From Octopus sinensis (taxonomy: Eukaryota), in contig NC_042998.1 of assembly GCF_006345805.1 (NCBI RefSeq), positions 205,716,001-205,780,000 of the forward strand: 64,000 bases of DNA, written 5' to 3'. Of this stretch, positions 1 through 64,000 are shown one piece after another. Under the pieces are notes generated by a model that made no database searches, had not been told where the DNA came from, and saw only the letters and a list, made by a program, of their open reading frames with translations. The position numbers and the translations under genes are program-made. Numbering within the stretch: position 1 is the stretch's first letter; every line of letters begins with the position of its first letter.

Positions 1-918
1 CCATCCCTACCCCAGACATACCCAAATCTCTTTGATGTGCAGAATCACACAACGCAACTCAACCTGAAGATCAGTTTGACAACCACCACTGATGAATGGG
101 AGAAAGTTCTCCACAAAAGTTAACAGGGAATCTTTAAAAAATCTTTCTGCCAAAGTTAACATAGAACATACTAGATCTACAAACCAAACCGTAAAATTAA
201 CTTGTATTATATTATTAGAAAGTTAAATTAATTAGAACTACTAATGAAGAAGTCATTCTTTTTCTTTTTCAAATATATCTAACTGTATCAAGGATTTCAT
301 ATGTTTTTATATATATCAGCATCATCATCATTATCGTTTAACGTCTGCTTTCCATGCTAGCATGGGTTGGATGATTTGACTGAGGACTGGCGAACCAGAT
401 GGCTGCACCAAGCTCCAATCTTATCTGGCAAGGTTTCTACAGCTGGATGCCCTTCCTAATGCCAACCACTCCAAAAGTGTAGTGGGTGGTTTTGCGGGCC
501 ACCGGCACGAGGGCCAGTCAGGCGGTATTGGCAACGACCTCGTTTGAATGTTTTTTCACGTGCCACCAGCACGTGCTAGTAAGGCGATGCAGGTAACGAT
601 CATGCCCGAATGGTGTTTTTAATGTGCCACCGTCACGGAGGCCAGCTTGTTGCTCTGGCAATATATATATATACATATATTAATATTAGGGAAGTTATTT
701 CCGAGTCCACAGGGAAGAGAAGTTCAGTTTAGTGGTACTAAAATGAATTACTCACTGTATTATATAAATATATATATAGATAGGTTTAAGAGACAGAATC
801 ACCCTCAAGCAACTCAATCATCATTGAACAACATTATGTACATATAGGACTAAATATTAAAAAATTATCAAAATTAGTGCCTACAATTCTTATTCTAAAT
901 CATATACATTACATTATA

Positions 919-1025
919 TAGACTACACACATTTCATGACAACATATTCCTTGATATTGCTGAAATAGAAGGTCTTGAAATACAATACCATATTAAATTG
1001 AATATATTGCCAATCTTCAGGTCTA
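919..1025 (-). ncRNA. Type I hammerhead ribozyme motif (HHR-D) in a PLE-like terminus
   Basis: Minus strand: TAGAC-CTGAAGA-(12-bp stem II with wobbles, 1001..1013 / 936..948)-GAAA-T-GTGT-GTA^GTCTA; 5-bp stem I. Confidence 0.65.
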
Positions 1026-1105
1026 GATTATATAAACTTATTTTGCTATTTACATCCAATATAAATACATGACAAACTAAAATTATATAACTATATATAT
1101 ATATA

Positions 1106-1187
<82 letters not shown>

Positions 1188-1237
1188 TGTTTAGTTAGCT
1201 TTTAATTTTAAATTGATTTGATTATTTATTTTGACAG

Positions 1238-1348
1238 GTCTTACCAAAATTGGTGCCATTCCTTCCTTATTGAACTACAATCTTCGAAGTAGTGGCCTTG
1301 TTCATAATTTGAAAATCAGCCATCCAAAGATTGTCATTATTGATAGTG
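1238..1348 (+). CDS. SLC27A: SLC27A/FATP acyl-CoA synthetase, first coding exon visible in window (upstream exons lie outside)
   Basis: ttgacAG|GT...AGTG|GTaagt; 111 bp, phase 1-1; encodes (G)LTKIGAIPSLLNYNLRSSGLVHNLKISHPKIVIIDS, matching the FATP GLAKIG...LINxNLR segment. Confidence 0.9.
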
Positions 1349-2428
1349 GTAAGTATATATTTCCCTAAAAGCAGCTTAACCCTCTCAAGAGCCATGTAGA
1401 AGACAGTTAAATAAGACATGCAACTGTGACAAGACCACAGGTACAGACAGGAACTGCATTTGGTGCTCTTTTAAGCGTAGCATTAACTGTAAGACCAGAA
1501 ATGTAGTCTAGCAAATGAAATGCATGGAGTGGGGATTGTAGGAAATGGAATATGACATACATTGGGAAGGACTTTTAGGAGTTTGGCTGGGAGACTAAAT
1601 GAGCACAACTTGGAGTTTGAGGAGAGGAAGCAGTTGTCAATACTCTACGACCATGTCATCCAAGATGAAGAGAGTGGCATGCTGAATTAAGTTGGAATGA
1701 AAATCATGTGTAAATACTTGTGCAACTCCTTGCTAAGACAGATCCATAAGTCTGTTCTCATAAATGAGACAATGCCAACACTAAATAGAAAATATACATG
1801 TGATAGGGAGGCGTGGGCCCTGAATGCAGAGAACAGGCAAAGGTTAGGGGGGAATGAGGTCAGTATGCTCCACTGGAGGTGTAATGTACGTGTACATGTT
1901 CGACAGAGTGCCAATGTTCTCAGACAGAAGTTAGGCATAAGAGGAATTAGTTGCTGTGTGCAAGAGAGAAGACTGCAATTGGTTTGGTTATGTGATGTGG
2001 GTGGATGCTGACAGAGCCATGAAAAAGTGCCAATCTCTCCAAGTAGATGGAATATATGGAAGTGGGAGACCTAGCAAGACATGGAACGAAGTATTGAAGA
2101 ACAACCTCAGGATGCTGAACTTTTTAGGTGAGATGACAAAAGACGAAGATGCCTGATGCCTTGCCATTCTGAAGAAGACTCATACTCCACAGCAGAAATG
2201 TTAAGACTGGTCCTTCCTGTGGTGTAAAGCATTCATGGCAATGCCACATAAAAGTACCTGTGCTGCACCATGTAAAAACGCCTGTGCAGTGCCACATGAA
2301 AGCTTCCAGCCATAGCAACCATGCCAAATCAGACTGGAGCCTAGTGTAGCTAACTAGCTCTGGCCAAACTGTCCAACCCATGCCATCATGGACAACGGAC
2401 GTTAAATGATAATGATGATAGAACACCA

Positions 2429-2462
<34 letters not shown>

Positions 2463-3465
2463 GACTAATTCTCAGACTGACTCAAAGCTGACCTTGAAGA
2501 GTGAGAGCATGTTATTGATGAAGTTGTGAATAGCAACGAAATGACTTTGACTGAAAAAACTAACGACTAATTGATTGTTCAATCAATACAGTAAACAAAC
2601 CGTTGGACAGTTAATTGGTGAAATAAAGAAGTGGTATTGATCTAGTACGTGTATTTTAATTTTTATTGGTATAATGACCATCCATAGACACAACCAGATT
2701 CCCCTGCAGACATCAATGATGGTGACAATGAGCACAAGTCTGGCAGTAGCGGCAATGCCAGAGTTCATTCTATAGTCCTTTCTGATTCAGAAATCCAGCC
2801 ATCCATGGCATTCCACTCTTTGACAATCCTGTATTATGTCTAAGACTTCAAAGATCCGTATGTCATTGGTTTTTTTGTGATGTTAGGATATAATTTGATG
2901 GCTGTTTGGCTGCTATTTCTAGCAGTTTGAGTAACTGCATAGAATTTCCCTCTTACACTCACTGCCACCCCTCCTGGGGCAACAGTGTTGGTGGTTGGTT
3001 CTTCTTTCTACTCCACTAGTTTATGCATATTTGCAATAAAATTGTTAAAAAATAAAAGTAAATTTTAAAATGTCTTTCTCTGTCCCTGGAACCTGAAGAT
3101 GAAGTGCTGACTCGTTTAATCTTTCAATGCTTTGTTTCAATTGTTCCTGTCTGTGGAGTCTAAAGTATTTACGGATGTCACTTCAAAGCAGAACAACTCT
3201 TTTAGAATATTTCACCAAACATTTCAGCTGCTCAGCTGACAGAATTATTCGTATGTTTTGTGCCATTTCATCTGTCTTGGAGTTTGGAGTCCAAATTTCG
3301 CCAAGATCAGCTTTGCCTTTCCTTACAGGGTCAATAGAATAAGTACCAGTTGTACACTGGGGTCAACGAAATCAATTTACACCCTCCTACAAAACTGCTG
3401 GCCTTGTGCCAAAACAATATTTCACCAAACATCATTTTTTTTCTTTTTCTTTCCATTTTTTACAG

Positions 3466-3681
3466 ATATTGATATTCAAAACAACATGAAAGAAATCCAA
3501 CCTGAATTCCACATCCCAGTCTATGTCGTATCAACTTCAACGAAATCCTGTATTTTGCCAGACTTTTTGTCATTTGATGATGTTTTGGAATTGTCTTCAG
3601 ATGCAATGGTAGATCCCTCTTTGAGGAAGCCATTACACATGTCGTCTTTGTTTTGTTATATCTACACATCAGGCACCACAG
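3466..3681 (+). CDS. SLC27A: SLC27A exon with first half of the ATP/AMP-binding motif
   Basis: tttacAG|AT...ACAG|GTaaat; 216 bp, phase 1-1; ends LFCYIYTSGTTG. Confidence 0.95.
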
Positions 3682-4059
3682 GTAAATCAACAGCTGCAAT
3701 TATTAATCACAGAATGCACGTTACACACACTATCCATTGTGCCTACACACACACACACGCACACACACACACACAGCTATACATGTGTACCTGTATCCTG
3801 AGTTGTTGTCTTCATTATTAATGCATTGTTAAACTCCAATGTTATATAAAAGCAATGAATATTGACGGAATCAGTTTACGTGTATAGTGAATAGATTAAA
3901 ATGATAGTCAACCTGTTTAGAATTATATGGATATATATTTAGAATAATAAACAGCAGAAAAGCATAAATTTAAGGGTAAAGATTATTCAACAGTCTTGAT
4001 TTGCCTAATAATGTGGGACACAGTGTGTGTATACTAATGTATGTGTATATATATATATA

Positions 4060-4093
<34 letters not shown>

Positions 4094-4485
4094 TTGCATG
4101 TATATATGTATGTATATCATCATCATCATCGTTTAAAGTCTGCTTTCCATGCTGGCATGGGTTGGACAGTTTGACTGAGGACTGGCAAGCCAGAAGACTG
4201 CACCAGGCTCCAATCTGATCTGGCAAGGTTTCTACTGCTGGATGCCCTTCCTAATACCAACCACTCTGAGAGTGTAGTGGGTGCTTTTATATGTCACCAA
4301 CATGAGACAAGACAGGCGGTACTGGCATCGACCCACTTGACTCAGCAGGTCTTCTCAAGCACAGTTTATTGCCCAATGACTGAAGGGTACTCTTAAATGG
4401 ACTGGTTATATAGCACTGGCATAGGGCACGGTTACGGTCTCACGTGGCTTGCTGGGTCTTCTCAAACACAGCATATCTCCAAAGG

Positions 4486-4545
<60 letters not shown>

Positions 4546-4808
4546 ATTATTATTGAGGGAATAAAATCCAAACTTACAAGGAAAAAAAAATTCAATTTAG
4601 AAATACTAAATCAAATTTTACACTATATAATATACATATATAAAAAATTAGAAAAAAACCCACCTTTTATCGATTCAAAATGAACAATTAAATTACACCA
4701 TCTAGAAAATTACATATAATAGAAAAATTAAAATTGAAATAACAATAAAATGTCAAAGATTAAGTAAATTGCAAAATTAATAATAAAAATGTATATAATA
4801 GGTAGAAA

Positions 4809-4895
4809 AATGACACGTGTTTCATGGCTATATTTAAGAAATGATTATAGTAGGAGAGAAATCACTTCGATATAAATGTAGTCGCTCATCAGGTT
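4809..4895 (-). ncRNA. Hammerhead ribozyme motif (HHR-A)
   Basis: Minus strand CTGATGA (4886..4892), partly decayed stem II, GAAAC-ACGT-GTC^ with palindromic ACACGTGT; weak stem I. Confidence 0.7.
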
Positions 4896-4938
4896 AAAAA
4901 TAAACTAGAACAATAAAATAATTAATTAATAAATATAC

Positions 4939-4980
<42 letters not shown>

Positions 4981-5276
4981 ATCCTAAATATACATAAGTG
5001 AAAAATAAAATAATACTTAAATAATTAAATACTTTAAAATTAAATAAAATACACAAAGCTATTACAAGTCATTAAATTGTAATCAAAATAAGAAATGGTT
5101 CAAATATAGACAAACTCCTTAAATAAGCTAACCATATAATAAATATTATACATGTGTAGTATCTATAGATTTAATATAACAATCTATAACAAAGTTGACT
5201 AAATATCAAATAATATAATACCTAATCAAAACTTAATATCAATTTATTTAATTTAATATTACAAATACATAAGCCA

Positions 5277-5321
<45 letters not shown>

Positions 5322-8054
5322 ATAAAAAGAGAGAGAGATATAATAATTAATATCTATCATCATCATCATTGTTTAACGTCCGTTTTCCGCGCTAGCATGG
5401 GTTGGACGGTTCAACCGGGGTCTGGGAAGCCAGGGGCTGCACCAGGCTCCAGTCTGTCTATCGTAACTAATATATATAAATATATATAATAGTGAGAGAA
5501 TAATATGTTAATGGAAAGTAAGAAAACCTATGAACCCCAAAATAAAGAAAGGTGCAAAAATATTAGAACCAAAGAACAATTCACTATGAAGATGTCCAAT
5601 CACAATCACCAGTCGTCTACAAAACCAGTGAATAACAAGAACAATAATAACAACGACCAAAGTCAAAATAATAACAAGATCTAACTAATATTGATAAACA
5701 AACTAAATTACTAAGTTCAGCGATTCTGTTAATCTATCGAGATTTTAAATGTATCAATATGATAAGCGTCTAATTAATATACTCAATCGATACCATTCAT
5801 GAATAATACAATCAAAAATTTGAAATAATACAAATATACTCAAATCCATTATATAAACTCGTTATATTAATATCCATGTGTAAGTCTATAGATTTAATAT
5901 GTCACACGATTAAAAAGTTAAACATAAACTTTATATTAAAATAAAAACTAGTTTATTTAAAAATAATACTATTTAATGAAAATATTATCTAATTATTAAA
6001 AGAAATATAGTCTAACAATATTAATTCTCAAATTAAATAATATGTAAAACGTTAGAATCTTTTATAACAATTAAACATTGAACGTAAAAAATACTATAAA
6101 TAAATAATAATATTACAACAAACAATAAAAATAATTTCAAACACACGATTCAATATTCAAATGAAATAGAGAAACGATAAAAAGTCAAACTTAGCTTAGC
6201 GAAGATTCAAGAGGAACTGATTTTGAAAGTAGATAGTTAAAGCGTTTATAAAATTTATTGTGTGGAGACTTAGTGCAAAGAAATAGAATAAATACTCAAT
6301 GAAAGTGGTGAAATATTTTTTTATCAATGAAAAATACGAAAAACCTAAAAGCCACATGAACTAAAAAAATTTGAGAAAAACACAACTTATGGAGAAACTA
6401 ATATGAAGACACCCAACTAAAAATAACAGACACCTATGAATATATCAATAACAAAATTAATCCCATCTCAATATTAATCCCCCGCCCCAAATCCAAATGA
6501 AAAGGAGAAAAGAACGTTGCTAAGTTATTTGAGAATATCGCTAGATTATAAACGTAAAGAATAATACTTAGTGTCTATAAGAAATAAAACTCGTGGAGAG
6601 GTTGCATAGGAAAATTAAAAAAGACTGTTAATGAAAAAGGCTAAAAGAAAATTATTAATGAAATACGGGAATTATCTAAACTTCATGAATCAAATAAAAT
6701 TAATAAAAATAGTAATAGTAAAAATAGTATATTAAGTATTACTTGTTCATCATCACTACCCAGATCCTACAACAAGCCATATGCGATTATAAGTATTATT
6801 ATCATTAATATTATAATTATCAACATAATTATTATCATTATTAATATCATTATTAATTATTACCATCACTACCAAAATCCAATCTACAACAAACTGCCAA
6901 CTAACGTCAAATTAATTCACAGCCGATTACCCCCCTACCATTCAACCCTTCCTATAGCCTCCAACAGACGAAGCCCAAAACTCATCTCAAATTCACCATC
7001 AACAAATATTATTCATCATTATTTTTAAAATATTAATATGATTTATAATAAAACAGTAAAAAATACTCTAATACTATTAAATAATATCTACAGTAAAATA
7101 AATAAGACAAAATAAGGTTTAATAATACTAAAGATAAGTTAAATGTAATATATAAGTACATAAAATAAAATATCATTTAATTTAAAAAAGTATTTACTAT
7201 AAATTTAAAGTCTAAATAATAATCAAATAAAATACATATATATAATTTTAAAATAATTTATATTACTATAATATTTATTTAAAAATAATATTATTATTTA
7301 TTTATCATTTAAATATATTATAACGGTACTTTAATTTATGTTTACATTTAAATATATTATAACGGTACTTTAATTTATGTTTACATTTAATTTTACGTTC
7401 GGCCAAAGAGTTTACCAATCACAATTGTTATGAAATAATATCTCCCTAAATTCATTATTACAAAGAGAACAACTATTACTCCCTATAGTATATGATTTAG
7501 CCCTACAAATAATATCCCAATTTAATTTATATTTAATAGATCTAAATTTAAGGTCCCAAATATATTTACTGAGACCTGTTGAGTTTATAAGATTTTTATT
7601 CCTAAAAGAATACATATGTTGGGAAATTCTATTTTTAATTTTATTCGAAGTAGACCCTATATAAATAGTATTTAAATTATGATGATTCAAATTCTAATCT
7701 ATTATAGTTACCCTACATCTATAGACTACATTATCTAAATTACAATAATTTTTCAATTTACATGTAGACTTATCCCTACATGTACAAGAAATCAACTCTT
7801 GGTTTTTATTATTATAATTAGAATTAATATTTAATCTATCTTTATAAAATTTCTTTAATTTAAAAATATTACATGAAGAAATAATATTAAATAAAATTAA
7901 ATAAAATACTAGCTTTGTGTATTTTATTTAATCTTAAAGTATTTAATTATTTAAGTATTATTTTATGTATATTTAGGATTTTCATATATATATATATCCT
8001 TAAATCCTTAAAAATGTTTCAGCCTGAAGGCCACGGCCATGCTGGATACCACCG

Positions 8055-8116
<62 letters not shown>

Positions 8117-8152
8117 GGTATATTTATTATTTTATTGTTCTAGTTTATTTTT

Positions 8153-8239
8153 AACCTGATGAGCGACTACATTTATATCGAAGTGATTTCTCTCCTACTA
8201 TAATAATTTCTTAAATATAGCCATGAAACATGTGTCGTT
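8153..8239 (+). ncRNA. Hammerhead ribozyme motif (HHR-B), inverted copy of HHR-A
   Basis: AAC-CTGATGA (8156..8162)...GAAAC (8225..8229)-ATGT-GTC^ (8234..8236)-GTT; 3-bp stem I. Confidence 0.7.
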
Positions 8240-8461
8240 TTTCTACCAATTATATACGTTTTTATTATTATTTTTGCAATTTACTTAATCTTTGACATTT
8301 TATTGTTATTTTAATTTTAATTTTTCTATTATATGTAGTTTTCTAGATGGTGTAATTTAATTGTTCATTTTGAATTGATAAAAGGTGGGTTTTTTTCTAA
8401 TTTTTTATATATATAGATATATGTATGCATAAATATATATATATGTATATCCATACATATA

Positions 8462-8515
<54 letters not shown>

Positions 8516-8949
8516 TAGATATAGATATGTTACATGTATCATCATCGTTTAACGTCCACTTTCCATGCTAGCACAGGTTGGACGGTTCGACGGGGGTCTG
8601 GGAAGCCAGGAGGCTGCACCAGGCTCCAGTCTGATCTGTCAGTGTTTCTACAGCTGGATGCTCTTCCTAACACCAACCACTCCGTGAGTGTAGTGGGTGT
8701 TTTTATGTGCCACTGGTATGAGCGCCAGTCAGGCGGTACTGGCAGTGGAAGAGGGGCCTTGCAAGTCTACCAGATAGATGGAAGAGCATTGTAGAAAATG
8801 AAGGAGAGTATATTTTAGATTAAAAAAGAACTTTATCTTAATTTTGAAGAATAAAAGAAGTATTTAAAAAGCCGCATTATTTGTAAGATGAACCAATATA
8901 TATATATATGCATATACTCTTGTACTTGTTTCACCCATGTGACTGTGGT

Positions 8950-9500
8950 CATGCTGGAGCACCACCTTGGTCTTCCTGATTTCCTCAGTCTGGAGTGTTT
9001 CCTATCACCACCCCTGTATGTGCCTTTGTCCCAGCTGTTGTCCCATTTCGTGTATAAGGGTGTTTGATTCTGCTACCTTTGTCGGCCCCTCCTGTCAGGC
9101 TGTCGGTTCACCTAGTCTTGTGGACAGGAGGGTGTCTAGTTCCTTGTTGAAGACATCTACTTCCACCTTAGGCTGATTTCTTAATTTTTGTGGCAGGGCA
9201 TTGAAGTGCTGTGGGCTTTTGAACCTGAGACTATTGCAGTACCTGGTCCTGAATTTAGATGGAGTGGATGAGCATTTCTGGCATTTGTATAACACTCAAT
9301 ACCGAAATTAGGTGCTAGCCCTTTTAGAGTTTTCTATCTGTAGTTTATTGCATATCCATCCCACCTTCGATCTGGGGAGTAAAGCTACAGTTTTCTCAGC
9401 CTCTCCCTGTAGCTCATCAGCTGCACCGTTTCAATCTTTTAAGTGTAGTGGCATTGGATTGCTTAGAGCTCTGCTGTTAGTTTGGCACTGTGTGGTGAAC
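8950..9500 (-). mobile_element. CR1/L2-like LINE 3' ORF2 fragment
   Basis: RTRYCNSLRFKSPQHFNALP...VDVFNKELDTLLS...EP; homologous to the fragments at 35.3 kb and 37.2 kb. Confidence 0.6.
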
Positions 9501-10042
9501 AGGGAACAGTAAATGTTAAGGGAAACCCGTGCTGAGGCGGACTAACAAATTTATTTCAATTCTGTCAGTAAATTTTGTTTAAAATGTAATTTTTTCCCCA
9601 AATTTAATTGCAACAAATTGAGTAAAATGGCTGAGGGAGAAATGTTTGTGAGGATGGGGGTATCAGTGTATGACTGATAGACAGGTGTTGCCTCTTGCCT
9701 TGTTAGTTATAGTGAGGTCATGGGGAATATAATATCCTGCCATTAATGAATTAAAACTATTGGAGATAAACTCGCAATTCGTTTAATGAGCTGACACTAC
9801 TCCTTCCTCAATATGCTGCTTGCCTCCCACCTCTCTCGGCACCGGTTTCCCTTTGCAACCATTTCATAAGCGACAGAATTCATGAGAAATCCATTCCACA
9901 GCCTTTTTCTTTCGCACCAATTCAGTATAAATGTTTAGTTTCTATTTTGCGGGGGGGGGGGGGGGGGCGTCTCCTCCGACATGTTTCCTATATTCATGGT
10001 GATCTGATTAACAGTTGTTGTTTTCCTTCTTTTTCTGGTCAG

Positions 10043-10201
10043 GTGTTCCAAAAGCCTGTAACATCTACATCAGCAAACTCCTGGGAAGTTTACGCTTTGG
10101 CAACATCATTGGAATCTGTAACTCGGATGTTATCTATGTCACTCTTCCACTTTACCATTCAAACGGACTCTTTCTGGGTTTCAATTTGGCTCTAAGTCGA
10201 G
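10043..10201 (+). CDS. SLC27A: SLC27A exon
   Basis: tggtcAG|GT...CGAG|GTaagt; 159 bp; (G)VPKACN...SDVIYVTLPLYHSNGLFLG; completes YTSGTTGxPK across the junction. Confidence 0.95.
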
Positions 10202-10894
10202 GTAAGTTTGGCAGAATTATCGTTTAAGCCCACCAAATAACTTTTTGCATTCAAAATAATTTTTGAAATCCTTTGAAATTCAAATTCAAAAAGTTAAAAA
10301 TATTCACACGACCTATTATGGATTTTGAATTGAAGCTCATCATGGAACCAGTCCTAACTTTCTTCGTTCATCATCATCAAACATGCATTTTCCACTCTGG
10401 CATGGGTTGGATGGTTTGACCAGAGCTGGCAAGCTGGAGAGCGGCACCAGGCTCCAGCCTGATTTGGCATGGTTTCTATGGCTTGATGCCCTTCTTAATG
10501 TCAACCACTTAACAGAGCGTGTTGGGTGCTTTTTATGTGGCATTGGAACAGGACACTTACAGGTCAATCCTCTTCCCCATTGGGAGCAGCCTTAACACTT
10601 TTACTGTGGAGGATGGGGTTTCTTGAGTACAGCAAAGTGTTACCCATCTCATACACGTTGCTAGTTTCAGACATTTTCTGTGCATTTGTATTCTGCACAC
10701 TGTTCTCGCACAATTCTGCACAAAAACATTTTCACCCTGCCCCGTCCTTGCGGATACTCAAATTAGACTTGACCCGTATCAGTCATTCAGGTATTGATGA
10801 ACCTGAGGCCATTGCTAGGATTTATCCACAATGATTCAAAAAGAGATGTGTAAAAGATAATTTATTTTAATAGCATACTTTTCTGTTAACAAAC

Positions 10895-11293
10895 ACTCTT
10901 TACTCTTTTACTTGTTTCAGTCATTTGACTGTGGCCATGCTGGAGCACCGCCTTTAATCGAGCAACTCGAACCCGGGACTTATTCTTTTGTAAGCCCAGT
11001 ACTTATTCTATCGGTTTCTTTTGCTGAACCGCTAAGTAACGGGGACATACACACAGCAGCATCGGTTGTCAAGTAATGCTAGGGGGACAAACACAGACAC
11101 ACAAACACACATATATATATACATATATACGACGGGCTTCTTTCAGTTTCCGTCTACCAAATCCACTCACAAGGCTTTGGTCGGCCCGAGGCTATAGTAG
11201 AAGACACTTGCCCAAGGTGCGACGCAGTGGGACTGAACCCGGAACCATGTGGTTGGTAAACAAGCTACTTACCACACAGCCACTCCTGCGCCT
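10895..11293 (-). mobile_element. tRNA-head SINE, family A
   Basis: Minus-strand head AGGCGCAGGAGTGGCTGTGTGGTAAG...GGTTCAGTCCC with A- and B-box-like motifs; second long copy at 39698..40091 (+); several fragments elsewhere. Confidence 0.75.
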
Positions 11294-11399
11294 AATGTTT
11301 TTCTTCTTACACACACCTGCACTGAAACCCTTGTGAGAGGTGGGATCAGAATTTAAATTACAAAAAGTATTTATTTTTGTTTTCTTAAATCTCAGCAAT

Positions 11400-12115
11400 G
11401 GACCACTCTTGGGTGCATCATCATTCCATAAAAGGTTTTTATGGGGATAAGGAGTTTATAGCTACCCCTTTTCTACGTATTCAGCAAGGCCTCTTCTCTG
11501 AAGGTACCAGGATCCTGTCATCTTTTCTACTTACTAAAACTTTAATCTTTGGCAGTTTAACCTTAAGGCCCCTCAATTCCAGGTTTAGTTTCTCTGCCTG
11601 GAATTTCTTCTCTAATTCTTCTGTAGACTCCACTATGAGTTCTAGATCTTCAGCAAATAGGAGTTCCCATGAACAGCCAGTCTTAAACTCCTTTAGTGAT
11701 GGCTTGGAGGACTGAGGAATAGGAAGGGATTGAGGACTGAGCCTTGATCTACCCTTACCTTCACACTAAATTCATCACAGAAACCATTGCTAACTCTCCT
11801 TATACATAGCTTGAACCACCCGCAGAAGCCATTTAGCTACATCCAGTTTCCTCAGAGCCCACCAAATTACTGAACACGGCCCCCAATGAAATGCTTTCTA
11901 CAAAAGTGAGGTATGCAGTTTATTCTTAGCCAGTTATCTTTCCTGTGATTGTCCCCTGAAGAGGTACCACAGTTGCAATCTTCCCACTGAGACAAACCCA
12001 AATGGCATCACATCCTGGTTCGCTCTATCATGAATTATTCGGGTTGTGTCTTTCTCCATGGCCTTCATAACTTGATCTAGAAGTTTGATTCCCCTATAGT
12101 TGTTTCTCTCCAAGA
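11400..12115 (-). mobile_element. Decayed RTE LINE reverse-transcriptase fragment
   Basis: Minus strand NNYRGIKLLD and WELLFAEDLELIVES..ELEKKFQ, homologous to the RT at 57844..59253. Confidence 0.7.
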
Positions 12116-12124
12116 AATATCGAA

Positions 12125-12575
12125 ATCAAATTTGATGACTGGCACCTGTGCCAGTGGAGCGCTAAGAGCACCATCCGAGCGTGATTGTTACCAGAGGAGC
12201 AAACTGGCTTCCGTACTGGTGGCACATAAAAGGGCACCATTCAAGTGTGATCATTACCAGCGTCGCCTTAGTGGCACGTGAAAAAACATTCGAGCGAGGT
12301 CGTTGCCAGTGCCGCTAGACTGGCTCCTGTGCAGGTGGCACACAAAAGCCACCATTTGAGCGTGGCTGCTGCCAGTACCGCCTGACTGGCCCTCGTACCG
12401 GTGGCATGTAAAAGCACCCACTACACTCTCAGAGTGGTTGGTGTTAGGAAGGGCATCCAGCTGTAGAAACTCTGCCAGATCAGACTGGAGTCTGGTTCAC
12501 CAGTCCTCAGTCAAAATCGTCCAACCCATGCTAGCATGGAAAGCGGATGTTAAACGATGATGATGATGATGATGA
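12125..12575 (+). repeat. RTE 3'-UTR repeat ending in an (ATG)n tail; representative of about 18 dispersed copies
   Basis: Shared CCCACTACACTC..GAGTGGTTGG..TTAGGAAGGGCATCCAGCTGTAGAAAC...CCAACCCATGCTAGCATGGAAAGCGGA.GTTAAACGATGATG; the same sequence terminates the long RTE at 59816. Other copies near 320(-), 2200(+), 4115(-), 5355(-), 8535(-), 10370(-), 16400(-), 20450(-), 23030(+), 25200(-), 28810(-), 33650(-), 35710(+), 36200(+), 50655(-), 52250(+). Confidence 0.85.
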
Positions 12576-12850
12576 TATCATCTTTGCCCTTGTAATTTAC
12601 AGTGATACTACTCTGCCAGTCATTGGCTTTGAAACCGTTTCTGTTGGCTTCATTAACTAACCCCAGTGCTGTTCTTACTTCCCCACACATTTTAAGCATT
12701 TCTACAACTTCCTCCAATCAGCCGGCACCTTTCTCTCTCTCTCTCTCTTTATATCCTTGATTACTTTATCCACCACACTTAGATCGCAACTCCCATACAC
12801 TCTCCACATTCAGCAGACATTTATGATAAATAGTACTTCCACAACCAATT

Positions 12851-12888
<38 letters not shown>

Positions 12889-13401
12889 ACACATTACTTT
12901 AGTGGACCGGGTCCTTTGTATTGGTTTACCCTGTGCTTTGTAGCTCGATCCACTAAAGAGGCTTTTTTGTGAGTACTACTGGATTAGTTAAGTCCATATA
13001 TTGTGCATATATATATATATAATATATATATATAAAATTGTGGATTAATAATGGTTAAATACATCGTCTGTGAGTATGAAATCCCTCATCTTACCACTGG
13101 AAATGTAAATCTTCACTATGGATTAATTCACCTTTTCTGTGAAGCTAATAAGTCTTTAAAAACCTGTGATAAGTCTGTGCATCATCCTCCTCATATCTCT
13201 GAAAATTTAAATCTACACTATGGATTGATTCATCTTCTCTTCGAAACTAATAAGTTTTTAAAAATCTGTGATAAGACTGTGCATCATCATTAAGGAACTT
13301 TGGAAAACTGTTTACAACCTATATCTGCCTCTAATGGAACTATCTCCAATATTTCATGAGTATAACCTCACCCACTAAGATGTCTGGAGAACTCAAATGT
13401 A

Positions 13402-13492
13402 TTTTAGCTGATGAGTACGGGACACTTTTATCTGCTGCAATTTTTGCAACTTGTAATAAAGCCTGTCTTTGTATGAAACAATTGTACTAAAA
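13402..13492 (+). ncRNA. Well-preserved type I hammerhead ribozyme (HHR-F)
   Basis: TTTTAG (13402..13407)-CTGATGA (13408..13414)-GTACGGGACA...TGTCTTTGTAT-GAAAC (13475..13479)-AATT-GTA^ (13484..13486)-CTAAAA; perfect 6-bp stem I, intact core, palindromic ACAATTGT. Confidence 0.85.
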
Positions 13493-13520
13493 ACTAATCC
13501 ATTCTTGTTGCTTCTTTCTC

Positions 13521-13584
<64 letters not shown>

Positions 13585-13631
13585 GAGAGAGAGAGAGATG
13601 TCTGTATATGATTGCTCATTCTTTCTTGCAG

Positions 13632-13756
13632 GAGCTACAATTGTTTTGAAGAAGAAATTCTCTGCCTCAAGCTTCTGGAAAGATTGTTGCCAATACCAAG
13701 TCACTGCTGTTCCTTACATTGGTGAATTGTGTCGTTATGTTCTCTCACAACCCATT
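13632..13756 (+). CDS. SLC27A: SLC27A exon
   Basis: ttcttgcAG|GA...ATT|GTaagt; 125 bp, phase 1-0; [42 protein letters not shown]. Confidence 0.95.
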
Positions 13757-14309
13757 GTAAGTGTTTCGTGTTGCTTTCTTCAAAGAACTCCTTTTCATTA
13801 ACCTTTAGAATAATGATGATGATAATAATAATAATAATAATGAAATTATCATGTATAGTGCTCAGGTGCACTACAACTCATCAAAGGTGCACATACAGTA
13901 CATAGGATTGTGTACAAAAGTTGACAGGCAATGGGTGGTGGTCACCCTTTTCGAGCAGAGGAATGACTCTAGCAGTTTGTATGTTTGCACAGGTGAGTTT
14001 TGTTGAGTTTTAGAATAATTGAGAATTTGGGAACTATTTAAGAAAGTAACTTTTTTTTCATCATAAATTTCGATTTTTGGGAGATAATTAAAGAAAATAT
14101 AAAATTATGGTGGAAAGCTGTTGTTATTCTCTAACAGTTAATAAAACTTGCCTTGGTTGTATTTTTAGTTGAAAAGTCAGTGTTTCTTCTCCAGTGGTTG
14201 TATTCAGGGTCAAACCTAAAAAATACTAAAATTAACACAATTTAAACTCACATAAAAGAAATTTAGGATTCTTTTATTACCATATTTACATAATAATAAT
14301 AATAATAAT

Positions 14310-15130
14310 GAAATTATTGTGTCCAGGTGCACTACAACTCATCAAAGGTGCATATACAGTACATAGAATTATGTACAAATGTCAGGAGAGTGAACAGTGT
14401 TTGAGCCATGATATACATGTGTGCATGTGTATGGAGGGGAAGATAGGGGGATATCAGGTGTAGTGTTGGCGAATTTCAGGAAGCATGGAGATTTTACAGG
14501 GTGCAATGTCTAGGCAACTAACAGCTGATGCAGGTAGTTTGTTCCATGTTTCAGCAACTCTGAGTGTGAAAGAATGTTTCCGAAAGTCATGGGAGTTGTG
14601 CTGTTTTCTGACTTTGTAAGCGTGCCCACATGCGTTAGATACATGGAGCTCAAAAAGGTGTTGAAGGTGATTGTTGGCACAATGGTTAATAATTTTGTGG
14701 ATGTTTACCAAGTCATTTGCCAGATGTCGGAGCTTCAATGTATCTATGCCCAGGGAAGCAAGGCGTTCAGAATATCGTAGATACCTGATGGAGAGTATTT
14801 GCTTGGTTGCACATCTCTGAACAGTTTCCAGGAGGTCAATGTCCTGAGCAGTATAGTGGTTCCAGACTGGTGATGCAAATTCCAAGTGTGGCCACACCAT
14901 AGCCATATACAGCCTTAAATAGATAGCTGGAGAGTGGCCGACAAATGTCTTGCTAAGTAATGCCAAGACACCCTCAGCCTTCTTGACAATTTTAGAGATG
15001 TGCTTTGTCCCATTTAAATTGTTGCTGATAGTAATGCCCAGGTCACGTTCACAAGAAAACTTCTTGATATTAGTGTTGTGGAGAGAGGATATGGATGCTG
15101 GGTTTTTCCTACCAAAATGCATGGTGGTAC
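14310..15130 (-). mobile_element. 5'-truncated CR1-like LINE (RT C-terminus, 3' UTR and ATT tail)
   Basis: ORF 14454..15122: MHFGRKNP...ERDLGITISNNL...LEFASPVWN...LETVQRCATK...RVAETWNKLP; a second copy of its 3' tail at about 13815..13915. Confidence 0.85.
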
Positions 15131-16048
15131 AAATGAAGAATTCCTGAAAATAACTTTGTTATTATTAATCTAATGTTTGGAGCATAAATTAATATGAAAT
15201 TTTGAGGGAGGTTTTTAATTAAGATGACCCCTAAAACAGTAAGTTTGCATCATGGAAACGGGACTGAATTTGGGAAGGTTGGTGGCTATACGATTAGAGG
15301 GAGATAACTCGGCCACAATTTAATGTAAATATTTTTATTGCTTTCTGAGAAAGTTTGAGTTAATTAATTTACATTGTTAAGAAAATAAGGAATCCTGTTG
15401 TGTCAAGAATACAGGACAGTGAACGTTGAATAAATGACGTCACTCATTTATTTTATGAGTGAAACTGAGAATTTGGTTTGCAGGATTTTTTATGTGAATT
15501 CATGTTCTCTACTGTAGGCACAAGGCCTGAAATTTGGGGGAGGGGGTAAGTTGATCACAATGACCCCAGTACTTGACTGGTACTTAATTTACCGACCCCG
15601 AAAGGATGAAAGGCAAAGTCGACCTCGGCGGCATAATAACAACAACAACACATACAAGTGTTATCGACGTAATGACTCTCCCAAGACACAAGATTTGAAC
15701 TCAGAAGTTCCTCTGAAAGGATCTTCATCAAGGACCAGGTCTTATGCAGATGCTTTCCTCTCTTACATTTCTACATCTTCTCCCAATGATCCATACAACT
15801 TCACAATCCAAATATTATACATCATGTTATTTCCTATTAAAAGATTGAAGTTGCCGTTTGTTAGCTAAGGAATTAATTCTTGTCACCTGTTTATTGGTCC
15901 AACTAATTCTGGGAACGAATTTACAAACGACCATTTCACTATCAACACCTATCACTGCTTTAGTGAAAGGATTGTTGCAAAATGGTTAAAATATTAATAA
16001 AGAAAAATGCTTTCATTTTATTGATTTTTATTTAAATTTTCTTTTCAG

Positions 16049-16240
16049 ACAACTTCAGAATCCTTACATCAAGTGAGACTTATGTATGGAAATGGATTGA
16101 GTAAAGATATATGGAGCAAGTTTCAAAATCGATTTCATATTCCTCGAATAATCGAATTCTTTGGAGCCACTGAGGGCAATGTTCTGTTGATCAATACAGA
16201 GAATAAAGTTGGTGCCGTTGGACGAATATCACCTTTTTTG
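16049..16240 (+). CDS. SLC27A: SLC27A exon
   Basis: cttttcAG|ACA...TTG|GTaaga; 192 bp, phase 0-0; RLMYGNGLSKDIWSKFQNRFHIPRIIEFFGATEGN...GAVGR. Confidence 0.95.
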
Positions 16241-18936
16241 GTAAGACTAATTTTTATCTCTTGGCCTCAAAACCATATAAGAGAGTGAGATTATGTGGTA
16301 TTCATTCATTGCTTATGTAACAGCAGATGTCATTGAATCCCGCTCCTTTCTTTCTCACCCTTTCATCTATTCACAATATCAAAACTCTGCAACATTATCA
16401 TCATTATCGTTTAACGTCTGTTTTCCATGCTGGCATGGGTTGGACGGTTCGACCGGGGTCTGGGAAGCCAGTAGGCTGCACCAGGCTCCATTCTGACCTG
16501 GCAGTGTTTCTGCAGCTGGATGCCCTTCCTAACACCAACCACTCCGAGAGTGTATTGGGTGCTTTTTTACGTGCCACCGGCACAGGAGCCAGAGGGGGCT
16601 GGCATCAACCATGATCAGATGGTGCTTTTCGCATGCCACCAGCATGGGAGCCAGTCAATACAGTGCTTTTTACGTGCCACTGGCACAGAAGCCAGTCAAG
16701 GCAGCACTGGCATTGGCCATATTCAGATGGTGCTTTTTATGTGTCACCAGCACAGGGACTACAACTACAATTTCCATTTGATGTTGATGTACTTGACTCA
16801 ATAGGTCTCCTCAAGCACAGCATGTCACCCTACAATCCAAGGAACTTTTAAGTGGGCTGGTTATGCGACACTGGTGTAGGTTACAGCTGTGGACTCACTT
16901 TATTTGCTGGGTCTTTGCAGTCACAGCATATCGCCAGAGCTCTCGGTCTTTTATCATTGCCTCTGTGAGGCCCAATGTTCAAAGGTCAGGCTTCACCACC
17001 TCATTCCATGTCTTCTTGGGTTTCCCTGTGCTCCAAATTCCTTCCTGTTAGGATGTGACACTTCTTCACACAGCTCTCCTCGTCCATCCGTAGTACATGA
17101 CCATACCAACGCAAACGTCTCTCTTGCACGCCACATCTGATGCTTCTTATGTCAGGGGCTGGTATTGAACCTACCTGTATGCAATCTCACCATCTTATCA
17201 CTCTACCCCTCTTTCCCACCACAAGACCTGTTTGCTGTTCCTGTCCTGCCAGTCATCACTCCATCTTCCCAAGTCACATGTTATTCACCATTATCCAACA
17301 ATCTTAATCTTCCTCTCACACTAAACACTTTCTACTCATATTCCCTTCATCCCTTTACGCTCTTTCCTTCTTAGGGTCCTTACCGTCAGTAAAGTGACAC
17401 AACACAGAGGGCTGAGCATGTTTTACTCTTTCAAAATGGAAAACAGTCCTACTAATAATACTGGTATCATAAAAGAAATACACCAGAACATTCTGTAAAG
17501 TGTTAAGAAGTGCATCCAGCCATAGAAACGGTTCACCACCACAGGTGCAAGGACCCCATCTCCCTCCTGTATTTCATATTTGGCTTTCTTTTTTGACCCC
17601 AACCACTTTACGGAACATACTGGAGGCATTTTAGGGTGGCCCCATCAGATATAAGTGGTGAGTCAGTCTAATTGACTAACTGCCCCTCCCCTCAAATTTG
17701 TTGGCAATGGTAATAATAATTGTTTCTAATCTAGGTTCAAAGCTAAGGTCACTTTGCCTTTCATCTCTTCAGGATCGATAAAATAAGTACCAGTCATCCA
17801 CTGGGGTTGATGTCACTTATTCCCTTTCCTGAACTTGCTGGCCTTCTACCAAAAAGTTGAAACCATTATTATTATTATTATTATATCTGAGGGTGTTGAG
17901 CTAACAGATTTGTTGTTATGCCAGGCTAAATGCTTGGCAGTATTTCATCTGCCTTCCAAGTTCAAATTCCACCGAGGTCGACTTCGCCTTTCATCCTTTC
18001 GGGGGTCGAGAAAATAAGTACCAGTTTCACACTGGGGTTGATGTAATCAACTAGTCCTCTTCCCCGCCCAAGTTTCAAGGCCTTGTGCCGAGAGTAGAAA
18101 TAACAACAATCAGAACAATAATAATTATTATTATCTGAAGGTGGTGACTTACCAGAATCCTTATCACACCAAGCTGAATGCTTTGCAGTACTTCACCTGT
18201 GGCTACATTCTGAGTTCAAATTCTGCCAATGTTGACTTGACCTTTCATCTTTTCGGGGCCAATAAATTAAGTACCAGTGGAACACTTAGCTCAGTGTAAT
18301 TGACTAGTCCCCTCCCCCGCAAAAAAAGAATTTCAGGCCTTGTGCCTAGAGTAGAAAGGATGATTATTATTATTAAAGTTGGCAGCGTTTCCTCTGACTC
18401 TTTCCATCCGAGTTCAAATTCTGCCAAAGCTGACTTTGCCTTTCATCCTTTCAGGTTTGTTAAGGACCAGGTAAACAGTGTGTGTGATGGTGGTGGGTCA
18501 ATGTCAAACAGTTATATCCGAACTGAGAAGCCTGAAGACTGCTCTGAGTTGCAGTGTTTTCTCTGGTATGATTTCTACAGCTGAATACCGTTCCTCGTGC
18601 CACCTACTTTATAGCATGGACCTGGTGCTTTATTCATGGCACCAGCATTAGTGAGGTCACCAAATGACTTGCAAGAGAATCCCCCCCCCCCTCAAGTAAG
18701 GTGGAGTGATTAATGCCAGGTATTGAAATGCTACAGTATGATAGGAAGACAGGAATAGGTGTCTTCTGAAAAGGTGGTTCATGGCTTCTTCAGATTCTAA
18801 AATAAGGATGAGATGCCAGATATTGGAATCCTTTTCACCAGACAGCTACCCCTCCCCCCCCCACTCAATGTGTACCTTTGTGAGAGAATGTCAGAAATTT
18901 TCTTTTAATCAAAGTGAATTTATTTTGTTTATTTAG

Positions 18937-19033
18937 AATAAAATCCTTCCCAAGACGTTACTAGTGAAATATCACAATGGCACTGTGGAACCTCAAAGAG
19001 ATTGCCGAGGGAGGTGTATACCAATTTCTCCAG
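18937..19033 (+). CDS. SLC27A: SLC27A exon
   Basis: tatttAG|AAT...CCAG|GTaggt; 97 bp, phase 0-1; NKILPKTLLVKYHNGTVEPQRDCRGRCIPISP, matching FATP LVKxD..EPxRDxxGxC; absent from the ORF track, found by hand. Confidence 0.9.
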
Positions 19034-21856
19034 GTAGGTTAGCACCTGTTCTTATCTTCATTACAATTTCTTACATTACCAGAACCTTTCTTCATTTCCT
19101 TTCTTCCACCAACTGACACTTTAAGTCTGAACATGTTTCAACTTGATTTTCTGGTTTTTCTCCACCAAATTCTTTACAATTTCGATATCACCCAAAAGTT
19201 TCTCTCTTGTTTAACATTAATAATCAATATTTTATCAATAGATCAAAATTATATTGACAATTCTCACTCTTCACAGCTGTGAACTGTGATCCACAAAATT
19301 ATTTTTGTTCAATCCCAGGTTAGCTTTGGTTGAGCAGCTGACATATAATCAAGGGTGTTCTCCCCATGGCCATCCAGTCTTGTATATTGGATTAGAGGGA
19401 GGTGGGGAGAGAAACAGAGAGAGAGAGAGAGAGAGGAAGAGAAAGAGAGAGATTATATAGAGCAATGGCTCTCAGCCATGGCTCCCGGGGAGTATGTGGC
19501 CCTTAAGTCCCCTCCTGGTGGCTCCCAATGATCTTCCCTTTATAAATGTAAATTTTTCTTCAATTGATTTGTGTTTTAGCTTTTTTTGGTGTGCCTCCCC
19601 ATCCCAATGTCCAAGTTTGGGATCTGGATATTAAAAAGGGTGAGAACCGTCGATACAGACCCTCAGAAACAGCAAGGGATTCTATTCACAAAGTTGTGCT
19701 GTCCCAGACATCCCGACTGATTCTAGACATAAAGGTATAAGAGTGGTTGGTTAAGGAGTTCGTTTCCTGACCCCTCTGTGTGGAATCTAGGGCAAAGTAT
19801 CTTTTGCTATAGCCCTATGCTGATCAAAGCTTTGTGAGTGGATTTGTCAGGTGGAGTCTGTGTGGAAGCCTCTCGTGTGTGTGTTCTCTTGATGTATTTC
19901 AAATGAGCACCATCACCATAAAAATGCTGTTTGTTCATTTCCAGTCTTACAAGAAAACCCGTCTTGCAACAGGGGTAAATATTATCTTACTTGGTAGCAG
20001 GTGAGTGTTGGCAACAGGAAGGGCATCCAGCTGTAGAGAATCTGCCCCAACAAATCCTGTCTGACTTGTGCAAGCATCAAAAAGGAATGTTAAATGGTGA
20101 TAATGGCATTTCTAATCAGGTCACTGGAATTATTTTGATTTTTTTCTTCTTTGGTGACATATTTTATTTAAGTTAAATTTTTAATTTGATGAGGCATCGT
20201 TATTGTTTAATAAGAGATCAATTTTATTTCGGTAACCCAGGATGGTCTGCCAGCCCTCATCACCCCTTCCAGCCCCTATATCTACCAGTACATTGTTTCC
20301 TTACTATTAATTATATGTGAAGGTGCATGGCAAAGTGGTCAGGGCATGCAGTTCACAATCATAACAATGTGAGTTCAATTCCTGATGGCATGTTGTGTCC
20401 TTGAGCAAGACACTTTATTTCACATTGCTCCAGCTGGCCAAAATGAGTTGTACATCATCATTAACCTTTAATGCCTGTTGTCCATGCTGGCATGGGTTGG
20501 ACGGTTTGACTAGAGCTGGGCAGCTGCACCAGGTCCCAGTTTGATTTCTATGGCTGGATGCCCTTCCTGATGTCAAAGGCTTTACAAAACGTGCTGCTGC
20601 TGATGATGATGATGATAACTTCCATACATACTTAGATGAATAGGTACATACATGCATTCACACATTACGTATCCACATATACATGATATGTATATATGTA
20701 TATATGTATATATACTGCACACATACATAGCAGTTCCTGTGTGTGTATGGACACACATTTTACTTGTTGAAGGTTTTTCATTCAACCTCTGCCATCAGTA
20801 CATTCCTGTCAATTTGTACTTTTACTATAAAATAATACATTTACCATTGACTGTGTTGTGGCCTTCATCACATTCTACAACTACACTACACATACCAATG
20901 TATGCAGAATTATTCCAGGATCTTTTTAGAAACAAGAAAAAAAAGTTTAATTAACCAAAGATATAGGGGTTCAAGTTACCAGTGTGAGTTGGAATTTCGC
21001 AAGTGCCACCTTGGGGTTATCTGAGGAAGAGCAACGTCAACTTTCACAAGGTACAATTCTTAATTTTGCTTTTCTGATCCTCAGAAATCCTGCAATTGTA
21101 TTTTGTGTCAGATCTACACAAAAACAACGGATATAACTGGTACCTAAAGGTAAACGACTGGTTTATACAATTTAGGGCCCCCCACCAGAAAAGGGATTTA
21201 AAGGCTGACGTCTGAATGGACCCAGAGAGAAAATCATAGAATTATTGCCTAATTTAGGCACAAGTCCAGCAATCATGTGGTTAGCAGTAGGTGGGGGGAT
21301 GTTCTGTTGATACAAATTAACCCCAAGGACTTGGCAGTTATTTTAACTTTGGAGGAACAAAAGGCAACGTTGACCTTGGTAGGATTTGAACTCAGAATGT
21401 GGAAAGTCAAAAGAAATACCACTGAACATTCTGTCTGCCTCAAAGGTGACTCTGCCAGCTCACTGCCTGAACAACAGCAACGAAAATGGTTTCAAAGTTT
21501 AGCACCTGACGAGCAATTTTGAGGGGAGGGGGCAAGTTATATACATCAACTCCCCCCCAGCACTTGACTGCTGCTGTATATTACTGACCCTGAAAAGATG
21601 AAAAGGAAAAAGTGAACTTCAGCAGGATTTGAACTCAGAATGAACAGAGTCAGAAGAAATGCTGCGAAGCATTTTGTCTGATGCATTAATGACTCTGCCA
21701 GCTCAATGCTTGCATAATGATAATGATAAGGGTTGGAATAATCCTTCCCACTATAGGCACAAGGGGGAGGGGGCCTGATGATGACCTTGGAGGGGATGAA
21801 AGGCAAAGTTGACGTCAGCAGGATTAGAACTCAGGATATAAGAAGCCACAATAAAT

Positions 21857-22073
21857 ATTCTTTTCTACTTTAGGCACAAGGGCCGAAATTTGTGGGGAGG
21901 GTGGCCAGTCAATTAGATCGACCCCAGTACACAACTGGTACTTAATTTATCGACTCCGAAAGGATGAAAGGCAAAGTCGATCTCGGCGGAATTTGAACTC
22001 AGAATGTAGCGGCAGACGAAATACCGCTAAGCATTTCGCCTGGCATGCTAACGTTTCTGCCAGTTCACTGCCT
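21857..22073 (-). mobile_element. SINE family B
   Basis: AGGCAGTGAACTGGCAGAAACGTTAGC...TTCTGAGTTCAAATTCCGCCGAG.TCGACTTTGCCTTTCATCCTTTCGG.GTCGATAAATTAAGTACCAG; copies near 15520, 17890, 18140, 27790, 34560 and 41411. Confidence 0.75.
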
Positions 22074-22559
22074 CAAAGCCACAATAAATAATGCCAGGCA
22101 TTTTGCCCGAAGTCCTGATTTAATTCCTTTTGGAACCTCTTTTGAGAACAAAGTCCTGTTGGTGAAAAGCCAAATCTGGATGCTGATCAAACAGGACCCT
22201 TGGGTTTCCATGCTGTTTTCTGTGAGAAAATCCATCAAGTAATTTATTAGCAAAACCTCGTTAACATAATTTAACATCTTAACGAGAACACAGCATAAAT
22301 CAGAAGATTCCATTTCTGATTGTAGTTATTTGGCTGTGGCCATGCCTTGTAGGATTTTAGCTGCTTATATCAGTGACCCAAGTGTTGGGGAAATAAGCAA
22401 AGTTGTGTTGGTCATGGAGGGAATGGAACTGATGTCAAAACAGAAAAATTGATCAGGATTTTGGTTTTGTTTGACTTTTCATAAATGAAGTGATTTGTCG
22501 AACACATTCCTATAAGCATAAACATATCTACATATATGTATATGTGTGTGTGTGTGTAA

Positions 22560-23575
22560 GCTCGCAAGGAATGAAGTCAGTATGCTCCGATGGATGTGTA
22601 ATGTCAGTGTGCATACTCGACAGAGTGTAGGTACCTTGAGAAAAAAGTTGGACCTAAGAAGCATTAGATGTGGTGTGCAAGAGAGATGACTGCGCTGGTA
22701 TGGGCATGTGGCGAGAATGGATGAGGATAGTTGTGTGAAAAAGTGCCACACCCTAGCAGTTGAAGGAACCTGTGGAAGAGGTAGAGCTAGGAAGACCAGG
22801 GATGAAGTGGTGAAGTACAACCATCAAACTTTAGGCCTCACCAAGGCAATGACTAGTGACCGAAACCTTTGGAATATGCCGTGCGTGAGAAGACCCGGCA
22901 AGCCAAATGAAACCATAATCTCATGGCCTATGCCAGGGGTGTAACCAGTCCACTTATGCGTAACCTTTTCCTTCTTTGGACTCTAAAACTCTGCTTGCGA
23001 AGACCTGTTGAGGCAAGTGAAATCAATCAAAATCGATGACTGGCATCTGGGCTAGCAGGGTGCAAAGACCACCATACGAGCCTGATCATTGACAGAGTGG
23101 TTAACCGGCTTCTGTGCCAGTGGCACTTAAAAGACACCTTTCAAGCGTAATCGTTACCAGCGTCGCCTTACTGGCACTTGTGCCCGTGCTAGTAGGGTGC
23201 CAAGAGCACCATCCAAGCGGGATCGTTGCCAGAGCAGCCAACTGGTTTCCGTGCCAGTGGCACATAAAAGAGCACTATTCAAGCGTGATCGTTACCAATG
23301 TCACCTTACTGGCACCTGTGCTGGTGGCATGTGTAAAAAGATTCAAGCGAGGTCATTGCCAGTACCGCCTTACTGGCCCCCGTGCCGGTGGCACGTAAAA
23401 ACCCCCACTACACTCTCAGAGTGGTCAGCATTAGGAAGGGCATCCAGCTGTAGAAACTCTGCCAAATCAAGATTGGAGCCTGGGGCAGCCATCTGGTTCG
23501 CCAGCCCTCAGTCAAAATCGTCCAACCCATGCTAGCATGGAAAGTGGACATTAAACGATGATGATGATGATGATA
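22560..23575 (+). mobile_element. 5'-truncated RTE LINE (ORF C-terminus, 3' UTR, ATG tail)
   Basis: ARNEVSMLRWMCNV...LRWYGHVARMDEDSCVKKCHTLAVEGTCGRGRARKT; similar pieces at 1520..2420 (+), 33650..34480 (-) and 36050..36560 (+). Confidence 0.85.
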
Positions 23576-24433
23576 GTGTCCTTCCTTTTGAGTGTGGTAA
23601 AATGTTGTTTGATGAAGACTTGGCTGCTATTGCTAACAGGTGAAGCAACCACATAGAGGCCACATAATTGACAACTGTTTCATTAACTTGTAGTGCCAAA
23701 TTCACAAAGTTCTGTCTTGAGTGGAATTTCAAAGAGAGAGATGGTCACCAGGATTCTAGCATCAAGAGAGTTTACCTCTCAACCATATGGTTCTGATTTC
23801 AATCCCACTATGCAACACTTTGGCCAAATATGTCTCTACATGGTCACTTGACATGCTAAAAATGGTAACCAAATTTCCCTCAATTCACACATTACCATCT
23901 TAACTATGAATTGAATAACATAGTCCTGAATAGTGCTCCTGAAAATTCAACTGGTTTCCCATAACTAGGATTTTTTTGATCATCAGTCAAGGTCAACCCT
24001 TTAGTATTTAAACTGGCCCCTATATCTGGCACCAAAATTCTTCCTGCTTTATGTTCAAACCAGCCAGATCCTGTCTCTCATACCTACCCTACACTGTCAG
24101 TGTTAAAATAAACAATCAAATCATGGAAATCTTGCAGCAATGAGATAATGCATGATTAATTTAAAACTGAAGAAATAAGGGTCACATTTGATGGAGGAAT
24201 CTGAATGCTAAAGGGTCGACCAACAACCACCATTTGCACGACAATTAGCCTCACAGATAATTTATCTTTGAATTTAATGAGTTTTGCTTTTTTTCTCCTT
24301 TTTAACATTTATTTTCCCAAGTTATTTACAAACCTTATTTTGACCATTGATTTCTAAATCTTGTGGATAAGTTGTGATTATTTATATAGACCCACATTTT
24401 GAAGTTCTTGTTTTATTTCTGTGCTTCTTGTAG

Positions 24434-24632
24434 GAGAAACGGGGCTGCTTTTGAATGAAATCATCCCCAGATTTGATAACAAGATCTATAAAGGCACCAA
24501 AGACTTGGATAATCAAAAAATTGTGACAGATGTGTTGAAAAAAGGAGACAAATTCTTCAACTTTGGAGATGTACTCTTCTTAGACAAAGATTATTTTGTT
24601 TACTTCAAAGACAGAATTGGAGACACATTCCG
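24434..24632 (+). CDS. SLC27A: SLC27A exon with first half of the FATP/VLACS signature
   Basis: cttgtAG|GA...TTCCG|GTatat; 199 bp, phase 1-2; ends GDKFFNFGDVLFLDKDYFVYFKDRIGDTFR. Confidence 0.95.
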
Positions 24633-24677
24633 GTATATAATTTTCATTTTAATTACAGATACATACATACACTTGCA

Positions 24678-24744
<67 letters not shown>

Positions 24745-24943
24745 CAATAAGAAAATGGAAGGGATCATGAGGTGGTATTCATCAACTTTTAGACATTATA
24801 CTATGTCTATTTATTTATTTACTAGAAGGACAATTACAACAATATACATACATGTATAACATGTTATGCTTTACATATATAATATATAAAGATATCATTA
24901 ATTATTAAAATATATAAGATACAGGAATAGAAATTGGGATAAT

Positions 24944-25067
24944 ATGTTACAGCTGTTTCAGCCAAGAGGCAAAAATACGTCATTCTACTTTTATCCGTCC
25001 TGTGGACTGAAGTAATTAGGAGATGAAATTGAGGTAGTTGGGTGTCTCTGTAGGCTTAGTCAGAGAT
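24944..25067 (-). ncRNA. Inactivated hammerhead motif (HHR-E)
   Basis: Minus strand CTGACTA (G8 mutated), AGCC/GGCT stem II base, GAAAC-AGCT-GTA^ with palindromic ACAGCTGT. Confidence 0.55.
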
Positions 25068-25870
25068 TTTAGAAAGTACACAAGGTTAAGTCATAAATAT
25101 AAATATACACACATATATACATACATAAATACATATACCTACACTTAAATGTACATGTGTATGTATATGCATACAAATGAATCAATTATTATTAGATGCA
25201 TTATCATCATCATCATTTAACGTCCGTTCTCCATGCTAGCATGGGTTGGACGGTTCAACCGGGGATCTGGGAAGCCAGAAGGCTGCACCAGGCTCCAGTC
25301 TGATCTGGCAGTGTTTCTACAGCTGGATGCCCTTCCTAACGCCAACCACTCCAAGAGTGTAGTGGGTGCTTTTTACGTGCCAGGCAAGGCTGGCAACGGC
25401 CACGATCGGATTGGTGCTTTTTACGTGCCACCGGCATGGAAGCCAGTCAAGGCAGCGCTGGATTCAGCCACGTTCGGATGGTGCTTTTTACGTGCCACTG
25501 GCAGAGGGATCACAACTGCAGTTTCCATTGATTTTTGTTGTTGGTGTACTTGACTCAATGGATCTCCTCAAGCACAGGGTTGAAACGGTGTTTCTTTACT
25601 TGCCACCTGCACAGGAGTCAGTCGAGCGGTCCTGGCAACTGCCGGGTGCCAGTCATAGGATTGGTTCAATTTTGATTCCGATTTCACTTGCCAAATATAT
25701 TATTCATATTAGATAAAATATAAACAGAGGTATGAGAAAGTTATTAGAAGAGGAGTAATATTGTAACTTATAAAATCAATATATCTTAAGATTATTTTAG
25801 TTATATAAGAATGAAACTATATACATGAGGAATACACACACACACACATATATATATATAATAAAATATT

Positions 25871-26255
25871 AGGGAATAAATCCAAACTTACAGGGAAAAA
25901 TCAGATTTAGGATTGAATCCAATTTTATTGTAAAATATTATATTAAATTAGAGATAAAACCACTATTAGGCAAATCATACAATGAAAATCTTAAGCCAAT
26001 ACATAAGATTAATTAATTTATATTATTTAAATATATATCAAAATTATTAAAAAAGATAATTAGTATAACACTACGATCGTTTCATGGCTGTCCAATTCTT
26101 AAAATTTCGAGTTACAGTCATTCTTCAGATGGTTTAAATATTTAACTTAGCGAGGTTTAATCTTTAAATAATATAAATTAATTAATCTTATGTATTGGCT
26201 TAAGATTTTCATTGTATGATTTGCCTAATAGTGGTTTTATCTCTAATTTAATATA

Positions 26256-26259
<4 letters not shown>
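25871..26259 (-). mobile_element. Miniature non-coding PLE derivative: terminus, 97-bp perfect inverted repeat and hammerhead loop
   Basis: Arms 25935..26031 and 26163..26259 are exact reverse complements; terminus motif at 25871 is shared with 4556 and 688; flanked by TA/CA microsatellites. Confidence 0.75.
26069..26131 (-). ncRNA. Hammerhead ribozyme motif (HHR-C)
   Basis: Minus strand CAT-CTGAAGA (26122..26128)-ATGACTGT...ACAGCCAT (7/8 pairs)-GAAAC-GATC-GTA^GTG; palindromic ACGATCGT. Confidence 0.75.
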
Positions 26260-26292
<33 letters not shown>

Positions 26293-29200
26293 TATACATA
26301 TCTACATATATATTTCTGTGCAAACATACTCATAGGTACATATGTATTAGATGTGTTTAGAAGGGAGGATTAATGCAACAGTTCGTATCATTATAATTAT
26401 AGCAATAATACACAAACATATATTCATATAAACATGCAATTTGTTTATTTCTCCGTTATTTTTTTGTTGAAATCCTGCCGGAAATGGGGAAGGATTATTT
26501 TTGTTCAGTCGCGTAATCTAATTGGTCATCTGTTGTTTTGAAAGGCCTTGACTTTGTTTTGGTTGGTTAATTGATAACCGATAACATAAAACAAATTAGG
26601 CAAATATAGATATGAATTTAAGGTTAAAGTGATATTACTAAGGGGATATTATTTTTAATAAGGTAAGTTATAGCAAATTTATTTAAAAAACATTATATAA
26701 TATTACTAAGGGGATATTATTTTAATATAATGCATATGTGAGATAAGTTATTACAAATTTATTAAAAAACCTTTATAAAATATTATATGTATAAGTCTAA
26801 CTAGGGGACTCATTAATATATTTCCTAACTTATATGGAAAAAATATGGTTAAAAATACATGCCGGAAACGAGTTGGACCAAACTCAAACAAGGGACAAGA
26901 CATCAAAAGTGACTGTATACATTGTCTCTTCATGTTGTCATTAATTGCTAAAATTATGCCCCAAATTCCTTCTCCGAATCCTCACATATCCTTTTCTATA
27001 TATAACTATACCTGCATGTAACCAAATTGTAGTCATTATCGCCAAAAATATGTTCAAAATCAATTATATCTGACAAATTGCTTCAAATGCAAGACTCCAT
27101 CCGACAAAATGCCTAAAATGCAATATTCCATGTAATATTGTTAAATCCCTTAATTAATAAACCCTTTATACACACACACACACACTTGCATACACGTGTG
27201 TCATGATCATCTTCGTTTCAACATCCGCTTTGGGTCAGGTGGAGTTTAGTGAGGCTGATTTTGCTGTCCCCTTCAATCCATCCAGGGATCAGCATCTCTG
27301 TCCAGCATGGAAAATGAATGATGCTGATTGTGTTTGTGTGGGCATCATTATGTAAGAGTGATGAAGTAGATTCAAATATATTTGACACAATACAACCATT
27401 ATCTGATGTAGAACTCAATATGCTGGGTTGAGTGATTGCATATTTTGTTCTGTCAAAGGCCGACAGTCTACTCTTGAGTCTGTGCTGTTTACACTTATGA
27501 ACAACCCAGAGGAGGGTGAAATTCCGAGTACATTGTCAGCTTTGGAGATATGTATGTGTGAGTGTTTGTACACACACACACAAAACCAGCTTCTTCATAG
27601 TTTCTCTCAGCCAAAATCCAGTCTTTAATTGATTGGTCAACATGAATGTTTTCTAGAGGACAATTACCTCATTTAGAGGGCAGCAGAACTGAAAGCAGAC
27701 TTGGCAGACTTATTACCTCCTCCCAATTACAATGCCTCTGCTGCACCTGAGCACTGTAGACAATAATTTAATTATTATTATTAATATTTTTTCCATTCTA
27801 AGTTCAAATCTCACTGACGTCAAATTTGCTTTTCATTCCTCCGAGGTCAATAAAATAAAATACCAGTCGAAGTATTGGGGTTGATATAATTGAAGCCACC
27901 TCCTCTAAATTACTGGCTTTCTTGATAATAAACAAGAGTCACAAAAACTAAAATTTTGAAAACTTTTCTCAACCCATCACAGAAATCAAAAGGCAGGATT
28001 TCTTTTTTACCTCAGTTTTGAGAAGTGAACAAGGGAGACAATCAGTCTCTTGTTTCCCCATCTTCCCAGACTCTGTTGTTAATGGCCACACTGAGCCGTC
28101 TCAGAATGTTGTTGTTTTGAGAGAGAACAATATTTATATTTAGTTCTAGGCAAACCCTGATCAAGCAGACTTGAGATCAAACATATTCCAGTTATGACCA
28201 TCCTGCTTTTTTTTTTTTAAATATCTTAAATTGCATTTCTTAAAAGTGGCCTTTATGTGTTTATGGTTACGCCATCACTTTAAGACTTCCCCCTAGACTC
28301 TGGTTGCAGGAGGAACAACTGAGGTACACTCAACCAGAACACTGGTTTTTCTCAGCTCTTCTGTAAATATGGATTTTCAAAGGTTTGTGTTGGTAAAAAA
28401 GTTGTGTTCTTTGTATTTTCTAACAAACTTGTATTTTGTCATTTGGACATTGGTCTGTCTTTCTCCATCTTTCACACAAAACCATTTGAACATTTCTGCA
28501 CTAAATTAGAATTTTTTTTATATTCTACAAATATAGAATTTTGGCTTCATTTACAACAGATTTCTGGATTTTAAGATATTTTCCCTCAAAGATAATTTGG
28601 AATCTACCTTAGTTACTAAATTCCTATGTTATCTCAGAGGTAGGAGCTCTCTGAACTTTGCCCAATCTATTCTTATTCTCACAGCTAAACTTTTGTCATC
28701 TGGATAACGGAAGCTATCAACTACCTCTAGCTTACCCACCTGACAATTGATGCAGTCTATTTTCTCTACATTTTTTAGTGTTTATTGTACTTGTATACCT
28801 TCCACCCATCATCATCATCATCATCAATTAACGTCCGTTTTCCATGCTGGCATGGCTTGTAAGGTTTGACTGAGGTCTGGAGAGCCAGAGGCTGCACCAG
28901 GCTCCAATCTGATCTGGCAATGTTTCTACAGCTGGATGCCCTTCCTAATGCCAACCAGTCATTGGGTATGTCGTGTACCACCTGATTAACTAATAAAGTG
29001 ACTAGACCATAACCCACACCACCAGATATTGTTGATGTTTTCATATCCTTCATGGCTTTGTCTACAACACTACTGTCTATTTGGATTGCTTCTCCCTTTG
29101 TTGGATCGACATGAGGCAGACTCTCCTTCTCCCATGTGTTCTCTATATTTAGTAGCCTTCATAGTGACACTTCCAGGTCTCTTTCTTTGCAAGTGAACCA

Positions 29201-29670
29201 CCATCCATGCGAACACATGTTTCTCCCACAACATCACAATTTTCCTTGACAAACTTCTTCCTTTTTGCTAACAATAATTGCTTCTTCGCTTCCCTTCTGG
29301 CTGTTTGCTACTACCACCCTTCCAAGCTTGTTTCTTTGCCCTGATAGGCCTGTCAACTATATTGTTCTACCACCATGTCACCTTAGGTCTGGCTGGGACT
29401 TTGCACCACCAAATAATAACATTAAAAGAAATTAAAGTTTAATAATAAATATTTATCTTTTATTATTTTTAACACTTATAATAACTGATTATTTTGAAGT
29501 AAGTCGAAAACCCATGTATTTCTGTTTGAGCCACGATGCTGTTAAGCTTAAATATTTTGATATTGTTTATAACAATCTGTGGTGTGTTTCACAAGGTTTT
29601 CTCACAGATTTAGTCAACTATTATCTTTTACAGATCTTTATCATTCAGTCTTGTTATTTTCATTTTGCAG

Positions 29671-29768
29671 ATGGAAAGGAGAAAATGTGGCCACACAAGA
29701 CATAACTGAAACTTTAAGAGACATCAGTTTCATTCAAGATGTTGTTGTATATGGTGTGGAAGTCACAG
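29671..29768 (+). CDS. SLC27A: SLC27A exon
   Basis: ttttgcAG|A TGG...ACAG|GTaaac; 98 bp, phase 2-1; WKGENVATQDI...VVYGVEVT completes DRIGDTFRWKGENV. Confidence 0.95.
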
Positions 29769-30384
29769 GTAAACTATTTCTTTTTTACCACTTGAATGGA
29801 CAGATAACCAAGACAACTTTAGAGCTAATCTTATGAAGTTTACATGGGATAACAGTGGATGTCCTTTCTGATAAGCTGACATACAGATAAGACATGTAAA
29901 TGTCTGTTTAATGCACTTGGCTGTTATTTCTAGCAAAGCCTCCTTCTGTTGGTGTAAACAAGACAAATGGCTGTTTCTGATGGCATTGTTTCACAGTTGT
30001 GTGTGTGTGTGTGTGTGTCTACATAAATATGTCTACTCCTACTTGCTTCTTTCTGTGTGTGTGTGTGTGTGGTGTGTGTGTGTGTACTCCTACTTGCTTC
30101 TTTCTGTGTGTGTGTGTGTGTGTGTGTCTACTCCTACTTGCTTCTTTCTCTGTGTGTGTTCCTGCCAGTCTTACTCTCTACTTCTCGTCCCAACTGCTGT
30201 AATCCAATTCTTTTTTTCACCAGAACGTTGTTGTTGGCCGTTCAGAAACTTCTTTGTTTTTTCCCCCCTAATGTTGTAGATTTACCAGATCCAATCCAGT
30301 TGTCGGCCTGTCTGGCAAGTAACCCAATCTAATGACAAACATTTTCAAAAGATAATTAACTTTCCATTTAATCTCTCCATCCAG

Positions 30385-30701
30385 GTTATGAAGGCCGAGC
30401 CGGCATGGCCTCTTTGAAACTCGAAAATGCAGGAGCTTTGAGTAAGAACCAACTTGAAGTTCTCTACCAACACTGTCAAAAGAAATTACCAACTTACTCG
30501 ATTCCACTGTTTTTACGAACACAAAAAGAAGTTTACCTCACAGGAACTTTTAAATATCATAAACCAAAACTTCAGAAAGAAGCTTTTAATCCAGAACTCA
30601 TCTCAGACTCTCTCTATTTTCTCAACCGATCAGCCATGTGTTACGTTCCACTATCAAACGACATTTATTTGCAGATCTTACACGGTGAATTTAAGTTATA
30701 G
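30385..30701 (+). CDS. SLC27A: SLC27A terminal coding exon
   Basis: ccatccAG|GT TAT GAA GGC CGA GCC GGC ATG; GYEGRAGMA...PLFLR...TGTFKYHK (catalytic Lys)...LHGEFKL* with stop TAG. Confidence 0.95.
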
Positions 30702-31711
30702 TAATTGTCCATTCATCCTCATCACTGTTGTGGCTTTCGTAACAGACAATTGTGCATGTTACAATTTTGTGATATAATAATGTTAGTATTATTATTATTA
30801 TTTTAAAATTTCTATTCAAGGCAAAAAGCATGACTCTTTGCTTCCTGTATTTCGGCTTCAATGTATCTTGTTGTCATTTGTATCTCTTCCATTCTTTTCA
30901 ATCTGTGAAATTTCCAACCTTTTAATGCAGGTAACATTTTTGGGGGGTGTTTTATCCTTATTTATTGATGTCATTCTTTAGAAATGCCTTAATAGATCCA
31001 TGAAATTCCCTTTTCGTTTTTTTTTTTTTTACCTTCTTCTCCGTCTTTGATTCATTCGTAAAAGTGACGGACCAAATGCTACGACAGCATTTGGTTGCAT
31101 TCCTCTTCTGAGTTTAAATCCCACCAACATGAAATTTCATTTCTGTCCTTCCGGGGTGTGGCTGTCAATAACAAAATCCCGGTCATGTACTCAGTTAGAC
31201 ATAATCCTCCCCCAAAATTGTGGCCTTGTGCATATGTGACCCTTATTTATCTTCCCCCACCCCCACAGATTTAAAGCTTTGTTTCACTTAGACACTCAAA
31301 AGTTTTGCTTTTCAAACATTTTTTCAAAAAGGGTATGGAGTCATAAGATGGGTGGGAGGAGTAAGAGCTGATGTTAGAAAGGTGGAAGGAGTAAGAGCTG
31401 ATGTAAGAAGCTTATCTTAAGGTTAGGGTTTCAAATTGGCAAATGGGGTTTTCAATTTTGTCTTCTGTTCTTAAATGTGTTTCATTATTTTCGTTATGAA
31501 ATAATTGAATTAAAAAATTAACATTAGCACACACCATTTTGTGTGAAATATTTGTGTAGCTGTGTATATATACATATATAATAATGTTTCACACAGCTAT
31601 GTGTGTATGTATATAAACACCCACACATATACATGAATGGATGTATAATATATATATGCATTCATATATTTCCATTTTTAACTTGTAATGGTAAAAATGT
31701 GTTTATTTCTG

Positions 31712-31764
<53 letters not shown>

Positions 31765-34700
31765 CCATTTTTAAGTTATAATGGCAAAAGTGTGTGCGTG
31801 TGTGTACATGTATATTACCATTCTGAACTTGTAATGGTAACAATATTAAAACTGCTGATAACCCCCCCACACACACACACACACTTTTCTGCTCCAGCTA
31901 AATTTTTTACTTTAATTTCTGGGATTTGTTTTTTAATATTTTTTATTTATTATTTCCCAAATCAAATTCCAAAAGTTTTTCTTCAAATTCAGACAATTTA
32001 TTTTCTCTACAGGAAAACCTAGTCTTGTCTTAAAAATTCTACATTTCCTTTGGCTGTGATCCGTGGCTTTTATTTTCATTTTCTTGCAATGTTTTTATTC
32101 TTTCAATCATCAATCACTTTTTTTTGTAAAATTCTGCTTTCTCATGATTTCAACCAATTTTTCAAAAATGAAACAAAAAAAAAATTTTTTTAATGTTTTT
32201 ATATTTCAGCTCTTCAAGTTTATAATTAAAAACATTGACTGTAATTAATACAATTATTTTTCCTCCAAAAATGTAATTAAATCTTTGAATGCTGCAGCTG
32301 GTCATGTCAGTAGAGTGTCAACATCCAAGTCATAATAACACTAATCCCAGCTGCTAATCCACTAATCCTGTTGCTAAAACCTGTGTCTCACTGAGCTGGG
32401 GAAAGTAAGCAGTGGGAGTACTAGAGTTGAGGAGTGCTTTTGCAGGCCAACACTACTGAGATTCCAATCCTGCCATAGTTTGATGAGGAAGCTCCAATCG
32501 TCCTCCAGTTAATAGGGTGGCTAATTACCCTCACTAATCAGTGTTTATGATGAAGGCAAGTGAAACAATTAAGCCTGACCCTGCAAAAAAAAAATAGGGC
32601 ATTGTCCTTTTTAAAACAGTATTTTTACATCGTTTATTCTTAATTGTAGGTCAGCCCTGAGTAGATGAAAGGTATTCCAGCTATAATCATGTCTTTTGGA
32701 GGGTATCCTTAAGACAGCTATTTCTAGCAAGTAGAGACTTTCTGGTTGACTTGTGTTTTAATTAGCAGCAAATAATTTCATCTTCAGGATTCTTTAATTA
32801 AACCAAAACAATTTTTATATTTTTTTTCCCTTTGAATCTTTTTATAAATTTTACAGGTGAAGGGATTTCAATGACTCAATTTGAAAACATTCTGCCCCAG
32901 CATGACCACAGTCCAGTGAGTTTAGAACCACAACAAAGATGCTTCCAAATAATTTTTGTCCACCCTACTCTTGTAAACCTTAATCAAACAGGTTTATGAC
33001 CAAAAAGCATTCCACCCATGGCCATCCTGTTTTTCTTTTTAATAATAATAGTGTACAGTAGTAGTCTTCTTAGAAGATGGTAGGTTGTGATTTGAGGGAT
33101 GTTTGGCTTCCATTTCTACCAGGTCAAGCCACCTGACTCTCCCCATTGTCCTATACACACACACACACACGTAAAAGTTTGTCACTGGGATTCTTAAAAC
33201 AATTAACTTTTATCAGTTTAGGATTCAATTCTAAATTAATTGCAGTCAACTTTTTCTTACAGTGATGCTTCTTTCAAATGTTTCACTGCTGAATCTTAGA
33301 CATTTTTCAAAACTTTTTGAGCTTCAACTTAAAATTCTAAATAGCCTCCATGTGTCAGTTCCACTTTCATGGAGACAGACTGATGCCCTCACTAGAAACA
33401 CCAGTCTATCACGGCAGACTTCGACAAAAACACTTGATGTTAGTCGTGTATAGAACTGTAAATTCGGTTTGGAGAAGAAGGAAAAAAAATTAAATAACAA
33501 CAAAAACCTTTAAATGTTAAACTTTTTTTTTTTTTTTGAGATTAGTTCGTCCAATGGACACAACACATGTATATGCACGTGTGTGTATATATATATGTGT
33601 GTATGTATATATATGTGTGTGTATATATAATATATATGTGTGTATATATATCATCATCATCATTTAGCGTCCACTTTCAATGCTAGCATGGGTTAGACGG
33701 TTCAACTGGGGTCTGGGAAGCCAGAAGGCTGCGCCAGGCCTCGTCTGATCTGGCAGTGTTTCTACAGCTGGATGCCCTTCCTAACGCCAACCACTCCGTG
33801 AGTGTAGTGGGTGCTTTTTATGTGCCAGACGAGGCTGGCAAACGGCCACGATTGGATGGTGTTTGTTACGTGCCCACAGCACGAAGGCCAGTCGATGCGT
33901 TACTGGTTACAGCCATGTTCGGATGGTTTTCTTATGTGCCACCGGCACTAGTACCACAAAAATGCAAATTCCATTGATGTTCATCGATTTTGATTTGATT
34001 TGATTTTCACTTGCCTCAACAGGTTTTCACAAGTAGAGTTATGTGTCCCAAGAAGGAAGTATGCACAGGTGCACTGACTATGTCTCAGGTAGGGGCCATG
34101 GGTTACGGCCTCATGTGTCCTGCCGGGTCTTCTCACGCACAGCATACTTCGAAAGGTCTCGGTCTCTGTTCATTTCCTCGGTGAGACCTAAAGTGCGAAG
34201 GTCGTTCTTCACCACCTCATCCCAGGTTTTCCTGGGTCTACTTTTTCCACAGGTTCCCTCAACCGCTAGGGTGTGGCACTTTTTCACACAACTATCTTCA
34301 TCCATTCTTACTACGTGTCCATACCAGCGTAGACGCCTCTCTTGCACACCACATCTGATGCTTCTTAGGTCCAACTTTTCTCTCAAGGCACTTACACTCT
34401 GTCGGGTATGAACACTGACATTACACATCCAACGGAGCATACTGGCTTCATTTCTTGCGAGCTTACGCATATCCTCAGCAGTCACGGCCCATGTATATAT
34501 ACATACATATATATATACATATACACATACACATTTACACACACAGATTCTTTTCTACACTTGGCACAGGGCCTGAAATTTTGGGAGAGGGGGCCAGTTG
34601 ATTAGATCGACCCTAGTATGCAACTGGTACTTAATTTATCGACCCTGAAATTATGAAACGCAAGCTCGACTTCAACGGGATTTGAACTCAGAAAGTAAAG

Positions 34701-35279
34701 ACATGAAACACTGCCCAGCGTGTTGACCATCCTGCCAGCTTGCCACAATATCAGTTTGTCCCTGGTATAGCTTGACAATTGGTGTTGGTTTGTTCACATC
34801 CCAAGATGCTAATAGGGTAATTATCAAACTTTAAAGAAAAAAGTCCTGGGGTCAATTTCTTCGACTAAACCTTTGAAAGCACTGCCCCAGCATGGCCTTG
34901 GTCAATTGGCTGAAAGAAATAAGAGAAGACCTGAAACTGCAAATGTCTCTGCCCAGTGTATATCAATAAGAGAAAGGGGGAAATTCAAGAAGGAATTGTT
35001 AAAAAAAAAAAAAATTTTAAATATCCTTTACACCCCTCCTGCACAAATTTATTCGTAAGATCTGATGTCTCTAAAGTGTCAAAACTTGGATAAATTTGTG
35101 CAGGAGGGGTGTAAAGGATATTTAAATTTTTTTTTTTTTTTAATTCCCCCATATTTATTTATTGGTGAAAATATATAAAATGAGTAATGCAGGTTCTATA
35201 TATATATCATATATACATATATATATTTATTATATATACATATACATTATATATATATTGATTGATTGATTCTAGTTTC

Positions 35280-35650
35280 AGCTCTAGTTTCAAATGGCCA
35301 TTCTGGGGCACCGCCATTTGGTGTTGCTACATGGTTTTACTTCACGAATGCTTTTTAGCAACTGCCATTTGGTGCATGAGAGAGTTCGATGCAGTTGCCC
35401 TCATCTGCACCTCCTGTCGTGAAGTTGGTTCATCTGGGATACCTGACAGGAAGAGATCCAGTTTCATTTTAAAGACATCAGCATCCACCCCATGCAGGTC
35501 TCTTAGATTCTTCGGGAGGATATTGAAGAGCTGTGGGCCTCGGAAGCCCATGCTATCACAGTATCTTGACCTACATCTTGATGGCAAATTTGGAGTCCTA
35601 GGCACCACGCAGTGGCGCCCAGTTCTAGCATTTGTGTGACTCTCGATGCC
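35280..35650 (-). mobile_element. CR1/L2-like LINE 3' fragment
   Basis: [13 protein letters not shown]...[49 protein letters not shown]. Confidence 0.65.
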
Positions 35651-35879
35651 AATGTATATATGTATGTATGTATATATATATATACATATATGTGTGTATG
35701 TATATATGTGCAGGTGGCACGTAAAAAACACCCACTACACTCGCGGAGTGGTTGGCGTTAGGAAGGGCATCCAGCAGTAGAAACACTGCCAATTCTAACT
35801 GGGCCTGATGAAGCCTTCTGGCTTCACAGACCCCAGTTAAACCGTCCAACCCATGCTAGCATGGAAAACGGACGCTAAA

Positions 35880-37235
35880 TGATGATGATGATGTGTGTAT
35901 ACATATATGTATATATGTGTGTATGTATATATGTGTATATATATATGTATACATATATATATATGTGTGTATGTATATATGTGTGTATATATATATACAT
36001 ATATGTATATTTATGTGTGTATGTATATATGTGTATATATACATATATGTAGACTCAGGAAAACCTGGGTCGAGGTGGTGAAGCACGACCTTCGAACTCT
36101 AGGTCTCACCAAGGAAATGACCAGAGACCGAGACCTATGGAAGTATGCTGTGCGTCAGAAGACCCGGCAAGACCAGTGAGAACAATCAAAATCAAATCAT
36201 ATATCAGAAAGCAGGGGTTAAGTGACCCATCCGTCCGTGTCCGCTGTCAGCCTCGTCTGGCACCCGTGCCGGTGATACGTAAAAGCACCATTCGCTCATG
36301 GCTGTTTGCCAGCTCTGCCTGGCCCCCGTGTCGGTGGCACGTAAAAGCACCATCCGTTCGCCAGCTCTGTCTGGCACCTGTGCAGGTGGCACGTAAAAAA
36401 CACCCACTACACTCGCGGAGTGGTTGGCGTTAGGAAGGGCATCCAGCCGTAGAAACACTGCCAGATCTGACTGGGCCTGACGAAGCCTTCCAGCTTCACA
36501 GACCCCAGTTGACCCGTCCAACCCATGCTAGCATGGAAAGCGGACGCTAAATGATGATCATATGTATATTTATATGTGTGTATGTATATATGTGTATATA
36601 TATATACATATATGTATATATTTGTGTGTGTGTATATATGTGTATATATATATATATATATATACATATATGTATATATATATGTGTGTATATATCTGTG
36701 TATATGTGTGTGTGTGTATATATATATACATACATATATATGTGTGTATATATATGCGTGTATATAGATATATGTATATGTGTATATATATATGTGTACG
36801 TATATATATATATATATACATACATATATATATATACATACATATATATATACATACATACATATATATATACATACATATACATATATACATACATATA
36901 CATATATATACATACATACATATATATACATACATACATATATATATATATACATACATACATATATATATACATACACATATATATATACATATATATA
37001 TATAATATATATATATATATATACTCTTTTATTTTACTCTTTTACTTGTTTCAGCCATCCGGCTGAGGCCATGCTGGGGCACCGCCCTTATACATACATA
37101 TATATATACATACACATATATATACATACACATATATATATACATACACACATATATATACATATACACATATATACATATACACATATATACATACACA
37201 CATATATACATACACATATATATATACACACACAT
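35880..37235. repeat. Compound (TA)n/(TG)n/(CA)n microsatellite field interrupted by an RTE 3' end and a SINE fragment
   Basis: Direct inspection; source of the many I/Y/C/V-rich pseudo-ORFs. Confidence 0.95.
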
Positions 37236-37560
37236 GATTTTACCTCACGAATGCTTTTTAGCAACTGCCATTTGGTGCATGAGAGAGTTCGATGCAGCTG
37301 CCCTCATCTGCACCTCCTGCCGTGAAGTTGGTTCATCCGGGACACCTGACAGGAAGAGATCCAGTCCTACTTTAAAGACATCCGCATCTACACCATGCAG
37401 GTCCCTCAGGTTCTTCGGGAGGATATTGAAGAGCTGTGGGCCTCTGAAGCCCAGGCTATCACAGTATCTTGTCCTACATCTTGATGGCAAATTTGGAGTC
37501 CTTGGTACTACGCAGTGGCGCCCGGTTCTGGCATTTGTGTGACTCTCGATGCCAAAGTTT
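37230..37560 (-). mobile_element. CR1/L2-like LINE 3' fragment (same family as 35.3 kb)
   Basis: [53 protein letters not shown]. Confidence 0.65.
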
Positions 37561-37746
37561 GGGACAAGTCCTTCCAGGATCTTCCAGATATATATTATGC
37601 ATATCTTTCACAAATATGTATGTGTGTATATATATGTGTGTGTGTGTGTGTATATGTATATATATATGTGTGTGTGTATGTATATATATGTGTGTGTGTG
37701 TGTGCATTTATGCAGAAGTATATGTACACACACACACGTGTATATA

Positions 37747-39276
37747 CAGTGGGAGGAAATAAATATTCATACATGTCAAAATTCTTTATTTAATTTCTAA
37801 TGAACATAAATGGGATTTACCAATACTATATTTGCTTTGCATAAACTAAGAATATGTGAAAGAAACTAATAAATAATAGTAACTAAGGAATTTATATACA
37901 ATCATAAATATTTAGTGGTGAAAAAGTATTCGTACAGAATAAATTTATGATTTTCTATGCCACAAAATACTGTTAAAGTAATTTTTTTATTTTACTAGAA
38001 CTTTCTCGTTTGTTCCAATAATCTTATCAGTTGTCATTTTTAAGTGTCAAAACATTAGCTTCTTCATTCAGCCCTGAGACAACATAAAGTAGTATCGTAA
38101 TAATGGCAAAAAGTAAAGAACTCACAAATACAGTGAAAAACTTAATAATTGAACAGTGGAAAGCAGGTAAAAGTTACAGGAAAATATCAGAGACCCTTTG
38201 TATTCCATTTTCTACCATATCTTCATTTATTCAAAGTTATAAAAAATTGGGAACTGTTGAAAACAGAATAAGATCCAGTGCACCATGCAAGATTTCCCCT
38301 AGATCTTTAAGAAAAGTGAAGCTAAGAATCGAAAAAAACGCAATGATCACCAGAAAGGAGTTGCAAGAAGATTTGTTAGCTTCAGGGACTAGTGTTACAC
38401 TACGAACTTCATAGGAATGAACTGAAGTCACGCTCTCCTAGAAAAACTCTGCTGTTGACTAAAAGGCATAGAGATGCCCATTTAAAATTTGTTTATGAAC
38501 ATAAAGATAAATCTAATACATTCTGGGAAAATGTTCTATAGACAGACGAGTTGAAAATTGAATTGTTTGGAAGAAATTCACGTAGACAGGTTTGGAGGTG
38601 GCAACATCATGGTGTTGGGGTGTTTCTCTGCAAATGGTACTGGCAATTTACATGTGATAGATGGTAGAATGAATGCAGAGATGTACCAAAATATTTTGAA
38701 CAATAATTTATGGGACTCTGTAGAAAAGCTCCAGCTTTGTGAAGGGTGGGTTTTACAACTGGATAACGACCCTAAGCACACGGCGAAGTCTACCAAAAAA
38801 TGGAGTGTCGATCACAATATAAAACTATTAGAATGGCCAAGCCAGTCACCTGACTTGAACCCCATTGAAAATTTGTGGCGTTATTTGAAAATTAAATTCA
38901 TTGAAGAGCCCCAAATTGCATTACAGATTTGAAGAAAATTTGTCAAGAAGAATGGGAAAAAATTCCTAAAGAAATATGCGAGTCATTGATTAAGAAGAAG
39001 AAGAAGAGATTGGTTGAAGTGGAACTGAATAATGGTTATGCTACGAAGTATTAAATCAGAATTATCAGTTATTTATGTTCTGTACAAATACTTTTTTCAC
39101 CCCTAAATATTTATAATTGTATATAAATTCCTTAGTTACTATAATTTATTAGTTTCTTTCGCATATTCTTAGTTTATGCATGTGTATGCAAATATGGCAT
39201 TGGTAGATCCCATTTATGTTCATTAGAAACTAAATTAAGAATATTGACATGTACGAATATTTATTTCCCCCGTCTG
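37747..39276 (+). mobile_element. Tc1-family DD34E transposon, both ends intact, transposase inactivated
   Basis: TA|CAGTGGGAGGAAATAAATATTC...GAATATTTATTTCCCCCGTCTG|TA; about 200-bp TIRs; HTH N-terminus 38103..38414; VL*TDE; GGGNIMVLGCF; D-x34-E in DNDPKH...SPDLNPIE; frameshifts, a TAG and an internal deletion. Confidence 0.95.
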
Positions 39277-39697
39277 TATTCACACACACACACACACACA
39301 CGTGTATATATATAGTTGAAAGGGGTGTAGATTATATGCTCTTAATCCTTAGCTGAAGCAACAGACGAGATAAGCACTAAAATGTTAATGACCTGTGAGA
39401 AATGGTCATTGTTTATAATTAACAGTGAATCGTTATTGTCTCAAATGAATGAAATGACATGGTTTGAGAAATATTACGGAATTCTGCCCACATCTGTTGA
39501 AGCATCATTGATGACTGAATTAAAATAGTTAGTGATGGCAGCCAAGTAGGAACAGCAGCAGAGGACTCTCTCCTTGTGGGACAGTGATCCAATCACAAGA
39601 GACAGACATGCAGTAATTAAACTAATTAATAATCTTATAAACTAATAATGAGAAGATTAGTGCAATTGGATTATCCGTGTTATCTTCTGATTAAATT

Positions 39698-40091
39698 AGG
39701 TGCAGGAGTGGCTGTGTGGTAAGTAGCTTGCTTTCCAGCCACATGGTTCCAGGATCAGTCCCATCATGTGGCACCTTGGGCAAGTGTCTTCTACTGTAGC
39801 CTTGGGCCAACCAAAGCCTTGCAAATACATTTGGTAGATGGAAACTGAAAGAAACCCATTGTATACACATGTATGTGTGTGTTTGTCCTCCACCAACGCT
39901 TGACAGATAGTGTTGGTTTGTTTACATCCCCATAACTTAGCAGTTCAGTGCAAAGAGACTGATAGAATAAGTACTGGAGGCATTAAAAACAGAAAATAAG
40001 TACTGGAGTCGACTTCTCTGACTGAAAAATTCTTCAAGGCAGTGCCCCAGCATGGCCACAGTCTCCTGACTGAAACAAACAAAAGGATAAA
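39698..40091 (+). mobile_element. tRNA-head SINE, family A
   Basis: AGGTGCAGGAGTGGCTGTGTGGTAAGTAGCTTG..., homologous to 10895..11293. Confidence 0.75.
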
Positions 40092-43000
40092 CCGTTTTGT
40101 GTGTTCCATTGAGAGATGTTCATTTTAAAATCATTCATACAAGTGTTGTTGTTGTTGTTGTTGTTAACAGTGAACTCTCAGACAAACAGAATAGACCATT
40201 GATTAGTCTTTTACACTCAGAGTGTGTGTGTGTGCACATGTATGGATATTTAAGTTTGTTCTGGGTTAGTATTGCACTCTCTGACTTGTGGCTGTTAAGT
40301 TCCCTGAATCCAAAATGTTTGGTTAGCATCAAATTGTAAAATAATTAAAGAATTACAAAAACAAGTCGAAATCAAAATGTTCACTTTGTCAAAAACTTTT
40401 TTCAGCACCAGAATTTTTACAAAATCTAAACCATTTACTGAATGTTCCACTCTCCATGCCAATCTTAAGATTTTTATCAAAAGAATTTTTTTTTCTTTTT
40501 TAATAAAGAGAAATATATAAATATTTTTATAATAAACAATTAATACTAAGATTTAATTCTTTATAAATGATTGAGTTTATAGTAATTTATATTGTATATC
40601 TTTTTTTATCTTTTTTATTGTGTGTGTGTGTACAGGTGTGAGAGTTGACTCTTGTATAAACACTTAACTTTCTTTCTGTGAACTCATTTAAAACTAATTA
40701 CTTTAAAAAAATCTTTAACTTCTCTTTCTATCACCTCTCTCTCTCTCTAAATTATTTGATTGCTGTTGAAATCCAAAATAATCCAACAAAATGTCATCGT
40801 ACAGGTGCTGTTGTTCGATTCTCATTAAAGAAACATTTTTTCAAACGATGCTTTCATTGTGACTATAAGCTCTCTTTAATACCATAAGTTTGAAGATATG
40901 TGTGTGTGGGGGGGGGGTGCTACATTGAGAAAGTGGAGTAACTCCTTAATTAATTCCAGGCTGGGTATTTAATTAACTATTTTGAGTGATTAACAATTAT
41001 ATTGAGTATTTAATTAGCAACAACATTAAGCTGATAAATTAACAAAATAATTAACTCAGACTTACAGTTAATTGTTGCTGTGTTCCACTCATTATCTAAT
41101 TTAAAGATGTTTATGTCCAGGTCAACCTTAACGGAGATGATCTGTCATAAGAACTCCAACTATGACCATCCCCTCCTTTTTTTTTTTTTGCAGACATTTT
41201 ACACTCTAGACTCACTTCTTTTTGAGATGTTATGGTTTGATTTAAGGGAGAAATAGCTGTTATTTCTAGCAAGACAAGCAACAATGTAGACTTCATGACT
41301 AATTTGAATTAATTTTTTTTTAATAATACTTCCAAATAATGATTGCAGGTTGGGGGGTCATCTGTTATATATAACAGTGTCATGTCTGTACATCAGTGTA
41401 ATATATTTCCAGAAGTGGCCAACTGGCAGAATCGTTAGCACACCAGCCAAAATGTTTAGTCGCATTTCATCTGACTTTACATACCAAGTTCAAATTCTGC
41501 CACGGTTCAACTTTACCTTTTATCCCTTCAGAGTTGATAAATTAAGTACCAGTTGAGCACTGGGGGTCAATGTAATTGATTTACACCCTCCCACCAAAAA
41601 TACAAGCCTTGCACCAAAATTCAAAACCAATTTAGACTGAAAGGAAAATATGAAAATTTGGCATTTGTGAGATTTCTTCCTCAAACATTTCAATTTGTTT
41701 ATAAAACACATTTACTCATTGTCTTTGGCACTGATTTAAGTGAGAGGTGATGTCCATTGTCAGACTTAAACACAAACTACAAATTTAGGGCCCCACAAAA
41801 TAAAAAAATATTTCATAATTTTCCAAGAAACCATTTGAGGGAAAGTGTCTTAACACGTCTCTCCCTGCAAACTTTCTATAAACAAAGGCCTCATCAAAAC
41901 TAAAATTAGGCACAGCTACCAATGAAAATAGATCACGGAAAATTGCAGTGTTCATGCCTAATTTTCTTGAGAATCAGTGCTGTCTTCCCTCAGATTATAA
42001 ATGGTTTTTAGCAAGGCATCCCAGCTGAATGAGAGCCCATTTTAGTGAAGTACCTTGACATCCAATAAGACCCTTTCCAACTGAACATAGTTTTCTATTT
42101 CTATTACTGAATTCCAACAAGACCTGTACTCATAGAAGTGGCTTTCATAGGAGGAACTAGTCAAACACTACAAAGGGATACACATGTGGGCATAACCCAC
42201 AAAGAAAAAATATCTACCAATGTTGAGCACTCATTCTCACTGTTTGATATTAATGTGTGTGTTTTTGTGTTTGTCTCCCAGCACTGCTTGACAGCTGGTG
42301 TTGATGTCTCTGTAACTTAGTGGTTCAGCAAAAGAGACTGATAGAAGTACCAGGCTTTAAAAGACACAAAACCGGTTGATTCATTTGACCAAAAAATGAC
42401 TGAAACGACATGCACCATCACTTTGCAGAAAATGCTGGAATGTTTCATTCTTAATCTCTGAACGAATGTTTTTGAGGAAAGACTATTATTAAGAAAATAA
42501 GTGACTTTCATTAAATGATGTCAAGTAACCCCTAAAACAAGGTCCAGTATCTAGTAAGGCCTCAATGCTGTCAAACACTTACGTCATCAAACCCACTTTT
42601 TAGAATTCCTCTTTTTTTCTTTTTTGTCACATCAAAATATATAATTATCCAATGTGTGTGTGTATTCCTCACAAACCATTGATCTAGTACACACATGAAT
42701 GGAACACTGAACTTTGACCAGAGTTGTTCCTCTCCCGTCATGTCTACTAAAGGTCAGATTGTCCTTCCCTTACAGTATTACCTAAAGCAGTCTAATCAGA
42801 CAGAAACAGGTTCAGAGTTATTGCCCCTATCTTCTCAAGCTCAATCTATCCTTCTACTTATCACATTATTTAGTTAACATCCTGCTACATCAATTCATTT
42901 CAATGAATTTCGTGTTGTCTCAGCTGCCCATGTTTTGAACCATATTTCCTTCATCTAGATACACTAATTCCAGATACTCTACTGGCCATATTAAATATGG

Positions 43001-46000
43001 TAGCATTTAGTGAAAAGCACTGGTGCTGGTGCCACATGAAAAGCACCCAGTTCCCTCTGCTAAGTGGTTCCTATTGAGAAGAGCATCCAGCAGTGGAACC
43101 GATATCAAAACAATAAACCCTAATGTGGCTCCTCTTAAACCATCCAACCATGCCAGTATGGAAAAAAAAATTCATCAACAAATGGTGATTACTCCATATT
43201 TGACTCAAGCTTAGACTTAATCATAGTTTGCAGTTTTCTACAGAATTTCTCTGAACTTGTTCACTTTCTTCTGTGATTCTTTAAAATCGAAATGCCATTT
43301 TACAATAATAGCTATTTCCCCCTTACACCAAACATGGTTGTATCTATTTTTTTCTTTAATATTTATTTTCAGAGCAGCAATTTTTGCAGGTATAAAATTC
43401 AGCCAAGACAGATATTTAACTTGTAACAACCCCGTCCCCATTATAAGAACAATCCCCTTTCTTTTGTAATGTCATCACTGTTATAGGGCAATAGTCTGGA
43501 GAGAGAGAGAGAGATTTGTTACATTAGGACACTATTTCTGAAATCGTTTTTTTTTTTAAATAAAATCATGAAATTTATTTACCATTTCAAATAACTGATA
43601 GTGGCTTTTCTTTTCTGAAAAATCTTACTTTTTGTGTGAGAATCAAATTTAAAAACATTGTCTTTAAAAGTGCTGCCTGACATTTAAGAAAGACTCTATT
43701 CAGAGCAGAAACAAGTAAGATTCTGTCTCGTTTATTATTCAATTAAAATTTAATTAAAATGTAAGTAAGGTTCAGTGTATCAGACATTTCTTAACCATCT
43801 GAAAGTTTGCATTTTTTATATTTATTTTGTACTTTTGCATATCACATTCTGAGTAATTTATCTCGTTATGAAAACAATAAGCAGTTTACTTGATGACAAT
43901 CAAAGCACATATCTTACACATTTGGATGTCTGGTCTGGATAAGATGAGTCAAATATTTGAATTATCTCAAACCACAACATTTTTGTTTACTCTCATTTAT
44001 ATCCTGATTAGATTTGCTTTCTTCAAACTGAGTTTAATCCCTAATTATTCTTTTGAAATGGGATCTCATTAACATTCTTTCATTAATTCCTCTATTTCAT
44101 GTCTGTTTTACTAAATTATTCCACAACTCCCACCATTGTCACACTCCTCACTCAATCTGCAACCAATGCTCTCCTACACAACCGTTCACTCTTTTTACGT
44201 GGCCTCTAGATTCACTGTAGATCAACTGAAGTTTATTCTTCCTTGCATTCACCACCCACTACGAGGCCAGGGTAGCCAATTGCTAATAGATTACACTAAT
44301 GTTATTTCATAAATATATTTACATGAGATCACCCACCAATGGTGAGGGACATCCCCCCCCTCTCCAAATCTAGTGACTCTCATAGAAAAGCAGTAAACTT
44401 GATGTAAAATTCTTACGTGGAATCAATTTACACCCCTTGTATTGGTATTGCTCTTGAGAAAGACTAGAATCACATCATTTCTAGCTAAATTTCCAAATAA
44501 GAAATTCTTGCATTTTCTTGTGGCTGATGCCTTGTTTCGCAGGAATTTAGGAATTAGCTGTTGCAACAGATTCCCATCAAATCACTAAAAACTCTTCATT
44601 CTTTCCAGTTGTCAGTTTTTCTTGAAATCGATGTCTTCATGCTTATTCTCTTCACTTCAAACTTGTACAAGACTCTTTCAGATTCAATCTCACAAACAGA
44701 ACGAAAAGGCATTGCTTTGTTTGTTTGTTTTTCTTTTTCTATATCAGCTCCTCTACTTTGCATGTATGCTCACTATGTTGTTTAACCCAAAGTCTGCCCC
44801 TATCAAGCATACTTATGATCAAAGCATTTTGGCCATCACCATCCATCCAGCTCTCTTTTATTCCTACCCATGACTTTTATCCAGTGTTGTATTTTTTTTA
44901 AGACACGATTTGATATGAAGATTTGGCTGTTATTTTTGTCAGGTCAAATGACCATGTAGCGTTTCTTGTTGGCTCATTATCTTCAGTCTAAGCAAATGAG
45001 GCTGCTGCTAGCAATAGTAGCAATAAAGCCAATTTTATATTTCATCATTTGCTGGCCACATGTCATTGATGTCTCTGTACTCTGAGTCTATCCTGCAGTA
45101 GATGCTTTTAATGTCTTTGGAATAACCACAATTTCTCATGAAATCTCAACCCAGCGACTGAAAAATAGGGCATCAGTCTGCAAAGAGTCTGTTGTCAAAG
45201 AAACCAGGCCAGCCTTGTCTTATTTGTATCATCATCAAGAGTTACTTGTTTTGGAAATTCTTTTAGAATTTTAAAGCAAGAAATATTTTCTTCTCATCAA
45301 ATCACTTAAATTCTGGGAGACTTGAGATAAACAACCTGTTTCTATAAATTGCTTGAGATGTTGCCATTAAGATCTTAGTTTTCAGAAGATCATTTGTGGA
45401 ACTCCTCTGATTTTCTCTGAAATTCTTCACATTTGGTAATTTTATTTATTACATAAATCAAGTGGTGGAATTTATTTGTTGACTATTTAATTGGCCAACA
45501 TTTCTACTTTTCTTGTCTGTGGTTCCATTTACTCAGGAATTAAACATTAAAGTGTCAAACTTCCTTAATCTCTCTTTGAAATAGGGAACAAAATTTCTGC
45601 AGTGGAATATTCCATGATAACACTGTTACAATATTTGGTGATCTTAGTAATTCTGCACTTTTCTACGTCGTCTCACTAGCTGCAAATTCATACTGCAGCA
45701 AGTGAAAGAGCAAAATTTACTTGTGTTTCTTCTTTTTGAAATGTAAATAATAAGAAAAGCTTTGGTGAGATTAAATGACGTCAGCTCTGACAACTGAAGT
45801 TATTCTGCAGCACTGAAAATGGTAAACATTTGTCCGTCCAAATTCCGTAATAGCTCAGCACACCAATTCCTTCAAGTCTTTCTCTCATCATCGTCCACAT
45901 GCAGCACATTATCAATGCTGATGACGATGGCCTTTCTTAAACCTCCTTCGATATTTGTTGAAACGACGACTTTCATGCTATAAACCTATTTACTCTGCAT

Positions 46001-46006
46001 TATATA

Positions 46007-46061
<55 letters not shown>

Positions 46062-46599
46062 GTAGCATCTCCAACGTTGCAGTAGTATACATTGTCCCGG
46101 TTCACCCATTCCTTCTGTAGTGCTGATTGGAGAGGGAGGTAACTTTGGCTATCAGAATATCTAAGGGCAATAACTGGTGCTGTATCTGTCAACTCTAAAA
46201 CTCCAACGTTTCTCTCTATCTCTGATGTATCTACAGGCTCTCAACTCTGACTGTTGAACATTATCGAGGATATTCTGGCCAAATTATTTAAATCATAAAA
46301 CCGCCCAAAGACAATTCTGCATGATTAATGGAAATAACAAACCAAGTGACTTCTTCACAACTAAAGTGGACAGGAAGTAGAAAAAATGGCTTTGTTTTCT
46401 GGATTTTGGTCCTGAATACAATATCTTATTCACCAGATGTATTTGGCTTGGTTCACTGCCCTCAACACACACCTCCCCTACATTATGCTCCTGTAATTCT
46501 TGCCTTCAACATGGAGCACCATAATGCAAAAACATTTCTTCATTCTCAGTTTACTCACTTCCGTAGAACAAATGGACGCCTGCCTGGCGTACACACACA

Positions 46600-46630
<31 letters not shown>

Positions 46631-46866
46631 CCACACACACACACACACACAAACACACAAACACACACACAATGTAAAATTATTTTAAATTTGTATTTTT
46701 CAGTTGTTAATCTAAATAAAATTCCTTTGGTTCCAAACCAAATTATTTCCAATATTTCAACAAAGATCATTGTCTTCAAAGTCTGAATCTTTAATCTGGC
46801 ATTGATCCCAATGTCAGCCAAACTTGATTTATCATCAACAATCTTCTGAAAATTGATAATGTTTAC

Positions 46867-47027
46867 TTTGAGGTCAACCATCATCCAGCCAACATTTGAT
46901 GAAAAGCTCTCTACCCATGACTCTCCCATCTTTTTATAGTTATCCACATCAAGGCTATCTCGTTGGCCTTCTGTAAACCGAACAGATTCAGAATCACATG
47001 TTTTAGTCTCTTGTGTAGAAACCAATG
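46867..47027 (-). CDS. Candidate exon of an unidentified gene or pseudogene
   Basis: ttttctcttgttcAG acceptor, GTaaac donor, 161 bp open frame LVSTQETKTCDSESVRF...WVESFSSNVGWMMVDLK; no recognisable family and no partner exons found. Confidence 0.25.
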
Positions 47028-49329
47028 CTGAACAAGAGAAAACTCATCCTGAAGTCATGTTGTTTAACCACAGGTCAGTCCTGGTTAAATAGACATATGA
47101 TCAAAGGTATTCCAGCTTTTTAACACTTCAATCACAGTGTATCTGCAACTACAACATCCAATGTGTCCTTCCTTTTCAAAGACAGTAGGATGTAATGAGG
47201 AACATTTGGCTACTATTCCTAGCATGTCAAGCAACCACATAGCATTCTCTTGACTCATCATGCTGGAGCATTAAAATTCCCATATTAACCATCATCTCTG
47301 TGATGTTAGAGTAACACATTGAACATAATCATTGTCTGTCGGCCCAGCCAGTGGCCAAATGCGATTAGGGGAGAACATCTCCACAAAAACTTGTCTCACA
47401 TAAAAATGTGAAATGTTGAAATAGTGTAAAAAAAAAAAAATGAGAAATTGATAGAAATAGTTGAAATGTGTTAGTAATCCCACACTCCGAATATATGAGT
47501 GTGTGTATATATATATATATATATGTGTGTACCCATCACCCACCCACCCCCATTTCTTAGCCAAGCTGTTCAATATTAACTTTTTAGAAATAATTCTTGG
47601 AAAAGAAATTTTTCGATTGTTTCAAATTTTACTCTTTTTAGCTTCTTGGTCATCTTGTCACCCGTTTGTTTCAAGAATATGTCATCAAGTTTGGATTTCT
47701 TCATCTTTGTTGTACTTCCAGCTGTCATCATTGTATTTTTCATTAACATCTCCAAAAACCATTCTATGTTTATTTGCTAATTCAGGATTGTTCAAAGAAA
47801 ACGGATAATCCAGGATTTAAAATACAATAAAAAAATCTTTTCCAGCGTTCATGGAGTCAAATAAATTTGAAGATCAATTTTCATTTTATCAATAAATGTA
47901 CCAAATGAATTACTCTTTTGAAATAAAAGATGCTATATTTTTAAGAAAGAGTTCTTTTGTGTGTGATTCTTTGCCAGATCCAATTCTTTTTGACAATTAA
48001 AGTGAAATAAGTTCTGTTTTATTTTTTATTGCCTAATTGGGAAGAAGGTGCAGTATCTGTCCCCTTTACATGGATTGTCTTTGTTCAGCTTACATTTTAG
48101 GGCATAGATTTACACGAAATTTTGATGGAAGACTTTAATGTGGATCACCTTAGAACAGGAAGTTTGTTGTCATAGAAGCAAGTGGCAGCCTCAGGTGGGT
48201 TCGTAACAAAAGGGTCAAACATCTTTAAGTCAATGATTGCAGGAAATGCAATTACGGAGAAGGAATTCCAGAGGATTGACATTGTTGGGGTAGAAATGAA
48301 GAAGTGTAAGAAACGATATTGAGAATGCAGGATGGGTGAGGAGAGCATGAAAAGGGGATGAAATAAATGCAGTTCTGCTCCCATGATGATGATGATGATG
48401 GCAGCTGAGTGAATAGTGTCATGGATGACAGATAGGTTGTCGGGAAAAGGTTTGATAAAGACAAATTCAGTCAGGAGCATAGACATAAGCAATAAGGTCT
48501 TAGAGCCTCATTTTTGCTGAGATGGACAGGTCTCCATATAAACACACACACACATGATGGGTATTCACATAGTTTTTGTCTACTGAATTAATTAACATAT
48601 TGGTCAAGTTTGCAACCATGTGGTCATTACAAAATGAACTTCTTAACTTCTCTCGCCCCACCACCACTGCCCCATTATGCTTAAACTGCAGAACGTGCTA
48701 GAACATGACTTTGTTCATAATGAAACAACCACAGAAAGAGCAGCAGCTGTTACAGAACCAAGGGGAAAAGGCCTTTGACAGCATATCCCATCCTTATAGT
48801 CTGGTGGTTGCTAAAGGAACTTAGTGTAGGTGAAGGGTTTGCGAGTTAAAGATGAAGGCTAAAAGAGAAGTCTGGTGAACCGAAAAAAAGCCCCGTGAAT
48901 ATCTGACTAGTCCCTCCCTAAAAGCTAAAAAAAATTCATAACCCTTTGAATGTTGACAGGAATTCCCTCATCCCTGACTCACTTTGTTCCACCTGATAAC
49001 ATTTCTCACAGAGTTCCTACAAGCTGTATCAAGATTCAGTCAGCAAAATATTCAATGAGGAATTTAGCATGCAGCCAGGTGCTTATCACAGCCCTTCTAT
49101 ATTGATAGTTCTTGAGAAGAAACTTTAAACACAAACATCTCAAGGTAAATTGAGCAGAGAATGAGGTTTTAGTTAACAATAAAGAAGACATGATTCTGAA
49201 CTGCCAAGTTCAAAATGAAGAAGGAATTCCATAGTGTTTAGTTGATGTAAACTGTGTTTGCACAAGAAGTGGGATCAGATGCATCAAGATTTCAGGAACA
49301 AAACAAGCAGGAATACACAGTAAGGAAGA

Positions 49330-50620
49330 GAAGAGGGTCTAACGTTTTGGGGTAGCAAGTCCTTCATCAAGAGACAGAGAAAGGAGAAAACAAGGGGAAA
49401 ATAAAATGGTTCTACAATGAATGAAAAACGCAAAAGAATGGCGATTAGAAGTGTTAAAACTGAAATGGGTTTCTTGGTTGAATAGAGATTCAGTGAAAGG
49501 AAGATAATGGGTGAAGAGTTTGATGTGTGAGCTTGTGTGTGTAGGGGTAACAAATGGGGGATGCAATGTCATGTGGATGCATAAAGGCTAGAAGAGCTGG
49601 ATCATGTGAGAGAAGGACAGAAGGAGACGTGAAATAGAGAGAGGCTGTTTATAGGGTGTGGGGAGAGGCCATGTTATGAAACAACAGATAGTTGTTAATT
49701 CTTGCAGGGTAGCTTACTGGAAACAAAAATCAGTTTGTTATTATGCTATGAAAAAGTGATGGATCCATAGTGTAAAGAGACTTCAGTAGAAAGACGTGGG
49801 AATGTCTATGACAATTGAAATGATGGTTTAAAGGTTGTAGTTCTTATGTTAGACATCAACCTGTTAATTCTGCCTTATTTTTCTAATATATAATACAACA
49901 TAGGAATTGGCTAAATGAGAAATGTGTCAGAAAAAAAGATGAGGAGGTGGGGGTAGGGAAAGTGTGATGTTAGGACAGCTCTTGCATCTGAAGAGGAAGC
50001 AAGCAAAGGATTCGGAGGGTGGATTGGAAAATCATGAAGATAGAGGCCACTTGTGAAGGAAAGGAGAGACCATTCCAGAAGTGGGAAGTAGCAAAGTCAG
50101 ATTATAAGAGACAAAAGTGCCATTGGATGTTGCAGTGAAGGTGGTCAAAGCAGGAAATGGTGAGGAATACAGAAAGGCAGTTGGCGATAGATTGGTGGGT
50201 GAATGTAAGTGGTGTGAAGTAGAGGATTATTTGGTGTTACCTGGATAACAGACATGCTGATTAAGGAATTGTGAAAAGGGGTTGGCAGAGATGGTATGAG
50301 CAGTGGGTGGATGAAGTAAAATCAAAGGAGTGGCCATCAGTGGATTTGTTGAAGAGAGGAGGGGCTGAAATGCTTAATAGATACAGTGATGTCCAAGAAG
50401 TTATCACATCTGGGAGAATATAAATGTGAAGTTGAGAGTAAAGTGAAAGGATTAAAGCTGTTGCTGGATAAAGAAGCGGGGTGGAGGATTGGTAATGAGT
50501 GACAAGTTGGGCCTCAATGTGTGCCAGAAAACAGGTCAGCTTAGTGAAAGCCCATTCTGGGTTCCATGGCCATCCCAGTGAATTCTTAATATAATTGAAG
50601 CAGTAGACTGACAGAATTAT
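49330..50620 (-). mobile_element. Heavily decayed Penelope-like (Neptune-type) element
   Basis: Fragmented motifs GMAMEPRMGFH*ADLFLAHIE (PLE RT GxAMG), NKSTDGHS (RKPTDxH), RCKSCPNI and NHHFN (GIY-YIG region). Confidence 0.6.
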
Positions 50621-51079
50621 TAGTGTTGGACAAAATGGTTGTTTGTAGTAATTACAGATCATCATCATCATCATTTAGCGTCAGTTGTCCATGCTGGCAT
50701 GGGTTGGACGGTTTGACCAGAGCTGGCAAGCTGGAGAGCTGCATCAGGCTCCAGCCTGATTTGGCATGGGTTCTACGGCTGGATGCCCATGCTTTTATGA
50801 GGCACCACAGAGATGCTTTTATATGGCACTGCATGGGTGCTATTATGTGGCAACACATGGGAATTTTTCCATGGTACTGCACAGGTGCTTTTTATGTGTC
50901 TTTGTACATGGCCTGGACAGCTTTTACCAACCACTCATCCATCCCTGGCCTCTTCACAGTCCACTATATCACATAACACTATTGAAGACTTTCTCTAGAT
51001 CAACAAATACCAAGCATAATGGCTTATTCTTAGCTAAGCACTTCTCTTGTAGTGGCCTGACTATGAAAATAGTGTCAGT

Positions 51080-51720
51080 AGTGCTTCTTCCCTGGACAAA
51101 GCGTAACTGCATTTTGTCTAACCTAATTCTGCTCCCCTAATTAATTGGGCTATGACTCTCTCTCTCTAATTTCCACCACCTGGTCCAGGTGTTTGATGCC
51201 TCTATAATTGCTTCTATCTAAAGCATCACCCTTACCCTTGTAGCAGCTAACAATAATGCTGCTATGCCAATCCTTGAGTAGAACACCTTCCTGAATGACC
51301 TGATTGACTTACCAGATATTTTGAACATCTCAGCCAGGATTCCAGATGGACCAGGGGCTTTCCTAATTTTCATCTTCTTAACTACCATACTACTGTCCAC
51401 TAGGACAGCTGGTCCCTCTATTGGACTCACATGAGGGAAACTTTCTTTGTCCTGATGTCTAGCCCCCCTTTTAGCCCTCTGATAAGATTCTTTGCTACCC
51501 ACTCTTTTCTACTCTTTCCAGACCTGTCCCCTGTCTGTTGCCCTTCATAGATTGCCCCATGGGAACTTCCAGTCGTTCTCTATGTCATTTATCTCTATTT
51601 CTCCCTCCATCTCATCAAAGGCCTCATTAAGGATATCTCTAAGTCTCTGTCCGTTTAAAGGATCTTTGAGTTTCCACAGCCTCCTTTTCCATACTAGATC
51701 TTTCTGGCCCTAAGTCTCTG
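51080..51720 (-). mobile_element. Decayed RTE LINE fragment
   Basis: KKMKIRKAPGPSGILAEMFKISG; DNA homologous to 57250..58200. Confidence 0.7.
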
Positions 51721-52764
51721 AGTTCAAATCCTGCCAAGCTCAACTTAGATTCAACTCATCCAGAAGGACCCAATAAAATATGTATCAATGAAATACTGGG
51801 TTTAACGTAATATACAAACCCCTTACAGTGTGCTTTTGTAAGAAGTAATCTTTATTACTATGATATACACTTCACTGCAGCTCATCTCTTTGGCAAAGCT
51901 GCAGTCCTGGATCAACCATAGACTGAGGCTGGGTGTCTGATATCTCAAGTATCATCAGGAGCTCACAGCCCTCCACCAGTTTTGCAATGCAATCTGTGGA
52001 TGTTCCACCATAGTGTCCCGTTGAGGATTAGTAGTGGGTATAAGCATTGACATCCTTGGGGAAATCTGGGTATCAATGAAAGAGGACTTTCCAGCCAGGA
52101 TCCATGGATAATTCCCTGACAATGATGCTAGAGGGGCAAGGCTGGTTTGGAATAGATTCGATAGACAAAGTAGTGCTGCCAGCCCAAGACACAAGCAAAG
52201 TAGTGAAACTGTTCTGCATGCACTCATACAGTACTTGAGCATTGCTGATTTGTGGTGTTGTACTGCCTGAGTGGCACTCGAGCCAGTGGAACATTAAGAG
52301 CACATCTGAGCGTGATCATTGTCAGGGCCACGGATTGGCTCCCGTGCCGGTGACACATGAAAAGCACCATCTGAGTGTGATCATTGCCAGCATATGTGCT
52401 GGTGGCACGTGAAAAACAACATTTGAGCGTGGTCATTGCCAGTGCCGCCAGACTGGCTCCCGTGCAGGTAGCACGTAAAAACACCTTTGAAGCATGTTCG
52501 TTGACAGAACTGCCTGACTGGCCCTCGATCTGGTGGCACATAAAAGCACCCACTACACTCTCAGAGTGGTCAGCATTAGGAAGGGCATCCAGCTGTAGAA
52601 ACTCTGCCAGATCAGATTGAGCCTGGCGTAGCCTCCGGCTCACCAGTCCTCAGTCAAACCGTTCAATCCATACCAGCATGGAAAGCGGACATAAAACAAT
52701 GATGATGAAGATGATGTCAAACAGCTGCTATCATGTGTAAGATGGATCTGGCTATCAGCCAAGT

Positions 52765-53190
52765 AGTTACTTAGCAAGGTTAAAAATGCTGACAAACATG
52801 GCATGCTTTGATTCTTCTCTGATATGAAAATCTTCAATCAAGACCAAAACTCTAACAAGAGAAATGACAGAGGATCATGTGCAGATCCTTCTGATGTCCC
52901 AAAGTGGTTCCAACACCTTGAGTGGTTTTAGGAGTGATGAGCAATGAAGGTCATGTCGTGGTGGCTCACATCTCTCCACAGAGTCTCGGAATTAATGTCA
53001 TGGTCCTAAAGACAGTTGTTAATCCCTGGATGGATGAGGTATGCAGTGGAAGAGCATTTACGTTTCACAAAGCCCATAAAGCCTAAGAATGGATGTCACA
53101 CAATCTTTACGATCAGGTAACGCCAAATTTTTGGCCTCCAAACTCGCCAAATTTAAATCCCAAGAACTACTAGTTTCAGACCATTATTGA
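52765..53190 (+). mobile_element. maT/DD37D-like mariner transposase remnant
   Basis: GML*FFSD...NDRGSCADPSDVP...VLGVMSNEGHV...VVNPWMDEV...FWPPNSPNLNPKNY. Confidence 0.65.
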
Positions 53191-54029
53191 AGGGGGGAAT
53201 AGAGGAGATACGTGGCTACTTTACTTACATATGGGTGAGTGGGAGAAACTGGAAAGAAGCTAAGATTATTAGTAATAATGTACAAGACCAAACTCTCAAG
53301 GTACAAAAAGGTGAGCATAAAAGAAATGGACAGTGGATCAGGAGGAGGAGGAGAAGAAAAAGGTGTAATTTCATAAAAATGCGAGGAGAGATGTGGATAA
53401 AGGTGAATGTAGTGAGTGCTGGGCAAGGATGGAAATGAGCTGAAGAGAAATATCAATATCAAGCAGAGATAAGGTAAGAAAGATAAAAGGGATGGTCTAC
53501 AGACACACATGCATGAGTATATTTGAATGTGTGTAAGTGTGTATACAGATGGGTGTGTACAATTGTGTAGAGAAGAATATATGAATCAAAGGAATTGCAA
53601 CTTTGTCTTATTTTCATGTTTTATTTATAATCTTAGAAAATAATGGAATGAAAGAATATTAAATATGTCACCTGACTGAACTTGTACTTTCATGCAATCT
53701 TCAGGTTTGTGTAGTAGCGGTGACAGTCATGTTTTACAATTGACAACTGTAGTGAGATGGCTAAAATGTGTGCCTTAAAAACATTCATATAGGCTCCAGG
53801 ATGTTAAGTTTTGCAAATTGTATTCTGACCAATTAATGTATAGCTTCACTAAATTACTTAAGTTGATTGGTATTTGGTTTAGGCATCATGGTTTGTCGGT
53901 CATGTCAAGAGACCTGGATTTTGACCCGGGCCAAAGCAGTAATTGTTTGGCTATTTTTAGAAATGTTGTATACAACATTTCCCAGGGATTTTTACATTTC
54001 AGTTATCATAATCACCATTATCATCACCT

Positions 54030-54064
<35 letters not shown>

Positions 54065-54189
54065 GATGGTAGGAGTAGCTGTGGTAACAGAACTTTAAAC
54101 CCTAAATGAGATTATTTTTACTGACTTTTCTCTTGACTTAGCAAGAATTTTCCTGCTATCATCATCATCATCATCATCATCATTTAGTA

Positions 54190-56330
54190 CTGTTGTTGCT
54201 GTTGTTTGTTGTAGTGGTCATAGCAGTAGAAACAGTACTTCTAAGTATTATTATTATTATTTGCTTGGGTTGGAATTTATCAGTGAAGTTCTTTTCTCGG
54301 ATTTTTCTCTCAATTTTTCTGGGACTCGGTCGTTTGTGGAATGGAAATATTATAAATATTTTCCAACCGCATGATGGTCACTCAAAAGTATCTGATGGAC
54401 ATCTGTGTCCCTAATTTGCTGTTGGTACACATGTGAACATTCTGATAGTGTGTTTCCAATCTGATCCACATAAAGTTCTTCACAATTTGGCCATTTGATG
54501 CAATAAATTAAATTTCTGTTTTTGCAGTTCATATTTGCGTTCATGAATATTTTTCCTGTTTCCATGTTCATATATTGGCCGGTATATATGAAGTGGCATG
54601 TGTCACATTGGCTATCATTGCATTTAAATACAGTGAATGATTGGTCTTTGTTGCTAAGGTCAAACTTTGCCTTTGTTAATAATTTTTTCAAGTTTTTCAG
54701 TTATCTTTTACTAAGAACCATAGCTCAATCTGTGATTATATCTTTTAATTCACTGCTTTGAGCAATGACTGATAGGTTTGCTTTGACAATGTTGAAGATA
54801 TTCTGGTGACATGGACTGTGTGTCACAATAAATGGTATGTCTTGCTCCGGTTTTCCTCGTTATTGGGTTGTTCTCAGTTGTTGTATGGGTATTTTTATAA
54901 CTCGCTGTATGCTATCTTCTATAAGTAGAGACAGGTATTTTTGTTTGAGCAAAAATCCCTTTAGTTCTGTTAGGTATTTGTTCCTGATATTTGCATCTCC
55001 TACGATGGTGCAAATTCTTCTGGTTAAGCAGTATGAGATGTTGCGTTTTGTATGTGGTGGATGGCACGACTTAAAATTCAGGTATTGATGTGTGTCCATG
55101 TGTTTATAGTATATATCTGTGGTGATGGTGGTGTCCTTCTTAATTACCATTATATCTGGGAATGGTAATTTGGTACTACTCATCAGCTTTGTAAATTGGA
55201 GAGATGGTGTAGGTTGTTCAGGAGGATATTGAACTCTTCCAGAGTATTTAGAGATTCTGTCCAGCAAGCTATCTTTTCCATGCCTTTTCAATATACTTTC
55301 TAAATTCAGTGCTAGAGCTTTCCTCTACTTCTTGGTATAGTTGTTGTTCTAAAGTATCCCATTCCTGAGTTTGTGCAAACAGGAGCAAACCTCATTCCCA
55401 TTGCCATGCTTTTAATCTGGATGTAATTCTTTCCATTGAAGAATGTGTTGTTTCCCAGAATAAGTCTGACTGTGTCTAATATGACGCTGTGAATCTGTTG
55501 GGAATCACTTCTCTATGTTTTTCTACCCAGTAATTAATCACCTTTATTCCTAAATCATGAGGATATTGGTGGAAGGGCTTACCACATCAAAACTAAATAA
55601 AAGTGAATTCGGTTCTGTTGTGTTGGGAAGATGGGACAGGAAGTTGAAGTCATGAAAGGATGAAACTGGGTATGGAGGTACATAGTGGTTTCAAAACAAA
55701 GTCAATAAAACTGTTTAGACGGTGGGTAAGGCATGCTGGATCATAGGTCTGAGTTTTAAGCCTTTGGGATGTAGTAATTTTATGTACTTTCTGGTTCCTT
55801 TACTCCATGTTGAATATCTTTTGACTTATGTATTTTCTGTAAGCCATACAAGTTGCTGGGTTTCGGCTTGAACTTAGTGATGCAGTGTCTTTCATTATCA
55901 GTAAGTGAGTTGTAGTGTTTTGAAGCCAAGTTGTTGATCTTCTTCATGGTATGGTGGTCTATATTTGAAGGTATCTCACAATAGAAGGTTCTGTCCTTCA
56001 GTTGGTCTTCAACCAAATCCTTGCACCCGCTTTATCTGCTTCTTTAATTATTATTGTTTGATTGTTTTGTATATATCACCACCTCCACCATATATAAACG
56101 AGCACACGCACTCAGGTTCCCCTACTCAATATTTTTTATTTATTTTTACCTCCACCAAAAGAATACATATCCAGAAGATGCCCTCGTCTAAATTTGCTAG
56201 TTCGCGGTACGCCCGCCCTCACACCCCCTCCACCTGTACCGGAAGTTCCTATCCTCTGTCATCCTTTGGTTGTCTCCAATGAACACTTCTAAAGGCTTTA
56301 CGCCTTCCCCACCCCTGATTAGGGTTTATC
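54190..56330 (-). mobile_element. Penelope-like (Neptune-type) retroelement pseudogene: RT plus GIY-YIG
   Basis: IIKEADK; NLYGLQKIHK (55780..56016); TDIYYKHMDTHQYLNFKSCHPPHTK (54860..55291); CNDSQCDTCHFI...CKNRNLIYCI...YVDQIG (54350..54691); many disruptions. Confidence 0.9.
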
Positions 56331-56439
56331 TCCTATTTAAGGTAGTGATCATATAGTGCATTAATATGATGGTGTGGTGTATGCTGGTTGAACTGAAGGC
56401 TATTGTTTGTTTATGAATTCTGCCAAATGCGAGCTTTCT

Positions 56440-59400
56440 TTTTAGGTATATGAAGCTGCTCTCCCACATCCCACGGTCTCACGGGTCCACACCTCCCACA
56501 CTTTCAGGGTTGGCACTCTCAACGTTGGCACACTGAAAGGTAGGTCTGGTGAGATTGTTGAGATGCTTGAATGGAGATGTGTCAATATGTGCTGCATCCA
56601 AGAAGTAAGGTGGAGAGGAGGTTCCGCTAGGTTCCTCACAGGTAAAGAAAACAGGTACAAGATTTTCTGAGCAGGGAACACTGATGGGGTCAGGGGCGTG
56701 GGTATACTTCTTGTGGAGAAATAGGTAGATAAGGTAATTGAGGTAGTCAGAGTATGCAACAGAATACTTAAGATGAGATTAATGTTTCATCATGGGTTAG
56801 CAACCATTATCTCGGCCTATGCCCCTCAGCCAGGGCTACCTGATGATGGACAGAAAGACCATTTTATGACACCCTCTTGCAAACTACCTCATTGACGAAT
56901 GACAGGGGCCTTCTCTTTGTGGCTGGTGACTCCAATGGACATGTTGGACAACATACTGGGGGCTTCCATGGCATACATGGAGGCTACGGTTCTGGTTCCT
57001 GCAATGAGGAGGGAACCAGGCTGCTGGAGTTCTGTGATGCAAATGATCTTATGATTTGCAATACCAACTTCAGGGAACCTGCCAGTCACCTAGTCACCTA
57101 CCATTCTGGCAGACACACTAGCCAAATTGACTATATCCTTGCCAGAAAAAGGGAAAGATGGCTGCTTATAAATGCCAATACCTTCCCAGGCGAAGAATGT
57201 ATCCCACAACACAGACTGGTAGTTAGCGACTTCAGGATCAGGGCTAAATGGATGCCCAGATGACCAACATGGAAGAGAAGGGTCTGGAAGCTTAAAGATC
57301 CTGCGAATGGACAGAGATTTAGAGACATATTACTCGAAGCCTTTGATGAAATAGAAGGGGATATAGCTTCACACAATGTAGAAGACAACTGGAGGTCTCT
57401 ACGTGACAACCTGCTGAGGGCCACTGACCAGATCTGTGGATGGTGCAAAGTCCCCTCTCAACCCAAAATAACATGGTGTGGAACAATGTTGTTGACAGGG
57501 CTATAAGAGAAAAGAAACAGGCTTGGAAGGACTGAAAGAACGGTGGTAGCAGGGAATTGTATCAGACTGCCAGAAGGGAAGCTAGGAGACAGGTTTATTT
57601 AGCCAGAGGGGAAGTAGATAAGAAAAAATTTGCCAACGTTGTGCCGCGAGGACCAAAGACTTGAGGTATTTCGTGTTGCAAGACAGTGTGTGAGAGAGAA
57701 TCGAGACGTGGTAGGAGAGAAATGTGTTCGCAAGGATGACAGTTCACTTGTGCTAAATGAGAATGCAAAAAGAGAGGTTTGGAGATGCCACTATGAAAGG
57801 TTGCTGAATAAAGAAAATGCATGGGATAAAGAGAGTCTGCTGAATGTCGACCCAACAGAGGGACCGAATTGACAGTACCTTGGTAGATAAAGCAATCAAG
57901 AGTATGAAGACAGGGAATGCCGCCAGCCCATCAGGAATCACTGCAGAGATGCTCAAAATATCTGGCAGTGTCGGCTATAGCCTAGTCTCCCGTATAGTTA
58001 ACCAGGTGATACACGAAGGAGTCATTCCCAATGATTGGTGTAGCAGCATAATAATCAACTGCTACAAAGGTAAAGTTGACGCTTTAGATACAAATAACTA
58101 CAGAGGTATCAAGCTGTTGGACCAGGTGATGAAGGTTACGGAGAGGGTCATAGCCCAACTGATTAGGGAGAGAGTCAGGTTAAGTGAGATGCAGTTTCGG
58201 TTCATGCCAGGGAAAAGCACCACTGATGCTATATTCCTCATAAGACAGCTGCAGGAGAAATATCTGGCCAAAGATAAACCTCTGTACCTGGCTTTCATTG
58301 ACATGGAGAAAGTCTTTGACAGGGTCCCCCGATCCCTTATCTGGTGGTCAATGAGGAAACTAGGAATAGATGAATGGCTAGTGAGAGCTGCTAGTAAGGT
58401 GAGGGTTGGCAACGAGTACAGTGAAGAATTCCGGGTAGAGGTAGGGGTCCACCAAGGTTCAGTCCTCAGCCCCCTCCTATTTATCATAGTCCTCCAGGCA
58501 ATTACGGAGGAATTCAAGACAGGATGCCCCTGGGAGCTCCTCTATGCTGATGACCTTGCTTTAATTGCTGAGTCACTATCAGAACTAGAGGAGAAGTTTG
58601 AGGTGTGGAAACAAGGATTAGAATCGAAGGCCCTTAGAGTCAACCTAGCTAAAGCCAAAGTCCTAATAAGTAGGAAGGCAGGCAAACCACAAATCCCTTC
58701 AGGTAGATGGCCCTTCTTGATCTGTAGTAGAGGTGTAGGTGGAAACTCTATAACATGTACCCAGTGTAAGCTATGGACACATAAGAGGTGCAGTAATATC
58801 AAAGGAAGGCTAACTGGGAAGATAGTTTTAGTATGTGGCAGATGCTCAGGAACAATAAACACTGAAAATGCACAGGGACCAACTTCCGCCACATTCCAGG
58901 GAGAAAAACTAGAAATAGTTGATAGTTTCCGATATCTTGGTGACCAAATCAGGAGTGGAGGAGCATGCACTGAAAGTGCAGCTGCTAGAATAAGAATAGC
59001 TTGGGCAAAGTTCAGAGAGCTCTTACCTCTGCTGGTGGCAAAGGGCCTCTCACTCAGAGTAAAAGGTAGACTGTATGACACATGTTTACAAAAAACCATG
59101 CTACATGGCAGTGAAACATGGGCCATGACCATGCTAAGGACATGCGTAAGCTCACAAGGAATGAAGCCAGTATGCTCCACTGGATGTGTAATGTCAGTGT
59201 GCATACTTGATAGAGGTGGTGAAGCACAACCTTTGAACATTAGGCCTCACTGAGGCAATGACTAGTGACTGAGACCTTTGGAAGTATGCTGTGTGTGAGA
59301 AGACCCAGCAAGCCAAATGATTCCATAACCTCATGGCCTATGCCAGGGGTGTAACCAGCCCACTTATGCATACCTTTGCGATGACCTGTTGAGGCAAGTG

Positions 59401-59816
59401 AAATTGAAAGTGAATCAAGTTCGATGACTGGCACCTGTGCCAGTGGAGTGTTAAGAGCACCATCAAAGCGTGATCGCTGCCAGAGCAGCTGACTGGCTTC
59501 CATGCCGGTGACAAGTAAAAAGCACCATTCGAGCATAATCGTTAACAGCGTTGCCTTACTGGCACTTGTGCCAGTGGCATGTGAAAAGACATTCGAGTGT
59601 GGCTGTTGCCAGTACCGTCTGACTAACCCTCATGCCAGTGACACGTAAAAGCACCCACTACACTCTTGGAGTGGTTGGCATTAGGAAGGGCATCCAGCTG
59701 TAGAAACACTGCCAGATCAGATTGGAGCCTGGTGCAGCCATCTGGTTCGCCAGTCCTCAGTCAAATCATCCAACCCATGCTAGCATGGTAAGCGGATGTT
59801 AAACGATGATGATGAT
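56440..59816 (+). mobile_element. Near-full-length RTE-clade LINE (APE endonuclease and RT), inactivated
   Basis: APE from about 56503: FRVGTLNVGTLKG...CCIQEVRWRG...GDSNGHVG...QIDYIL; RT ORF 57844..59253 with NYRGIKLLD, GVHQGSVLSPLLF, LLYADDL; 3' UTR and (GAT)n tail; stops and deletions near 56670, 57263, 57870 and 59215. Confidence 0.95.
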
Positions 59817-59821
59817 ATATG

Positions 59822-62244
59822 CTAGCTTAAAACCTGCACACTATGTGGGCTTTTCAGCTAGCTCCTGCGGAGGGCTAATTGGACCTTTGGCCCAAAACTG
59901 AAGAGAGAAATAATAATAAAGCATTTATTGGTACCCTACCATCTCAGATTTATATCACAAAGTACCACATTCAGAGAATTTTGTATTACTGAGACATTTA
60001 GAGATCACTGTAAAGCAGCAGAATGAACAACATTCTTGCTTTTGCCATTTGGTGTTAGCATGAAGAGATTGTTGCCATTTCCAACCCTGGAACAACCAGC
60101 ATAGAGCTGGCCATGGGAAAAGCACTGCTGCATGAGGTGAAGTCCAACAATTTTCAGTGATTATCCTTAACTATTGTTACTTGACATTGCAAAACTAACT
60201 CTTACTGGAAATTGAAATCTCTTGAATTGAAAGGGAATGTCTGCTGGAATCAGTGGAATTCTTGGAATAAATACATTTTCTCCCTTTCCTTTTCTAGTGA
60301 GGATTGTTGCTTCCAAAAGATGTGGATGCCTTTGCCTAACAATCAGTCTTGTTCCATTGCACAGGTTCGGGGGATCCAGATTTCTCAAAAGCATGATTGG
60401 AACTCCTTTCTTCAATGTCAGTTTGTGAGAAGGCATTCCAAGAGGATCGAAAGAGTTAAGAAACTCAATAGGATTCCATTCACAGCCCAATTAGGGTCCA
60501 CAACAGTATCAACTGAGAAATAATTTTTTTCATCAGTATTGATTGATTGCATAAGTTTCCAAATTGACAGCCTGGTCAGTTTCATTCTTTGATGCAAGTA
60601 TGGCTCTTTAACAAAGCCAATCATGGTCTTGAAAATTATGTCCAATGATTGAGTAAACCTTGGTAATCAACTCTTCTACAGTTTTGAGCAAAAAGCCACA
60701 GCCATTTGGAAAAGTGATGTCTCTATTAATGTCTTGCTAAATGCTTCCATTTCCCAGATTTAGGAGCTGAGCTACAAATCTCCCAGCATCCAAATCTCTG
60801 AATAAACTGACTCTCATGTTTTGGCTAAGTGATATTCTAAGCCAGAGGTAGGAATTCTTCAAACAGGCATGAAGCTCACCAGCTGGAGTCTCTTTCATAA
60901 TTACTGGGAGGAGGCTTGTCTAAAGTTTCCCAACATAAGCATTGTGGCACCACCCATGACTTTGTCGTTTTGCCTGATATCTTTTAGTGTCCTGTTCAGA
61001 GCTTCCAATGTATGTTTGTGAGCCATAGCTCATTCACCCCAAACAAGGAAAGAAGTGTTTTTGAGGAGCTGAGCCTTGTGGGTTCCTCTTTTGATAGAGG
61101 AGCAGACTGGATTTTCAAAGTTCTTCAAATGAAATGGAATGCTAAAAGTGGAGTGTGCAGTTCTTCCAGCAAGAAGGATGGTTGCAGCAATGCAAGATGA
61201 TGTCACAGCAAAAGCCACTTTCTTCTGCATTCTGACTGAAGCCAACAGTAGATTCATAACAAGTGTTTTCTCAGTTCCACCAGGAACATCCAGAAAGAAA
61301 ATCCCTTAAGAAAAGGCTCACTGTCGACACCATAACCTTCCAGATCCTGAATGTTGGATCCAATTTCTCTAAATGGACCCGTGTCTCTTTGTTTGGCTTT
61401 AGCAATCCAAACTCCTCATCCTGACAAACATTAATAACTTTGTCTTCAATTCCATACAATGTCCAAATTGGCAACTTCTTGATCCGTAGCCATTGATTCT
61501 AATCCTGGATGAGCAAGTTGCATTTGACAGAGGATATCTTCACTCAAACAATCCTGGTATTTCTCCCACAGTTCCTTCGGATTGGAAAGATCACATGTAG
61601 CAGTCAGGATGGCAAATAGGTTTCTCATTTGCTCAGGTGATCTAATTGCAGCAGCTTCCTCAAGGATCTGATCCTAATGCTCATCAGTCTCATCAGCCTT
61701 AAGAAAGTCTGACTCATCTTCTGCACCTCCTTCTCTCGTTAGAGTCTGACTGCCATCTGCAGTCCTTCCCTGCTGCATCTGCTTCTCTCCTTGCTTGTGC
61801 CTCCTCTGGTGTCTCTGCTGCTCTTTTCTCTCTTTTCCTAAGACCTCTGGTCTTAGAACCTTTCCAAGGCATTTTCTACAAGAGTAAGAAATAAAATGAA
61901 ATTCTGCAATTCACACCATGGAACTTCAGAAACTCACATTAACTCTAAATCAGGCTGAAAGCATAATCTGGCAGAAAGTCAGATGCAGCCAAAAGTCCAA
62001 TGTGGCAGAAAGTCTGATCAAGCAAAACGTCCAATCTGGGCTGAAATTTAAACTTCTTATTCACAAATTCCACAGAACTTTGAAACCTCACAAACAGGAA
62101 ATCTCTCACTCTAACTTGGATCTAGTTTTAAATGAACTGAATTGAAAATATTTCTTGAACTCACAAAGTTTTGGTATTAACTTGAAAAAGTTTTCATCAG
62201 TTTTCTGACAGACAGACAGACAATGTCGTGTTTATTATCATAGC
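59822..62244 (-). mobile_element. Internally deleted Helitron (PIF1-type helicase retained as pseudogene, Rep nuclease absent)
   Basis: DVPGGTEKT (Walker A), GRTAHSTFSIP, EFLNSFDPLGMPSHKLTLKKGVPIMLLRNLDPPNLCNGTRL, FQFPVRVSFAM, SHGQLYAGCSRV, stop at 60005..60007; candidate 3' hairpin plus CTAG at 59822..59825; 5' end GCTATGATAATAAA at about 62244. Confidence 0.85.
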
Positions 62245-62483
62245 TAAGGGAGATAACTCTTGTAAACCTCTCACTGATTTAGAGTTAATGTGAGTTTCTG
62301 AAGTTCCATGGTGTGAATTGCAGAATTTCATTTTATTTCTTACTCTTGTAGAAAATGCCTTGGAAAGGTTCTAAGACCAGAGGTCTTAGGAAAAGAGAGA
62401 AAAGAGCAGCAGAGACATCAGAGGAGGCACAAGCAAGGAGAGAAGCAGATGCAGCAGGGAAGGACTGCAGATGGCAGTCAGAC
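61744..62483. repeat. 210-bp inverted duplication of the Helitron 5' leader
   Basis: Arms 61744..61953 and 62274..62483, one mismatch seen, 320-bp spacer. Confidence 0.9.
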
Positions 62484-63338
62484 ACACACCTAGGACATCA
62501 AGCACATATCACATGTGAACATGTTTATCACATAAATGATGGCTCTCTTGAAACAGCTGTTGAAATAAGACTACATAATTCTGTTCTTTTTTTTCTTTTT
62601 AATCTGTACTTTGTGCTCCATGTCATAACATGCCTCAAGCTGACATTTGTTTACCTTACATATATGTCTATAATAATAAAAGTGGAATTCTGTCTGTCCA
62701 TGTGGGACCCCTGTATCTCAGTCTACATTTGCTCTACATAGACATATACCTTTTTAGAATCAGGATGATCCTGGGATTGGAAATCTTCCTTTCATTTGGT
62801 TCTTGGACATCCAGCATTGGGATCTGATGTAAGAGCATTTAGGTTGCTATCTCTAGCAGGTAAAGCAACAGTGAGAGGTTTCAAATGGAGGATAGAGCAG
62901 AGTGGAAAATTGTGGTCAGAGAGTAGTGAGGTAGTAAAAGAAAAAAGATACAATGAATAAAAGATAATTTTAGCTAAAACAAGGAAAAATTATAATGATT
63001 TTACATAATGAGCAAAGGCACTGTAGAATTTGTATCTACAAGCAAAGATTACACCAGAGAACCAATTAAATAAAGAGGTCACATTTTGACATAGCATAGT
63101 GAGTGACTCCCAATAACCTAATTTAGATGTGATTATTTGCATTGTAGGGGTGTTTAACCACAAATTATAGGCCAAAAGGTATAAGGTGCACCCTGAGTCT
63201 TGAAAGACAGTGTATGTAGGTGGCAAAGAAAGATTATTTTGAAGCTCTATTTAAGAAGCCCAAGCATGCAAAGCAGCATCACTTGAAGTCAGTCACATCT
63301 CCAATGTACACCCAAACCTGTGATTGTACATTTATACA

Positions 63339-63856
63339 TAACTAGCAGTATCGCCCAGCGTTGCTCGGGTTTGTAAGGGAAATAACTATATAAGCATTTT
63401 TAGAGAGTTACTTCCCTTATAGATGCCAATTCGGGCTTTCTTAGCCATTTCTGTTTTGGTGTCTTCAAGCCATGAAGTCGTTGTTCTAAAAGAACACTGG
63501 TCTCCTTGACAACACTTTACGACGTTGATTTCCTTACACTCCCTTCCCCACAGCTTCACGAGGGAGGGAAGAAGGGGGAGAAGCAAACAGGTGCAGGTGT
63601 GACCATGGACGCCAACTCTGCCGCCATCGACACACGAAAAATTATGCATTAAAATGGAATAAAAAATTATGTTAAATTATTTTAAAAATCGTAGACTCAT
63701 CGTAGACGCGCGCTAATACTCAGACGGGCTCAATATGAATCACGACTATAAGATACCCAAATTTGGTTAAACTGCACCGCAAAATGTGGGAGTAGTTAGG
63801 AATTTAAATCGAAGGGGACAGACACTCACACAACTACAGTTTTATATATATAGATT
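63339..63856 (+). mobile_element. Non-autonomous Helitron/Helentron-type interspersed element (HINE/DINE-1-like)
   Basis: Starts TAACTAGCAGTATCGCCCAGCGTTGCTCGGG (CTAG plus GC hairpin) and ends ACAGACACTCACAC...TTTTATATATATAGATT; non-coding. Confidence 0.55.
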
Positions 63857-64000
63857 ATAATGTGGGCATTAGCTATTCAAAGGACAATTTTCAGAAACTC
63901 AACAATTACAAGTTTTCCTACCACAGGTTGATGGGGGCATCCTAAATATCTTACTGTGATTTATATTGTCACTCATCATAGATAGAAAGAAAGGTATTAG

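Follow-up and report, generated by a model that had tools for sequence, protein, structure and literature searches.

Type I hammerhead ribozymes are described from metazoan genomes in non-LTR retrozymes and in the pseudo-LTRs of Penelope-like elements (PLEs) (RF00163; Cervera & de la Pena 2014, 2020). Their helix II has about 4–8 bp and a small loop, and a short helix III of 1–2 bp with a small palindromic loop is a trait of these hammerheads (PMC4209133). Invertebrate hammerheads in which helix III consists of 2 bp and a 4-nt palindromic loop can be active as monomers (PMC7229834). Single-copy activity in vitro is low for minimal PLE variants and for metazoan type I variants whose helix III is very short. 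The described families carry a G–C closing pair and either conserved loop1/loop2 nucleotides with tertiary contacts or the min-HHR layout, and 10.1–11.1 is the most conserved pair after 15.1–16.1 (PMC3088659). In the genome they occur in multiple copies, in a tandem array with repeats of ~170–400 bp or in a pseudo-LTR that flanks an RT/GIY-YIG ORF. Solo monomers are common in introns (e.g. ~43% of Xenopus copies), and compared with intergenic DNA, introns are depleted of retrozyme copies (bioRxiv 10.64898/2026.07.22.740005). For Octopus spp., old Penelope-like (Naiad) remnants with a target preference for (TA)n have been reported, and some of these remnants carry hammerhead core halves, termed 'HHR_half_core', that lie 35–50 nt apart and fit no stem/loop descriptor (Craig et al. 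2021, PMC8557442).

Hammerheads are also known from host transcripts. The amniote hammerheads of RECK, CTCL and DTNB are type I motifs that lie in sense in introns of protein-coding genes (de la Pena & Garcia-Robles 2010). They are ultraconserved across birds and mammals, with tertiary loop contacts kept and scores of bona fide hammerheads, and a role in mRNA biogenesis has been hypothesised for them (reviewed in PMC6155905). The discontinuous hammerhead in the 3' UTR of rodent Clec2 (Martick et al. 2008, cited in PMC6155905) is a conserved type III ribozyme with an insertion of 150–1500 nt in helix I and with shown activity. The intronic CPEB3 ribozyme is a further precedent for a ribozyme in an intron (PMC10274809).

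In the window analysed here, 64,000 nt of Octopus sinensis DNA, direct reading of the sequence finds the hammerhead ribozyme consensus spelled out in full over 91 nt of the plus strand (13402–13492). The order is UUUUAG, CUGAUGA, a 60-nt helix II arm, GAAA, C-AAUU-G-U-A and CUAAAA. The motif is type I hammerhead-like, with the following parts.

13402–13407, plus strand: 5' strand of helix I, UUUUAG; pairs perfectly with 13487–13492 and is also aligned as helix I by Rfam RF00163
13408–13414, plus strand: core box C3–A9, CUGAUGA; exact consensus
13415–13474, plus strand: helix II arm, 60 nt; from sequence, folding and Rfam alignment
13475–13478, plus strand: core box G12–A14 with A15.1, GAAA; from sequence and Rfam alignment
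13478–13485, plus strand: helix III, ACAAUUGU; from sequence and folding
13485 and 13486, plus strand: U16.1 and A17, respectively, by consensus numbering
13486–13487, plus strand: predicted scissile bond A17/C1.1, from consensus numbering and Rfam alignment
13487–13492, plus strand: 3' strand of helix I, CUAAAA; from sequence, descriptor scan and Rfam alignment

All conserved type I core residues (C3-U4-G5-A6-N7-G8-A9, G12-A13-A14, A15.1-U16.1 and H17) are present. Three helices flank the core, of which only helix I is open while the other two are closed, and this topology is reproduced in the Rfam alignment. A first-pass annotation of this DNA had described the core nucleotides (CUGAUGA, GAAA, GUA) as canonical, stem I as a perfect 6-bp helix of UUUUAG with CUAAAA, and stem II as about 10 bp with wobbles and an inner UGCAA/UUGCA hairpin. 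All three descriptions hold, and the core boxes at 13408–13414 and 13475–13478 are aligned as such by the Rfam type I model. The helix II arm comprises 10 bp and one bulge. Its base consists of 4 bp (G·U, U-A, A-U and C-G) followed by a bulged U at 13470, above which a 6-bp stem GGGACA/UGUCUU is found (G·U, G·U, G-C, A-U, C-G and A-U), and the distal part is an imperfect hairpin that contains the UGCAA/UUGCA element. The palindrome that the annotation assigned to stem III, the 8-nt ACAAUUGU, is present as well; as a helix it was too generously read, since in the monomer only 2 bp (A-U and C-G) and an AAUU tetraloop form. The 8-bp duplex is available only to an RNA dimer, and the window holds no second copy.

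With the metazoan hammerheads of retrozymes and PLE pseudo-LTRs the motif shares the type I topology, the CUGAUGA/GAAA/GUH core, the 6-bp helix I, and a palindromic 4-nt loop on a 2-bp helix III (PMC4209133, PMC7229834). The other elements differ. The 60-nt helix II arm is far from the 4–8 bp of these families, has no counterpart among the described metazoan families, and, against 10 nt in the model, enters the Rfam alignment as an insertion of 56 nt. The 10.1–11.1 pair is a G·U wobble (G13415/U13474) and not the G10.1–C11.1 closing pair of type I hammerheads. A loop1/loop2 tertiary contact is not recognisable in the motif, whose helix I is a plain 6-bp stem without an internal loop. A long spacer between CUGANGA and GAAA is shared with the Naiad 'HHR_half_core' cases, as is the association with (TA)n target sites (PMC8557442). 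Unlike those cases, the motif has all three helices, and no Naiad ORF or pseudo-LTR was identified with it. A large insertion in one helix and a location within a host transcript are also features of the Clec2 hammerhead, which in contrast to the motif is of type III, has its insertion in helix I and lies in a 3' UTR (PMC6155905).

The Rfam Hammerhead_1 model (RF00163) aligns over its full length (1–45/45) to 13402–13492 on the plus strand with 19.4 bits when a 116-nt slice is searched. This is below the gathering score of 34, and the E-value in the 116-nt search is 0.014. No RF00163 match is obtained in a 301-nt slice, nor in the whole-window scan at gathering score. Scaled to the window on the basis of 232 nt × 4227 models, the E-value becomes ~8 over all families and, if only the hammerhead models are counted, ~2e-3 to 1e-2. 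At this rate, tens of comparable matches would be expected per 2.5-Gb genome.

Our own descriptor (exact core, helix I of at least 5 bp, helix II of at least 4 bp within an arm of at most 70 nt, helix III of at least 2 bp) returns the motif as the only match on both strands of the 64-kb window. In Markov-1 simulations, any loose match occurs in 2 of 2000 windows and a match as good as the motif in none of the 2000. CTGATGA occurs 18 times in the window. Given these 18 sites, a conditioned simulation over 3.2 million contexts yields 3.8e-3 loose matches per window, 8.4e-5 with helix I of at least 6 bp and helix II of at least 7 bp, and ~6e-6 once the requirements include a helix III that is short and palindromic throughout. 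Because real DNA is more hairpin-rich than a Markov chain, junction shapes were counted with any core sequence. Three-way-junction shapes number 235 in the window vs ~136 simulated (1.7x), and those with a palindrome 59 vs ~12 (5x). The corrected chance expectation is ~1.4e-4 per window for the stems as observed and ~2e-5 with the palindrome, or roughly 1–5 per 2.5-Gb genome. This descriptor-based value lies below the Rfam-based figure because eight extra helix II pairs receive no credit in the Rfam model. Within a single window the motif stands out as real and as rarer than chance predicts, yet across a genome it falls in the twilight zone.

The predicted folding of the RNA does not favour the hammerhead. 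The MFE of the 91-mer is -14.0 kcal/mol and belongs to a different fold; in the nearest-neighbour model the best hammerhead-compatible structure has -10.7 kcal/mol, 3.3 kcal/mol above the MFE. The hammerhead-constrained ensemble amounts to ~7e-4 of the total. Within the 91-mer, helix I is paired with a probability of ~0.4, the base of helix II with ~0.6 and helix III with ~0.02, and with native flanks of 30–100 nt the probability of helix I falls to 0.19–0.005. The MFE fold contains one competing local element.

13471–13487, plus strand: rival local hairpin GUAUGA/UUGUAC, from the MFE fold

GAAA and helix III are both locked up in this hairpin, as is the cleavage site. The duplex of two copies of the helix III palindrome is predicted at -8.4 kcal/mol. 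The MFE z-score is 0.00. A miRNA or other stable hairpin was considered and rejected on this value, and the miRNA matches in the 301-nt slice are TA-microsatellite noise.

The first-pass annotation had called the ribozyme apparently intact. This was an overstatement for a motif that scores 19.4 against 34 bits, with its hammerhead fold at +3.3 kcal/mol. The G·U at 10.1–11.1, the long helix II, the lack of an evident loop1/loop2 contact, the 2-bp helix III, the disfavoured predicted fold and the single copy in the window argue against an intact and functional ribozyme. The structural features point to slow, minimal-hammerhead behaviour at best.

The motif could be a chance match, in which an AT-rich intron meets the short hammerhead consensus and was never a ribozyme. 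We hold this to be a real possibility, though one that we would accept only tentatively. The score lies far under gathering level, where tens of such matches are expected per 2.5 Gb, and Perreault et al. have cautioned that large databases will yield fortuitous matches to the consensus (PMC3088659). AU and GU pairs are abundant in the stems, the z-score and the disfavoured fold fit such an origin, and the motif is a single copy in a window that is 1.7–5x richer in junction-like shapes than the simulations. Two other hammerhead-like spots of the window have no Rfam hammerhead match. Chance does not easily account for the stem quality beyond what Rfam scores, however, since a helix II of 10 bp, a helix I paired in 6 of 6 positions and the 8-nt palindrome bring the expectation to 1e-4 to 2e-5 per window. 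Nor does it readily explain why helices I and III have specifically the architecture known from type I hammerheads of metazoans (PMC4209133). As it stands, the motif mainly illustrates that a hammerhead consensus may look complete and yet fall in the twilight zone, here with 19 bits, a single copy and a weak fold. Genome scans should demand support from a repeat family or an orthologue before a hammerhead match is named a ribozyme.

The DNA around the motif bears on an origin from a mobile element. Two features are relevant.

13039–13521, plus strand: block of ~480 bp with the motif near its 3' end, between (AT)n at 13007–13038 and (TA)25 at 13522–13571
13097–13288: tandem duplication just upstream of the motif, with a 102-bp unit, 1.9 copies and 86% matches

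The block may have been inserted long ago into a TA microsatellite. As (TA)n tracts of at least 7 units are found 21 times per 64 kb, i.e. every ~3 kb, the TA bracketing hints at such an insertion only weakly. No sequence similar to 13289–13512 is present elsewhere in the 64-kb window, and this segment has no tandem partner. Copies of the motif block are absent from the window, from 21 kb of O. vulgaris and from JGI metagenome contigs (pattern scan, 0 matches). The long ORFs of the window show an APE/RT LINE and an AMP-binding exon and nothing else; no Penelope-like ORF is recognisable near the motif, nor is there a pseudo-LTR. Within 64 kb we find neither tandem repeats of ~170–400 bp around the motif nor pseudo-LTRs flanking RT/GIY-YIG, unlike the setting of the described retrozyme and PLE hammerheads. 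Neither the 64-kb window nor the O. vulgaris locus of 21 kb, together 85 kb of octopod sequence, contains a canonical hammerhead at or above the Rfam gathering score. A derivation of the motif from the 102-bp tandem repeat as a diverged copy, suggested by similarity in MAFFT, was rejected with a local score of 16 vs 17.2 +/- 2.6 for shuffles.

The reading that we favour, to which we give about an even chance, is that the motif is a solitary type I hammerhead-like relic of a retroelement, neutral and catalytically weak, that sits passively in an intron of an octopod SLC27A/FATP gene. It would be what is left, in decayed or variant form, of the hammerhead at the 3' end of a retroelement that inserted long ago, e.g. 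a Penelope-like pseudo-LTR or a solo retrozyme monomer. This reading agrees with the match of core and helices to the consensus, with the full-length Hammerhead_1 alignment, and with a chance expectation of ~1e-4 per window for such stem quality. The 6-bp helix I together with the 2-bp helix III and its palindromic loop is a hallmark of metazoan retroelement hammerheads (PMC4209133, PMC7229834), and intronic solo monomers are common (bioRxiv 10.64898/2026.07.22.740005). The genome is that of an octopod, and Octopus spp. carry (TA)n-preferring Penelope-like remnants, some with separated core halves (PMC8557442); the motif lies 29 nt from (TA)25 in a block bracketed by TA repeats. Weak predicted folding and the lack of a second copy fit a relic and not a working device. 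The relic reading has to be weighed against the absence of any other copy of the block, of a Penelope-like ORF or pseudo-LTR nearby and of a gathering-score hammerhead in the sequences given above, against a 60-nt helix II that is rare among described hammerheads, and against the frequency of TA tracts, which weakens the bracketing.

For a relic of this kind, the 60-nt helix II arm, the G·U at 10.1–11.1, the missing tertiary loop contacts and the 2-bp helix III would lead to slow cleavage, if any. We expect such cleavage to resemble that of a minimal hammerhead at high Mg2+ or to proceed as a dimer, and a lone intronic copy would have no partner for dimerising. The motif would then be a neutral passenger that does not measurably affect splicing. 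This neutrality is expected because the motif is weak and alone, because slow hammerheads spare splicing and because retrozyme copies are under-represented in introns. A single, below-threshold and oddly built copy without a sign of function is most likely either a harmless remnant of a mobile element or a fortuitous match, and not a regulator of splicing.

The host gene is represented by the following features.

10204–13631, plus strand: host intron of a SLC27A/FATP-like gene, ~3.4 kb; from tblastn exon map and sequence
13522–13571, no strand assigned: (TA)25, then (GA)n at 13571–13598; from repeat analysis
13630–13631, plus strand: acceptor AG; from sequence
13632–13759, plus strand: downstream SLC27A/FATP exon with donor GT at 13760; from translation and tblastn

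With two FATP-family proteins as queries, tblastn places exons on the plus strand at ~3573–3710, 10039–10203, 13632–13759, 16049–16237, 24565–24636, 29669–29773 and 30381–30500. The exon upstream of the host intron ends near 10203, and the exon at 13632–13759 has 70% identity to a fish FATP3-like protein. An AMP-binding exon is present among the long ORFs of the window. The gene (3573–30500, plus strand) extends over >27 kb, with exons of ~70–190 bp and introns of 0.6–8 kb that are rich in SINEs and microsatellites, and the exons for its N terminus are probably to be found upstream of the window. Among the top-ranked protein matches there is no cephalopod SLC27A orthologue, only bivalve and vertebrate relatives of at most 47% identity, and the best of these top-ranked relatives are bivalve proteins with 46–47% identity. 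O. vulgaris proteins are present in the searched collection, yet no cephalopod SLC27A orthologue was returned. For ORFs in and near the locus, no exact matches are on record.

The tblastn exon map and the exon translation confirm the sense orientation of the motif and its position upstream of a SLC27A 3' splice site, as first annotated. The predicted cut after 13486 lies 145 nt upstream of the acceptor AG. The positions given earlier for this cut, for the (TA)n(GA)n tract behind it and for the acceptor at 13630–13631 agree with the sequence. On the 3' side the motif is followed by 29 nt of unique sequence, (TA)25, (GA)n, a short pyrimidine tract and the acceptor AG.

This position had led to the proposal of an active ribozyme, tolerated or exapted, that cuts the nascent intron co-transcriptionally 145 nt before the acceptor, close to the branch-point region, and tunes splicing or the SLC27A mRNA output. 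Its canonical core, sense orientation and proximity to the 3' splice site agree with this proposal, and precedents exist in the amniote RECK, CTCL and DTNB hammerheads (PMC6155905), with which the motif shares the sense orientation, type I and an intron of a protein-coding gene as well as the hypothesis of a role in mRNA biogenesis, and in the CPEB3 ribozyme (PMC10274809). In contrast to the amniote hammerheads, the motif is without the features of fast cleavage, namely loop1/loop2 contacts, G10.1–C11.1 and a stable helix III (PMC4209133, PMC3088659). Introns cut by a slow hammerhead were spliced normally and only a fast ribozyme aborted processing (Dye 2006 and Fong 2009, as summarised in PMC2995048). 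Retrozyme copies are moreover depleted from introns and not recruited to them (bioRxiv 10.64898/2026.07.22.740005). A tuning of splicing or mRNA output is unsupported, and we consider an active ribozyme in this regulatory role very unlikely.

A further version of an active motif takes the helix II arm as its starting point. The motif would be a catalytically competent member of an undescribed type I subclass with a long helix II in cephalopods, in which the 60-nt arm replaces the loop1/loop2 contact, and it would be kept in the SLC27A intron because a co-transcriptional cut ahead of the branch site influences splicing or the amount of transcript. We regard this version as highly improbable. 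Were the motif active and conserved, it would mark the first link between an intronic hammerhead and a cephalopod gene. It would also show that a hammerhead can accommodate a very long helix II, with a bearing on ribozyme domestication.

A UGAUGA box beside a 6-bp terminal stem, upstream of a 3' splice site, is also what an intron-encoded box C/D snoRNA would present as its C box and terminal stem. Weak Rfam C/D matches are found on the same strand (DdR5 with 13.4 bits, sR35 with 11.7 and SNORD74 with 10.6). All of these scores are far under the gathering scores of 41–70 bits, with E-values of 0.7–10 even in the 116-nt search, and ahead of the 3' half of the terminal stem the sequence lacks a CUGA D box. 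Because the D box is missing, we reject the snoRNA reading, whose probability we take to be close to nil.

The repeats of the window identify an octopod genome. The only RT in the window belongs to an APE-type LINE, 43 kb from the motif.

56840–59253: LINE fragment with an Exo_endo_phos_2 endonuclease ORF and a 469-aa RT/PHD-finger ORF

The RT ORF of this LINE (57844–59253) has 78% identity to an Octopus vulgaris protein, whose locus on chromosome OX597814.1 holds a copy of the element with 84% identity over 2 kb. Another close match at the protein level (69%) is labelled as a Herbaspirillum MAG protein and is most likely a eukaryotic contamination of that bin. Several SINEs show 80–90% identity between the window and the O. 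vulgaris OX597814.1 locus. A SINE-like family of ~300 bp, which also occurs in this locus, has at least 16 copies on both strands with 70–91% identity.

SINE-like copies, first half: 319–493, 4116–4288, 5355–5456, 8538–8712, 10368–10542, 12270–12571, 16393–16820, 23389–23572
SINE-like copies, second half: 25093–25577, 28810–28960, 33649–33981, 35715–35996, 36267–36659, 50658–50788, 52402–52708, 59503–59822

Several of these copies contain CUGAGGA boxes, which could mislead a search for hammerheads by eye.

A very loose scan of the window returns further CUGANGA...GAAAC-palindrome-GUH arrangements at 26128–26072 (minus strand), 4892–4800 (minus strand) and 8156–8250 (plus strand). With this very loose descriptor, 4 sites are found vs 0.72 expected. 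None of the other spots has an Rfam hammerhead match, even in slices of 121–171 nt. One of them lies in a 325-bp palindrome and two in an inverted repeat, so palindromic boxes are expected there. A family of hammerheads with a long helix II within the window was therefore considered and discarded on poor stems, the lack of Rfam matches and the lack of sequence similarity to the motif. A tandem array of GAAAC-palindrome-GUH boxes spaced by ~560 nt (26083, 25525 and 24959) was likewise dismissed, its middle box being inside a SINE copy.

The inverted-repeat pair 4625–5064 / 7907–8422 has 92% identity over ~370 bp, with the arms 2.8 kb apart and no ORF of note between them (4.6–8.4 kb). Each arm contains CUGAUGA, 68 nt and GAAAC-ACGU-GUC, which in the 8.2-kb copy has decayed to AUGU at the CpG. 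The boxes face outwards, (TA)n is found ~30 nt on the inner side of each, stems I and II are poor, and neither has an Rfam hammerhead match. The 325-bp near-palindrome at 25935–26259, whose arms share 79% identity, is part of the intron that separates the exons at ~24.6 and 29.7 kb. Its minus strand (26128–26072) reads CUGAAGA, 38 nt and GAAAC-GAUC-GUA, with a weak helix I and no Rfam hammerhead match. Two repeat copies at 35805–35900 and 36477–36570 also carry hammerhead-like boxes, but have no GAAA after the first hairpin. They start with CUGAUGA or CUGACGA, continue with an AGCC-UUCU-GGCU hairpin and later contain the palindrome CCAUGCUAGCAUGG and AAAAC/AAAGC. Both copies adjoin long TA/TG-rich microsatellites at 36.6–37.2 kb.
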